Shown here: positions 1 to 64,000 of the stretch, in pieces
Layout: each line of letters starts with the position of its first letter
How positions within the stretch are numbered: the first letter of the stretch is position 1
Assembly: GCA_002269645.1 (NCBI GenBank)
Contig: NIVC01003608.1
Location: 1-64,000 of the forward strand
Length of the DNA stretch: 64,000 nt
Direction: 5' to 3'
Source: Macrostomum lignano
Taxonomy: Eukaryota
Notes under the pieces: generated by a model
What the model was told of the DNA's origin: nothing
Database searches by the model: none
What the model saw: the letters and a program-made list of their open reading frames with translations, nothing else
Translations under genes and position numbers: made by a program

Positions 1-42
1 CTAAGAAGTCGATAAGATTTGAGTCCTGCTCCAGATTGCTAA

Positions 43-260
43 TTATGCGTCAATCTGCGAGTCGATCTGCTTAGGCCGCCGGCACACCGTGGGGCGGGCC
101 ACCGCCTCCCCGACTTGCCGATGCTGATGCGCCTGAAGCTGCTGCTGCTGCTGCGCGCGGCTGCTGCTGGCCGCAATGGGCGGAATGTACGGCGCGTCGT
201 TGCTGCTATCTAAATCGCTGAAGCCGTACAGGCAATTCTCGTCTTGCTGAGCTTGAGAAG

Positions 261-307
<47 letters not shown>

Positions 308-3300
308 GCTGCTGCTGCTGTGGCGGCGGTGGCGGCGGAGGCGGCTGCTGCTGATGGGGCGCAGTCTGGTAAGGATGAAGCTGAGGCGGCAGCTGGTTGT
401 CTTTACCGGACGAGCCTCCGCCGCCAACAGCAGCGTCGGAATCGTCGAGTCCGAGGCGGACTGGCTGTCGTTAAAGGTGTCCGGAACTGGCCGGTTGGCT
501 AGAGCGTGGAGCAGCGGCGGCAGCGGGTGCTGCGGATGCATCTGGCGGTGGTGGCGCAGCAGACAGAGGCGCAGCCGGCAGCGATAGTCGCAGAGTTGGC
601 AGGCAAGCGGCCGAAGCCCCGTGTGCTTGCAGGTGTGGGCCCCCATGGCTGACGCGCTGCTGTACATCTTACCGCAGCCGGGCCACGGACAGACCATCCG
701 GCTGCCGTGCATCTCGGCGATGTGACGTCGAAGCTGCGAACGGCGACTAAATACTTGAGAACAGTTGCGCACTGGGCAATCATTCGATAGCCTATGTTGC
801 TGCTGTTGTTGCTGCTGCTGTTGTTGCTGCTGCTGCTGCGGTGGTGGAGGCGGCGGCTGCTGATGCAGTGGAGTCTGCGGGTACAGCTGCGGCGGCTGCT
901 GCTGCTGATGAGATGCTGCTGCTGAGCCTGGAGATGGTGCTGTGGCAGCTGCTTAGCGTGAGCCTGTGGTATGTTAGGGTGCTGAGGCATGGGCGTCTTA
1001 CTCGCCACCTGGGCTTGCATGCCACGCTGCTGCTGCTGCTGCTGTTGATGATGAAAAGCCGCAGCCTGCTGCTGACGGCGCTGCTGCTCCCCCTGCTGTC
1101 GTTCAAGTGCGGCAGCGGCGGCCTGCTGAGGATGGATGGACTTCACGTGCGATCGGAGAGACGATTTGCTGGCGTAGCTTTTGCTGCAGTGCTTGCACAT
1201 GAATTTGTGAGCTGGCTGAGCTGCCACCTGCTGCTGCGGCTGTTGCAGCTGCTGCTGCTGCTGCAAGTGCTGGAACTGCGGATGTTGCGACTGATGCAGC
1301 TGCTGATGATGCTGCGGGTGATGCTGCTGCTGCATCAGCTGCTGGTGGTGCTGGTGATGATGCGCAGCCGGCGGAGCGCCGCTAGCAGCTGCGGCGGCTG
1401 CGGCGGCCATGTGCGGCGCGGCGAAGAACTGCGGCGCGTACATCATCTGGGCGGCGGCGGCAGCGTGATGCGGCTGCATAGCGGCTGGGAACCCAACTGC
1501 GGCCGCGGCGGCGGCGGCGGCAGCTGCCCCAGGCTGTCGGAAATGTTGATGAGCAGCGGCCGCCAGCTCGTGCGGCTGTAAGTGAGATTGAGACTGCTGC
1601 TGCGACTGCTGCTGTTGCGGCTGCTGATGGTGATGATGCTGTTGGTGATGGTGCTGCAGGTGCTGCTGCTGCTGCTGTACGGCCGCTGGACCGCCGGCTG
1701 CCATGCCGGGCACCTGCGGTTGCTGCGGCGGCGGCTGCGGCGGCATGGGCTTGCGCGGAGGCACCCTGGGCGCGTGATATGCCTCGTATTGTTCCACGTC
1801 GATGCTCTCGGCGTTAGCCAGAATGTCGTCCAGGCCTGTCATAGCAGTGCCAAGCGATTTCCAATCCTTCGGGAGCGACGATTGCGGCGTCTTCTGCTGT
1901 TCTTCGGCCAATTCTGCCGGCTTCTCGGCCTGGGCCTGGTCGGGCTCGGCAGTGTCCGAGTCGCGCGGCTCGGCCTCGCCTAGCGACACGCCGCTCGTGT
2001 CCAACAAACTGACGCCGGTGTCGGCAGTCGGGACGGCGTTCGCCGAACTGGCACCTTCGCCATCGTCGCCGCGAGCCTGCTCGATTGCCGAAGTGTCGAC
2101 GGCGGTAGAATCCTCGGCTGCTAAAGATTCGCTCAAGTTAGGCGCAGCGGAGTCTTCAGTCTCTACTATTGGCTTTTTTGCGTCATTGCCATCTATGCCA
2201 GATTCAGTAGTTTCAGCTGCCGCCGTTTTTTCATCAGTGGCAGCAGTAGTTGATTCTAATGCGGAATCCGGAACAGCATCGGCAGCAGACGGCTCCGTAT
2301 TGAGCTTTTCTCCATCATTCAGAGCGGGCGCATCGTCTTCTGTAGCAGTCTCGGGCATTAAGGTCTCGTCTTGAACAGTAGGCTGCTTTTCTGGCAATTT
2401 CTCTGACTGGAATTCCGGACCGCGCTCGATGGAAGGCTCAGTCTCCATAGTAGCAGGCTGAGCTGCTGCAGCTGGGGCAACCGTTGGCGGTGCTAAATCT
2501 TCTTTTTCCAACTCAGCAGACTGCTTAATTGATTCAATAGACTGTTCAACCGACTCAGCAGGTTGCTCTGTCGACTCAGTGGACTGCTCAATCGACTCAA
2601 CAGACTGTTCGACTAAATCAGCATTAGCAGGCTGCTCAATTGACTCAGCTGACTGCTCAACTGACTCAGCTGACTGCTCGATTGACTCAGCTGACTGCTC
2701 AATGGACTCAGCTGGCATCTCAACCGACTCAGCTGACTGCTCAACCGACTCAGATGGCATCTCAACCGACTCAGCTGACTGCTCAACCGACTCAGATGGC
2801 ATCTCAACCGACTCAGCTGACTGCTTGATCGACTCAGCTGACTGCTCAACCGACTTAGCTAATTGCTCAATCGACTCAGCTGACTGCTCAACCGACTCAG
2901 TTGGCACCTCGACTGACTCAGCTGGCATCTCAACCGACTCAGCTGGCATCTCAACCGACTCAGCTGACTGCTCAACTGACGCAACTGGCATCTCGATTTT
3001 CGCGGCTGACTGCTCAACTGACTCAGCAGTAGGCTCAGCCGATTCAGTACTCTGCTCAACTGTGTTTGACTCAGCAGGCTGCTCAGGCGGCCCAGAAGAA
3101 TCGAATTCCTCTCCTAATTCAGCACCAGACGCTTGCTGCTCCATTTGAAACACCTCCGATGCAACTTGAGGCTCTGGCCGATCAGGCATAGATGATTCAG
3201 CAATGTTATTTTGACCTCCGCCAAAGTCTGCCACTTCCTGAGCTCTATCAGCTTTGACAGGCTCCATCTGTGCTTCAGTATTAGGCAATTGTTCTTTCAG

Positions 3301-3462
3301 AATGCTTGTGTCTGTTGGAGCAGTCAGACTGGAGTCCAAAAGTTCTCTAGCAGCAGCAGGGGCTGCATTATCTCTGATGGGTGGCGCACTGTCACAGTTG
3401 GAATTTTGGTCATTAGAGATGGCATCAGCTGGTGGAGGCGTCGGTGACTGAGCATCAGCCAT
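43..3462 (-). CDS. C2H2 zinc-finger protein (4 fingers) with long acidic N-terminal region and poly-Q/H/A/P tracts; intronless CDS broken by three apparent single-base deletions
   Basis: ORF 499..3480 (likely start MADAQ at 3462) contains CKHCSKSYASKSSLRSHVKSIH. A one-base shift at ~911 continues HQQQQPPQLYPQ...CPVRNCSQVFSRRSQLRRHIAEMH, CPWPGCGKMYSSASAMGAHTCKH-TGLRP (linker) and CQLCDYRCRLRLCLLRHHRQMH. Further shifts at ~447 and ~307 give DDSDAAVGGGGSSGKDNQLPPQLHPYQ...QQQ...DSQIDA and a TAA at 45-43. Confidence 0.85.
2500..3070 (-). repeat. Coding 21-bp tandem repeat (7-aa unit, S-V/I-E-Q/M-S/P-A-E) in the zinc-finger protein N-terminus
   Basis: Unit approximately CTGACTGCTCAACCGACTCAG on the + strand; translates as SVEQSAE / SVEMPAE / SIEQSAE repeats in frame. 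Confidence 0.85.
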
Positions 3463-4445
3463 GCAACGGCAGCCATGCATTAATTCAATTAGTAGAAGTA
3501 ATTAAACTTTTAACTTGATATTGCTTATTTGAATTTTTAAATCAGTTTCTATGTACCATTGTGCTATTCTCTAAAACCTATAGATAAGAAGTTGTAAATG
3601 ATGCCTTCTAACTAAAATGCAATTAAAGCATCATTTTTCAATAAAATACCTGTCAATGTTAACTTAATATTTTCAGATAACTTTGCCTGAAAATATTTTG
3701 TTTATCAGTATCCATTTTAAAAATTAAATGCTTCCTAGAAAGTGACAGGACAATTTAAACATATTTTAGTAGCAGAATTAAAAAGTTAAATTTTATCAAT
3801 AATTTTTTCTATGTTTTCATAAAAATTATTCTATAAACTAAAAAGTTTTTAAATAGAAAAATAGTAAAAACCAAAATGTAAGACCAAATAATATATTTCC
3901 ACTTTTAATCTTTTTAACAATTGAAAATCTATTTGTAACTTAGATATCAGTCAAAACAATATGTTCAAATAGCTCAATTAGATAATAAAAAATACAATAC
4001 AGAAATATCAAGTTTAAATTCAAGCTTTTAAATCTTAAGTCCATTATACTAAAATAAATTTTTTATATAGAGCTCTCTAACTCATATTTTACAGTTTAGA
4101 TATATACGCTTGTATATTTATGTGGGGAAAATTGTTCCTGTCTTTGAAATATCATTATTAAAATATTCATTGAAAAATTACTTTGTTTAGATATCAGATA
4201 GAAAAAATTATATTCTAGCTTTACTAATACTTATATTAATGGCAAATATCTATATTAAAATTATATTTTATTTACTTATTCAAGCTCTTGAAATTATTTA
4301 TGGTAAATTATAACTATAACTAGGCCCTTAAATTACAATTTATATGAGACTTTTAGGTCTGTATTATACAAAAAACAGTATACTAAAATAATTAATTAAT
4401 AAGAGATTGGTATCATATTGGGATACAACTTATAACAACCAACTT

Positions 4446-5307
4446 TACAATGTTTATCCCCAAAGTAAGTTTCCCTCATATATAACTTAGCACTGAAGAT
4501 GCTCAGCTAAGTGCCATGTATATTGTTGCTTTTTTGTCTATGGCCTAACCCCAAATAGGTTGTTAAGTCCTAGCATGTTTTTGAGTTGCATGCCTGCAAC
4601 TCAAGCATACAACCCTTTGCAACCATGGCCACATTGAGCTCATTCTCTTGCTACAACTGTGCTATCTAGAAAATTGATATCAGAGATTCACCAAAAACTT
4701 GTAAGATTCCTAGGAGAAGCTACACTATTTATTCAAATGGTCAAGAAGTAGGTGTGGGAAATTTGAGAAGGATGGGACTGCACAGAAGACAAAAAGCATT
4801 CTGGATAACCAAAGTGAATGCTAAGTATTATTGATGGGTGCTTCAAGAGAAACTGCAACCAGTGATAAGGAAAAAGCAACTAGGCCTTCCGGAGAAAGGT
4901 ATCATCTTCCATTACTACAACACCCCAATGCATTAGGCCAGATAGGTTGAAGAGCTGCTCAACTCCTAGAACTGAGAAATTCTCTACCACTTATACTACT
5001 TGCCTGATTTGGTTCTAGCAGACTTTAATCTGTTCCCAAAGATAAAAGAGAGCCTTTGTGGCTAGCAGTTTTGGATCTGAGGAGCAGATGAACAATAGCA
5101 CTTCATCAGCTTTCCAACATCTGGGAATCGCCAGCTGCAAGCCTGATTTTGAAGTGTAGGTGCATTGCTAGGAAAAGTGCATTGAGCTTGGTGGCCAATT
5201 TATAGAATGACAAATACTTGAAGTTGTGGCTAGACAAATTTTATATTTTTTAAACTTTGCTTACTATTAGCAGCTGACTGAAACTTACTTTTGGGATATA
5301 CCTTATA
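4446..5307 (+). mobile_element. Decayed, internally deleted mariner-family DNA transposon
   Basis: 27-bp imperfect TIRs: TACAATGTTTATCCCCAAAGTAAGTTT (4446-4472) versus the reverse complement of 5281-5307, TATAAGGTATATCCCAAAAGTAAGTTT. Interrupted translation resembles the mariner transposase C-terminus (PDLVLADFNLFPKIKESL, like YSPDLAPSDFHLF; EKCIELGGQFIE, like WEKCIELGGDYVE). Many stops and frameshifts. Confidence 0.8.
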
Positions 5308-6249
5308 GTCTTCTACTTGTTGAATATATAATTATAGATTTAAAATAGTTTATAAAAATATTTTAATTAATCTTTTAATATTAATAATTTACAATTTAAC
5401 AATTATTATTTTAAAACAAAAATTAAAACAGCTTGATTTACTCAAATATAATAAGTGATTTTTATAAATAGAAATATAGAAATATTTCCTAATGTTTATA
5501 CATAAAAAGTTAAATGATCTCATTTTGCTTATATATTTTTATAACCATGGCAATATATATACTTGACAAGGTTCTTATGTCTTATAACCTAATACTATTA
5601 AACACTAGCTAACTTAGTTGATTTAGCCTATATAATTATAAATTATAGACAATAATAGTATCCTAAAAAATAATAAATCATAGAATAAATGATCTTTTAT
5701 ATATTTATTTACTTTTTTTAGTCAAGGTATAAAACAGTTTTTTTTAAAACTAGTTTATTTATCACATGGCTAATATAATTTTATAAGTTGTATATCAATA
5801 TTGGCAGCATTTTTCTGTTATCTTTTTTGTCCTTTTTTAGGAATAGTTTTTGTAGTTTTCATTTTCGTAGTCGTATTCATATAATAGTAAAAATAATTTT
5901 CTTCTTATCCATATGGCATATTAACAAGACAGCTATCTTTACTTGCTAAAGATACTGTAAAAATAGTTTACAATTTGTTACATACAATTTAGCTGCAATA
6001 AAATAGTACAACCTTGCTTTATCATTTGTCTTTCTAAGAACTATTCTTTTTATATTATTTTTACTTTATTTTTGAACTGTTAAACTATATGTAAGTTGGA
6101 AGAAGGGAAAGTGCCAGGTCAGCCAAGACTGGGCCTGAAGCCAACGACTGCCAGGCTTTAGCTGGGTTGGGCAGAACTTGGCCGGCAGGCACAGCCGCAA
6201 CTTCACCAGGTAAGCTAGTGGGTCAAGCCATGCTCATAGTAGGTCAGGC

Positions 6250-6322
6250 CAGGGCTGTAGCCTAGCGGTAGTGCAGCTGCACTGGTGTGCCAGTGACCTA
6301 GGCTCGATTCCAAGTGCAGTCA
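6250..6322 (+). mobile_element. Degenerate tRNA-like segment (SINE-head-like) inside a GC-richer insertion (~6090-6570)
   Basis: A-box-like TAGCCTAGCGG, hairpin CACTG-GTGTGC-CAGTG, B-box-like GGCTCGATTCC. The cloverleaf is imperfect, so this is not a functional tRNA. Confidence 0.45.
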
Positions 6323-7699
6323 CATTAATTTGGGGCTGAATTGGAATCTCAGCTTGGCTCTGCTTGTGTAATTAATAGCCTTAAAAGCCAACCTCCTCAG
6401 GCGCAGTGAAGTTTACATGCCTAACAATAACGATAGTATAAAGTTAGCCACTATATATTCCTATGTGTGTGTGCCTGCATATGTTTTCTTACACTTGTAT
6501 GCCTGCTCAGGGGAGTCAGCAGAATGGGCAGTAATGCCTCTTGCCAGTTGTGTGCCAGGGTGCACACAACTCCCTACCTCTAATAAAATTAAATAAAGTT
6601 GAAAGAAATACATTTATGATTGAATAAATTATCATTAAAACAGAATAATCTAGAACTGATTCAAGTCTATAGATCAATAGCTTTTTAGTATCTTCAAGTT
6701 CCCTTATAAAAACTATAAACTATTTAGATTATACATGCTAACACCTGTCCAACTTATCTAAACTGGATGGATAAAATGGCTACTAGCCAAGGCAAGTTGC
6801 AAAATAAAAAATGCAAAAAACAAAAAATTGGGAGAAAAAAAGAAGAGTAGGCTTAAAACAAGTTATTCCTATGATATTAGGCCTATGCATGAGGATAATC
6901 ATTACCATTATGGCATTAATATATATATATATATATTTCAAATATTTATTGTTATGATTCAACTAGATCATAATTAATAGATAAGATATTTTAGACATAT
7001 AATATTTAAAATTAAAATAGAAATTTTTATATATACCCAGGTTTTTGCTAACAATAGGCCCTAGGCCTAGGTCTAAAAAATAAAATACAAAATTGCATCT
7101 AAGCCTTAACCCAGTCATATTTGAGGATAGGCCTATAAATTTATATTAAATTTATATTATAAATATAAATATAATAGACCCTGTAAATTTGAAGTCAAAA
7201 TGTTATAAATCCTAGTTCCTAGCTAGTCTAAAACATTTTTAGACTCTAACAAATATGTAGTCATAGACCATATGATTTATCTTGAAGAAAGAAACTTTTA
7301 GGCCTAAAAAGAAATAATGCTAGGCCCTGGTCCCCTATCATATTATATAAATATTGTAAACCATATATAGACTACTTATTTGGTAGTACTAGTATTCTAT
7401 GCCATGTAGGAATCTTTAAAGCCTACCTAGGGCCTAGTCTAATAATTAGGCAATAACTCTACATAACGTAGGCCGAGAAATTTATTTACCAATTACTGAA
7501 ATACATTGAGATACTAACATTGATACTATGTTCCCCCAGTCTATCAGTGCACAATGTGTTAAATGGATTCAATCTTCAATGTGCAGTGTGCAAGCGTACA
7601 AGTTAAAAGAATTCTTGGGACAACTATTAGGTCTAGACCGTCTAGGCCTATGGCACAAAACATAAGCAGGTCTAGCGGGTAGCGGCTACTGGCTAGCGG

Positions 7700-7900
7700 C
7701 CTTGGCTTAATAGGTGAACACTAAGTTGACCGCATACCTTTTAATTTTGTTATCATCACTGATAGTATGCCCTAGTCATAGTGCAATAGGTCGAGTATCT
7801 GCGTACAAATTGTATGCGAATAGGCCTAGCGCTAGATTGTCTATTAACAAGACTTGTTTAGAAATTTAATCAAGCAATAAAGTCTTTTCGCGCGAATTTA
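7700..7900 (-). promoter_or_regulatory. Candidate 5' end / promoter region of the zinc-finger gene
   Basis: CpG density recovers here. Palindromic E2F-like TTTTCGCGCGAAT at ~7886-7898. Minus-strand donor-like AAAAG|GTATGC at ~7737 would define a non-coding first exon and a ~4.2 kb intron. Inference only. Confidence 0.25.
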
Positions 7901-8842
7901 AAATGTCATATCATGTTAAAAAGTATTTTTTTACTTATTTAAAACTTACAGTTAAAAAACATTAACATAAAAATATAATTATCAAACATAATATAACCTA
8001 CTAAAAAGAAATAAAACAAAATAATCTTTGTTAAACATACTACTTTCAAGCCGTTGTATTTTCAAGGAGTTAAAATTCGAGGAGTTGAATTAAAAAACTC
8101 TTCGTAATTTGTTCAACTGCATATTATTTGATTAAAAGTAAATGCACACGATGGTACTGCAAGCAGTTATGCTTCGAAAATTTCGAGTGAGTATTAGTGA
8201 TTCAAGAAAATTAAAATGGTAAATTAAATGCTCACGAAAAAAAAACAAGAAAGCTCTGGAATTAAGGGTCAGTGTTTTTAAAACATTGGCATGAATGCAG
8301 TTATTTTATATAAAAAAACAACACTAATTAGTTTCTACTTACTTTCTGAATTGCTCCGTGTAATTCTGATAGGCTTACAACACTCATAAACAAAATTACA
8401 GCAGTTTGAACTTTCAAGTTTCGTCGTAACGAAACGAATTCGAATACTTAATTACAAGGATTACTGAATATAGCTATATACAGTGGTCCTTGACTAATTG
8501 TCCAGAAGAGGGTTTTTTCTTGTTGCCGAAACAATTTTACCGGAAGTCTTGTCACTGAAACGGCTGTAAAAATCCTATAAGTTGTTGGCTTTGTTTAAAG
8601 AAATTAATCGCAAACAATAAATCACAATGGTAAATTTTTAAGTCCTTTCTTCCAGCTGGTTTTTGTTGATCTTGAAATCTTCTCTCGATTTGAATAATTT
8701 GTTCAGTTGTTTTATTTTTATCCCTTGACTTAAAGAAGTCCTTTGATAAGTTAAATGCAGCTAGGCTTTAGCCTCAGAGAAGTATATAAATTAGGAATCA
8801 GAGGGGCCGGAGGCCCCTTGCGCGCATGCGTTCGCAGAACAG

Positions 8843-9765
8843 CTAGGCGAGAGGGGCAGGCAGCATGCAGCAGCCTGAGGGGTCAGCACAAGCCTGCAAG
8901 TCAGCGATGACGCAGTCGGTCAGAGTGGCAGTGCGGGCCTGGTCGCGGCGCAATTGCTCGGTCGGCCGGTGCAGCATGGCCAGGGCCAGAGGGACGGGTG
9001 CACCGCGGCTCAGGGTCCGTAGAAGTTGCCCAGCAGCATCTGACGGAGTTCCAGCGCGGGCTATCGGAGCATTGGTCGGCAGGCGCTCCGGGTAGTGCAC
9101 GCCTAGCACGTAGCGCAGCAACGATCGGTAGAACGCGTCCAGGACTCGCTCTCGCGTCTCGGTCATCGGCTCTACGGCCGCGCGGAATTGGCGCACCTTC
9201 AGGTCGTCTCTGGCAGCTGAATTATTGAAGACGTTCCTGAGGAGGTGCGCGGCGCGCTAGGCCTGGTTCAATTCCTCCTGTCGGAGACAATGACATCGGG
9301 GTTCATCACCCAGTGCGCCGAGCTGAGGTACCGGGAGTCCTCGCACACCGCGATGCGGGCTCCATTGGGCAGTAGGAGAGATGGGGCGGTATTCGTGCCC
9401 ACGTGCAGCGCCTCCGTCTTGTGAGCATTTACCTGGAGCCCAACCCTCGTCGCAGAGCTTTGTGAGAGCGCGCTGGGCGGCAGAACAGCGGGATTTCGTC
9501 AGCATACGCGAGAGCGGGAAGCGAAACAGCAGGATGTCTGAAGCTTCGGCGTGGGACCAGCAACTAGCTGTCATCCTCGCGGAGGGACCGACGAAGCACG
9601 TAGTCCACAACCACGAGGAAGAGCAGAGGAGCCAGCGGGTCGCCCTGAAGGACACCCGAGCTGGTGCCAAACTCTTCTGTGGGGCCATCGCTCGACATGA
9701 CAAAAGCCCTGGAGTCGCGGGTCGAAGTCCATCACCGCGCTCACCAGCGCAGCAAAAGTAGCATA
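8843..9765 (-). mobile_element. 5'-truncated, inactivated non-LTR retrotransposon (RTE-like) reverse transcriptase 3' fragment
   Basis: Minus-strand translation gives SGVLQGDPLAPLLFLVVVDYVLR (RT motif B'), an in-frame TAG, then LPALAYADEIPL (YADD motif altered). With frameshifts it continues VGLQVNAHKTEALHVG, CEDSRYL and LDAFYRSLLRYVLGVHYPERL, typical of the RTE-clade region after the RT domain. Confidence 0.85.
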
Positions 9766-10571
9766 ACTAATTGGTACATAAAGCTGTTTCTAATTACATG
9801 TTCATTCATGTTTGTTCTGACATGCATTTATACCTGCTATTTTTTAATCATAATTTATAATCTCGGCTACAATAAAATGTATTACTATATACGAGTAGTA
9901 ATTATGAACTACAATTTACATGATATTTGATGTAAAATTATATTCCAGATCAATTCCATGTAGATCGAGGTCCCGACTGCGGTATTACTGCAGGACGGAC
10001 CTCTCCAGTATACTACCGCTGATCTTTACCTGAAACGTGATACTGTATTATAAGTGCTTGAATACTCCTTGCTTGATAAGAGTCAGGCGAGTCACATACG
10101 TAATCTCTTAAAGATTTCGGCACGGATTAGGCAGCAATTTTGAAGTAGCGATCCTCATTGATTAAGTAGGCAGTGCTGAAATTCGATATTTTTAGGTTTC
10201 CCAGTCAATTTTTTAACGTCATGCTCAGCTATTTTCAAGTGGTCTCAGGGTAACCCGCGGGAACCTCTGTAAAAAGTAATCGAATGAAAGAAATGGAATA
10301 AATTATTGTTCGTAGATTAGACGATATGCAAATTAAAGCAATTAAAAAATTACTGTAAAAAATGCGAAATTGTTAAAAGATTAAAATAAAAAAGCCTGGA
10401 ATAGAGGTTGTTGCACAGAAGCAATTACGCTACGTGTTCGATCATACAAAGTCTGCTGAATCAATTTTTTTTTCGACTCAGATCTACACCGGCTGTCGAA
10501 ATCTTTGTGAATGCATGCTCTCTCTTCTCTCTGCTTTATATCAGATCAATATCAGATATCAGATACAATAT

Positions 10572-11215
10572 CAGATCATGACGTCACACAATGTCAGATC
10601 ATGACGTCACGTCACACAATATCAGATCATGACGTCACACAATATCAGATCATGACGTCACACAATATTAGATCATGACGTCACGCAATATCAGATCATA
10701 ACGTCACACAATATCAGATCATGACGTCACACAATATCAGATCATGACGTCGCACAATATCAGATCATGACGTCACACAATATCAGATCATGACGTCACA
10801 CAATATCAGATCATGACGTCACACAATATCAGATCATGACGTCACGCAATATCAGATCATGACGTCACACAATATCAGATCATGACGTCACACAATATCA
10901 GATCATGACGTCACACAATATCAGATCATAACGTCACACAATATCAGATCATAACGTCACACAATATCAGATCATAACGTCACGCAATATCAGATCATGA
11001 CGTCACACAATATCAGATCATGACGTCACACAATATCAGATCATGACGTCACACAATATCAGATCATAACGTCACACAATATCAGATCAGACGTCACACT
11101 ATATCAGATCATGACGTCACACAATATCAGATCATGACGTCACACAATATCAGATCATGGTGCCGCACAATGTCAGATCATGACGTCACACAATGTCAGA
11201 GCATGGCGTCACACA
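10572..11215. repeat. 23-bp minisatellite (CAGATCATGACGTCACACAATAT), about 28 units
   Basis: Direct tandem units read from the sequence; about 19 carry an intact TGACGTCA palindrome. Confidence 0.95.
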
Positions 11216-11649
11216 ATATCAGTGACGGTGCAGTGTTGAAGTGTAAAATCAGCTATTATGATATTTCAATTGTCACATTCAGTAAAAAAATTATTAATTA
11301 TTCAGAGCGCGCATCTCGTTTCGCATCTGCAGTCGCATCCATCCAAATAAAAGAGGTTGCGGAGGCTCCGTTCCATTTTATAAAAGTGGAAATCAATTCA
11401 GTCGGGAAAAATGAGAATTTAATGGAATCCCGTATCAGTTTTGCATCTCAATAAGGGATTAAATTTTAATGCATTTTGCTAGAATTTTAAACTGAAAGCA
11501 GCCCCCTATTGAATGTTGAATTTTTTCTGGATTTATTCAACCAAGTCCTTGAATATTTAAGTAAGAATGATTTTTTATAATTATCTTCTTTGTGACATAA
11601 TTGCTAATGAGTGCGGCGCAGCGGCCACTTCTGTTGAATAATTAATTGA

Positions 11650-14035
11650 GAAGGAGACAGAGATGAGATGGTGGGAGAGGAGACAGAGATGAGATGGTGG
11701 GAGAGGAGACAGAGATGAGATGGTGGGAGAGGAGACAGAGATGCGAGGGTGGGAGAGGAGACAGAGATGAGATGGTGGGAGAGGAAACAGAGATGAGATG
11801 GTGGGAGAGGAGACAGAGATGCGAGGGTGGGAGAGGAGACAGAGATGAGAGGGTGGGAGAGGAGACAGAGATGAGAGGGTAGAGAGGAGACAGAGATGAG
11901 AGGGGAGAGAGGAGACAGAGATGCGAGGGTGGGAGAGGAGACAGAGATGAGAGGGGAGAGAGGAGACAGAGATGAGAGGGGAGAGAGGAGACAGAGATGC
12001 GAGGGTGGGAGAGGAGACAGAGATGAGAGGGGAGAGAAGAGACAGAGATGAGAGGGGAGAGAGGAGACAGAGATGAGAGGGTAGAGAGGAGACAGAGATG
12101 AGATGGTGGGAGAGGAGACAGAGATGCGAGGGTGGGAGAGGAGACAGAGATGAGATGGTGGGAGAGGAGACAGAGATGAGATGGTGGGAGAGGAGACAGA
12201 GATGAGATGGTGGGAGAGGAGACAGAGATGAGATGGTGGGAGAGGAGACAGAGATGAGAGGGTAGAGAGGAGACAGAGATGAGATGGTGGGAGAGGAGAC
12301 AGAGATGAGAGGGTAGAGAGGAGACAGAGATGAGAGGGGAGAGAGGAGACAGAGATGAGAGGGGAGAGAGGAGACAGAGATGCGAGGGTGGGAGAGGAGA
12401 CAGAGATGAGAGGGGAGAGAGGAGACAGAGATGAGAGGGGAGAGAGGAGACAGAGATGCGAGGGTGGGAGAGGAGACAGAGATGAGAGGGGAGAGAAGAG
12501 ACAGAGATGAGAGGGGAGAGAGGAGACAGAGATGAGAGGGTAGAGAGGAGACAGAGATGAGATGGTGGGAGAGGAGACAGAGATGCGAGGGTGGGAGAGG
12601 AGACAGAGATGAGATGGTGGGAGAGGAGACAAAGATGAGATGGTGGGAGAGGAGACAGAGATGAGATGGTGGGAGAGGAGACAGAGATGAGAGGGTAGAG
12701 AGGAGACAGAGATGAGATGGTGGGAGAGGAGACAGAGATGAGAGGGTAGAGAGGAGACAGAGATGAGAGGGGAGAGAGGAGACAGAGATGAGAGGGGAGA
12801 GAGGAGACAGAGATGCGAGGGTGGGAGAGGAGACAGAGATGAGAGGGTAGAGAGGAGACAGAGATGAGAGGGGAGAGAGGAGACAGAGATGCGAGGGTGG
12901 GAGAGGAGACAGAGATGCGAGGGTGGGAGAGGAGACAGAGATGAGAGGGGAGAGAGGAGACAGAGATGAGAGGGTAGAGAGGAGACAGAGATGCGAGGGT
13001 GGGAGAGGAGACAGAGATGAGAGGGTGTGAGGAGACAGATATGAGAGGGTGTGAGGAGAAAGAGATGAGAGGGTGGGAGAGGAGACAGAGATGAGATGGT
13101 GGGAGAGGAGACAGAGATGAGAGGGTAGAGAGGAGACAGAGATGAGAGGGGAGAGAGGAGACAGAGATGCGAGGGTGGGAGAGGAGACAGAGATGAGATG
13201 GTGGGAGAGGAGACAGAGATGAGAGGGTAGAGAGGAGACAGAGATGAGATGGTGGGAGAGGAGACAGAGATGAGAGGGGAGAGAGGAGACAGAGATGCGA
13301 GGGTGGGAGAGGAGACAGAGATGAGAGGGGAGAGAGGAGACAGAGATGCGAGGGTGGGAGAGGAGACAGAGATGCAATGGTGGGAGAGGAGACAGAGATG
13401 AGAGGGTAGAGAGGAGACAGAGATGAGAGGGTGGGAGAGGAGACAGAGATGCGAGGGTGGGAGAGGAGACAGAGATGCGAGGGTGGGAGAGGAGACAGAG
13501 ATGAGAGGGTAGAGAGGAGACAGAGATGAGAGGGGAGAGAGGAGACAGAGATGAGAGGGTGGGAGAGGAGACAGAGATGCGAGGATGGGAGAGGAGACAG
13601 AGATGCAATGGTGGGAGAGGAGACAGAGATGAGAGGGTAGAGAGGAGACAGAGATGAGAGGGTGGGAGAGGAGACAGAGATGCGAGGGTGGGAGAGGAGA
13701 CAGAGATGCGAGGGTGGGAGAGGAGACAGAGATGCAATGGTGGGAGAGGAGACAGAGATGAGAGGGTAGAGAGGAGACAGAGATGAGATGGTGGGAGAGG
13801 AGACAGAGATGAGAGGGTAGAGAGGAGACAGAGATGAGATGGTGGGAGAGGAGACAGAGATGAGGAGAAAGAGATGAGAGGGTGGGAGGAGACAGAGATG
13901 AGAGGGTGTGAGGAGACAGAGATGTGAGCGGAGAGAGGAGACAGGTGAGAGGCCGAAGAGACATGTGAGAGGGGGACAGAGGAGACAGGTGAGAGAGGGA
14001 GATATGAGAATGCGTGACTGAGACGCGGTGAGATA
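11650..14035. repeat. Purine-rich ~24-26-bp minisatellite (GAGAGGAGACAGAGATGAGAGGGTGG-like)
   Basis: Tandem units over 2.4 kb; source of the spurious 847- and 850-aa ORFs. Confidence 0.95.
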
Positions 14036-14475
14036 CAGAGGCCAGACACGAGAGTCTGAGGTAGATGACGTATTCCGTCATCAAATGCGGCCAGCAGAGA
14101 ATTCTCTGGCACTCCCACAGCCAATCAAAGAGCGGCATCCAGTCTCGCACCGGCAACTTCCCAGGGGACTTTCATTCTCAATTCCAGTTAAAATTGAAGT
14201 CAAACTAGACTATGAATATGAAAACTAGAGATTTTCACGCTTCTTCGACTTCCGCCACCCTTCCAGAAGCAGATCTCAGCTCTCCACCTCGGGTTCTCAA
14301 GGCAAGTGCCAAAGGATTCATTTGCATACGATTTGCACTGCACACTCGCGTTCTACGGCTTACTGTGCATTGTGTCTGCTCGGCACAGCGAATTTAGAAA
14401 ATGACTGAAAATGCCCCTGGCCTCGTTTAACCTTTGCTTTGATCGGTTAATCAGTTTATCATGCGTTTTTGTCCA

Positions 14476-14848
<373 letters not shown>

Positions 14849-15086
14849 GACAGTCGGTTGGGTATCAATATGCCCTTTTCTATGATTTTTCTGTGATTAT
14901 TGTTTATCTGTTTACAAAACTGGAACGAAATAATTTCAGAGAATTATGGAGTGATTTTTTAAATGACGCTACAAGTAACACTGGGTGCGGTGTTTGCCAA
15001 CGGAATTGATTGATTAACGGCTCTGAGAGAGGCTAGTTGAAATTTGAATATTTTATTTTTTTAAAATTGGAGCAATTTATCGAAGG

Positions 15087-15575
15087 AGTGAGAGAGAGAG
15101 AGAGAGAGTGAAGAGAGTGAGAGAGGAAAGAGAGGGGAGAGAGGGGAGAAAGGGAGAGGGGAAAGAGAGGGGAGAAAGGGAGAGGGGGAGAGAGGGGAGA
15201 AAGGGAGAGGGGGAGAGAGGGAGAGAGGGAGAGGGGGAGAGGGGGAGAGAGGGGAGAAAGGGAGAGGGGGAGAGAGGGGAGAAAGGGAGAGGGGGAGAGA
15301 GGGGATATAGGGAGAGGGGAGAGGGGAGAGAGAGGGGATATAGGGAGAGGGGGAGAGAGAGGGGATATAGGGAGAGGGGGAGAGAGAGGGGAGAAAGGGA
15401 GAGGGGGAGAGAGGGGAGAAAGGGAGAGGGGGAGAGAGGGGAGAAAGGGAGAGGGGGAGAGAGGAGAGAAAGGGAGAGGGTGAGAGAGAGGGGAGAAAGG
15501 TAGAGAGGGGGAGAGAGAGGGGAGAAAGGGAGAGGGGGAGAGAGAGGGGAGAAAGGTAGAGAGGGGAGAGAGGAG
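15087..15575. repeat. Polypurine (GA-rich) degenerate tandem repeat
   Basis: GGGAGAAAGGGAGAGGGGGAGAGAG-type units. Confidence 0.9.
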
Positions 15576-16289
15576 GGCAACGATCCAATCTCATGGACTA
15601 ATAATAGTGAAAGAGGGCGATATTTCGAGTTTAGGTTACTCCTTACTAGAGATAAAGAGAGGAAGATAAGGAGAGGCGAGAGAGAGGAGAGAGTGAGAGA
15701 GGGGCAGGACCTTGCACACTGCTACTAGAAGATGTCCACCAGGCCGACAGTCTGACTGCAGGTTGCCAACTCGGACTGCAGCGAGAACATCTCAGCCCCC
15801 GGTTCATTGACTGTTAATGGCGGTAATTCGAGCTTCGAGCAGGCATGGCTGGCTGTCCATAGACACAAAATTAATCGATGGTGAATAGCGAGTGTTGCAG
15901 ACTCTGAGGGGAAGGGGGCTGAAAGAGCGTCGGTCCCATTGTTTCTATTCACTGGCATTGAAGCGCTGACATGGCCTACTAGATGAAACAGAGCCCTTCT
16001 TATGAGTTAATCCTACTATCTATCCATCCACATGCACCCCATGCCGCCTGAGTGCTAGGCAAACATTGGACTCTAATAGAGCCGCAGTCTCATTGAGTTC
16101 GGCAGCGGGCTTGTAAGAGTACGAGAAATGAGACAAGTATAGTTCTTTGGTTTTTCACTGTCTACATCTTTATAGATACTAATTAGTGCCTGCGTTACTC
16201 AGGATGGGAAAGATGTTATTGTCGTTAAGTTCCGATGCTGAGGAATCGGCCTTGCGGAATTCGAGTAATAATAAGGCAACAGCTGGGGA

Positions 16290-16965
16290 CACAGAGGGAG
16301 GGGATGGCAGCTCAAACTAAAGGAGGGGATGGCGGCTCAGGCTAAAGGAGGGGATGGTGGCTCAGGCTAGTGGTGATAATGGCGGCTCAAGTTGAGTACA
16401 CTGAGGGAAGGGAAGGCGGCTCAAGCTGAGTACACTGAGGGAAGCGAAGGCGGCTCAAGCTGGGTACACTGAGGGAAGCGAAGGCAGCTCAAGCTGGGTA
16501 CACTGAGGGAAGCGAAGGCAGCTCAAGCTGGGTACACTGAGGGAAGCGAAGGCAGCTCAAGCTGGGTACACTGAGGGAAGCGAAGGCGGCTCAAGCTGAG
16601 TACACTGAGGGAAGCGAAGGCAGCTCAAGCTGGGTACACTGAGGGAGGGGATGGCGGCACAAGCTGGGTACACTGAGGGAAGCAAAGGCGGCTCAAGTTG
16701 AGTACACTGAGGGAGGGGATGGCGGCACAAGCTGAGTACACTGAGGGAGGGGATGGCGGCACAAGCTGAGTACACTGAGGGAGGGGATGGAGGCACAAGC
16801 TGAGTACACTGAGGGAGGGGATGGCGGCACAAGCTGAGTACACTGAGGGAGGGGATGGCGGCACAAGCTGAGTACACTGAGGGAGGGGATGGCGGCACAA
16901 GCTGAGTACACTGAGGGAGGGGATGGCGGTACAAGCTGAGTACACTGAGGAAGGGACGGCGGCTC
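16290..16965. repeat. 34-bp minisatellite (GAGGGAGGGGATGGCGGCACAAGCTGAGTACACT), probably in the 5'-UTR intron of the NPF-like gene
   Basis: Tandem units, followed by an acceptor-like CCGCGCCAG| just upstream of the ATG at 17014. Confidence 0.9.
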
Positions 16966-17013
16966 AAGCTTCAAAATACCCCCCCCCCTGTCCACCCGCG
17001 CCAGACACAAGAA

Positions 17014-17880
<867 letters not shown>

Positions 17881-19081
17881 TGCGCACTGGGCCTGGGACC
17901 TCTGCCACGTGACGCTCGATGCCAAGAGCAGTTTCAATAAGATAATGATGTGTACGAAGCAAACAATTAAAGCTGCAGCTGGTATCAAAGTAGTACATTT
18001 TAAATACGCTCGTACTGCAACACTACCTTGTAAGAGATCTAGGAGGACATTAACATCTAAAGTAGACTCTCACATGAGCAGTGAATCTAAATAGAATACG
18101 ACCGTATGCCAGCAGAAAAGTGCAAGCAAATCTCCTTACAAGTTGCACGCTGAAAATCAATTCCAACTTGATGTTTTTATCCTGCCTAATTCCTTTCCTG
18201 AATATATACATACTACATAATCAAAATTAAGTATACATCGGGCTTATCAATAAACTAATTCTTGTACACAAATTTTAAGTCATTCGTCTAAGTCAGAAAA
18301 TCTGTTAGATGGGACATTCTGTAATAATGAGCCTGGTTTACGTCACACCAGTCTGTTTATTTTACCACCTGTAAAGTTCGAACCTGAAAATAAGGAGGAA
18401 TATTATATGCAAACTTGCAATAATTGTATAAATACATGTATTTGGCGTGAAAATAAATAAATATTGGACGGAGATATGGTGGTGAAAACTAACATGGACT
18501 CTTCCTTCCCCAAGAAAGCTATACTCAGAAATTCTACGAAAAACCGACTCAGGTGAGCGTACAGTAAACATGGAGAGGAACTTACTACTTTTATACCTAT
18601 CAAGATATTTGTAAAGCATAGAATGCGTAAACAGCTTTTAAAAGACCAATTTTAGCGAGCTAAAAAAGCCTAAAAAACTGACATTTTCAAGCAAATATTA
18701 TCTTGCTTTCCGGTACTTCGCTTGTTGCATTTTCAAACAATTAAATAAGTAATTGATTCGTACATGTAAATGTTTCGTATGAACAAGACGGCATTTATTG
18801 GGTCCATTTAACTTGTTTTTTGGGTATTTAAACAAATAATTTTACTAAATTAATAATTATTTCGTGCTACTGTATAAGTTTACAAAAATCTAAGCTAATA
18901 CTTTAGGAAAAAGCGTTTTTTAGGAATAAAAATGCATTTTAAATGAAAGAATGTCCTGGCAACATATATTTATGCCGAATTGTAACTGATTTGAATTTAA
19001 AAATTCTGTGCAATTCTTTGATATTCATGATATTCTGTTAGTGTTTGCAATTGGTGAACACTTTTCTTTGCGATTTTATAA

Positions 19082-25962
<6,881 letters not shown>

Positions 25963-26134
25963 GGCTGCGGCTGGGACTAATTTTTATTTAAGTTAAACTG
26001 AATTCAATTTTCAGCTTTGTATTTCTGCTTGCTAAACTTACTTTTTTAATATGGCAGGAGATTCTTCTCAATGACAGTATGGTCTCTGTCTGCTTTTAAA
26101 TTTGACCTTTCCTGAACCAACGGTTTTCCTTGGA

Positions 26135-26405
26135 TACGGGATTTCCCTTAGCGACGGGATTTCCCTTAGCGAAGGGATTTCCCTAAGAGGACTGGATATC
26201 CTTTAGCGACGGGATTTCCCTAAGAGGACTGGATATCCTTTAGCGACGGGATTTCCCTAAGAGGACTAGATTTCCCTTAGCGAAGGGATTTCCCTAAGAG
26301 GACTAGATTTCCCTTAGCAACTGGATTTCCCTTAGCGAAGGGATTTCCCTAAGAGGACTAGATTTCCCTTAGCTACGGGATTTCCCTAAGAGGACTGGAT
26401 TCCCC
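26135..26405. repeat. Composite 18/19-bp tandem repeat built on GGGATTTCCC, downstream of CCDC170
   Basis: Alternating GGGATTTCCCTTAGCGA(C/A) and GG(G)ATTTCCCTAAGAGGACT units. Confidence 0.85.
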
Positions 26406-27481
26406 TTTGTATGGCATACACTGCACTCTCGACTAAACTTTTTATTTTTCTTACCTAGTTTCGACCAATCATGCATCACTTCCCCCACCCCCGATATTGA
26501 CTAACAAATATATTGAGCAGACAATGCCATACAGAGACCACCTTTTTCGGCACTCCAACGTTCCATAAAAATATGTTTAAATCCAGGCAAACAGACTATC
26601 TAGATACTATCTGAATGAGTAGCTGTAGTTGAACACAGGTCAGTCAGTCAATAGACGACAATATGTTTCAATAGTGTCTTGGTATTTTTATGGTCTATCT
26701 ACTTTCTCTTGTATTTACGCAGACTCAGCTTGGAAGACAAAATATTTGATCTATTGTTAACAAAAAACATTAGCTCAGGTAGATTTCCTCTCAGAAAAGC
26801 ACTGCGATTAATTATCGGAAAAATCTTTTTCTTTAACAATTTTCTCGCGATATTAATATTAATTTTTCTTCGTTGTTGCGTATCAGCCTACTGCCGTAAG
26901 TAGAAATGTTCAGAAAAAGTCGTCCCTTTTTGGTTTCTTCTCTAGGAATATTATTCGAATTTAATTTTCGCGTTTTTATTTCTTTATTTCTTATGATTTG
27001 TTAATTTTTTGAACATTTTTAAAAAAGAGAAGGTTGATTTTCAACAATCACAGCTCAGTTGTATGAAAACGCTGCTTGTTGTGCCCTAGTTTGAGTGACT
27101 GCACAACCGCCTTCAAATTTGCATTAATTAACTTTCTAATTGACTGACTACTCAAACAGAATATGGATCTGCAGCCACTGTTATCTATTTGTCTCTAATT
27201 ACTATTTATTGTCTTCTGTGTACTGCGATTATATATCTATATACTCGTATAATCTATCCATGAATATTTATGACAATGACTATCATTTCCTAACTTGATG
27301 CATATAAATTCTTTTTTGATGTGAAAAATACTAAATAATATTTTTAATACACTGCTATAGAATTTTGCCTGCGCTGGGCCGCCGGTCAGGTGAAATATTA
27401 TTGAAATTTCCTAAAAATAAAATGAATTTTTCAGTACAGCTGTGTTCTATGAACTTATGAGAACTCGGAGACGTCCCTTGC

Positions 27482-28045
27482 AGTTGCCACCCTCCCCACC
27501 TCCAGTGGCTGCCACCCTCCCCACCTCCAGTGGCTGCCACCCTCCCCACCTCCAGTGGCTGCCACCCTCCCCACCTCCAGTGGCTGCCACCCTCCCCACC
27601 TTCAGTGGCTGCCACCCTCCCCACCTCCAGTGGCTGCCACCCTCCCCACCTCCAGTGGCTGCCACCCTCCCCACCTCCAGTGGCTGCCACCCTCCCCACC
27701 TTCAGTGGCTGCCACCCTCCCCACCTTCAGTGGCTGCCACCCTCCCCACCTTCAGTGGCTGCCACCCTCCCCACCTTCAGTGGCTGCCACCCTCCCCACC
27801 TTCAGTGGCTGCCACCCTCCCCACCTCCAGTGGCTGCCACCCTCCCCACCTTCAGTGGCTGCCACCCTCCCCACCTTCAGTGGCTGCCGCCCGATCCCCA
27901 CCTTCAGTGGCTGCCACCCTCCCCACCTTCAGTGGCTGCCACCCTCCTCACCTTCAGTGGCTGCCACCCTCCCCACCTCCAGTGGCTGCCACCCTCCCCA
28001 CCTTCAGTGGCTGCCACTCTCCCCACCTCCAGTGGCTGGCACCCT
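27482..28045. repeat. 25-bp C-rich minisatellite (GCCACCCTCCCCACCTCCAGTGGCT)
   Basis: Direct inspection. Confidence 0.95.
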
Positions 28046-28645
28046 CCTTACCATTTAAAACTAAATCTTAAATTATAATCTTAGAATCTCATAGATCATA
28101 AATCTTATTACAGACATATCTTTAAGTCTAACTTGGGATCTGTTGCATTTAGACAGACATTTTCACTAATTTGTTTACAATTTTGTTTAGTATACTTATA
28201 AAGCACAAATTAGCTCTACTCCTAATATCAGGAGTCTTTGAAGTTACCAGTATATAATTTTAAGGATCGCATTAATAATGAGCTAAACTATGCCAAAAAC
28301 TGATCAGTGCTTTAATTCGCACTTTATCGAATAAACAAACTTTGAAATACCAACTTATCAAAAAAATTGTTTTCTAAAATGAAAAGCTTGCACCATTATA
28401 AGCTCCAATTTATCACTTTTGAGTTGCATTGCAGAAATAAAATAATTTCAACCTAACGAAGCATTGCTGAGTGCTTAAACTTAATTATGCTTGCTGTTTA
28501 TATTTGGTAAAACTGATCAGCAAAGAGAGCTGTGTAAATTTTACCCTCAACACTAAACAACAATGTGGTCAAGAGTCAGAGTTCAGAATCCGGTCAGTCA
28601 TTGTCTATGAAGCGACATCGATCTCAGATGCAGCGGAGAGCTCAT

Positions 28646-28834
28646 CTAACCGAAATGAATATGGATGAACTTCTTCTTCAGCTTCGGGCTCTGCTCCTGC
28701 GACAGGCTGGATTCGTCCAGGTTGGACAGAGTCTCCTCCAGCACACGTTCGGCGTGGGCCTTCTCCTCCTGGGTGGGCATGGCGACGGCCATGGCTGCGA
28801 ACAGCAAAAGTCCGAGAGCGAGTTGCCACTTCAT
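28646..28834 (-). CDS. Short secreted peptide precursor (62 aa), predicted to release FIHIHF-amide
   Basis: MKWQLALGLLLFAAMAVA (signal) - MPTQEEKAHAERVLEETLSNLDESSLSQEQSPKL (acidic spacer) - KKK - FIHIHF - G - stop. GC3-rich codon usage matches neighbouring genes, against an AT-rich background. Confidence 0.75.
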   Translation of the reverse strand: MKWQLALGLLLFAAMAVAMPTQEEKAHAERVLEETLSNLDESSLSQEQSPKLKKKFIHIHFG

Positions 28835-28914
28835 GATTGCTTGAGTCGAGTCGAGTCTTCGAGCTGTGTAGATTGAGTCGAATGTGAGATTGTTGTGTTG
28901 AGCAGTCGGCAATT

Positions 28915-28952
28915 CCGAATTTATGCACATCAGATTGGCACGTGTTTCCGGT
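28915..28952 (-). promoter_or_regulatory. Compact candidate promoter of the FIHIHF-amide precursor
   Basis: On the - strand: CCGGAAA (ETS-like), CACGTG (E-box), CCAATC and a TATA-like CATAAAT, in order, ~85-115 nt upstream of the ATG. Confidence 0.4.
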
Positions 28953-29749
28953 CCTAGGAGAAACGTTTGATTTGTCTGCATTCACGAGAGCAGAGTCTGA
29001 GTGACATCTCTTTATTTAATGACAGCTGTCAGTCAACTAGTTACATCAAAAGAGCATTTTCAGTGTAATTGCATTCAGCTCACTGCAGTGTAGTTGACCT
29101 TAGTTATTTTCGAAGTTACATTTGATGAAGCCTCTAATGATGAAGCCGTTGGTACTCTCGCAATGACGCTTCTCAATTCAATACCCAATTGTCTATGGCT
29201 AAAGTTGAGGCTCCTCCCCACACCCAGTCTTTTCACGTCCAGTAAGATAAGTTGAAATGGATTCTGAGAGTTATTAATTCCATAGAAGATGAAGCACGCT
29301 TTTCCGGGAACTATTTTTAGTGCTCATAAAGAGCGTGATGCAACTCTCGTGGATTTGCAGGGCACGGTCAGGGCCATAGACAAAAAGAACAAAAATTAAA
29401 GCCGCAACGAGATTTAGCATTTGAAATTGCGGGCACTATGAGAGTTTCATCATGCTCCATCGCACGATAAAATTGGTTTAAAGTATGTGCAAAGCAAAGA
29501 GTACCAAGCTAACAATTAGCACTGTACTCTGAGTATGTTTGGCAAATATTGTCCATGGCAAATATAGTAAAGAAACTTGGCAAAAAGACGCTGTTAGAAA
29601 TTAAAACAAAACGCAACGCGCATGCCAGAGCAGAAGGAAAATTTGTTTCGTGTAACCAGTTGGCGCTAAAAATCCGAAATAGAATCGTCGGGTACGAACG
29701 AGAGCTACCCGGAATCCATAGCTTGAGGGGCTTCCTCATTGAGTCATGA

Positions 29750-29975
29750 TGGCCAGGAGCCAGGAGTGACAGCCAGGAGCGACAGCCAGGAGGGACAACC
29801 AGGAGTGACAGAAGGAGTGACAGCCGGGAGTGACAGCCGGGAGTGACAGCCAGGAGTGACAGCCAGGAGTGACAGCCAGGAGTGACAGCCAGGAGTGACA
29901 ACCAGGAGTGACAGAAGGAGTGACAGCCAGTAGTGACAGCCAGGAGTGACAGCCGGGAGTGACAGCCAGGAGTGA
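29750..29975. repeat. 13-bp minisatellite (CCAGGAGTGACAG)
   Basis: Direct inspection. Confidence 0.9.
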
Positions 29976-30504
29976 TAGCGGGCTTGATAGAGACCATGGT
30001 AGTGATAGCAGTGACAGTGTTGCTGGAGTGACAGATAAACTGTAAGATTCCGAATAGTTTTAGCGCAAGATCGAGTAAAGCATGAAGTGCAGCATTGCGA
30101 CGCGGTGACTTGTGGCAGACACAAGCTACAAGCTATAGGGTTTTGCAAGAACAACAGCCATTAAAATCTAGCTAATTCACAATAGATAGTATTTAAAGTA
30201 GCGAACACGCATCTATTGAGTTAGTAATGACGTTTTAAAGCTGCGAAGCGATGCAGTCTCAGATTCTGGGCAGGAAGAAATGCACGAACATAGAGTGAAC
30301 TATAAGGACAGTCGACAGGGTGAGCCAGGTGTGTACGCGGCCTGTTTTTTACCTGCCAACTCTGGATCGGCACCTCCTGGCCTGCTGAGTAGCCGCTGCT
30401 GACCGCCTGACTGGCATGGACTCCGTTGTCCTTGGACTTTGGGATAATGAGGATTGAGACGGATAAGGTCAGGATGGGCCATGCATCAGTGGGGAATGTG
30501 CTAA

Positions 30505-30770
30505 GAGACTGGGAAGGGAGAGAGGGAGACTGAGAGGGGAGAGAGGGAGACTGAGAGGGGAGAGAGGGAGACTGAGAAGGGAGAGATGGAGACTGAGAGG
30601 GGAAAGAGGGAGACTGGGAAGGGAGAGAGGGAGACTGAGAAGGGAGAGATCGAGACTGGGAGGGGAGAGAGGGAGATTGGGAAGGGAGAGAGGGAGACTG
30701 GGAGGGGAGAGCTGAGGGAGACTGGGAAGGGAGAGAGGGAGACTGGGAGGGGAGAGCTGAGGGAGAGGAA
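30505..30770. repeat. Purine-rich 21-bp degenerate repeat (GGGAGAGAGGGAGACTG...)
   Basis: Direct inspection. Confidence 0.85.
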
Positions 30771-31620
30771 GCACTCAGGTTGGGGGTTCCGAGAAGTTAG
30801 AACAGTCAGTAAAACAAATTTTGCTAGTAAAATAACAGCTCAAAATCGCAATTAGACCAACCAGCACAATGATTAAAAAGTCCCAGTCACCAATAAAGTT
30901 TTCTTTTAAAATCCGATTTTATTTATAGCCTCTACTACTGCAAGTAGTTAGCGCGAATTTTTCAATTACGCAAGTGAAGAATTTCAATTAGAAAATGTAA
31001 AAATAAGTCAGCTGCCTCCCCGCGAAAAGTGAAAAAATATTTTTAGTTTAATAAATTTGCTGTACCTTTCAAAAGCTGATGCTGGATGATGGTGGAACGG
31101 TTCCTGCTAAAAATAGTGAAGTTGTAATGGCATGGAGACCAGCAGTCCAACAGGGAATTACTTATTCTAAGTGAAGAGCTACAGTACCTCATGCATTGAG
31201 AACTTTGCTAATACATTAAAAATCATGCAGCTTGTATAATCAAATAGCAAACAGTGCTTCATACCCTCAGGGACTACTTATTGTCGTTTATATCTTACCT
31301 GAACAAGGACTAAATTATGTACATGCTATGAAGAAAATTACACTTCGGCGAGTTTCTGGAGCCGGGCAACATAAAATTGAATATTCAGCCTCCAATAAAA
31401 TTCGCACGTCTTGAGCGTGTCGCGTCCTGCTACTTAAGTAGTCCGTGTGACTGCCACCCTCCCTGCACGTCAGAGACTACTATACGCGTGAAACTCTTGG
31501 TCAATGGTACTTCAAGTAGTGCACCACATATAAAAGAAAATAACTATCACAATCGAATTGTAAAATTTGGTAGAATCGATATAATAACGTGTTTATTGCG
31601 GCCCATCAGACTGGATTGCA

Positions 31621-32468
31621 GTTCTGTCTCGCATAGAGGCGCCTAACCGCAGTACCCCTGTGAAACTTGTCTCTGCCTGGCTGAAAGCTTGTTATGAGTG
31701 AGTAGGCTGGGTTGGAGGGTAATAGTGGATCGGGAAGGGCTGCGGGTAGCTGTATAGGAAGGCAGGCCTATACCTGTTCCAGTGGTGCATTGACGGTCTC
31801 CCTCAAGTGCCCTCTGAGCGAACAGCCAGCGACCCTATTAAAGCTGGAGTGTGCCAGAACCAGGACTGAGTCTGAGCAGGACGAGACCGTTGGCACGGTC
31901 ACTATAGAAATGGCGGGTTGGCGAAGCAAAGGGTGAAATAGTCCCGGCGATTAGCCCTCCTGCCGCTTCAAAGATAAGAGACTGTCTGGCAAGAGTACCC
32001 GGGGTTTAGTTGGGGAGGTTCCTCGAGGGTTGCCACGGCCGTGGGGGCGGTCATACGACCGGTTTTTTTGGCTTTCCTAACCCGGTGAAGGCACGGGCTT
32101 CCCTGATTGGTTCGCACTCCCCCTCTGGCCCCGGGGAGGTTTTCGATTTGTACCCGGGGGTGGTGGGCGGTCGGCCCCAGCATGGTTGCCACGGCTCTCG
32201 GCCTTCGGGCCAACCCTAATAGGCAAGGGGTCTTTCTAACCTGGTTTTTGGGCACGGGCTCCCTGACTGGTTTGTCGAACCGCTGTCACTGTCCCCCGGG
32301 GAAGTTTGGTTTTTGTGATATTGCCCTTTGTACAGTCCTCTATAGTCTAACCTGGCTTTTTGTGTACATAAGTACACTCCCTATTTGGAATCTAAGTTTT
32401 CACTAGTGGCGTAAGAGCCTGATCAATGGCTGGGGCGCCGAATTACTTATTACTGTTACTGTTACGGC
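31621..32468 (+). mobile_element. Non-coding retroposon-like insertion with (TTACTG)n-like tail, bounded by a 22-bp direct repeat
   Basis: CGGCCCATCAGACTGGATTGCA occurs at 31599-31620 and 32660-32681. The GC-rich body has an internal ~90-bp duplication (GGTTGCCACGGC...GGCACGGGCT.CCTGA) and ends TTACTTATTACTGTTACTGTTAC. Confidence 0.55.
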
Positions 32469-32655
32469 CAGTGGCGCAACCAGGGGGGGGGGCGGGGGGG
32501 CGGTCGCCCCCCCCTTAGGCGGGGGACCGAAAAAAAATCTAAGGGGGACCAAGCGAATTTTCGCCAAAAACAGAGCCACCCCTCCGCCGCCCCCCCTCCC
32601 GGGACTTTACCCTCAGAATCCGCCCCCCCTTGAAAAATTTCTGGTTGCGCTACTG
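32469..32655. mobile_element. 187-bp hAT-type MITE
   Basis: 15-bp TIRs CAGTGGCGCAACCAG / CTGGTTGCGCTACTG (1 mismatch) with a perfect 8-bp TSD GTTACGGC at 32461-32468 and 32656-32663. Confidence 0.9.
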
Positions 32656-33389
32656 GTTACGGCCCATCAGACTGGATTGCAAATTTCTCCAGAGATAGTG
32701 CAGTAGTACGCGGATATTTTAATATCTTTTTTTTTTAAATTTAGCAACAACTAGCAATCTATAGTGCCCCCCTTCGGGGCGGCCAATGAGCAAGGGACGA
32801 ATCCTTTATGAAAATAATTCTTAATTCGTTTATTAATTTATTTATAAATAGAATAGAATTTAATAATTAATTCTATTTTTTATTCTGGGATTATGTATAA
32901 ATCAAACATATGCTATTTAACCATGCTTGCCATCTTTCAGAGCAATAGCGTGCTACTTCTGTAGCCGGGGGGGGCTCCAGGTATTGCACGGCAAGCAGTA
33001 CGCCCTGCAACGGCTGCAAAAGCAGCAACAGCAGAAAAAAATGTTACTCATTGGCAGAACAGTTGGCTATAATACCAAGAGGCGTCAGTGGCGCTTTTGC
33101 AGAAGGCTTCACCAACAAGATGGTACCATTGCACAAATTCTGTTACGAACATTTCATTGGTGGCAATCTTACCACTTGTTGGCTTGCTTTAGTCTGCACA
33201 GCTGGTCATAGGCATTCACTTGGGAGCATGTAAATTTCACTCATTACTAATGAGCATTCAAAAACAGTTACAACCCTCCTCTTTTTGCAACCGGGCTTGG
33301 GACCGGCTTTGGCAGAGTTAAAGCCATCACAAGAGACTATCTGGGGTTTGCAAAGGCAGCTTCAAACCCCCTCTGGCTGCATTTGCATG

Positions 33390-33445
33390 TACGAGGGCCA
33401 TTCCAAAAGTTCATGCAATCAGACATTTTTTATTACAACAAAAAG
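33390..33445 (+). mobile_element. Isolated mariner-like terminal fragment
   Basis: TACGAGGGCCATTCCAAAAGTTC resembles mariner TIR starts and the decayed TIR at 4446; no partner TIR seen. Confidence 0.4.
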
Positions 33446-33596
33446 CTGCTAATTTGGGCTTCTATCACTGCACTACGAGACTCTCTGGCCGAACCCTTTA
33501 ATTGGAACATTAATTGATTGAATTTTCCTATTGCTTGGAAAAGGACTCTAATTGAGCTTCTATCACCGCAGTATCAAGACTGTCTCTGACCGAACC

Positions 33597-34450
33597 CTAG
33601 AAATGCAGTAGAAATGCAGTTTCTTATGTAAACACAGTCCTACAAATAAAGATTCTTAGAAACGTTTCCTAGAAATGCAGTTTCTTATATAAACATAGTC
33701 CTACAAATAAAGATTCTTAGAAACTTTTCCTAGAAATGCAGTTTCTTATATAAACACAGTCCTACAAATAAAAAATTCTTAGAAACGTTTCCTAGAAAAG
33801 CAGTTTCTTATATAAACATAGTCCTACAAATAAAGATTCTTAGAAACTTTTCCTAGAAATGCAGTTTCTTATATAAACACAGTCCTACAAATAAAAAATT
33901 CTTAGAAACGTTTCCTAGAAAAGCAGTTTCTTATATAAACATAGTCCTACAAATAAAGATTCTTAGAAACTTTTCCTAGAAATGCAGTTTCTTATATAAA
34001 CACAGTCCTACAAAAAAAGATTCTTAGAAACGTTTCCTAGAAATGCAGTTTCTTATATAAACACAGTCCTACAAATAAAGATTCTTAGAAACGTTTCCTA
34101 GAAATGCAGTTTCTTATATAAACATAGTCCTACAAATAAAAAATTCTTAGAAACGTTTCCTAGAAAAGCAGTTTCTTATATAAACATAGTCCTACAAATA
34201 AAGATTCTTAGAAACTTTTCCTAGAAATGCAGTTTCTTATATAAACACAGTCCTACAAATAAAGATTCTTAGAAACGTTTCCTAGAAATGCAGTTTCTTA
34301 TATATAAACACAGTCCTACAAATAAAGATTTTTACAAACGTTTCTCAGATATGCAGTTTCTTACAAACACATTCCTACAAACAAAGATTCTTAGAAAGTT
34401 TCTTAGAAATACAGTTCATCTCTACAAATAAACATTTTTTGAAACGTTTC
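33597..34450. repeat. ~61-bp AT-rich satellite, ~14 units, inside Helitron A
   Basis: Unit CTAGAAATGCAGTTTCTTATATAAACACAGTCCTACAAATAAAGATTCTTAGAAACGTTTC. Confidence 0.93.
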
Positions 34451-34497
34451 TTAGACTTAGATATACAGATACAGTCAAATTAAAATGTTCATCTCAC

Positions 34498-34838
34498 CTG
34501 TTAACCGACACTCCTCGACGGCGAATTTGGTCGGCCTCCACTCGAGCTCTTCGCTGAGCCTCAGTTTCCGTGGCCCTACGCTCACTTGTGCGCCGCCGAG
34601 CTGCAGTTAGGCGCTCTTCTCGCTGAGCGTCGGTCTCCACGGCACTCCGCTTAGCCTTTTGCTGTCGGAGTCCAGCCAGGCGCTCTTCGCGCTGAGCGTC
34701 GGTCTCCCTGGCCCTTCGTTCAGTCTCCTGCTGCCGGTGTGCAGCCAGGCGCTCCTCTTGTTGAACAGCGGTCTCTTGCTGACGTTTCTTTTTGGCATCT
34801 CTGCTCTTTTTCAAAGCGCTGGTGCCACGTCGAGCCAT
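34498..34838 (-). CDS. STPR-repeat (23-aa ETxxQRxxRL) exon, Helitron-derived N-terminal DNA-binding module
   Basis: Four 23-aa repeats: ETAVQQEERLAAHRQQETERRAR / ETDAQREERLAGLRQQKAKRSAV / ETDAQREERLTAARRRTSERRAT / ETEAQRRARVEADQIRRRG. Ends at donor AACAG|GTGAGA (34498). No Rep or helicase exons found downstream. Confidence 0.7.
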
Positions 34839-35289
34839 TTTAGAATTTGGATCGAAAAATATGATAGGAATTGAATTGAAAAATAAGATAAGTAGAATTA
34901 GAATGAAAAAGTAAAGATAGTCTGAGTGAGGGGTTGTGTGATAATTGACAAAGATAAGAAAACAATCATGACAAACATTTTAAACTCAGCGCACCACCGC
35001 CACCCCAAAAAGCTGTACACTATTCAGTGTTAATAAATGTACACTAAACGTAAATTCTCTCCAGCGCCCGCTGCTAATTGGTCAAGCTGCCCTTTAAAGC
35101 CAAAATTCTCCTTACAAAACTGCTAATAAAATGGTCAAAGTCAACAAGCAGCGATAAACAAATAGATGTGCAAATACTCGTGCACATTTTACACTCATCT
35201 TTTTTACCACAAAGTTGTTAGCAATGTTGCATTGAAAACTTTCAATAAAAATCGCTTATTTATATGAAAGTCGCTCTCTGCAATGCAGT

Positions 35290-36003
35290 CTTGGTCTTGG
35301 TAATCCTTGGTTTATTAATAGCAATAATCTTTGGCTTCTTGTAATCCTTGGTTTATTAATAGCAATAATCCTTGATTAATCAAGTGCATTAATCCTTGGT
35401 TTATTAATAGCAATAATCCTTGGCTTATTGAGTGCAGTAATCCTTGGTCTGCCAAGAGCAATAGTCCTTGATTTAATCCTTGGTTTATTAATAGCAATAA
35501 TCCTTGGCTTCTTGAGTGCAGTAATCCTTGGTTTGCCAAGAGCAATAGTCCTTGGTTTATCGAGTGCAGTAATCCTTGGTTTATTAATAGCAATAATCCT
35601 TGGCTTATCGAGTGCAGTAATCCTTGGTTTATTAATAGCAATAATCCTTTAATAATCCAGTGCATTAATCCTTGGTTTATTAATAGCAATAATCCTTGAT
35701 TAATCAAGTGCATTAATCCTTGGTTTATTAATAGCAATAATCCTTGATTAATCAAGTGCATTAATCCTTGGTTTATTAATAGCAATAATCCTTGGCTTCT
35801 TGAGTGCAGTAATCCTTGGTTTATTAATAGCAATAATCCTTGATTAATCAAGTGCATTAATCCTTGGTTTATTAATAGCAATAATCCTTGGCTTCTTGAG
35901 TGCAGTAATCCTTGGTTTGCCAAGAGCAATAGTCCTTGGTTTATCGAGTGCAGTAATCCTTGGTTTATTAATAGCAATAATCCTTGGCTTATCGAGTGCA
36001 GTA
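35290..36003. repeat. 24-bp minisatellite with alternating monomer types (~48-bp higher-order unit), inside Helitron A
   Basis: AATCCTTGGTTTATTAATAGCAAT alternates with AATCCTTGGCTT(A/C)T(T/C)GAGTGCAGT and variants. Confidence 0.9.
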
Positions 36004-36799
36004 GTCTAAGTGTTTTTATTTAGTCCTTTAATAAAAGCTTTTAATAAAAAAATTTACACTACTACTTTTAAACTACTTAGATTCGAAGCCAGGTCGCTGC
36101 ATTAGCAGTCTGGTCTGTTCAGCTCTAGGCTAGCTCTCATCGAAGTTATCAGTGAATTTGTACCACTTATATAATTCAACACTTACACCAAGTCAGGTAG
36201 AGTAAAAAGTCACACGAAGCAGTTATGACATAATCAATTTCTTAGGCAAGTCAGTACCAGTGTCTATGAAAGTTAACAATATGGTTACGTAATATAAATT
36301 CAGTACTGCGCTATGCTTTCACACTCAAAGCTGTGACGCAATTCAATTGAGTGTCAAATTCAGCCAGTACACAGACGATAAACAAAGTGTATTGTGATGC
36401 AATCTATTTCAGAATCAGAATTCAACCAGTCAGTTTTTCTGCTAGCATTCTTACAATGCATTTCAAGTCGAAGGAGCTGCTTGACCTTTGCAAAAAAGCA
36501 TGTTTTTCGAATATTTAATCCCTTTAATATTGAGCAATTTCTTAGCCAAGATGCATGTACCGTCACGGAAAAATTTCTGATCGAACAGTGCAAGTTCGAA
36601 CAAAATCGGTTGAGCCGTTTTTGCTAAAATCGATCACACACATACCGACAGACCATTTTTAGTATATGGACTAGCAATCTTCGCCCCCCGATGGGGGACA
36701 TCTGGATAGAATCTCTGTTTTCTAAAGTAACAAAAAGACAGCCAAAAATCCTTCAAAAAGACAACAGACAAACTGCTCAAATGAAGTGCATTGCAAAAA

Positions 36800-37245
36800 G
36801 AAATCATCCCAAGACTGCAAGCATCCCCCAGATAGCAAGCATCCCCTAGATAGCAAGCATCCCCAAGATGGCAAGCATCCCCCAGATAGCAAGCATCCCC
36901 CAGATTGCAAGCATCCCCCAGATAGCAAGCATCCCCAAGATAGCAAGCATCCCTCAGATAGCAAGCATCCCCCAGATAGCAAGCATCCCCCAGATAGCAA
37001 GCATCCCCCAGATAGCAAGCATCCCCCAGAAAGCAAGCATCCCTCAGATAGCAAGCATCCCCCAGATAGCAAGCATCCCCCAGATAGCAAGCATCCCCAA
37101 GATAGCAAGCATCCCCCAGATAGCAAGCATCCCCCAGATAGCAAGCATCCCCCAGATAGCAAGCATCCCCCAGATAGCAAGCATCCCCCAGATAGCAAGC
37201 ATCCCCAAGATAGATAGCATCCCCAAATAGCAAGCATCCACCAGA
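36800..37245. repeat. 18-bp minisatellite (GATAGCAAGCATCCCCCA) inside Helitron B
   Basis: Direct inspection. Confidence 0.95.
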
Positions 37246-37339
37246 CAATAAGTAGCTAGTGCGACAATTTCCTTAGCATTATAGCGGCTCCTTTAAAATT
37301 CGCTTACTTTTACGTTTGAAATTGTGTATCTTTTTATGT

Positions 37340-39375
37340 TTAACAGGGTGGCTCTTTTATGTTCTACGCTCGTACATGGTAACTCTTTTATGTTTGATAC
37401 GGTGGCTTTTCAATGTCTGACATAGTGGCTCTTCTATGTTTGACATGGGGGCTCTTCTATGTTTGACATGGGGGCTCTTCTATGTTTGACATGGGGGCTC
37501 TTCTATGTTTGACATGGGGGCTCTTCTATGTTTTACAAAGTGGCTTTTTAATGTTCAAAAAGGTGGCTCTTTTATGTTTGACATGGTGGCTCTTTAATGT
37601 TTGACATGGTGGCTCTTTAATGTTTGACATGGTGGCTCTTTAATGTTAGACAAAGTAGCTCTTTAATGTTTGACATGGTGGCTCTTTAATGTTAGACAAA
37701 GTAGCTCTTTAATGTTTGACATGATGGCTCTTTAATGATAGACATGGTGGCTCTTTAATTTTTGACATGGTGGCTCTTTAATGTTGGACATGGTGGCTCT
37801 TTAATGTTAGACATGGTGGCTCTTTAATGTTCGACATAAAGTCACTTATATGTTTGACATGATGGCTCTTTTATGTTTAACATGGTGGCTCTTTAATGTT
37901 TGACATGGTAGCTCTTTTATGTTCGACATGGTGGCTCTTTAATGTTCGACATGGTGGCTCTTTTATGTTCGACATGGTGTCGCTTCAATGTTTGACATGG
38001 AGTTACGTATATGTTTTACATGGTGGCTCTTTTATGTTCGACGTGGTGGCTCTTTAATGTTTGACATGGGGTCTCTTCAATGTTTGACATGGAGTTACGT
38101 ATATGTTTGACATGGTGGCTCTTTAATGTTTTACATGGTGGCACTTTCATGTTTGACCTGGTGGCTCTTTAATGTTTGACATGGTGGCTCTGTAATGTTT
38201 GACATGGTGTCTCTTTAACGTTTGACATAGAGTCATGTATATGTTTGACATGGTGGCTCTTAAATGTTTGACATGGTGGCTCTTTAATATTTGACATGGT
38301 GGCCCTTTTATGTTCGACATGGTGGCTCTTTAATGTTTGACATGGAGTCATATATATGTTTGACCTGGTGGCTCTTGTATTTTTAACACGTTGGCTCTTT
38401 AATGTTCGACATGGTGGCTCTTAAATGTCTAACATGGAGTCACGTATATGTTTGACATGGAGTCATGTATATGTCTGGTATGGTAGCTCTTTAATGTTTT
38501 ACATGGAGTCACCTATATGTTTCACATGGTGGCTATTTTATGTTTGACATGGTGCTTCTTAAATGTTCGACATGGTGGCTCTTTAATGTTTTACATGGTG
38601 GCACTTTCATGTTTGACCTGGTGGCTCTTTAATGTTTGACATGGTGGCTCTTTAATATTTGACATGGTGGCCCTTTTATGTTCGACATGGTGGCTCTTTA
38701 ATGTTTGACATGGAGTCATGTATATGTTTGACCTGGTGGCACTTTCATGTTTGACCTGGTGGCACTTTCATGTTTGACCTGGTGGCTCTTTAATGTTTGA
38801 CATGGTGGCTTTTTAATATTTGACATGGTGGCACTTTCATGTTTGACCTGGTGGGTCTTTAATGTTTGACATGGTACCTCTTTTATGTTCGACATGGTGG
38901 CTCTTTAATGTTTTACATGGTGGCTCTTTAATGTTTGACATTGTGGCTCTTTAATATTTGACAAGGTGGCTCTTTAATGTTTAAAATGGTGGCTCTTTAA
39001 TTTTCGAAATGGTGGCTGTTTTATGTTTGACATGGTGGCTCTTTAATGTTCGACATGGTGGCTCTTTAATGTTCTTAATAGTGTCTGTTTTATGTTTGAC
39101 CTGGCGGCTCTTTAATGTTTGACATGGTAACTCTTTTAGGTTTGAAATGGTGTCTCTTTAATGTTTGCCATTGTGGCTCTTTAATGTTTGACATGGTGGC
39201 TTTTTAATGTTCGACATGGTGGCTCTTTTAGGTTTGAAATGGTAACTCTTGTATGTTTGATATGGTGGCTCTTTTATGTTCGACATGGTGGCTCTTTAAT
39301 GTTTGACATTGTGGCTCTTTAATGTTTGAAATGGTGGCTCTTTAATGTTTCGACATGGTGGCTCTTTAATGTTGA
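37340..39375. repeat. 23-bp minisatellite (TTTAATGTTTGACATGGTGGCTC), ~2 kb, inside Helitron B
   Basis: Direct inspection; period 23; diverged units. Confidence 0.95.
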
Positions 39376-39959
39376 GAATTTTGTGTTTTTTAACGTGTTT
39401 TAATAAAAAAAACATTTTTCACCACTAAGATTCGAACCAAGGTCGCTACATTAGCATTCCAGTCTGTTTGCATCCGGCTATCTCTTTTCAATTGGAGAAC
39501 ATGACTTGTGGCCCTTATAATTCAATACTTATAGCAAGTCGGTAAGAGTAAAAAGTTATGACATAATCAATTTCTCAGTCAGCCAGTATCAGTCTCAATT
39601 CAAGTTAGCAATATGGTTACGCAATTTCAATGAAGTCTTGTGTGCGTTTCTGTGGCACTGTTTTCACCTTGTTGTGATGCAATCTTTATCACAATCGTAA
39701 TTCAGCCAGTCAGTTTTTTCTCTAGCATTCTTACAATGCATTTCAAGTCAAAAATTTGGCTTGACCTTTGCAAAAAAGCATGTTTTTCGAATATTTAATC
39801 CCTTTAACATTGAGCAATTTCTTAGCCAAGATACATGTACCGTCCCAGGAACATTTCTGATCGAATGGTGCAAGTTTGAAGAAAATCGGTTGAGCCATTT
39901 TTTCTGAAATCTATCGCATAGCTAGTTAGTTACAGACATTTCATTTTTAGTATATAGGA

Positions 39960-40316
39960 CTAGCTAATTAGAGCTGGCTGCCAGCATCCAGAATAATTTT
40001 TATTGCCCCCACCCTTTAAGTGGGTCCAGTGAGTTTTCTTATCAGTTGGCTCTGGCGCAATCAATTAAAATTGACTGTGAAGTTTCTCGCTGATAAAATT
40101 TGCATTGAAAAAGGCCATTTAAAACAGTTTTTCGAATATTTAATCCCTTTAGCATTGAAGCAGATACAAGAAATTTTAACTGTCTTCTTTCCAGACAATT
40201 TTGAATGTTTTGGCGAAAACGCGATCAAAATCGGTGAAGAATTGCAATCTCTAGAGCGTTATGGACAAGCAAGCATTCAAACATACAAACCTTAGAGATT
40301 TAGTATATTTAGAAGA
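39960..40316 (-). mobile_element. Short Helitron-like element C (~350 bp)
   Basis: 3' end: hairpin GCTGG-CAG-CCAGC followed by TCTAATTAGCTAG at 39960. Shares TTTTTCGAATATTTAATCCCTTTA and AAAATCGGT blocks with the 5' regions of A and B. The exact 5' end is ambiguous. Confidence 0.55.
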
Positions 40317-40773
40317 AGTGAAAACGAGTTGCGTTTTGCGTTTCAAAGTTAACAGTTTGTGTTACATATACCAGCTGTACTGCTACAATACTAAGTGACC
40401 GATGTCTTTAGCATACGGTGTGCAGTTGCCAGGAGCCTCGTAAAAAATTCCTAGTTTCCCGTCCCGGTGTTTGAGTAGTCCCTGGTGAAGGCAAAAAGCA
40501 TAAGACGTTTGATAAATAGACGTGCGGCAAAGTTTTTAACTGAGCTTGTTTTTTTAGAAAAAAACACGACATATTTATTGCCTGACACCAGTTTTTAATA
40601 TTTAGCGAAACTATTTCTGCTAAACGTTTATTTCTATTTTTAGAAATGTGATTCATACTTGACGTCAGGTTCTTTTTTTAGCAAAACACTTGCTATAATG
40701 CCGTGTTTCTATTTTTAGCAACGCGCTGGTGTCATAATTCCTGTTTCTATTTTTAGCAACGAGATACATTTCC

Positions 40774-43700
40774 TCAGAACACAGCGCAATCGAAGGGCGT
40801 CTTTCTGAGCAGCCGAGTCCAGACCAGCTCGCACGCCAGTAGGATCAGGCCAGCGACGTAGAATGCACCAGTGATGATCAGGGCGCCGCCCACGCCTTCC
40901 ATGTTGATGCTATCAGCCTCTGTTGACATGCCAACTGAGCAGGATTGGTCGGGCGCGTCATTCGTGAAGTATTTGGTGAATAGTCGCGAGTTCGCGCCGA
41001 TTATGTCCAGGTTGCGCAGGCTGTTAATTCGGGTGGGGGGGGGGGTAGGAAATCGATTTTAAAGTCTTTTCGATTCTGGAAACAATCTTGTCTTCAGCTT
41101 TTCTATATATCTCGAATCATCAACCGGGACACAATTTTTGAGGAAGTTTGTCGAAATCCTAATGGTAAAAAGGGATACGCTTCTATTTAGATGTAGATAG
41201 AGGAATTTTCCTGGTAATCTAGGCCTTCAAAAATTTTTTTGTGGTACCGCTCGGCCCGTCTCGATTTTCCCTATTATCGCTTATATAAAATCCCTAATCT
41301 CGCTTTTACTCTACTGATAGTAGCATAATGTGGCAAGCGCTCAAATTCTGTCTTTGAAATCATAAGTTAAAAAATGTAATTCAAAACCAATGTTGATTTT
41401 TAAAAAGTAGAGATAAAAAATTTCCTTTCTAACTAGTGAATGGGAGCGCTCTGTTTGAAACTAAATTTATGCCATTCATGCTCCCGGCATCTTAGCAACT
41501 TGAAAAGCTTGAACTTTCTTAATTTATTAACTAATCGCTTAACTCGTGCAGTAAACAGGACTGTTGGGACTTGCTAATTAACCTGGATAGAAACACCCAG
41601 AGTTACGTCTCAAGCCATGTGAAATGACACCTGATACAAAACAAGTTGTTAAAGTTAAAAAAAGCTGTGTTCTCGTCTGTACGTGGCTAATTGGGACCCA
41701 AATTCGTGTAGCTATCAAGTTTGTCTAACCTATTTAATTCTATCCAATAAACTTAATCCCATTCTCTGTGTACGATCCCCATTCGCGCGTATCTTCCCAT
41801 GCATGATGCGACCAACTTAATCCTCATTCACCCAATTCACTCCTGAGTCACCTAACTCATTCCCCATTCACACAACTCATTCCCCATTCACACAACTCAT
41901 TCCCCATTCACACAACTCAGTCTCCATTCACACAACTCAGTCTCCATTCACACAACTCAGTCTCCATTCACACAACTCATTCCCCATTCACACAACTCAT
42001 TCCGCATTCACAAAACTCAGTCTCCATTCACACAACTCATTCCCCATTCACCAAACTCACTCCCCATTCACCATACTCAGTCTCTATTCAACCAACTCAC
42101 TCCCCATTCACACAACTCACTCCTCAGTCACCTAACTCTTTCCCCATTCACACAACTCAGTCTCCATTCACACAACTCAGTCTCCATTCACACAACTCAT
42201 TCCCCATTCACACAACTCATTCCCCATTCACACAACTTTTTCCCCATTCACACAACTCAGTCTTCATTTACACAACTCAGTCTCCATTAACCAAAGTCAG
42301 TCTCTATTCACACAACTCACTCCCCATTCACCCAACTCAGTTCCCATTCACTAAAGTAAGTCTCTATTCACCCAACTCACTCCCCATTCACCAAACTCAC
42401 TCCCCATTCACCATACTCAGTCTCTATTCACCCAACTCACTCCCCATTCACACAACTCAGTTCCCAATCACCAAACTCACTCCCATTCACCCAACTCACT
42501 GCTCATCCAGCAGCTCAGAGAAGTAGGCATTCTTCGGGTAGGCGAAGCCGCAGGGTGCCACGTTGGCCCTCTCCTTGGCCAGATAGACTTTTTCGCAGTT
42601 GTTGTTGGCCACGTTTAGCAAAAAGGTGTAGTCACTGAGGCAGACCAGGCCCTTGTCGAATACCTTGTAAAAAGGTGTATATGGGGTAGCGGTTCGGGAT
42701 AAATGATTTATGATACTACCTGGTTAGAGGTCTCTAGGATACTAGGGAGAGAATTCCTCGGATTGTCGATATTTTTGGGGCCTCATGGGTGGCAGCTTTC
42801 AGTGCGCACAGCTTACCGCCTGAGCACAGTCTGGGATGGTGTCAGCCAGCAGCATCTGGTCCGTGATCTGCTTGTACACGCCCGACTGCGCACCCTTGAA
42901 TACATTGTGGATCGTGGTGCCTCGCGGCATTATTGGCGTCAGGCTGCCATCAGCCAGCATGTCCTCGAAGCTTTGAATTGGCAGGCTGGTGACTGAGACG
43001 GTCAAAGCTGAAGTCAGGTCGCCTGCGAGTGCGGATCAGGGAGCTCAATAGTAAACTGTTGCATCCGTGATTGTCATGAGTGCTGCAAAAATGTAATTAG
43101 GAATCTCAGCCCTGTGGGAGCTTCTCACTTCTCTGAAGCTGCCTTCTTCCCATCTCCCGCTCTGACTTTTCCAACTCTCGCCAATCACCCTCTCTCCCTC
43201 CTTCCCCATTTTCCTCTCCTGTTCAAACTTATTCTTTACTTCTCCCTCTCTCCCTCTCCTCTCCCCTTCTCTCCCCCTCTCTCTTCTCCTCTCTCTCCCT
43301 CTCTCTCCCTCTGTCCATTTTCCCTTTCTCCCTCTCCCCCTCTCCACCTCTCTTCATCTCCTCTCCCCCTCTCTCTCTCCTCTCCCCTCTCTCTCTCCTC
43401 TCCCCCTCTCTCCCTCTCTTCATCTCCTCTCCCCCTCTCTCTCTCCTCTCCCCCTCTCTCCCTCTCTTCATCTCCTCTCCCCCTCTCTCTCTCCTCTCCC
43501 CTCTCTCTCTCCTCTCCCCCTCTCTCCCTCTCTTCATCTCCTCCCCCCTCTCTCTCTCCTCTCCCCTCTCTCTCTCCTCTCCCCCTCTCTCCTTCTCTTC
43601 ATCTCCTCTCCCCCTCTTTCTCTCCTCTCCCCTTCTCTCCCTCTCTCTCTATCCTCTCCCCTTGATCTCTCCCTCTCTCCCTCGGTCCCTCTTTCACTTT

Positions 43701-46700
43701 CTCCCTTCCCCTCTCACCCTCTCTCCCTCTCCTCTCTCCCTCTCTCCCCCTCCCCTTCTCTCTCTTTCCCTCTCTCCTCTCACCCTCTCCCCTCTCTCCC
43801 TCTCTCCTAATTTCTTTTCTCTTAAAACCCATCAACTCTCTGTGCTTCATCTAACCCTTCTCCCGTCATCCCATTCTCGACTTCTGCTTCCCGACCCTCT
43901 CTCACAGTGATATTAATAATTTAGCTCCCAGTTGATGTATCCCAAAATTCACAAGCCAACTCGCAATGAATAGAGTCGTTTTGACTTGCAGCTGCCTGCC
44001 AATGCACTATGAGCACTGGGCTAAATGCTGTCCAGACAGGAAATTGGCAAAATACAATTTGGATAGACAATCAGAAGCCGGAGTAACTGCCTATTCGCTT
44101 AACCAAAATGGCGCCACACAGCTTAGCAATAATTAGAAAACATTTCCCGGTGACTTAATGTTTAGTCCGCGTAACTATCGTCACTCATTCTCCGGTGTGC
44201 TGTCAGCTCCCTTCACTCATTCTCCGGTGTGCTGTCAGCTCCCTTCACTCATTCTCCGGTGTGCTGTCAGCTCCCTTCACTCATTCTCAGGTGTGCTGTC
44301 AGCTCCCTTCAGTCACTCACCGGTGTTGCTGTCAGCTCCATTCACTCACTCACCGGTGTTGCTGTCAGCTCCATTCACTCACTCACCGGTGTTGCTGTCA
44401 GCTCCCCTCACTCACTCACCGGTGTACTGTCAGCTCCCTTCACTCACTCACCGGAGTGCTGTCAACTTCCTTTCATTCACTCACCGGTGTGCTGTCAACT
44501 TCCTTTCACTCACTCACCGGTGTGCTGTCAACTTCCTTTCACTCACCGGTGTGCTGTCAGCTCCCTTCACTCACCGGTGTTGCTGTCAGCTCCCTTCACA
44601 CTCACCGGTGTGCTGTCAGCTCCCTTCACTCACCGGTGTAAGCTCCATAGATGATCACGGTGAATAGCCACCAGAAGACCATCACTGCCCGAGGTGACAT
44701 TGCGTAGGGATAAAAGTCCTGGCCCTGCTGCAGGAAGCTGCCTATGCAGCTCCAGATGTACTCCTGCAGCCACACCTCGTCGGCGATGGCGAACTCCAGT
44801 TGCAGATTCCAAGCCGAGAACGGGCTGAAGTAGGCCAGGGCGAAGATTGTCAGCGAGGCTACCGCGAGAGCTGCCAGAACTGCCAGCCAGGTATCCGGGT
44901 GAAGCGGCGAGAAGATGTTCCACAGCTTGCTGGCGGGGGCCGGCCGCGGCAGCAGCAGGGTGAAGGCGTCCTCGAACAGGGTGTAGCCGAAGTCCACCAC
45001 GCGGGAGCGAGAGGCCGACTTGGTGAACGTAGTGGCGCCGAACACCACCGACTGCGGAGCGATGCGAACTCTATGCCAGACTCTATGCCAGACTCTATGC
45101 CAGACTCTATGCCAGACTCTATGCCAGACTCTATGCCAGACTCTATGCCAGACTCTATGCCAGACTCTATGCCAGACTCTATGCCAGACTCTATGCCAGA
45201 CTCTACGCTAGACTCTATGCCAGACTCTATGCCAGACTCTATGCCAGACTCTATGCCAGACTCTGTGGCAAACTCTGTGGCAGACTCTACTAGTATACCA
45301 GACTCTATGCCAGACTCTATGCCAGACTCTATGCCAGACTCTATGCCAGACTCTGTGCCAGACTCTGTGCCAGACTCTGTGCCAGACTCTATGCCAGACT
45401 CTATGCCAGACTCTATGCCAGACTCTATGCCAAACTGTATGCCAGACTCTACTAGTATATCAGACTCTATGCCAGACTATATTATACCATACTATGCCAG
45501 ACTCTATGCCAGGTCTTTATCAGATGAATGCCAGATCTATTCAGCATCTATCCAGCATCTATCCAGCATCTATCCAGCATCTATTCAGAATCTATCCAGC
45601 AATTAATCTCAATCTCAAACTCAACCTCAATCTCATTTTCAATCTAAATCTCAATCTTAATCTCAACCTCACCCTAAATTTCATTTTCAGTCTCAATCTT
45701 AATCTTAATCTCAATCTCAATCTCAATCTCAATCTCAATCTCAATCTTAATCTCAATCTCAATCTCAATCCCAATCTCAACCTCAATCTCAATCCCAATC
45801 TCAACCTCAATCTCTATCTCAATCTCAATCTCAATCTCAATCTCAATCTCAACCTTAATCTCAATCTCAATCTCAATCTCAATCTCAATCCCAATCTCAA
45901 CCTCAATCCCAATCTCAACCTCAATCTCTATCTCAATCTCAATCTCAATCTCAATCTCAATGTCAATCTCAATCTCAATCTCAATCTCAATCTCAATCTC
46001 AATCTCAATCTCAATCCCAATCTCAATCTCAATCTCAATCTCAATCTCAATCTCAATCTCAACCTCAATCTCAATCTCAATCTCAATCCCAACCTCAATC
46101 TCAATCTCAACCTCAATCTCAATCTCAATCTCAATCTCAACCTCAATCTCAATCTCAATCTCAATCTCAACCTCAATCTCAATCCCAATCTCAACCTCAA
46201 TCTCAATCTCAATCTCAATCTCAACCTCAATCTCAATCTCAACCTCAATCTCAATCTCAATCTCAATCTCAATCTCAATCTCAATCTCAATCTCAATCTC
46301 AACCTCAATCTCAATCTCAATCTCAATCTCAATCTCAATCTTAATCTCAATCTCAATCTCAATTTCAATCTCAATCTCAATTTCAATCTCAATCTCAATC
46401 TCAATCTCAACCTCAATCTCAATCTCAATCTCAATCACAATCCCAATCACAATCTCAATCTCAAACTCAATCTAAATCTCAATCTCAACCTCCACCTCAA
46501 TCTCAATGTTTGGCAGGTAAGCACACAGGAGCAACCATCACCTGGTTCTGAACCTCTCCAATGCAGCCTGAAGCGTAGGTCTGCCCGTCCTCGACGTTGC
46601 CCCAGAGGCCGTCATCTGACTGCTTCAATATGTAGCTGAAATGGTCATGGAATGTTTCTAATATCGTTGTGACACTGCTTTTCAATCTCTTCTTAGCCGG

Positions 46701-49700
46701 GCTCACTTGAACTCCATCTTCTCCTTCAAATATTCCAGAAGTTCCAGAACCATCCCAGTGATCTCTACGGTGTTGTTCGGGTACACCTTCGTGACCTTGA
46801 CGAATGGCTGAAACTGAAATTGTCGGGAAAATCAGGAGAGTTTCAGGAAAAGTATATAAGTATCAAGAAAATGTCAGGAACATCACATCAGTAGGGTGTC
46901 AAAAACATCATTAGGGTGTCAGAATCATCAGTAGGGTGTAAAAAACATCAGTAGGGTGTCAGAATCATCAGTAGGGTGTAAAAAACATCAGTAGGGTGTC
47001 AGAATCATCAGTAGGGTGTCAGGAACACCAGTAGGGTGTCAGAATCATCAGTAGGGTGTCAAAAACATCAGTAGGGTGTCAGAATCATCAGTAGGGTGTC
47101 AGGAACACCAGTAGGGTGTCAGAATCATCAGTAGGGTGTCAGGAACACCAGTAGGGTGTCAGGAACATCACATCAGTAGGGTGTCAGGAACATCACATCA
47201 GTAGGGTGTCAGAATCATCAGTAGGGTGTCAGAATCATCAGTAGGGTGTCAGGAACATCACATCAGTAGGGTGTCAGGAACATCACATCAGTAGGGTGTC
47301 AGAATCATCAGTAGGGTGTCAGGAACATCACATCAGTAGGGTGTCAGAATCATCAGTAGGGTGTCAAAAACATCAGCAGGGTGTCAGAATCATCAGTAGG
47401 GTGTCAGGAACACCAGTAGGGTGTCAGAATCATCAGTAGGGTGTCAGGAACATCACATCAGTAGGGTGTCAGAATCATCAGTAGGGTGTCAGGAACATCA
47501 CATCAGTAGGGTGTCAGAATCATCAGTAGGGTGTCAAAAACATCAGCAGGGTGTCAGAATCATCAGTAGGGTGTCAGGAACACCAGTAGGGTGTCAGAAT
47601 CATCAGTAGGGTGTCAGGAACATCACATCAGTAGGGTGTCAGAATCATCAGTAGGGTGTCAGGAACATCACATCAGTAGGGTGTCAGAATCATCAGTAGG
47701 GTGTCAAAAACATCAGCAGGGTGTCAGAATCATCAGTAGGGTGTCAGGAACACCAGTAGGGTGTCAGGAACATCACATCAGTAGGGTGTCAGGAACATCA
47801 CATCAGTAGGGTGTCAGGAACATCACATCAGTAGGGTGTCAGAATCATCAGTAGGGTGTCAGAATCATCAGTAGGGTGTCAGGAACATCACATCAGTAGG
47901 GTGTCAGAATCATCAGTAGGGTGTCAGGAACATCACATCAGTAGGGTGTCAGAATCATCAGTAGGGTGTCAGGAACATCACATCAGCAGGGTGTCAGAAT
48001 CATCAGTAGGGTGTCAGGAACACCAGTAGGGTGTCAGGAACATCACATCAGTAGGGTGTCAGGAACATCACATCAGTAGGGTGTCAGAATCATCAGTAGG
48101 GTGTCAGAATCATCAGTAGGGTGTCAGGAACATCACATCAGTAGGGTGTCAGAATCATCAGTAGGGTGTCAGGAACATCACATCAGTAGGGTGTCAGAAT
48201 CATCAGTAGGGTGTCAGGAACATCACATCAGCAGGGTGTCAGAATCATCAGTAGGGTGTCAGGAACACCAGTAGGGTGTCAGGAACATCACATCAGTAGG
48301 GTGTCAGGAACATCACATCAGTAGGGTGTCAGAATCATCAGTAGGGTGTCAGAATCATCAGTAGGGTGTCAGGAACATCACATCAGTAGGGTGTTAGAAT
48401 CATCAGTAGGGTGTCAGGAACATCACATCAGTAGGGTGTCAGAATCATCAGTAGGGTGTCAAAAACATCAGCAGGGTGTCAGAATCATCAGTAGGGTGTC
48501 AGGAACACCAGTAGGGTGTCAGAATCATCAGTAGGGTGTCAAGAACACCAATAGGGTGTCAGAATCATCAGTAGGGTGTCAAAAACATCAGTAGGGTGTC
48601 GAAATCATCAGTAGGGTGTCAGGAACATCAGATCAGTAGGGTGTCAGAATCATCAGTAGGATATCAAAAACACCAGTAGGGTGTCAGAATCATCAGTAGG
48701 GTGTCAAGAACACCAGTAGGGTGTCAGAATCATCAGTAGGGTGTCAGGAACACCAGTAGGGTGTCAGAATCATCAGTAGGGTGTCAGGAACACCAGTAGG
48801 GTGTCAGAATCATCAGTAGGATATCAAAAACACCAGTAGGGTGTCAGAATCATCAGTAGGGTGTCAGAAAAACCAGTAGGGTGTCAAAACATTCGGTGCT
48901 CGGTGAAAGACAGCGAGTCGAGCCTCACATCCATAGTACACAGCAGCAGGGTGTCATTCTTGAACCCGGTGAAGGTGTTGGGAAAAGCCACCGGCTTGCC
49001 CCTGAGCCGGTACAGGTCGGTCAGCCCGCCCGCCGCGTTTCGGCGATCAAATCTACCGGAGCGCACAAAGTGCAGCGGCTCGCTTCGCCTCAGGTTGTAG
49101 GTGGCGTACAAGTCGATGCCGTATTGGCTGTCGAAATGGCGCGTCGTAGCGTTGAAGGAGATGGGGCCGCGCACGGTAGGGTAGTTGCGAATCTAGGAGA
49201 AGATGAGTAGAGGAATTCATCCCCTGTCCCTGTTGAAACGGACTCTGGTGCATTAGCATCCTAGCTCTCTCTCTTACTGGCTGATCAGTCTTTTGTCGGG
49301 CACCACCAGCCCATTGTGTGCAGCCAGTTGAACCCCTCCCGATTCTCATAGCCTAGCCCACCACCCCATTCTGTGCAGCCAGTTGAACCTCTCCCGATTC
49401 TCATAGCCTAGCCCACCACCCCATTCTGTGCAGCCAGTTGAACCCCCCCCCCCGATTCTCATAGCCTAGCCTACCACCCCATTGTGTGCAGCCAGCTGAA
49501 CCTCTCCCGATTCTCATAGCCTAGCCCACCACCCCATTCTGTGCAGCCAGTTGAACCCCCCCCCCGATTCTCATAGCCTAGCCTACCACCCCATTGTGTG
49601 CAGCCAGTTGAACCCCTCCCGATTCTCATAGCCTAGCCTACCACCCCATTGTGTGCAGCCAGCTGAACCTCTCCCGATTCTCATAGCCTAGCCCATTATC

Positions 49701-52700
49701 CCATTCTGTGCAGCCAGTTAAACTCTTCCCGATTCTCATAGCCTAGCCCACCACCCCATTCTGTGCAGCCAGTTGAACCTCTCCCGATTCTCATAGCCTA
49801 GCCTACCACCCCATTCTGTGCAGCCAGTTGAACCTCTCCCGATTCTCATGGCCTAGCCCATTATCCCATTCTGTGCAGCCAGTTAAACTCTTCCCGATTC
49901 TCATAGCCTATCCCACCACCCCATTCTGTGCAGCCAGTTGAACCTCTCCCGATTCTCATGGCCTAGCCCATTATCCCATTCTGTGCAGCCAGTTAAACTC
50001 TTCCCGATTCTCATAGCCTATCCCACCACCCCATTCTGTGCAGCCAGTTGAACCTCTCCCGATTCTCATGGCCTAGCCCATTATCCCATTCTGTGCAGCC
50101 AGTTAAACTCTTCCCGATTCTCATAGCCTAGCCCACCACCCCATTCTGTGCAGCCAGTTGAACCCCTCCCGATTCTCATAGCCTAGCCTACCACCCCATT
50201 CTGTGCAGCCAGTTAAACTCTTCCCGATTCTCATAGCCTAGCCCACCACCCCATTCTGTGCAGCCAGTTGAACCCCTCCCGATTCTCATAGCCTAGCCTA
50301 CCACCCCATTCTGTGCAGCCAGTTAAACTCTTCCCGATTCTCATAGCCTATCCCACCACCCCATTCTGTGCAGCCAGTTGAACCTCTCTCGATTCTCATG
50401 GCCTAGCCCATTATCCCATTCTGTGCAGCCAGTTAAACTCTTCCCGATTCTCATAACCTATCCCACCACCCCATTCTGTGCAGCCAGTTGACCCCTCAAG
50501 ATTAGAAACATAAATTTCCTTTTTCATCGCCTAAAAATCTGGTCAAGCAGCTACACCCATAATTAAAGTTCAGCCAGTCCTAACCCCAGCCAGTTCACGG
50601 TACAGCAGCCTGCCCGTGGACCAGTGAGTGGGGCTGGGGGCAGCTGGGGAGCAGCTAGCGTTGCTCAGCAGGGCGGCGCCAGAAAAGTTGCCAGACAAAA
50701 TCAGCCGATCCAGGGCGAGGCCAACAGATTCGATCGCATCGACCGTTCGAACCTCCAGACTCTGCGGCGGGAGTGCAGTAACGCTAATGTACTATTATGA
50801 GTATAATTGTAAGATCCGATAAGCAACAAAGAAAATTTAGATTTGAAAAATCCTAGTAACAAAGTTTATTTAGTCTCTTAACGTCTGGTGACATGAAACT
50901 AGGCAAAAATACGAAGAACAACACGTCAATACTGTGGGTTCCTTCGGCTAAACTTGAGATTGGGATGAAGGAATAGAAGGAATGAAGAAATTTTCCTATC
51001 GTGGTGGGAACTGAGAGAGAGAGAGGACTGGGAAGGTTGTGCCCGCTGTCAAGTGCACCTATTGCTATTGGGTAATGGAGTTCTAAGTCCGTTGTCTGGA
51101 GAGGGAAAGTTGCTTATCTGTTTCTGTAAGGTTTGCTAGTGGCAATATAATAATACATGCAATTTTTGTAGCAAAAATATTTGGGTCACATCAAAATGTG
51201 AGCCCAAAATCAAATATTGATTTTTCTCCCTGACTCTCCCCTTCCTTCTCCCCAACCCTCTCGTCCCTTCTCCCCTGCCCTCTCCTCCCTTGTCCCCTGC
51301 CCTCTCCTCCCTTCTCCCCAACCCTCTCGTCCCTTCTCCCCAACCCTCTCCTCCCTTCTCCCCTGCCCTCTTCTCCCTTCTCCCCTGCCCTCTCCTCCCT
51401 TCTCCCCTGCCCTCTTCTCCCTTCTCCCCTGCCCTCTCCTCCCTTCTCCCCTGCCCTCTTCTCCCTTCTCCCCTGCCCTCCCTCCCTTCTCCCCTACCCA
51501 ATCTCCACCCTTCTCCCCTGCTCTCCCTCCCTTCTCTCCTGCCCTCTCCTCCCTTCTCCCCAACCCTTTCGTCTCTTCTCCCCTGCCCTCCCTCCCTTCT
51601 CCCCTATCCAATCTCCACCCTTCTCCCCTCCCTCCCTTCTCCCCTACCCAATCTCCACCCTTCTCCCCTGCCCTCCCTCCCTTCTCCCCTGCTCTCCCTC
51701 CCTTCTTCCCAATCCTCTCTATCCATCTCCCCTATAGATCTTATTCGTTTCCTCTCCAGATTTCAGGTCCCCAGTACTCCATTGTCAGTCCGGGCTCTCA
51801 ATATAGAGGCAGCAAAGCTTACAATTAAATTCCTCCCCTTCCCCCCCTCCCCCCAGTTTCATCAGCTCTCTTCCGCCACTCTCTGATATGTATATGCAAG
51901 TTCTTCAACAGGCCATGAACCGCAGCAGCCTGTTTGCACTCTCAGGAAAGCTAGCAGAAGCAGAAGAAATCAAAATGGCAGTTTTGCAACAAGATCCTCT
52001 GAGATTCTCTCTCTGCAGTCGCTACTCCATCGATTCCCACTGGAGGGAACAGTGCTACAGGTCTGAGGTTATCCCAGCTGAACGCTAGAAAACAGGAGGA
52101 CCCATAAAAAGAGCATTTTTGATTTTCTGTTTATGGCTTCCTAGATTTCTAGACCCCATCAAAGTTGGCCACCTCTATTATCGCGGATTAACCAACCGCA
52201 ATAAATGAGCACTTTCGTAGGGCGAAAATCCATTTGTTAGCACTATAGAGAATTTGTTTGGCAGCAAATCCCCTGGGGATAAACTCGCTGATCTGCCATT
52301 ATCCTTTTCGCACCTTGTCCTGAACGGTTTCTGTATGCCTGAGGAAACCCCCAAATCTGAGTGCTAAGGCGCATATTTTTGCAGTTCGTGACGTAGAGGA
52401 GGCTTGAGTGAGTCACGGCACTGATAAGTGAACTGTGTTGAGTGAGTCACGGCACTGATAGGTGAACTGTGTTGAGTGAGTCACGGCACTGACAGGTGAA
52501 CTGTGTTGAGTGAGTCACGGCACTGACAGGTGAACTGTGTTGAGTGAGTCACGGCACTGATAAGTGAACTGTGTTGAGTGAGTCACGGCACTGACAGGTG
52601 AACTGTGTTGAGTGAGTCACGGCACTGATAAGTGAACTGTATTGAGTGAGTCACGGCACTGAGAGGTGAACTGTGTTGAGTGAGTCACGGCACTGATAAG

Positions 52701-55700
52701 CGAACTGTATTGAATGAGTCACGGCACTGATAAGTGAACTGTATTGAGTGAGTCACGGCACTGACAGGTGAACACATTTGTATGCTACGAAAAGTCAATG
52801 TAAACTTTCTCATACGATTGTAAGCATAGTTGAATATATTGATATAATATTGTTTTGAATTTTTGTGTAAAAGCAAAGATGTAGAGGTGTACACCTGCCG
52901 GCCCAGTTCTGCAAAATCTATGAAGTTTACATTTCAAAATACCAACTGTCGGCCGCTCTATAGGCTAATCCCATGCTAATCTGGCACCCACACTGCATGC
53001 ACGGATACCAAAATTCTGTGAATAAATTCTGGACTTAAAAACAATTTACGACGCCGCCCGCTCAACTCCAGGGTAGTCAAAATCCAACCCATTGTTAAGC
53101 TTGGGCTGTTTGTCAATATAGATAGAAACTAACGACCAGGTTTAATTAGCTGTCTATGCTAATTAGCGCAGTTCAACTGCCGTTTGAAAGCAGGAATGAT
53201 TCTCGTTTCAGATACTATATCAGATACCCTGATCCTCATTCTACTTAAATCCTATGAACGGAAATTCCTAATCTACCTTGATGCCCAATCTACCTTGATC
53301 CCCAATCTATCTTGATCCCCAATCTATCTTGATCCCCAATCTACCTTGATCCCCAATCTATCTTGATCCCCAATCTATCTTGATCCCCAATCTACCTTGA
53401 TCCCCAATCTATCTTGATGCCCAATCTACCTTGATCCCCAATCTATCTTGATCCCCAATCTATCTTGATCCCCAATCTACCTTGATCCCCAATCTATCTT
53501 GATCCCCAATCTACCTTGATCCCCAATCTACCTTGATCCCCAATCTATCTTGATCCCCAATCTATCTTGATCCTCAATCTACCTTGATCCCCAATCTACC
53601 TTGATCCCCAATCTACCTTGATCCCCAATCTATCTTGATCCCCAATCTACCTTGATCCCCAATCTATCTTGATGCCCAATCTACCTTGATCCCCAATCTA
53701 TCTTGATCCCCAATCTATCTTGATCCCCAATCTACCTTGATCCCCAATCTATCTTGATCCCCAATCTACCTTGATCCCCAATCTACCTTGATCCCCAATC
53801 TATCTTGATCCCCAATCTATCTTGATCCTCAATCTACCTTGATCCCCAATCTACCTTGATCCCCAATCTACCTTGATCCCCAATCTACCTTGATCCCCAA
53901 TCTACCTTGATCTCCAATCTACCTTGATCCCCAATCTACCTTGATCCCCAATCTACCTTGATCCCCAATCTACATTGATCCCCAATCTACCTTGATCCCC
54001 AATCTACATTGATCCCCATAAACAGCAATCCCCAATCTACATTGATCCCATAAACAGCAATCCTCAATCTACCTTGATCCCATCGGTGAGCAGTCGGGGA
54101 AGACATCCAGCGCCCCAGCCGGGCAGTTCCCGTTGCCATCCAAGCCGAAGGTGCCGCCCCTCGCCAGCAGCAGGTTAACATTGGGTCTGGCCGCGGGAGA
54201 CGCCAGCAGGTCGGCGGGAGTCAGCCCGGTGTCCAGCACCAACCAGAAGTAGTTCTGCTGCAGCAGGCCAGGCGCAGTCGCCGCCGCAGTCGCCAAGACT
54301 TGTCGCAGTTCCGCCGGAGACAGCAGGGTGACAATGTGGCGAATCTTGGCTGACTGGGACAGCTGCGCCAGCTGCTGCTGCTGCCGCGGTCCACTCTGTA
54401 TGAGCAGACTGAAGCTGCTGATGCCGCCTCCGGTGAGTCTGAGCAGCAGCTGCTCAACTACACTGATGTCTGCCATGCGGATTTTCAGATATGGGATGCA
54501 GATTATCAGGTATGGGATATGGATTGTCAGATATGGAATGCGGATTACCATATATGGGATTTTCGGATATGGGATGCGGATTATCAAATTTAAAAAACCT
54601 GAGGAATTAAAAAAATCAATTTTTTTTCAATATACATGTAAGCATAAGAGTTCATATTCTAGAATTGAGAGCATATACGAGCTACGACTATACGCAAAGG
54701 CATCAAATTAACAAAATTATCTCACCCTGATTTCGATCGAACAGAACAGCGGCCTCGGATGCTCCGGCAGACAGCAGAGCAGCCAGGGTCGCTTCGATGA
54801 AGTCATCGCTCTGCTGACTGCCAACCAGCCCCAGGCCTGCGGAGCGGGCGGCGCGGTGGCGATGAGTTGAGTGACATGAGGAGTGACAGGTTGTGGGTGG
54901 GAGTGACAGGTTGTGGGTGGGAGTGACAGGTTGTGGGTGGGAGTGACAGGTTGTGGGTGGGAGTGACAGGTTGTGGGTGGGAGTGACAGGTTGTGGGTGG
55001 GAGTGACAGGTTGTGGGTGGGAGTGACAGGTTGTGGGTGGGAGTGACAGGTTGTGGGTGGGAGTGACAGGTTGTGGGTGGGAGTGACAGGTTGTGGGTGG
55101 GAGTGACAGGGTGTGGGTGGGAGTGACAGGTTGTGGGTGGGAGTGACAGGGTGTGGGTGGGAGTGACAGGTTGTGGGTGGGAGTGACAGGGTGTGGGTGG
55201 GAGTGACAGGTTGTGGGTGGGAGTGACAGGTTGTGGGTGGGAGTGACAGGGTGTGGGTGGGAGTGACAGGTTGTGGGTGGGAGTGACAGGTTGTGGGTGG
55301 GAGTGACAGGGTGTGGGTGGGAGTGACAGGTTGTAAGTGGGAGTGACAGGTTGTGGGTGGGAGTGACAGGTTGTGGGTGGGAGTGACAGGTTGTGGGTGG
55401 GAGTGACAGGTTGTGGGTGGGAGTGACAGGGTGTGGCTGGGAGAGTGACAGGACAGGGTGTGGCTGGGAGAGTGACAGGACAGGGTGTGGCTGGGAGAGT
55501 GACAGGACAGGGTGTGGCTGGGAGAGTGACAGGACGGTTGTGGCTGGGAGAGTGACAGGACAGGGTGTGGCTGGGAGAGTGACAGGACGGTTGTGGCTGG
55601 GGACGCAGGAATGTTTGAAAAGTTGTTTTTCAAAAGTTGGCTTCAAGGCGCACCGGTCGCCACGTCCTGACGGCAGAGGCCGCTGGGCACCCCGATGAAG

Positions 55701-57706
55701 GGCACCGACATAGAGTTGGCCGCCCTGTTGAGTTCGTTGAGCAAGCAGCAGCTGCCAACTCCTACGATCGCTGATGTTGGCGTTGAATTTGAGCACACTG
55801 CGGGAGTGGGAGGTGGGACTTTGAGTTTCGGGTGAGATTTTTTAGACTGTGAGAGTCTGGGGTGAGATGTTTTAGACTGAGAGAGTCTGGGGTAAGATTG
55901 TTTAGACTTTGAGAGTCTGGGGTGAGATTCTTTAGACTGAGAGAGTCTGGGTTAAGATTGTTTAGACTGTGAGAGTCTGGGGTGAGATTGTTTAGACTGT
56001 GAGAGTCTGGGGTGAGATTCTTTAGACTGAGAGAGTCTGGGGTGAGATTGTTTAGACTATGAGAGTCTGAGGTGAGATTGTTTAGACTTGAGAGTCTGGG
56101 TGAGATTCTTTAGACTGTGAGAGTTTGGGGTAAGATTGGTTAGACTGTGAGAGTCTGGGGTGAGTTTATTTAGACTGTGAGAGCCTGAGATGAGATGCTT
56201 AGACTGTGAGAGCCTGAGGTGAGATTCTTTAGACTGTGAGAGTTTGGGGTGAGATTCTTTTGACTGTGAGAGTTTGGGGTAGGATTGGTTAGACTGTGAG
56301 AGTCTGAAGTTAGATTCTTTAGACTGTGAGAGTCTGGGTGAGATGCTTTAGACTGTGAGAGTCTGGGGTGAGATTTTTTAGACTGTGAGAGTCTGGGGTG
56401 AGATTGTTTAGACTGTGAGAGCCTGAGATGAGATTCTTTACACTGTGAGAGTCTGGGGTGAGATGCTTTAGACTTTGAGAGTCTGGAGTGAGATTCTTTT
56501 GACTCTGAGAGTTTAGGGTAAGATTGGTTAGACTGTGAGAGTTTAAGGTAAGATTGGTTAGACTGTGAGAGTCTGAGGTGAGATTCTTTAGACTGTGAGA
56601 GTCTGAGGTGAGATTCTTTAGACTTGAGAGTCTGGGTGAGCTTTTTTAGACTGTGAGAGTCTGGGGTAAGATTGTTTAGACTGTGAGAGCCTGAGATGAG
56701 ATTCTTTAGACTGTGAGAGTCTGGGGTGAGATTGTTTAGACTGTGAGAGTTTGGGGTGAGATTGTTTAGACTGTGAGAGTCTGAGGTAAGATTGTTTAGA
56801 CTGTGAGAGCCTGAGATAAGATTCTTTAGACTGTGAGAGTCTGGGGTGAGATTGTTTAGACTGTGAGATCCTGAGGTGAGATTCTTTAGACTGTGAGAGT
56901 CTGGAGTGAGATTCTTTTGACTGTGAGAGTTTGGGGTAGGATTGGTTAGACTGTGAGAGTCTGAAGTTAGATTCTTTAGACTGTGAGAGTCTGAGGTGAG
57001 ATGCTTTAGACTGTGAGAGTCTGGGGTGAGATTGTTTAGACTGTGAGAGTCTGAGGTAAGATTGTTTAGACTGTGAGAGCCTGAGATAAGATTCTTTAGA
57101 CTGTGAGAGTCTGGGGTGAGATTCTTTAGACTGTGAGAGTCTGGAGTGAGATTGTTTAGACTGTGAGAGCCTGAGGTGAGATTCTTTAGACTGTGAGAGT
57201 CTGGAGTGAGATTCTTTTGACTGTGAGAGTTTGGGGTAAGATTGGTTAGACTGTGAGAGTTTGAGGTTAGATTCTTTAGACTGTGAGAGTCTGAGGTGAG
57301 ATTGTTTAGACTTGAGAGTCTGGGGTGAGATGCTTTAGACTGTGAGAGTCTGGGGTAAGATTGTTTAGACTGTGAGAATCTGGGGTGAGATGCTTTAGAC
57401 TGTGAGAGTCTGGGGTGAGATGCTTTAGACTGTGAGAGTCTGGGAGAGTGAGAACAGCTGTGTCCACTCACCAGCGCCGCTCATTACCAGCGTGTCGTTG
57501 CCCTCCACCAAGCTGTAGGTCATTCGGTGCCCATTCAGCAGGCGCCAATTGTCGTTAACTCGTCGCTTCACCGACCTGTCAATCAGACTTTCGCTCACCA
57601 GAGAATTCTCCACGACAACTGACAGGTGAAAGTCTATGGCCGAACTTGGCCTGATGCTGAGCGCAAGCAGCAGGGCTGGAAGAAGAAGTCTTATAAGCAG
57701 TGCCAT
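40774..57706 (-). CDS. Divergent ionotropic glutamate receptor-family subunit (ATD + S1 + M1-M3 + S2 + M4), 12 exons, ~850 aa
   Basis: Exons (minus): 57706-57472, 55797-55654, 54836-54726, 54469-54073, 50761-50585, 49192-48929, 46813-46707, 46635-46542, 45051-44634, 43022-42817, 42663-42500, 41020-40774. Signal peptide; ATD motifs (AIVGVGSC, VRGPISF); S1 (QPFV...GMVLELL, DDGLWG, SRSRVVDF); pore SFLQQG; M3 WWLFTVIIYGAYTGDLTSALT; S2; M4 MEGVGGALII...LACE. All junctions are in phase except exon 4/5. Confidence 0.88.
41825..42500. repeat. 20-bp minisatellite (CACACAACTCA(T/C/G)TC(C/T)CCATT), iGluR intron 11
   Basis: Direct inspection; begins at the donor site. Confidence 0.93.
43180..43810. repeat. 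Polypyrimidine (CT-rich) tract, iGluR intron 9
   Basis: Direct inspection. Confidence 0.9.
44180..44640. repeat. 28-33-bp minisatellite containing the exon-9 splice donor (CACTCACCGGTGTGCTGTCAGCTCCCTT)
   Basis: About 15 units; the most exon-proximal unit overlaps the real ACACCG|GTGAGT donor on the - strand. Confidence 0.93.
45068..45520. repeat. 12-bp minisatellite (GACTCTATGCCA), iGluR intron 8
   Basis: Direct inspection. Confidence 0.95.
45603..46506. repeat. (TCTCAA)n hexanucleotide microsatellite, iGluR intron 8
   Basis: Direct inspection; source of the poly-LN/IE/RL/SI ORFs. Confidence 0.97.
46885..48892. repeat. 20/25-bp minisatellite (CATCAGTAGGGTGTCAGAAT / ...GGAACATCA), 2 kb, iGluR intron 6
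   Basis: Direct inspection; repeated blocks of monomer variants. Confidence 0.95.
49300..50490. repeat. ~55-bp satellite (CTGTGCAGCCAGTTGAACCTCTCCCGATTCTCATAGCCTAGCCCACCACCCCATT), iGluR intron 5
   Basis: Direct inspection; ~21 units. Confidence 0.95.
51225..51720. repeat. Polypyrimidine degenerate repeat (CCCTTCTCCCCTGCCCTCT...), iGluR intron 4
   Basis: Direct inspection. Confidence 0.9.
52406..52775. repeat. 34-bp minisatellite (GAGTGAGTCACGGCACTGA(T/C)A(A/G)GTGAACTGTGTT), ~11 units
   Basis: Direct inspection; each unit has TGAGTCA. Confidence 0.95.
53270..54082. repeat. 17-bp minisatellite (CCCCAATCTA(C/T)CTTGAT) overlapping the exon-4 donor
   Basis: About 45 units; the minus-strand unit ATCAAGGTAGATTGGGG matches the exon 4 end GATCAAG|GTAGAT. 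Confidence 0.93.
54870..55605. repeat. G-rich 20-bp (GAGTGACAGGTTGTGGGTGG) and 27-bp minisatellites, iGluR intron 2
   Basis: Direct inspection. Confidence 0.95.
55830..57450. repeat. ~30-bp minisatellite (TTAGACTGTGAGAGTCTGGGGTGAGATT(G/C)T), iGluR intron 1
   Basis: Direct inspection; source of the spurious 433-aa ORF. Confidence 0.95.
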
Positions 57707-57780
57707 TAGCAGAGCAGCTCACTGTTGAAATGAGAAGTGGTCTCAGGACGGCAGACACCTCGCTTCAAAAGAGCGACTTG

Positions 57781-57897
57781 ATTTATACGCACTAGACAGG
57801 GGACCCTGCATGCACGCCATTGGTTGGGGTTTCGGGTGCCTATTAAACCAAAATTGATACTCATTGGTGCTCTAATAAGAAATTATGACTATTGGTT
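57781..57897 (-). promoter_or_regulatory. Candidate iGluR core promoter: TATA box plus three CCAAT boxes
   Basis: Minus-strand TATAAAT at 57787-57781 (~75 nt upstream of the ATG); ATTGG on the + strand at ~57819, ~57863 and ~57891. Confidence 0.45.
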
Positions 57898-58309
57898 GGG
57901 TAAGATGCCAGCTAAATTCGCAGCAAGGTGTCCATAGTCACCTGGTGCCACCTGTTGAAGGTCCAGAAGCTCCGTCTGGGTGAAGCCGAGTAAGCAACAA
58001 AGTCAGGGCTGATGCAGACACGGGGTTCGACGTGCTGATGAAATTTGGAGGCTTGGCAAGGCTGCACTGAGGTGCATTGCTGATTGGCGCACAGGGGTGT
58101 ATTGAATACACTGGCGCTTATGGGAAAAATCCGACCTTCTGGATGCAGAATGTTCAATATCCGGAGGGCTGGCAGTTGGTTTTTGGTTGCGAAGGTGAAT
58201 AGCGAAAAAGCCAGTGGATAAAAGTTTCCGATGCAACGGGAGTAAAAATATCGCATGCAAACAGTGTTCAAGCTTACTCGTATAAATGAAACCTTAGGAT
58301 TTGGCGTCT

Positions 58310-58758
58310 ATGGGAATTTCCCACAGCAAGGTTTTCCCGCAGGGGTTTTCCAGTGGGAATATCAAGTCAAATTCAGTCGGATTTGAAATCTATTCTATTC
58401 TAGTTCTAACTAGTCTAATCTAGTATAGTCTAGTTCTAATCTAGTCTAGTTCTAATCTAGTTCTAATCTAGTCTAGTTCTAGTCTAGTTCTAATCTAGTT
58501 CTAGTCTAGTCTAATCTAGTCTAGTTCTAGTCTAGTTCTAATCTAGTCTAGTTCTAGTCTAGTCTAGTTCTAGTCTAGTTCTAGTCTATAGTCTAATCTA
58601 GTATAGTTCTAATCTAGTCTAGTTCTAATCTAGTCTAGTTCTAGTCTAATCTAGTCTAGTTCTAGTCTAGTCTAATCTAGTATAGTATATTTCTAATCTA
58701 GTCTAGAAACCTCTGCGGGAAAACCTTGGCGGGAAAACTTCCTGCGGGAAATTCTCAT
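58310..58758. mobile_element. MITE-like element: inverted repeats rich in TTTCCCGC around a (TCTAG/TCTAA)n core
   Basis: Left ATGGGAATTTCCCACAGCAAGGTTTTCCCGCAGGGG is the inverted match of right CCTCTGCGGGAAAACCTTGGCGGGAAAACTTCCTGCGGGAAATTCTCAT. The core at 58395-58706 is a CTAG-rich microsatellite. No TSD resolved. Confidence 0.5.
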
Positions 58759-59424
58759 GATCCCGGACAGTTGCATTCTGGCTAGTGTCATTTGTCTTCG
58801 CTGGTTCTTGATAGAATTTCCATTATATATCAATCTTATAGAGTAGTTAGGCCAGGTAAAATACACGTAAATTCCGGTTCAAAACTGAAGTTGAAGCTGC
58901 CAGTTTCGCGTTATATTTCACTGTTAATTTTAGCTGTAATTTCAACCTCACTGTAAACTGGATCCCCGAGTATTCTCTCGATGATGGAGTCTGGACAATT
59001 TGCATTGCGAAGTCTCACATTGTCTGTAGATTGTCTTCCGCGCGTACGAGCCGAATACTGTAGGGAGAAACGGGAGGATATTAGATTTCCATCAGTTATG
59101 TTGATGAAGGCAAAAGGCTTTGTGTTTTGCATTGTGAATTTGTGATTGACCGCTGGCAAATGACAGGGCTGATGATGAAGAACGAGTACAGGTCGGACGT
59201 TTGATAAATGCAAATCGAATGCGATTTTCGGGGGATTTTTTGCGATTTTCCGAGTTATTCAATCCCCATCCATGCAAAGCTTTGACATGCTGCAAGATTG
59301 ACAACCCAGCGTCTTTTGCTTTGCAATCTTAAAGATTGACAAATATTATTCATCACTTTGAGATCCTCAAGCTTCAAATTTCCTCAACTCATAATCACTG
59401 CTCATAAGGCTTTAGATGCCCCGA

Positions 59425-60130
59425 AAATTCACAATCCACAGCTCCACAATCCTCCCAGCTTCACGATATCCTTAGCTTCACAATCCCCACAGCTTCACAA
59501 TCCCTACAGCTTCACAATCCCTACAGCTTCACAATCCCCACAGCTCCACAATCCTCCCAGCTTCACGATATCCTTAGCTTCACAATCCCCACAGCTTCAC
59601 AATCCTCACAGCTTCACAATCCCCACAGCTTCACAATCCCTACAGCTTAACAATCCCCACAGCTTCACAATCCCTACAGCTTAACAATCCCTACAGCTTA
59701 ACAATCCTCACAGCTTCACAATCCCCACAGCTTCACAATCCTCACAGCTTAACAATCCCCACAGCTTCACAATCCTCCCAGCTTCACGATATCCTTAGCT
59801 TCACAATCCCCACAGCTTCACAATCCCTACAGCTTCACAATCCCCACAGCTTCACAATCCCCACAGCTCCACAATCCTCCCAGCTTCACGATATCCTTAG
59901 CTTCACAATCCCCACAGCTTCACAATCCTCACAGCTTAACAATCCCCACAGCTTCACAATCCCTACAGCTTCACAATCCCCACAGCTTCACAATCCCCAC
60001 AGCTTCACAATCCCCACAGCTTCACAATCCCTACAGCTTCACAATCCTCACAGCTTCACAATCCCTACAGCTTTACAATATCCCCACAGCATCACTATCC
60101 TTACAGCTTCACAATCCCCACAGCTTCACA
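59425..60130. repeat. 17-bp minisatellite (AGCTTCACAATCCCCAC)
   Basis: Direct inspection. Confidence 0.95.
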
Positions 60131-61409
60131 ATTCACAAGCTTTATCATTTTTTTGTTAAAAATCAAGCTGCTAATTTAAACAGCCAAAACAATAAAATGA
60201 AAGAAGTCCAGAGGTGCAGATTCCAAAGGCAGGATTAGTCAATAATATGCTGCAGATTGCACTAATTAGCAATTTCTAATATAAAGTAGGCAGAGGCTCA
60301 CTCAGGCTCTTCACCTGCTAAATATTTATATACTTATTTATAGGCATACACTATCTCAGAACAGGCAGTTGGCGGGCTAGCACAAACAAATATTCCATGG
60401 CGAACAAGTAGAACAGCAAAATCAATAAAAACTTTTCATTTGTTTGCTAAAAATTGCATATTGAAAGCGGAGACACAGGACAAAGAGGCGATTCATTCGT
60501 GACAAAGAATGGTTGCGAGACCGATGTCTGCAACAACAAACAAATATTTATACATCTATAACAATATTGGTCAAATCAAGATTTTCGAGTGGCCCAGATC
60601 ATATTAAATTAATCAATCATAATATAGCTAATACTGTGCAGCCAGAGGCCTGACAGCGACGCAGATACTATAATAACCAAGATGGGTCACTAAGCGCATT
60701 TGCGTGTAAACTACTTTCATTCAGTATATAATGTTAAAATGAGGCGTTTTTTAATCTATTTTAAAAGACAACCCGGGGTTCATTGATTGGCTTTTCAGTC
60801 TTACCCCCACCCTCTCAGCCGAACCCCTCTGCGCGTCTTCCCGCACCAAACCCCTCACTCCTCGCCCCGCCGCCCAATTTTTATTGCCACCCTAGCTCCA
60901 GCGTAAAAAGCTGGCATGTACAATTGTACATTTCTGTGACGCGGGCTAATGTACATTGCGGCTAAATTGACCCTATAGCAAGCTGTTTTACGCCTGCTTG
61001 CTTTCTTTCTAAACCTAATCAAATTAATTTCAGCTGCCTCTCTGCATAAAATAGCATATGTATTCTTACTGGCTACTGAACTGAAAGTAGAGAAACTGCA
61101 TATTCCTAAGTGGTTTATCTAATTATTATAGTTTCTATAGATAGATTAGCGAGCGCCGCATGAATGGCATGGCCATCTAGATAAATATAAAATCAACTAC
61201 TGCGGTAAGAATTAATTGGTAGCTATAATGTAGAATTAAAAAATGGGTGAAAATAGAACAGGTTTTTACTAGGGGGCTAGCTTATGTAAAATATTGCATT
61301 AGTAAAATTAGTTAAATTAAACTAATTCTTATTGCACATTTTTTGAGTGAGTATAAAATATATGACGAAATACATTATTGTTCGCGAGCTTTAACATTTC
61401 ATAGTCAGT

Positions 61410-61577
61410 ACTGAGGGGTCAGGGTCTGTGGGTCAAGATTAATGGTTCAGGGTCAATGGGTCAAGGTAAATGAGTCAAGATCCAAGGGTCAGAGTAAATG
61501 GGTCAAGATTAATGGGTCAGAGTAAATGGGTCAAGATTATTGGGTCAGGATCAATGGGTCAATGTCATGGGGTCAAG
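61410..61577. repeat. Degenerate ~14-bp repeat built on GGGTCA
   Basis: ATGGGTCAAGATTA / ATGGGTCAGAGTAA-type units. Confidence 0.75.
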
Positions 61578-62391
61578 CGAGCAGAAGTGCCTATGGGAAC
61601 CATCTGCCTGCAGCTGCAGTTGGGCGATCCAGCGCGCAACGCAGAACAGTCAGAGAAGCGCCAAGCGGTCTCGCATGCACAATCAGTAGTATATGATGCA
61701 TAAATAGCAATAAAAACTATTTGGTAATGAAAATAAATAAAAAGCGGTCAATTGAAAGCGATTAAGGCTACACAGAATCAAAATTGTCAAAAAGCCAGTG
61801 AAATTACTGACCAACAACAGAATTATAGGATTTGCAAAATAACCTATAAGTATAAAAATAGCAAAACATTTGCGTGTAGATATAAGTATACTATAATGTC
61901 TGTTTTCTATATATTCAGAAAATGTTTCACTTCCAATTAAAAAGATCAATTTGGGAAATTCCTCTAGTTGGGAAACCGTAAGCCATAGTTTATAATAGTG
62001 TGATTATAAAAAAACAAATCACTAAGCATATACATAAGCATCTAACGTATATATATATCTATCTATATTGCACAACAACAATAATGCGAAAACAGGCGGC
62101 AATCTCCAAATAAAAAAGCAGTAAAAAGAGGACAGTTCAGAAACTGCGCTGTAAAAAGTCAGTTGGTTAAAAAAGAGTAAAGACTCGAAACACACGGAAC
62201 TACGCCAGCTAAAAATAAATACAGAATCGTGCCTATTGCAAAGTCCACCATATAGTGCTAACAGAGATGCACAAGAGTCCGCTAAATAATGCTGGTGTAA
62301 AATATTTTATTACAAACGATTAGAGCATTGCTTTGATCAATTTTGCTAAGTGGCGTAGCATACTGTAAGCACTTGGGAGCCGTGTCAATAT

Positions 62392-62790
62392 AAACAGCCA
62401 ATCAGATTGCAGTGAGGGATTCTGACAGCCAATCAGATTCCAGTAAGGGATTCTGACAGCCAATCAGATTGCAGCGAGGGATTCTGACAGCCAATCAGAT
62501 TCCAGTAAGGGATTCTGACAGCCAATCAGATTGCAGTGAGGGATTCTGACAGCCAATCAGATTGCAGTGAGGGATTCTGACAGCCAATCAGATTGCAGTG
62601 AGGGATTCTGACAGCCAATCAGATTGCAGTGAGGGATTCTGACAGCCAATCAGATTGCAGTGAGGGATTCTGACAGCCAATCAGATAGCAGTGAGGGATT
62701 CTGACAGCCAATCAGATTTCAGTAAGGGATTCTGACAGCCAATCAGATTGCAGTGAAGGATTCTGACAGCCAATCAGATTGCAGTGAGGG
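62392..62790. repeat. 31-bp minisatellite (GATTCTGACAGCCAATCAGATTGCAGTGAGG), 13 units
   Basis: Direct inspection. Confidence 0.95.
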
Positions 62791-63340
62791 ATTGGTGACT
62801 CTGGGACAAAGGGCAAAGGTTGCTGATTCCGTGAGCCAATCACATTGCTACCAAAAGTAAAATCTGATTCATGCAACATTCGCGGAGCAGCAAAAATTGA
62901 AAGAGCGGACAGAACTCGTTAGCCAGAAATTCGAACAAAATCGAGCGTCAAAAGCGCAAGCAGCGGCTCTACAGGACAGAAGCAAGTTAAAGCGAGCTTT
63001 ATAAATAGCGAACCCTACAGCTTACACATACACATAATGATATGACACCACAAAGTGCTATTGTTCGAATCAGGCAATAAATCATAATTTATCAAACAGA
63101 CTGAGACGAATAAAAGTTGAATCGTTTAAAAATGTCAGAAAAAGATCAGCGTGATAATATTAATAATAACAATATAGTAACTAATGCAGAATAAACAGAG
63201 TCAGCTATATTAGTTGGCTGCCTTAGCCGTGTTCGAGATACAGCTCGAGAGTGACACACGCCGCGATGGGGAGGCGGGTGAGGGGAAGCAGATTATAGGG
63301 ACCCTTTAACTAGCGAACTCAACCCGTTCTCCAAATCCCT

Positions 63341-63732
63341 TCAATTAGTCGGCGACGCAGCGGCGGCAGCCGCCGCGCACCACGCGTTGGGATTATAATC
63401 CTCATTGTAGAAGGAGAAGTTGGCAAACTCCTCCTGTTGAATGGCCTGCACCGTGTCCGCATCGATCGGGGTCAGGCGGGCCTCTTCGCTGGTGAAGTCC
63501 CGGTCGAAGTTGCTGGTGTCCGTGCGGCCGCGCACCTTCGCTTGAACGGCGGCTCCACGCCGAGCGCCTCCAGGGCCTCCCAGTCGATACGGCCGTGGAA
63601 GAACTGGTGGGTCATCACCGCTTTTTCGCGGCCCTGCGCCGGGTCGCAGCCGAGTCGGCGGGCCGGCTTCTTGGCTAGGAAGCCTTTGAGTATGGAGACG
63701 GCCTCACGGGACAGCCACACTGGGTACAGCAC
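63341..63732 (-). CDS. PRKCE: Terminal exon of a novel-class protein kinase C (PKC epsilon-like): end of kinase domain and AGC C-tail; rest of gene lies outside the window
   Basis: Acceptor CCTCGCCCAG| at 63732, then [29 protein letters not shown]...HQFF...IDWEALE...PPFK. After a 1-bp deletion at ~63540 it continues [P][26 protein letters not shown]...[11 protein letters not shown], with turn motif LTP and hydrophobic motif FxxFSF (Ser, so not an atypical PKC). Confidence 0.85.
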
Positions 63733-63759
63733 CTGGGCGAGGAGGGGTGCATGGGTGGT

Positions 63760-64000
63760 TGGATAGATAGATAGAGGGATAGATAGATAGATGGATGGAT
63801 AGATAGATAGATAGATAGATAAAGGGATAGATAGATAGATGGATGGATAGATGGATAGATAGATAGATATATAGATAGATGGATGGATAGATGGATAGAT
63901 AGATAGATAGATATATAGATAGATGGATAGATAGATGGATGGATAGATGGATAGATAGATATATAGATAGATGGATGGATAGATAGATAGATAGATATAT
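63760..64000. repeat. (GATA/GGAT)n microsatellite in the PKC last intron
   Basis: Direct inspection. Confidence 0.95.

Follow-up and report, generated by a model that had tools for sequence, protein, structure and literature searches.

The window, i.e. the whole stretch of 64,000 nucleotides of Macrostomum lignano DNA that was analysed, harbors an open reading frame (ORF) for a prepropeptide of 62 amino acids. The ORF occupies exactly positions 28646-28834 of the minus strand (28834→28646), with the start ATG at 28834-28832 and the stop TAG at 28648-28646, and its translation is MKWQLALGLLLFAAMAVAMPTQEEKAHAERVLEETLSNLDESSLSQEQSPKLKKKFIHIHFG. An earlier note on this DNA had described an intronless 62-aa ORF with a signal peptide, an acidic spacer, a KKK site and a single FIHIHFG before the stop, and all of these elements are present. 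The features of the locus are the following.

28465 to 29040, minus strand: duplicated gene unit made up of promoter, 5'UTR, coding sequence (CDS) and 3'UTR, common to the paralogues (blastn)
29023 to 29028, minus strand: upstream CAGCTG E-box (29028-29023) within the block TTGACTGACAGCTGTC, kept in most paralogues, at the 5' limit of the duplicated unit
28919 to 28944, minus strand: conserved core promoter with the E-box CACGTG (28944-28939), CCAAT (28938-28934) and the TATA-like CATAAAT (28925-28919), from the paralogue alignment
28646 to 28834, minus strand: complete CDS of the 62-aa prepropeptide, without introns and including the stop (translation, identity to BOX15_Mlig022070g2, family HMM)
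28781 to 28834, minus strand: signal peptide MKWQLALGLLLFAAMAVA, read from the sequence by its hydrophobic core and the small residues at -3/-1, with predicted cleavage between AVA and MP
28670 to 28780, minus strand: anionic propiece MPTQEEKAHAERVLEETLSNLDESSLSQEQSPKL and KKK processing site (28670-28678), from the family alignment
28652 to 28669, minus strand: predicted mature peptide FIHIHF, in a single copy, inside the hypervariable tail region
28649 to 28651, minus strand: C-terminal Gly codon, putative amidation donor, directly 5' of the stop (GGT-TAG/TAA)
28497 to 28504, minus strand: AATATAAA, a probable variant poly(A) signal lying about 142 nt past the stop, in the motif CTGATCAGTTTTACCAAATATAA common to most paralogues

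The encoded protein is 100% identical (E=2.9e-31) to the annotated M. lignano protein BOX15_Mlig022070g2. A search for exact copies of the 62-aa product had no result, since the models in public databases extend in frame into the 5'UTR ("partial"). We rejected an in-frame upstream ATG at 28981 (111-aa ORF) as the start of the window gene: the conserved TATA box is downstream of it, the paralogues do not share it and it would also bury the signal peptide. The plus-strand reading of 28646-28834 was discarded too, as it yields no meaningful protein. The paralogue gene models are contiguous, therefore no intron is needed for the window gene, and a splice extending the C-terminus, which the earlier note had considered, is not required. 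The BOX15 gene models were built on RNA-seq and transcriptome evidence, which implies that near-identical copies of the window gene are transcribed. The expectation of a transcript over the gene is thus borne out for these copies jointly, and the share of the window copy itself is not separable from theirs. Judged by these sequence comparisons, the ORF is a genuine M. lignano gene and not a chance ORF.

The surroundings of the ORF are conserved as well. The CACGTG, CCAAT and CATAAAT elements are nearly invariant across the 16 aligned genomic paralogues, the core promoter block has a mean identity of 88% among paralogues, and the "tidy upstream promoter" noticed earlier is well founded, with these three elements and CAGCTG kept in nearly all 16 copies. 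The GGT-TAG/TAA end is invariant (16/16 genomic copies aligned). The blastn homology to paralogous loci is limited to about 28465/28537-29007; longer flank homology was observed only with the copy at L003:14065, a cluster member (window 28099-29753, about 90% identity). The family HMM matched the window ORF alone within the 64 kb (E=7.9e-33), and neither tblastn nor the HMM found further family copies there. It could be argued from this solitary position among minisatellites, and from a pseudogene copy that exists elsewhere (L008:22306-22638), that the window gene is a silent or decaying duplicate and that the transcripts come from the clustered copies only. However, the ORF, the promoter block, the Gly-stop and the poly(A) motif are all intact, and the CDS differs from the annotated copy by 1 synonymous change while the flanks have diverged. 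The window copy is marked by CAC at codon 27 in combination with GAA at codon 41, and by 5'UTR/3'UTR differences of its own. We consider a silent copy highly improbable.

Our alignments and profile searches place the window gene in a large, lineage-restricted and tandemly amplified family of small secreted Macrostomum prepropeptides. This "MKWQLALGLLL" prepropeptide family of M. lignano is previously undescribed and includes BOX15_Mlig022070, 031167, 015779, 010443, 024774 and others. The view of the gene as a single-copy orphan had to be given up: FIHIHFG is encoded at at least four loci and the family has dozens of members. The common layout is a MKWQLALGLLLCAALA-like signal peptide, an anionic propiece, a KK(K) site and a short hypervariable tail, which usually finishes in Gly or Gly-Lys. 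The consensus of the signal peptide is MK/RWQ(L/F)(A/V)LGLLL..., in which M1, K2, W3, Q4, L7, G8, L9, L10 and L11 are invariant or nearly so. The same holds for the KK pair of the processing site (K54 and K55 are conserved). Of the KKK-FIHIHF-G end, whose conservation in relatives the earlier note had named as a check, KK(K) and the terminal Gly are kept in the paralogues; overall, the checks proposed in the note have a mixed outcome. We infer the amidation role of this Gly from the known pathway of peptidylglycine alpha-amidating monooxygenase (PAM). An AF2 model based on the family alignment gave three helices and no fold, with the signal peptide modeled as a helix; with a mean pLDDT of 62, it is uninformative for the tail.

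Beyond BOX15_Mlig022070g2 we found 13 paralogue clusters at E<=7e-11; in all, over 30 further M. lignano protein clusters have a matching signal peptide, anionic propiece and KK site. A profile search against 1.84 billion representatives retrieved only Macrostomum relatives and one Logan contig, and a further profile search returned 29 clusters, again with no relatives other than Macrostomum and one Logan contig. The Logan relative (P0015/L006, run SRR31628392) matches the family in signal peptide, anionic propiece and KK site, and a similar ACGTGGCCA...GCATAAATA arrangement lies upstream of it. In the genome the family forms tandem clusters: contig NIVC01000619.1 carries 14 intact copies and 1 pseudogene in about 88 kb, and NIVC01000181.1 carries 6 copies in 17 kb. 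A profile search of the PDB gave no meaningful sequence match. The Pfam Lock_Gag1-like matches are regarded as spurious: those of the window ORF and two paralogues are sub-threshold and of low complexity, and that of P0011, whose acidic segment is internally duplicated, lies at the cut-off (27.1 vs 27 bits).

The tails differ strongly from each other. In the main type, made up of 8–10-mers, hydrophobic residues alternate with Arg up to a final Gly (e.g. FVRVHVRFG, IFRVRVRIG), and some paralogues end in ...HVRFG, ...RVRIG or ...RVRLG. The same prepro scaffold also carries a Pro/Arg-rich tail (FLRVRLPRVRMPRVRLPRVRLPRLRVRFRWSKK), the tail WRRRRRFRWRKAIRVAGKVAKAVL, a two-Cys tail (WRIKSACKIFRRLLHLARKCYAKKG) and a long Arg-rich tail (WRIRFRRIRIRWRRVYRV...GK); helical cationic tails occur in the family too, and some tails are polycationic peptides of 24-34 residues. 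This presence of structurally unrelated tail classes on one prepro scaffold is a point for a defence function. The paralogue tails carry net charges between +3 and +14 and have high hydrophobic moments as beta-strands or helices; for the Arg-type tails the beta-strand value is 1.0-1.45 vs 0.2-0.8 at the helical angle. A second His-type tail, GFHVHFHG, accompanies that of the window gene, and His-type tails are found on two propiece backgrounds, one with FIHIHF and the other with GFHVHFH/FHLHLP. As read from the alignment, FIHIHF is derivable from a FVRVHVRFG-type tail by a 6-bp deletion together with V>I, R>H and V>I.

The divergence is distributed unevenly along the gene. The mean nucleotide identity among paralogues is 0.95 in the signal region, where conservation within the family is highest, 0.88 in the promoter, 0.86 in the propiece and 0.67 in the mature region, where it is as low as in the 3'UTR. 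The synonymous divergence pS is 0.09 in the signal region vs 0.41 in the mature region, and it could be that the low value of the signal region stems from gene conversion rather than selection. Classical positive selection in the tail (pN/pS>1) was not demonstrated, as pN/pS of the mature region equals 0.76. The net charges of propiece and tail are inversely correlated (Spearman rho -0.82, p=1.4e-6, 23 members, uncorrected for shared ancestry), the propiece of the window ORF having a net charge of -2. This relation lends support to the idea that the acidic prodomain neutralises the product; the earlier note had suggested that the prodomain could keep it soluble until cleavage.

The signal peptide, the basic site and the C-terminal Gly, as read from the translation, would also suit the precursor of an amidated neuropeptide, hormone or pheromone whose tail acts on a receptor. 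This layout is that of the lophotrochozoan RFamide/FVRIamide precursors, and the predicted ends of some tails (-VRFamide, -VRIamide, -VRLamide, more generally -RFamide or -VRI/-VRLamide) resemble FMRFamide-like and FVRIamide peptides; both FVRIamide and RFamide peptides are true neuropeptides of lophotrochozoans. However, in RFamide/FVRIamide precursors the peptides are conserved and frequently repeated, the spacers vary and gene copy number is low, whereas the Macrostomum family combines a conserved spacer with a hypervariable peptide and massive gene amplification. The new neuropeptide of the earlier note fits poorly: conservation is inverted, with a constant prepro region and a hypervariable product, tandem copies are counted in dozens and the tails fall into unrelated structural classes, the 24-34-residue polycationic ones without any neuropeptide motif. 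Moreover, the window copy ends in -IHFG, which would give -HFamide and not -RFamide or -FVRIamide, and M. lignano has separate canonical precursors, e.g. that of FMRFa/YMRFa, Mlig001796.g3 (PMC9234716). Taken together, we regard a receptor ligand as quite unlikely.

The explanation that we cautiously favour, from sequence patterns, is that the family comprises secreted host-defence (antimicrobial or toxin-like) peptides disrupting anionic membranes, and that the window gene would encode a His-for-Arg variant of them. The constant prepro region, the hypervariable tail, the tandem clusters and the inverse charge relation follow the evolutionary logic of host-defence peptides and toxins. Such a layout is familiar from amphibian precursors. 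The dermaseptin-superfamily and ranid precursors are multigene families of small precursors with a highly conserved signal peptide, an acidic propiece (the wording used for frog antimicrobial peptide precursors), a basic site and a hypervariable cationic peptide, often amidated via Gly or Gly-Lys; divergence is far quicker in their mature region than in the signal region. The M. lignano family is like them in precursor layout, multigene state and fast mature region. However, it is a flatworm family without sequence homology to them in Pfam and PDB searches, it has a KK/KKK site and not KR, and its products are mostly much shorter (6-10 aa) with a beta-strand alternation, whereas the frog products are amphipathic helices. 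Homology to the prepro regions of cathelicidins or dermaseptins (cathelin domain, dermaseptin-type preproregion) was not found by Pfam, PDB and profile searches.

According to the host-defence explanation, the signal peptide would be removed after Ala18 and the propeptide would be packed in secretory granules, where the acidic propiece may neutralise the tail. An enzyme of the prohormone-convertase type would cut at KKK, a carboxypeptidase would then trim the lysines and PAM would turn Gly62 into a C-terminal amide. For a convertase, the KK/KKK motif is less canonical than KR/RR, which is a point against the defence reading, as are the solitary position of the window copy in the 64 kb and a transcription that is not distinguishable from that of its near-identical copies. 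The predicted product is FIHIHF-NH2, with a calculated monoisotopic [M+H]+ of 812.457. Most paralogues would yield amidated peptides of 8-10 residues with strict hydrophobic/Arg alternation, e.g. IFRVRVRI-NH2 and FVRVRARIRL-NH2, which as amphipathic beta-strands would expose one cationic and one hydrophobic face and could bind and disrupt anionic membranes. This Arg-type alternation corresponds to a designed-antimicrobial blueprint and hence suggests the host-defence reading of the family: IRIKIRIK-NH2 (IK8L) is a designed broad-spectrum beta-sheet-forming antimicrobial of the (X1Y1X2Y2)n-NH2 type (PMC4330034). The paralogue products IFRVRVRI-NH2, FVRLRVRI-NH2 and FVRVHVRF-NH2 are its near-equivalents, having 8 residues, a predicted C-terminal amide and alternation of I/V/F with R/K. 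Unlike the synthetic IK8L, the Macrostomum peptides are genome-encoded and predicted, and the window copy has His for Arg and is two residues shorter.

A role in reproduction was considered as well. Fast-evolving reproductive peptides, of seminal fluid and prostate or of egg and cement glands, would evolve under sexual conflict and not under pressure from microbes, and lineage-restricted, tandemly amplified, fast-evolving secreted products are typical of reproductive proteins too. Macrostomum reproduction-related genes evolve fast (PMC7336406 and PMC5977470). However, the family IDs searched for are absent from the supplements of PMC7336406, polycationic amphipathic designs with charge-matched propieces are no known hallmark of seminal proteins and we found no positive evidence for such a role. 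A reproductive function therefore seems very unlikely to us. The literature searched is silent on the family in other respects too: in a search for expression or tissue data, the family gene IDs had no occurrences in the supplements of PMC5730564, PMC5816591, PMC5946080, PMC12896417, PMC7336406 and PMC12732829, full-text searches by gene IDs and tail sequences gave no papers, and nothing on the prepropeptide family turned up when Macrostomum was paired with antimicrobial, cationic-peptide or peptidomics terms.

The peptide of the window gene deserves separate consideration. The net charge of FIHIHF-NH2 is about +1 with neutral His (pH 8) and +3 with protonated His; with 6 residues and about +1 at pH 8 it is an atypical antimicrobial peptide, which is another point against the defence reading. 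Clavanins and histatins are histidine-rich, pH- or Zn-dependent antimicrobial peptides, 23-38 residues long and helical or unstructured. FIHIHF would resemble them in using His as a switchable cationic residue in place of Lys/Arg and in its predicted C-terminal amidation, and it differs as a putative beta-strand-forming 6-mer without homology to them. Within the host-defence explanation, FIHIHF-NH2 would carry almost no charge at the pH of seawater and would reach about +3 once its His residues are protonated or metal-bound, and its activity or assembly may be switched by acidic compartments or Zn/Cu. Such pH- or metal-switching of the His-type peptide is speculation on our part.

Another possibility is that FIHIHF-NH2 and its sister GFHVHFH-NH2 form beta-sheet fibrils with a Zn/Cu-binding His face, which would have a structural role, take part in adhesion or mucus, or offer a catalytic surface, instead of acting on membranes as an antimicrobial. 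The Zn-dependent catalytic amyloid peptides Ac-IHIHIQI-NH2 and IHIHIYI (PMC8431744) were designed on just this rule of strict hydrophobic/His alternation. FIHIHF shares with IHIHIQI the short length, the (predicted) amide and the alternation of aliphatic/aromatic residues with His, which would put the His residues on one beta-strand face, and as a nearly uncharged and very hydrophobic peptide at seawater pH it should favour assembly. The idea of a Zn-amyloid is kept alive by gene amplification: in the single cluster sampled, no class is more amplified than the His-type (10 of the 14 intact copies on NIVC01000619.1), and the second His subfamily, GFHVHFHG, is highly amplified. The occurrence of His-type tails on two different propiece backgrounds agrees with it, and so does the conservation of the tail. 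The four FIHIHFG loci compared have identical FIHIHF codons and CDS differences of 1-4 nt (four of the changes are synonymous and one is nonsynonymous, and the tail is unaffected), despite 170-nt flanks that differ by 3-28%. This constancy, which would fit selection on the His variant, counts for the host-defence explanation as well. However, the designed catalytic amyloids are 7-mers capped at both termini, whereas FIHIHF is a 6-mer with a free, not acetylated, N-terminus, only two His and no polar seventh position. Additionally, the His-type genes are embedded in a family of plainly polycationic tails of several structural classes, and the simplest reading is R>H variation on one functional theme. 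A metal-binding self-assembling product is unlikely, yet worth keeping in mind. The bolder proposal, that Macrostomum evolved and massively amplified amidated hydrophobic/His peptides of 6-7 residues which assemble with Zn/Cu into functional amyloid-like beta-sheets after secretion, appears rather improbable. If it were true, the designed catalytic amyloid heptapeptides would have a natural equivalent in these peptides, which could trap metals, provide a switchable material or form a catalytic or antimicrobial surface, and their Arg-type sisters would be natural versions of designed beta-sheet antimicrobials.

Free-living flatworms are models of regeneration and stem cells. We are not aware of a well-characterised repertoire of gene-encoded antimicrobial peptides in these animals, and our literature search found none for Macrostomum. 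To our knowledge, M. lignano is the one flatworm with routine transgenesis. If the family is a defence repertoire, M. lignano would offer a tractable system of innate-defence effectors with a compact and highly conserved promoter of about 200 bp, and the strategy of a constant prepro region with a hypervariable warhead would have arisen independently in Platyhelminthes. It would also provide natural ultra-short amidated peptides with alternating R/hydrophobic and H/hydrophobic residues, while such ultra-short alternating peptides are so far known to us mainly as human designs, i.e. beta-sheet antimicrobials and catalytic amyloids. Should the family serve signalling or reproduction instead, its extreme amplification and the diversity of its tails would still be unusual.

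The peptide gene is read on the minus strand from 28834 to 28646 as MKWQLALGLLLFAAMAVAMPTQEEKAHAERVLEETLSNLDESSLSQEQSPKLKKKFIHIHFG followed by TAG, and every part of the ORF listed in the earlier note is present in this translation. The plus-strand reading of 28646-28834 was rejected because its translation is meaningless. The gene and its surroundings comprise:

29028-29023, minus: upstream CAGCTG, common to the copies, about 85 bp upstream of CACGTG
28944-28939, minus: CACGTG, core promoter
28938-28934, minus: CCAAT, core promoter
28925-28919, minus: CATAAAT, core promoter
28834-28781, minus: hydrophobic N-terminus with AVA/MP cleavage context
28780-28679, minus: acidic spacer
28678-28670, minus: KKK
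28669-28652, minus: FIHIHF, one copy
28651-28649, minus: Gly codon, then the stop
28504-28497, minus: AATATAAA within the shared downstream motif CTGATCAGTTTTACCAAATATAA

A 111-aa ORF from the ATG at 28981 is an unlikely product: with this start, which precedes the conserved TATA box and is missing in most paralogues, the signal peptide would be buried. An antisense ORF of 103 aa (28565-28876, plus strand) spans the entire gene and is a by-product of its codon composition.

The protein search with the window ORF returned 14 clusters, all 14 from Macrostomum lignano, the best match being BOX15_Mlig022070g2 (100% identity across 62 residues, E=2.9e-31). Public models of this species were built on a transcriptome from RNA-seq that was guided by the genome (StringTie/TACO, with a de novo assembly added; PMC5730564); therefore, the existence of such a model implies transcripts for at least near-identical copies. 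Models labelled 'partial' are so called because in-frame 5'UTR was translated. The paralogues have a common signal peptide, propiece and KK site and unlike tails (FVRVHVRFG, IFRVHVRFG, IFRVRARIHIG, IFRVRVHIG, IFRVRVRIG, WLRVRARVRIG, FVRVRVRLG, FVRVRARIRLG, FIRARVRVRLG), thus the precursor is not the orphan it had been taken for; nor is it single-copy, since FIHIHFG is encoded at at least four loci. The KK(K) and the terminal Gly do recur in relatives, but the exact FIHIHF tail is restricted to a subgroup. We have hardly any doubt that this is a real gene of a transcribed family, encoding a secreted and processed peptide.

When a profile built from seven members was run against 1.84 billion cluster representatives, ten proteins reached E<=0.001; a word-indexed profile search gave 29 clusters in which all named matches belong to M. 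lignano, and Pfam and PDB sequence searches of the family returned nothing real. One cluster, P0015, is encoded on a 929-bp genomic contig of run SRR31628392. Across the wider family one common prepro scaffold carries unrelated tail classes: Pro/Arg-rich (FLRVRLPRVRMPRVRLPRVRLPRLRVRFRWSKK), helical cationic (WRRRRRFRWRKAIRVAGKVAKAVL), two-Cys (WRIKSACKIFRRLLHLARKCYAKKG), long Arg-rich and GK-terminated (WRIRFRRIRIRWRRVYRVVRTAYRIYRHLPFPGK, WLLRRIRIRWRRVLRVASRVYRIYRYLPIGK, FRIRIRWGRVARNVLRLLGK), a second alternating-His group (GFHVHFHG, FHLHLPGK) and a Tyr/Lys decapeptide (AVYKPNYYKD). The latter, with AVYKPNYNKD, forms the C-terminus of a divergent branch (clusters P0020/P0033; BOX15_Mlig020534, Mlig023778), which is Tyr/Lys-rich and not cationic-amphipathic. 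Mussel adhesive proteins contain Tyr/Lys/Pro decapeptide repeats, of which these tails are reminiscent, and the branch might be an offshoot with a different function.

In the alignment of 16 genomic copies the mean pairwise nucleotide identity is 0.95 in the signal-peptide codons, 0.88 in both the core promoter and the 5'UTR, 0.86 in the propiece, 0.67 in the tail and 0.57-0.66 in the 3'UTR, and the Gly-stop (GGT TAG/TAA) is invariant. Nei-Gojobori pS/pN values are 0.09/0.03 for the signal, 0.15/0.15 for the propiece and 0.41/0.31 for the tail, therefore the tail is hyperdivergent at both site classes; with pN/pS of 0.76 positive selection in the tail is not proven. Tail indels are multiples of three, and the alternating tail pattern is clearly constrained. 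The four FIHIHFG loci differ by 1-4 nucleotides in the CDS (four synonymous changes and one H27Q, with none in the tail). Divergence of their 170-nt flanks is 3-15% upstream and, gaps aside, 9-28% downstream, which suggests either purifying selection or a conversion confined to the coding sequence.

Neuropeptide genes conserve the peptide while the spacer drifts. The family shows the opposite pattern, a constant prepro region with a hypervariable tail, and this, together with the many copies and the existence of long polycationic relatives, clashes with the neuropeptide or pheromone precursor proposed in the earlier note. That proposal keeps some support, as certain paralogue tails end in -VRFG, -VRIG or -VRLG, and lophotrochozoans do have genuine RFamide and FVRIamide neuropeptides; however, canonical precursors exist separately in M. 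lignano. Fast-evolving secreted reproductive peptides, a possible reading as well, found no specific support. In the family the signal and propiece hardly vary, a basic site serves for processing and the C-terminus is Gly or Gly-Lys; the tails are hypervariable, mainly polycationic and amphipathic, and fall into several structural classes. With charge-matched propieces, dense tandem amplification and restriction to a single lineage, these features make up the profile of host-defence and toxin families, amphibian skin peptides, cathelicidins and conopeptides among them. By this analogy we lean, by a modest measure, towards defence peptides as the function of the family.

The charges follow the same line. 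Propiece net charge drops with rising tail charge (Spearman rho -0.82, p=1.4e-6, 23 members, shared ancestry uncorrected): FIHIHF has a propiece of -2, and tails of +11 to +14 have one of -10. Precursors of cationic defence peptides are known for such matching. The correlation also supports the suggestion that, before cleavage, the acidic prodomain keeps the product soluble or harmless. AlphaFold2 gave low-confidence helices only and no fold. The Arg-type tails have a beta-strand hydrophobic moment of 1.0-1.45 versus 0.2-0.8 at the helical angle; as strands they would set a cationic face opposite a hydrophobic one. Their predicted 8-10-residue products IFRVRVRI-NH2, FVRLRVRI-NH2 and FVRVRARIRL-NH2 share the design of IRIKIRIK-NH2, a synthetic beta-sheet antimicrobial (PMC4330034).

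About 88 kb sampled from contig NIVC01000619.1 hold 14 intact copies and one pseudogene, and NIVC01000181.1 has six copies within 17 kb. Ten of the 14 are of His type (2 FIHIHFG, 7 GFHVHFHG, 1 FHLHLPGK). A decayed copy on NIVC01000619.1 (L008:22306-22638) has lost its start codon (NIKWQ for MKWQ) and its frame after the propiece, therefore birth and death occur in the cluster. Two copies on NIVC01002033.1 adjoin a CRAL_TRIO-domain gene (L005:10840-12569, minus), thus some members lie among ordinary genes, outside large clusters. Homology between copies is limited to a unit of ~0.5 kb, roughly 28465-29040 in the window, where no further copies were found in the 64 kb. The flanks of this solitary gene (28099-29753) are ~90% identical to the surroundings of a FIHIHFG copy at L003:14065, which suggests to us that it arose by duplication of a cluster member, as a dispersed or a homeologous copy; a silent duplicate is unlikely, as the gene unit is intact.

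Several copies and models are irregular. A paralogue at L003:17005-17295 (minus) continues past the usual Gly-stop position into WLRVRARVRVGSRRRSRSG and its product may be a longer peptide, or else amidated WLRVRARVRV together with an additional basic extension. Public models of 69-73 aa (L003 gene models 3486-17256 and 17002-20318; P0035) cross >13 kb of several copies or splice the tail out, one reading …RVRAR joined to TDVIWLALTTQLI under the UniRef name 'SERPIN domain-containing'; they look like chimeras from multi-mapping reads and give no evidence for genuine C-terminal splicing. Model P0030 (BOX15_Mlig016106g1), with an antisense-like leader (MCDVAHLTMKMNVEALLPQLRELLLRHL...) fused to a family member, is probably an artefact of annotating copies that lie head to head.

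The window (1-64000) is extremely dense in mini- and microsatellites (73 TRF rows, periods 4-245 bp, arrays up to ~2.3 kb, such as 11652-13952, 20724-22062, 22374-23447, 37374-39373, 46885-48892 and 55823-57444), and numerous long ORFs in every frame are spurious products of these arrays. Simple and tandem repeats are reported to make up 15% of the M. lignano genome (PMC5730564), in agreement with this density. A 993-aa ORF at 206-3480 (minus) has acidic 7-residue (21-bp) tandem repeats (…ESVEQSA…), poly-Q, poly-A and poly-H tracts and C2H2 zinc fingers (Pfam zf-C2H2), and probably represents exons of a zinc-finger transcription factor. At 19945-25962 (plus) runs a series of coiled-coil-rich ORF segments with weak Pfam matches (ATG16/CCDC-type coiled-coil), interrupted by (CTGT)n and 20-25-bp minisatellite arrays; these interruptions resemble introns, filled with repeats, in a gene of several exons.

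In the 16-copy alignment, a deletion of 6 bp and the changes V>I, R>H and V>I would turn a FVRVHVRFG-type tail into FIHIHF, therefore the window gene is a His-for-Arg variant. The computed charge of FIHIHF-NH2 is about +1 at seawater pH and +3 with His protonated. The earlier note's second idea, that such peptides bind metal and self-assemble, may apply by analogy: IHIHIQI and IHIHIYI, catalytic amyloids that depend on Zn, are designed on exactly this alternation of hydrophobic residues and His (PMC8431744), and in the cluster sampled no class is more amplified than the His type. The most economical reading, yet a speculative one, is that the His-for-Arg variant would have the family activity gated by pH or metal.

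The literature search, whose partial coverage makes it absence of evidence only, found no mention of the family genes, their tail sequences or a Macrostomum antimicrobial-peptide family, and literature and supplements yielded no expression site, induction, peptide detection or activity. The type of system is known, and the family itself is unrelated in sequence to the known ones; its predicted ultra-short alternating R/H-hydrophobic amidated products are unusual among natural peptides. Both E-boxes (CACGTG beside CCAAT and TATA; CAGCTG) are kept at the same positions in 16 paralogues, and a similar ACGTGGCCA...GCATAAATA arrangement precedes a very similar signal-peptide coding sequence on the SRR31628392 contig (L006:400-425). 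This compact family promoter of ~200 bp could serve as a cell-type-specific driver for M. lignano transgenesis.

What the first reader, a model, noticed from the sequence alone, without database searches (positions are those of the whole stretch)
42500..45051. iGluR with a rewritten gate (AYTGDLTSA for SYTANLAAF) and a non-glutamate ligand signature
Seen: M3 reads IYGAYTGDLTSALT, with changes at A4>G, N5>D, A7>T, A8>S (the lurcher position) and F9>A. The pore keeps Q (FLQQG). S1 keeps the alpha-carboxyl-binding Arg (SRSRVVDF). By eye, S2 has Ile at the GluA2 T655-equivalent (PRGTTIHNVF) and Asp at the E705-equivalent (CLSDY). Established: SYTANLAAF is the most conserved iGluR motif; A7/A8 substitutions cause constitutive or altered gating; a hydrophobic residue at 655 plus Asp at 705 is typical of glycine/D-serine-binding subunits. 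Inference: an ATD-retaining but IR-like divergent receptor, possibly a chemosensory or leak channel gated by a small amino acid. The added Asp in the outer vestibule might alter Ca2+ permeation.
Basis: partly seen in the sequence, partly recalled or inferred. Interest (0 to 1): 0.7.

Follow-up and report, generated by a model that had tools for sequence, protein, structure and literature searches.

The report
Flatworm glutamate-receptor gene with altered gate
The window holds an intact 12-exon gene for a glutamate-receptor-type ion channel from a flatworm-only subfamily, in which the normally near-invariant gate motif SYTANLAAF reads YTGDLT and the ligand pocket looks built for an amino acid other than glutamate; it is a real and moderately interesting variant whose function is untested.

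Summary
On the minus strand, 42500-45051 is exons 9-11 of a 12-exon, 853-aa iGluR gene (40774-57706). All introns are GT-AG and there are no in-frame stops. The protein has a signal peptide, ATD, LBD, pore loop, M1/M3/M4 and a short tail. M3 reads IYGAYTG|DLTSALTV across a phase-1 intron, so 3 of 9 SYTANLAAF positions are kept.

The gate is a family trait. At least ten Macrostomum lignano paralogue clusters carry YTGD[LM]T with an invariant FLQQGQDFYP pore loop (clade bootstrap 100/100). Among the 149 nearest public representatives the Gly-Asp pair occurs only in this clade. Parasitic flatworms, and then mollusc, nemertean and annelid "delta-1-like" receptors, are the next relatives.

Most profile and multiple alignments are ungapped and put T684-T685-I686 on GluA2 G653-S654-T655 (GluD1 S-A-V). 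They put S727-D728 on L704-E705. Arg524 is kept. This is a delta/GluN1-like signature, not a glutamate one, but such predictions are known to fail.

Positions 1, 4 and 8 of the motif are the three published M3 hinge points, and all three differ here (A, G, S). "Leak channel", "chemosensory" and "Asp alters Ca2+ permeation" remain untested. The last is unlikely by helix geometry.

Verdict: a new variant of a known kind, of moderate interest.

The parts
40774..57706 (-). Whole iGluR gene: 12 coding exons, 853 codons plus stop, about 17 kb
   Evidence: Exons joined at GT-AG sites give one open frame. The product is collinear with M. lignano P0167 from residue 37 to the C-terminus. tblastn with 8 homologues finds no second iGluR in the window.
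57472..57706 (-). Exon 1: ATG, signal peptide (MALLIRLLLPALLLALS...), start of the amino-terminal domain
   Evidence: Sequence read. The phase-1 donor GCTG|GTGAGT matches the phase-1 acceptor of exon 2. Residues 37-78 align with P0167.
48929..55797 (-). Exons 2-6 (55797-55654, 54836-54726, 54469-54073, 50759-50585, 49192-48929): amino-terminal domain
   Evidence: Pfam ANF_receptor E = 6.6e-8, residues 49-354. Splice sites.
46542..46813 (-). Exons 7 and 8 (46813-46707, 46635-46542): first part of S1, including W489 at the GluA2 Y450 position
   Evidence: Pfam Lig_chan-Glu_bd 7e-13.
44634..45051 (-). Exon 9: end of S1 (T519, R524), M1, pore loop FLQQGQDF (Q617 at the Q/R site, D621 at +4), and M3 up to A646-Y-T plus the first base of G649
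   Evidence: 59-63% identical to M. lignano homologues over this exon.
43023..44633 (-). Intron 9 (phase 1, inside the Gly649 codon), filled by two repeat arrays. The first starts at the donor and repeats it.
   Evidence: TRF: 44181-44633 with a period of about 33 (14 copies) and 43241-43807 TC-rich. Sequence. Same intron position in M. lignano P0001.
42817..43022 (-). Exon 10: rest of the gate (G649 D650 L T652 S653 A654 L T V), the M3-S2 linker, and the start of S2 with the helix-F motif R-G-T684-T685-I686
   Evidence: Alignments.
42500..42663 (-). Exon 11: S2 with C725, S727-D728 (the GluA2 L704-E705 position) and C740 (the conserved LBD disulfide Cys)
   Evidence: D728 pairs with E/D705 (GluK2).
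40774..41020 (-). Exon 12: end of S2, M4, and the short tail ending P-F-D-C-A-V-F, then the TGA stop
   Evidence: The tail motif P-x-[DQ]-C-x-x-[FY] is shared with M. lignano paralogues.

Best explanation
This is a functional gene for a pore-forming subunit of a tetrameric, ligand-gated cation channel of the iGluR superfamily. It belongs to a flatworm subfamily seen so far only in Macrostomum-type sequences. That subfamily sits inside a spiralian, delta-like (AKDF-type) group.

Shown:
- An intact 12-exon gene with every iGluR domain.
- A pore loop (Q at the Q/R site, Asp at +4) that is invariant across paralogues only 40-50% identical overall.
- A clade-wide M3 motif, YTGD[LM]T.
- An LBD that keeps the residues holding the alpha-carboxyl (R524, T519) and alpha-amino (D728) groups of an amino acid. 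It replaces the helix-F G-S-T that holds glutamate's gamma-carboxylate with T-T-I.

Inferred:
- The agonist is an amino acid other than glutamate. Glycine, D-serine, alanine and GABA are the candidates, as for delta, GluN1/3 and some epsilon receptors.
- The channel passes cations including Ca2+ and is blocked by polyamines.
- Gating still works by LBD closure pulling on M3, but with altered energetics. The three M3 positions where AMPA-receptor helices hinge on opening (S615, A618, A622, which are motif positions 1, 4 and 8) are Ala, Gly and Ser here. Gly at the 'A hinge' is fixed in the whole clade and should make the helix easier to kink, like the glycine hinge of K+ channels.
- Thr652 puts a hydroxyl ring at the A621 gate level.
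- The paralogue expansion suggests heteromeric assemblies.
For: - Gene integrity and model.
- Domains.
- PDB relatives: kainate, delta and AMPA chains fill the 60 best matches, 174-188 bits with the family profile.
- Clade trait: M. lignano M3 motifs TYTGDLTAH, AFTGDLTAH, AYTGDLTAH, SYTGDLTAH, AYTGDLTAK and VYTGDMTAH.
- The GD pair occurs only in this clade among 149 representatives. Elsewhere Gly at position 4 occurs in 23/148 and Asp in 20/148.
- NJ bootstrap for the clade is 100/100.
- Constraint: the window protein keeps 61/69 (88%) of the columns invariant in the eight other clade members, against 89-100% for those members in leave-one-out. Its departures are mostly conservative.
- The intron position is shared with M. 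lignano.
- LBD equivalences.
- Published rules (PMC13648236): all glutamate-selective receptors tested have Gly at the first alphaF position. SSV, SAV and SSI go with glycine/D-serine, and SSL (starfish Delta) goes with GABA.
- Hinges at S615, A618 and A622: PMC12074995.
- Q/R site plus an acidic residue at +4 relate to polyamine block: PMC12226733.
Against: - No expression or functional data exist for this gene or any clade member that I could find.
- The alphaF register is not unanimous. phmmer and one hhalign run give G683-T684-T685 = G-S-T, a glutamate-like site.
- The only structure model was too poor to settle this (mean pLDDT 53, S2 below 50).
- Ligand prediction from these motifs is unreliable. 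A cnidarian receptor with alphaF-GSL is still glutamate-selective, and close paralogues differ in agonist.
- No characterised receptor has Thr at the first alphaF position.
- The effects of A4G and N5D on gating are inferred, not measured.
- The window protein differs from its clade at the lurcher position (A>S) and position 9 (H/K>A), so it may not behave like the others.
Confidence: 0.6

Rival explanations
1. It is an ordinary glutamate-gated channel. The helix-F motif is really G683-T684-T685 (= G-S-T), with a one-residue insertion after it, and the M3 changes are tolerated drift.
For: phmmer pairwise alignment to GluK2/GluK5 and hhalign of the family alone against kainate/AMPA give this register. 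R524 and D728 are kept. Asp at the 705 position also occurs in glutamate-selective receptors.
Against: This register needs two compensating indels within about 15 residues, although the PIxSxxDL-to-FF and FF-to-V[FY] spacings equal those of AMPA, kainate and delta receptors. Adding the mollusc and nemertean relatives, or comparing with delta receptors, gives the ungapped register in 5 of 5 hhalign runs. Most M. lignano paralogues have G-T-N, not G-T-T. YTGDLT is conserved, not drifting.
Confidence: 0.15
2. It is a constitutively open (leak) or ligand-inhibited channel. Gly at the A hinge plus Ser at the lurcher position destabilise the closed gate.
For: A8T (lurcher) makes GluD2 constitutively active (PMC7335009). 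All three hinge positions are altered. A natural precedent exists: wild-type Trichoplax AKDF 19383 is constitutively active and inhibited by glycine (PMC13648236).
Against: A>S is a small change. Non-Ala residues at position 8 occur in 19 of 148 related receptors, including S in seven. The rest of the clade keeps Ala8. A complete and conserved LBD argues that ligand control matters. There is no measurement.
Confidence: 0.12
3. It is an IR-like chemosensory receptor for an environmental cue rather than a synaptic receptor, possibly for a ligand that is not an amino acid.
For: It lacks one of the three canonical glutamate-contacting residues (the Thr). That is the criterion used for insect IRs (Benton/Croset, from memory; Croset 2010 is cited). 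It is a lineage-specific gene expansion, which is typical of chemoreceptors.
Against: It keeps the ATD, R524 and D728, so an alpha-amino-acid ligand is likely. The family profile scores IR25a (P0100, 185.7 bits) about the same as GluK1 (182.0) and GluD1 (183.5). No expression data exist.
Confidence: 0.08
4. It is a decaying or non-functional copy (pseudogene, or a non-conducting scaffold).
For: It scores lowest of nine clade members in the conservation test (88%). It has two F>A changes at clade-invariant sites and private changes at gate positions 8 and 9. Its introns are swollen with minisatellites.
Against: There are 853 codons without a stop or frameshift and 11 canonical GT-AG introns. 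The pore loop is identical to the clade consensus. Most departures are conservative, and 88% is close to the 89% and 91% of two M. lignano members.
Confidence: 0.05

Closest known systems
Uncharacterised Macrostomum lignano iGluR paralogues (e.g. UniProt A0A1I8HJW1 = P0167, PAA-series BOX15_Mlig017883g2 = P0001)
   Same: Same architecture. Same pore loop FLQQGQDFYP. Same YTGD[LM]T gate. Same extra Cys pair before the S-D motif. Same C-terminal P-x-D-C-x-x-[FY]. Same phase-1 intron in the hinge Gly codon.
   Different: Only 42-50% identical. They have A-H (or A-K) at gate positions 8-9 where the window has S-A. Their alphaF is T-N-[LIH] or T-S-L rather than T-T-I. Their introns are about 100 nt rather than kilobases of minisatellite.
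Spiralian 'delta-1-like' / 'glutamate receptor-like' proteins (Haliotis XP_067672970.1, Pecten XP_033737179.1, Mytilus XP_052069391.1, Lineus XP_064635760.1, Tubulanus XP_074655756.1) and neodermatan flatworm relatives (Spirometra, Fasciola, Paragonimus)
   Same: They are the next-nearest relatives. They share the alphaF pattern G-[ST]-N-L and [TS]-D at the L704-E705 position. Several have Asp at gate position 5 (TYTADLVAF, TYTADLAAY, FWEADITAY).
   Different: Molluscs keep the canonical STYTANLAAF. None has Gly-Asp. Pore loops differ. They probably correspond to one of the 'uncharacterised bilaterian AKDF' groups of PMC12226733, but I could not establish which.
Delta receptors (GluD1/GluD2)
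   Same: Among the best PDB matches (GluD1 187 bits). Helix-F S-A-V aligns with T-T-I and W-D aligns with S-D. The ligands are small amino acids or GABA rather than glutamate. The lurcher position is the classical site of gate destabilisation.
   Different: Delta receptors keep SYTANLAAF. The NJ tree does not place the clade inside Delta. Residue 704 is small (Ser), not Trp, so the pocket should be larger.
Glycine/D-serine-binding NMDA subunits (GluN1, GluN3) and the glycine-selective epsilon receptors (e.g. Trichoplax GluE1alphaA, alphaF-SSI)
   Same: Hydroxyl, hydroxyl, beta-branched aliphatic at helix F, with Arg and Asp kept.
   Different: NMDA chains are not among the 60 best PDB matches. 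There is no Trp at 704. The first alphaF residue is Thr, which no characterised receptor has.
Insect/protostome ionotropic receptors (IR25a, IR8a and divergent IRs)
   Same: Protostome iGluR relatives with degenerate ligand triads and often degenerate M3 motifs. IR25a and IR8a keep an ATD.
   Different: IR25a keeps ATFTANLAAF (named). There is no preferential similarity to IR25a. Arg and Asp are retained here.
Glycine gating hinge of K+ channels (works-like comparison only; from memory)
   Same: A Gly in the pore-lining inner helix at the point where the helix bends on opening.
   Different: A different family with inverted topology. In AMPA receptors the hinge residue is Ala618. No test was made here.

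Membership tests
iGluR superfamily | S1/S2 clamshell ligand-binding domain interrupted by the channel (Pfam Lig_chan-Glu_bd + Lig_chan) | tested here: met
   Lig_chan 4.6e-25 and Lig_chan-Glu_bd 7e-13, both above Pfam cut-offs.
iGluR superfamily | Amino-terminal domain (ANF_receptor fold) as in AMPA, kainate, delta and NMDA subunits | tested here: met
   ANF_receptor E = 6.6e-8, 32.4 bits against a cut-off of 25.4, residues 49-354.
iGluR superfamily | M1, re-entrant pore loop, M3, M4, with a Q/R/N-site residue | tested here: met
   Aligned end to end with GluK2, GluD1 and GluA2 chains. Q617 at the Q/R site and D621 at +4.
iGluR superfamily | SYTANLAAF gating motif in M3 | tested here: not met
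   AYTGDLTSA keeps 3 of 9 positions. A4 and N5, two of the three best-conserved positions (PMC6307864), are changed. That study excluded sequences with fewer than 4 of 9.
iGluR superfamily | Conserved LBD disulfide (GluA2 C718-C773) | tested here: met
   C740 (NNNCEK) and the Cys in DQSCSVG align with the two Cys of kainate and AMPA receptors. By alignment only.
Glutamate-selective iGluRs (AMPA, kainate, GluN2 type) | Arg485, alphaF G-S-T (Gly first, Thr hydroxyl for the gamma-carboxylate), Glu/Asp705 | tested here: not met
   Arg and Asp are present. AlphaF is T-T-I in 8 of 10 alignment tests and G-T-T in 2. Not met on the majority register, with some residual doubt.
Delta class (GluD) | Phylogenetic placement with GluD1/2; alphaF S-A-V, W-D; canonical SYTANLAAF | tested here: inconclusive
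   The LBD motifs are similar in kind. PDB scores equal kainate. The NJ tree does not nest the clade in Delta. The tree is a simple distance tree without Epsilon, NMDA or Lambda references.
NMDA glycine-binding subunits (GluN1/GluN3) | Membership of the NMDA subfamily; S-S-V/S-S-A plus W-D | tested here: not met
   No NMDA chain is among the 60 best PDB matches of the family profile. Residue 704 is Ser, not Trp.
Ionotropic receptors (IRs) | Loss of one or more of the R/T/D-E ligand triad | tested here: met
   Thr is replaced by Ile686 on the majority register. Arg and Asp are kept.
Ionotropic receptors (IRs) | Descent from the protostome IR clade (IR25a-related) and, for most, loss of the ATD | tested here: inconclusive
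   The ATD is present. The profile scores IR25a (185.7 bits) like GluK1 and GluD1. IR25a sequences were dropped from the tree by the coverage filter, so placement was not tested.
Macrostomum 'YTGDLT' iGluR clade (defined here) | Y-T-G-D-[LM]-T in M3, pore FLQQGQDFYP, C-terminal P-x-[DQ]-C-x-x-[FY], phase-1 intron in the hinge Gly codon | tested here: met
   (bootstrap 100/100).

The most novel reading that the evidence does not exclude
The conserved Gly-Asp pair at the M3 hinge defines a different gating regime for a whole flatworm receptor family. One possibility is channels with high spontaneous activity that amino acids modulate or inhibit. Another is proton-sensitive gating, through the Asp5...His9/Lys9 pair that lies one helical turn apart in the M. 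lignano paralogues and is lost (Ala9) in this gene. On this reading the gene would be a natural lurcher-like variant of that family, with Ser at position 8.
Probability: 0.12. Interest if true: 0.6.

Novelty: new variant of a known kind. Interest (0 to 1): 0.4.

Why it matters
SYTANLAAF is the reference point for almost all work on iGluR gating and for many human disease mutations. Recent cryo-EM places the opening hinges at its positions 1, 4 and 8.

A natural, conserved and apparently functional family has Gly at the A hinge, Asp next to it and Thr at the gate. This member also has Ser at the lurcher hinge. It therefore offers a ready-made test of what those positions contribute, in a model flatworm genus that can be manipulated.

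It also fills a sampling gap. The two large iGluR phylogenies I could read contain no flatworms, and one of them discarded sequences with fewer than four conserved motif residues, so this clade would have been excluded.

If the ligand is not glutamate, it adds another independent switch of agonist within the AKDF-type receptors.

None of this bears on a long-standing open question, and divergent iGluRs are common in invertebrates, so the interest is moderate.

Tried and rejected
1. Profile and multiple alignments, and the bridge through mollusc and delta-like relatives, overturned it.

2. An alternative register for E705 (YTFLLN on YAFLLE/YAFLWD) appeared in phmmer against GluK5, HMMER against GluD1 and MAFFT. 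I rejected it for three reasons. It needs a 6-8 residue deletion before the disulfide Cys. The Asp is invariant in the clade while the alternative residue varies. Mollusc relatives (YMTDRSQLEY...C) align without gaps to both sides.

I did not try to get round this, and for the same reason did not hand it to structure prediction. I used single-exon translations and M. lignano homologues instead.

4. AlphaFold2 of P0001 with the only alignment allowed (20 rows, nearly all M. lignano) gave mean pLDDT 53 and pTM 0.38, with S2 below 50. I did not use it, did not run fold search and did not spend the second job.

5. The word-indexed homologue searches reach only M. lignano. The exhaustive profile search was needed to see other phyla.

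6. I searched with the neighbouring PKC-like exon to identify the source species. The best hit was 56% identical, to a shrimp. The species remains unknown; it is probably a flatworm related to Macrostomum, but not the sequenced M. lignano. The reasons are that the best protein match is about 46-50% identical, no identical protein was found, and the introns are far longer.

7. I looked for a second, canonical M3/S2 exon (mutually exclusive splicing). tblastn with the canonical paralogue P0007 hits only the same exon.

8. dN/dS was not attempted because the sequences are too diverged (46% protein identity).

9. Nakagawa 2024 on the Ca2+ 'site G' is not held in the library.

10. The NJ tree is crude (Kimura distances, 404 profile columns). 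Only the 100/100 clade is relied on. Flatworm monophyly has 58-61% support.

Full report
**What is in the sequence**

The window is eukaryotic DNA, with spliced genes and introns full of micro- and minisatellites. The finding lies on the minus strand. Open stretches with iGluR-like translations were joined at canonical splice sites. The six 3' exons (46813-46707, 46635-46542, 45051-44634, 43022-42817, 42663-42500, 41020-40774) give a 411-aa S1-M1-P-M3-S2-M4 core in one frame. Six more exons upstream (57706-57472, 55797-55654, 54836-54726, 54469-54073, 50759-50585, 49192-48929) add a signal peptide and an amino-terminal domain.

The product is 853 aa. All eleven introns are GT-AG. The model aligns collinearly with a full-length Macrostomum lignano protein (P0167, 816 aa) from residue 37 to the last residue, at 42% identity over 830 columns.

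Pfam finds Lig_chan (4.6e-25), Lig_chan-Glu_bd (7e-13) and ANF_receptor (6.6e-8). tblastn with eight homologues finds no second iGluR gene in the window.

**The observation**

M3 is split by intron 9. Exon 9 ends TAC ACC G|gtgagt and exon 10 starts cag|GC GAC CTG ACT TCA GCT.

The M. lignano gene for P0001 (NIVC01000845.1) has an intron at the same place, in the same phase and in the same Gly codon. It is 96 nt long there against 1611 nt here. This supports the junction independently.

The pore loop is FLQQGQDF, with Q617 at the Q/R site and D621 four residues later. S1 has SRSRVVDF, where R524 aligns with the ligand-binding Arg in every alignment.

**Relatives**

The word-indexed search found only M. 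lignano proteins, the best 50% identical. An exhaustive profile search of 1.84 billion representatives found 11,573 relatives at E < 1e-3.

The top hits are M. lignano paralogues. Next come proteins named by their sources as follows:
- Spirometra, Fasciola and Paragonimus hypothetical proteins (parasitic flatworms);
- Haliotis, Pecten, Nucella and Mytilus "delta-1-like / glutamate receptor-like";
- Lineus, Tubulanus (nemerteans) and Owenia (annelid).

Anchors in the same list are human GluK1 (P0111), vertebrate GluD1 (P0107), insect IR25a (P0100, P0119) and amphioxus "delta-1-like" proteins.

In a distance tree on 404 profile columns, the window protein groups with the M. lignano sequences that carry YTGD[LM]T (bootstrap 100/100). 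Its place inside that group is unresolved (20-51). Joining this group to the neodermatan sequences gets 58-61.

The 60 best PDB matches of the family profile are all kainate, delta or AMPA receptor chains or unclassed "Glutamate receptor" entries (174-188 bits), with none labelled NMDA. The family is therefore AKDF-like. Published trees mention several uncharacterised protostome and bilaterian AKDF groups (PMC12226733). I could not tell which one this is. Neither large phylogeny I read sampled flatworms.

**The gate is a clade trait**

The M. lignano paralogues read TYTGDLTAH, AYTGDLTAH, AFTGDLTAH, AFNGDLTAH, SYTGDLTAH, AYTGDLTAK and VYTGDMTAH. A close paralogue, P0007, keeps AYTANLTAF.

Among 149 representatives with a complete motif:
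- Gly-Asp at positions 4-5 occurs only in this clade (10 sequences);
- Gly4 alone occurs in 23/148, mostly a spiralian "YSGNLIAF" group;
- Asp5 alone occurs in 20/148, including nemertean, trematode and other M. lignano proteins;
- a non-Ala residue at position 8 occurs in 19/148.

The pore loop GSF[LM]QQGQDFYP is identical across paralogues that are only 40-50% identical overall. That argues for conserved ion conduction.

The window protein keeps 61 of 69 columns that are invariant in the eight other clade members (88%). Those members score 89-100% when each is left out in turn. Six of its eight departures are conservative, and one of them is the lurcher Ala>Ser. So A4G, N5D and A7T are inherited and constrained. 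S653 and A654 are private to this gene.

Ramos-Vicente et al. note that positions 2, 4 and 5 of SYTANLAAF are the best conserved. They excluded sequences with fewer than four conserved positions. This protein has three.

**The ligand site**

By eye, and in a phmmer alignment, R-G-T-T-I looks like D-G-S-T-M of GluK2 with Gly on Gly. That register needs a gap pair.

The spacing from PIxSxxDL to the helix-F "FF", and from there to the next V[FY], is the same as in AMPA, kainate and delta receptors. The following alignments are all ungapped and give T684-T685-I686 = GluA2 G653-S654-T655 = GluD1 S-A-V:
- HMMER family profile against GluK2 and GluD1;
- the family HMM against 150 representatives;
- MAFFT with an AMPA receptor;
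- five hhalign comparisons: family against delta-like, family plus spiralian relatives against kainate/AMPA and against delta-like, and spiralian relatives alone against each.

The mollusc relatives (G-S-N-L-Y-S-L-F) match delta-like receptors (D-S-S-L-Y-T-F-F; GluD1 D-S-A-V-Y-E-Y-F) closely in that register. Only the shallow family profile against kainate/AMPA gave the gapped version.

For E705, some alignments slid YTFLLN onto YAFLLE. However, D728 is invariant in the clade. It lies 12 residues before the disulfide Cys, exactly as in GluK2. It also pairs with the Asp of mollusc and delta receptors in ungapped alignments.

The site is therefore: W489 (Y450), T517 (P478), T519 (T480), R524 (R485), T684-T685-I686 (G-S-T) and S727-D728 (L-E).

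A 2026 mutagenesis survey reports several relevant points (PMC13648236):
- every glutamate-selective receptor examined has Gly at the first alphaF position, and glycine- or other-ligand receptors do not;
- SSV, SAV and SSI accompany glycine/D-serine selectivity, and SSL accompanies a GABA-preferring starfish Delta;
- Asp at the E705 position also occurs in glutamate-selective receptors;
- the rules fail in some receptors.

**How it probably works**

Shown: an intact gene with all modules and clade-level constraint on the pore and gate.

Inferred from family knowledge:
- a tetrameric cation channel opened by closure of the LBD on an amino acid;
- Q617 and D621 predict Ca2+ permeability and polyamine block;
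- cryo-EM of GluA2 places the M3 hinges used in opening at S615, A618 and A622 (PMC12074995). These are motif positions 1, 4 and 8, which are Ala, Gly and Ser here;
- a fixed Gly at the A hinge should lower the cost of kinking M3. Thr652 replaces the gate-level Ala621.

By helix periodicity, position 5 lies about 200 degrees from the pore-lining positions 3 and 7. Asp650 therefore probably faces neighbouring helices rather than the permeation path. In the M. lignano paralogues it sits one turn from His or Lys at position 9, a possible pair that this gene lacks. These last points are inference only.

A constitutively active, ligand-inhibited AKDF receptor exists in Trichoplax, so a leak-type behaviour is possible but unsupported here.

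**Comparison and novelty**

The protein meets every architectural criterion of an iGluR except the gating motif and the glutamate-type pocket.
- It resembles delta and GluN1/3 receptors in its pocket chemistry but is not shown to belong to either.
- It meets the "lost triad residue" criterion of IRs but keeps the ATD, and it shows no special similarity to IR25a.
- Clade members sit in public databases as unnamed predictions.
- I found no paper describing them.

I rate it a new variant of a known kind, with moderate interest.

**Limits**

- There are no expression or functional data.
- The only structure model was unusable (pLDDT 53), because the spliced protein and the wider homologue set could not be submitted.
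- The tree is a simple NJ tree without epsilon, NMDA or lambda references.
- The source species is unidentified.

Noticed in passing
window 41813-42498, 44181-44633, 53270-54081 (minus-strand introns 11, 9, 4); also 45068-45512, 45605-46507, 46885-48892, 49303-50497, 54880-55601, 55823-57444: Nearly every long intron of the gene is made of minisatellite arrays. In introns 4, 9 and 11 the array starts exactly at the 5' splice site. Its unit repeats the donor, in introns 4 and 9 together with the last exon bases (GGGATCAAG|GTAGATTG; ACACCG|GTGAGTGAAGGGAGCTGACAGC; intron 11: GTGAGTTGGGTGAATGGGA). Each of these introns therefore carries many tandem copies of its own donor site. The homologous M. 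lignano intron 9 is 96 nt and has no array.
   Followed up: partly
window 63344-63999, minus strand: The last exons of a protein-kinase-C-like gene. Pfam Pkinase_C E = 6.6e-14. The best database match is 56% identical, to a crustacean novel-type PKC. It lies about 6 kb upstream of the iGluR start codon on the same strand, with a poly-(SIYL) repeat just before it.
   Followed up: partly
window 209-3501, minus strand: A long open frame (1000 aa) rich in Gln, Ala and His, with SVEQSAE-type repeats. It has weak C2H2 zinc-finger matches (E about 1e-3, below the Pfam cut-off). It is probably a zinc-finger or low-complexity nuclear protein gene.
   Followed up: partly
window 8846-9766, minus strand: Open frames that by eye resemble fragments of a retroelement reverse transcriptase. 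There is no Pfam hit at E < 0.01 for the two pieces tested, so this is unconfirmed.
   Followed up: partly
window 19909-20595 and 23984-25959, plus strand: Coiled-coil-like open frames interrupted by a proline/serine-rich minisatellite, with weak ATG16/CCDC coiled-coil matches. This may be another gene on the opposite strand.
   Followed up: no
window 42640-42642 (C725) and the Cys in TIPDCAQA of exon 10 (about 42826-42846); tail at 40777-40797: Two clade-specific features. One is an extra Cys pair flanking the strand that carries S727-D728; it is present in all M. lignano clade members and absent in mollusc relatives. The other is a conserved C-terminal motif P-x-[DQ]-C-x-x-[FY] right after M4. 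Both are unexplained. They may be an extra LBD disulfide and a trafficking or PDZ-type signal.
   Followed up: no
window 1-2000, 12001-14000, 22001-26000: Strong local composition swings (GC up to 0.64, GC skew up to 0.82 at 12-14 kb). These are presumably further simple-repeat blocks.
   Followed up: no
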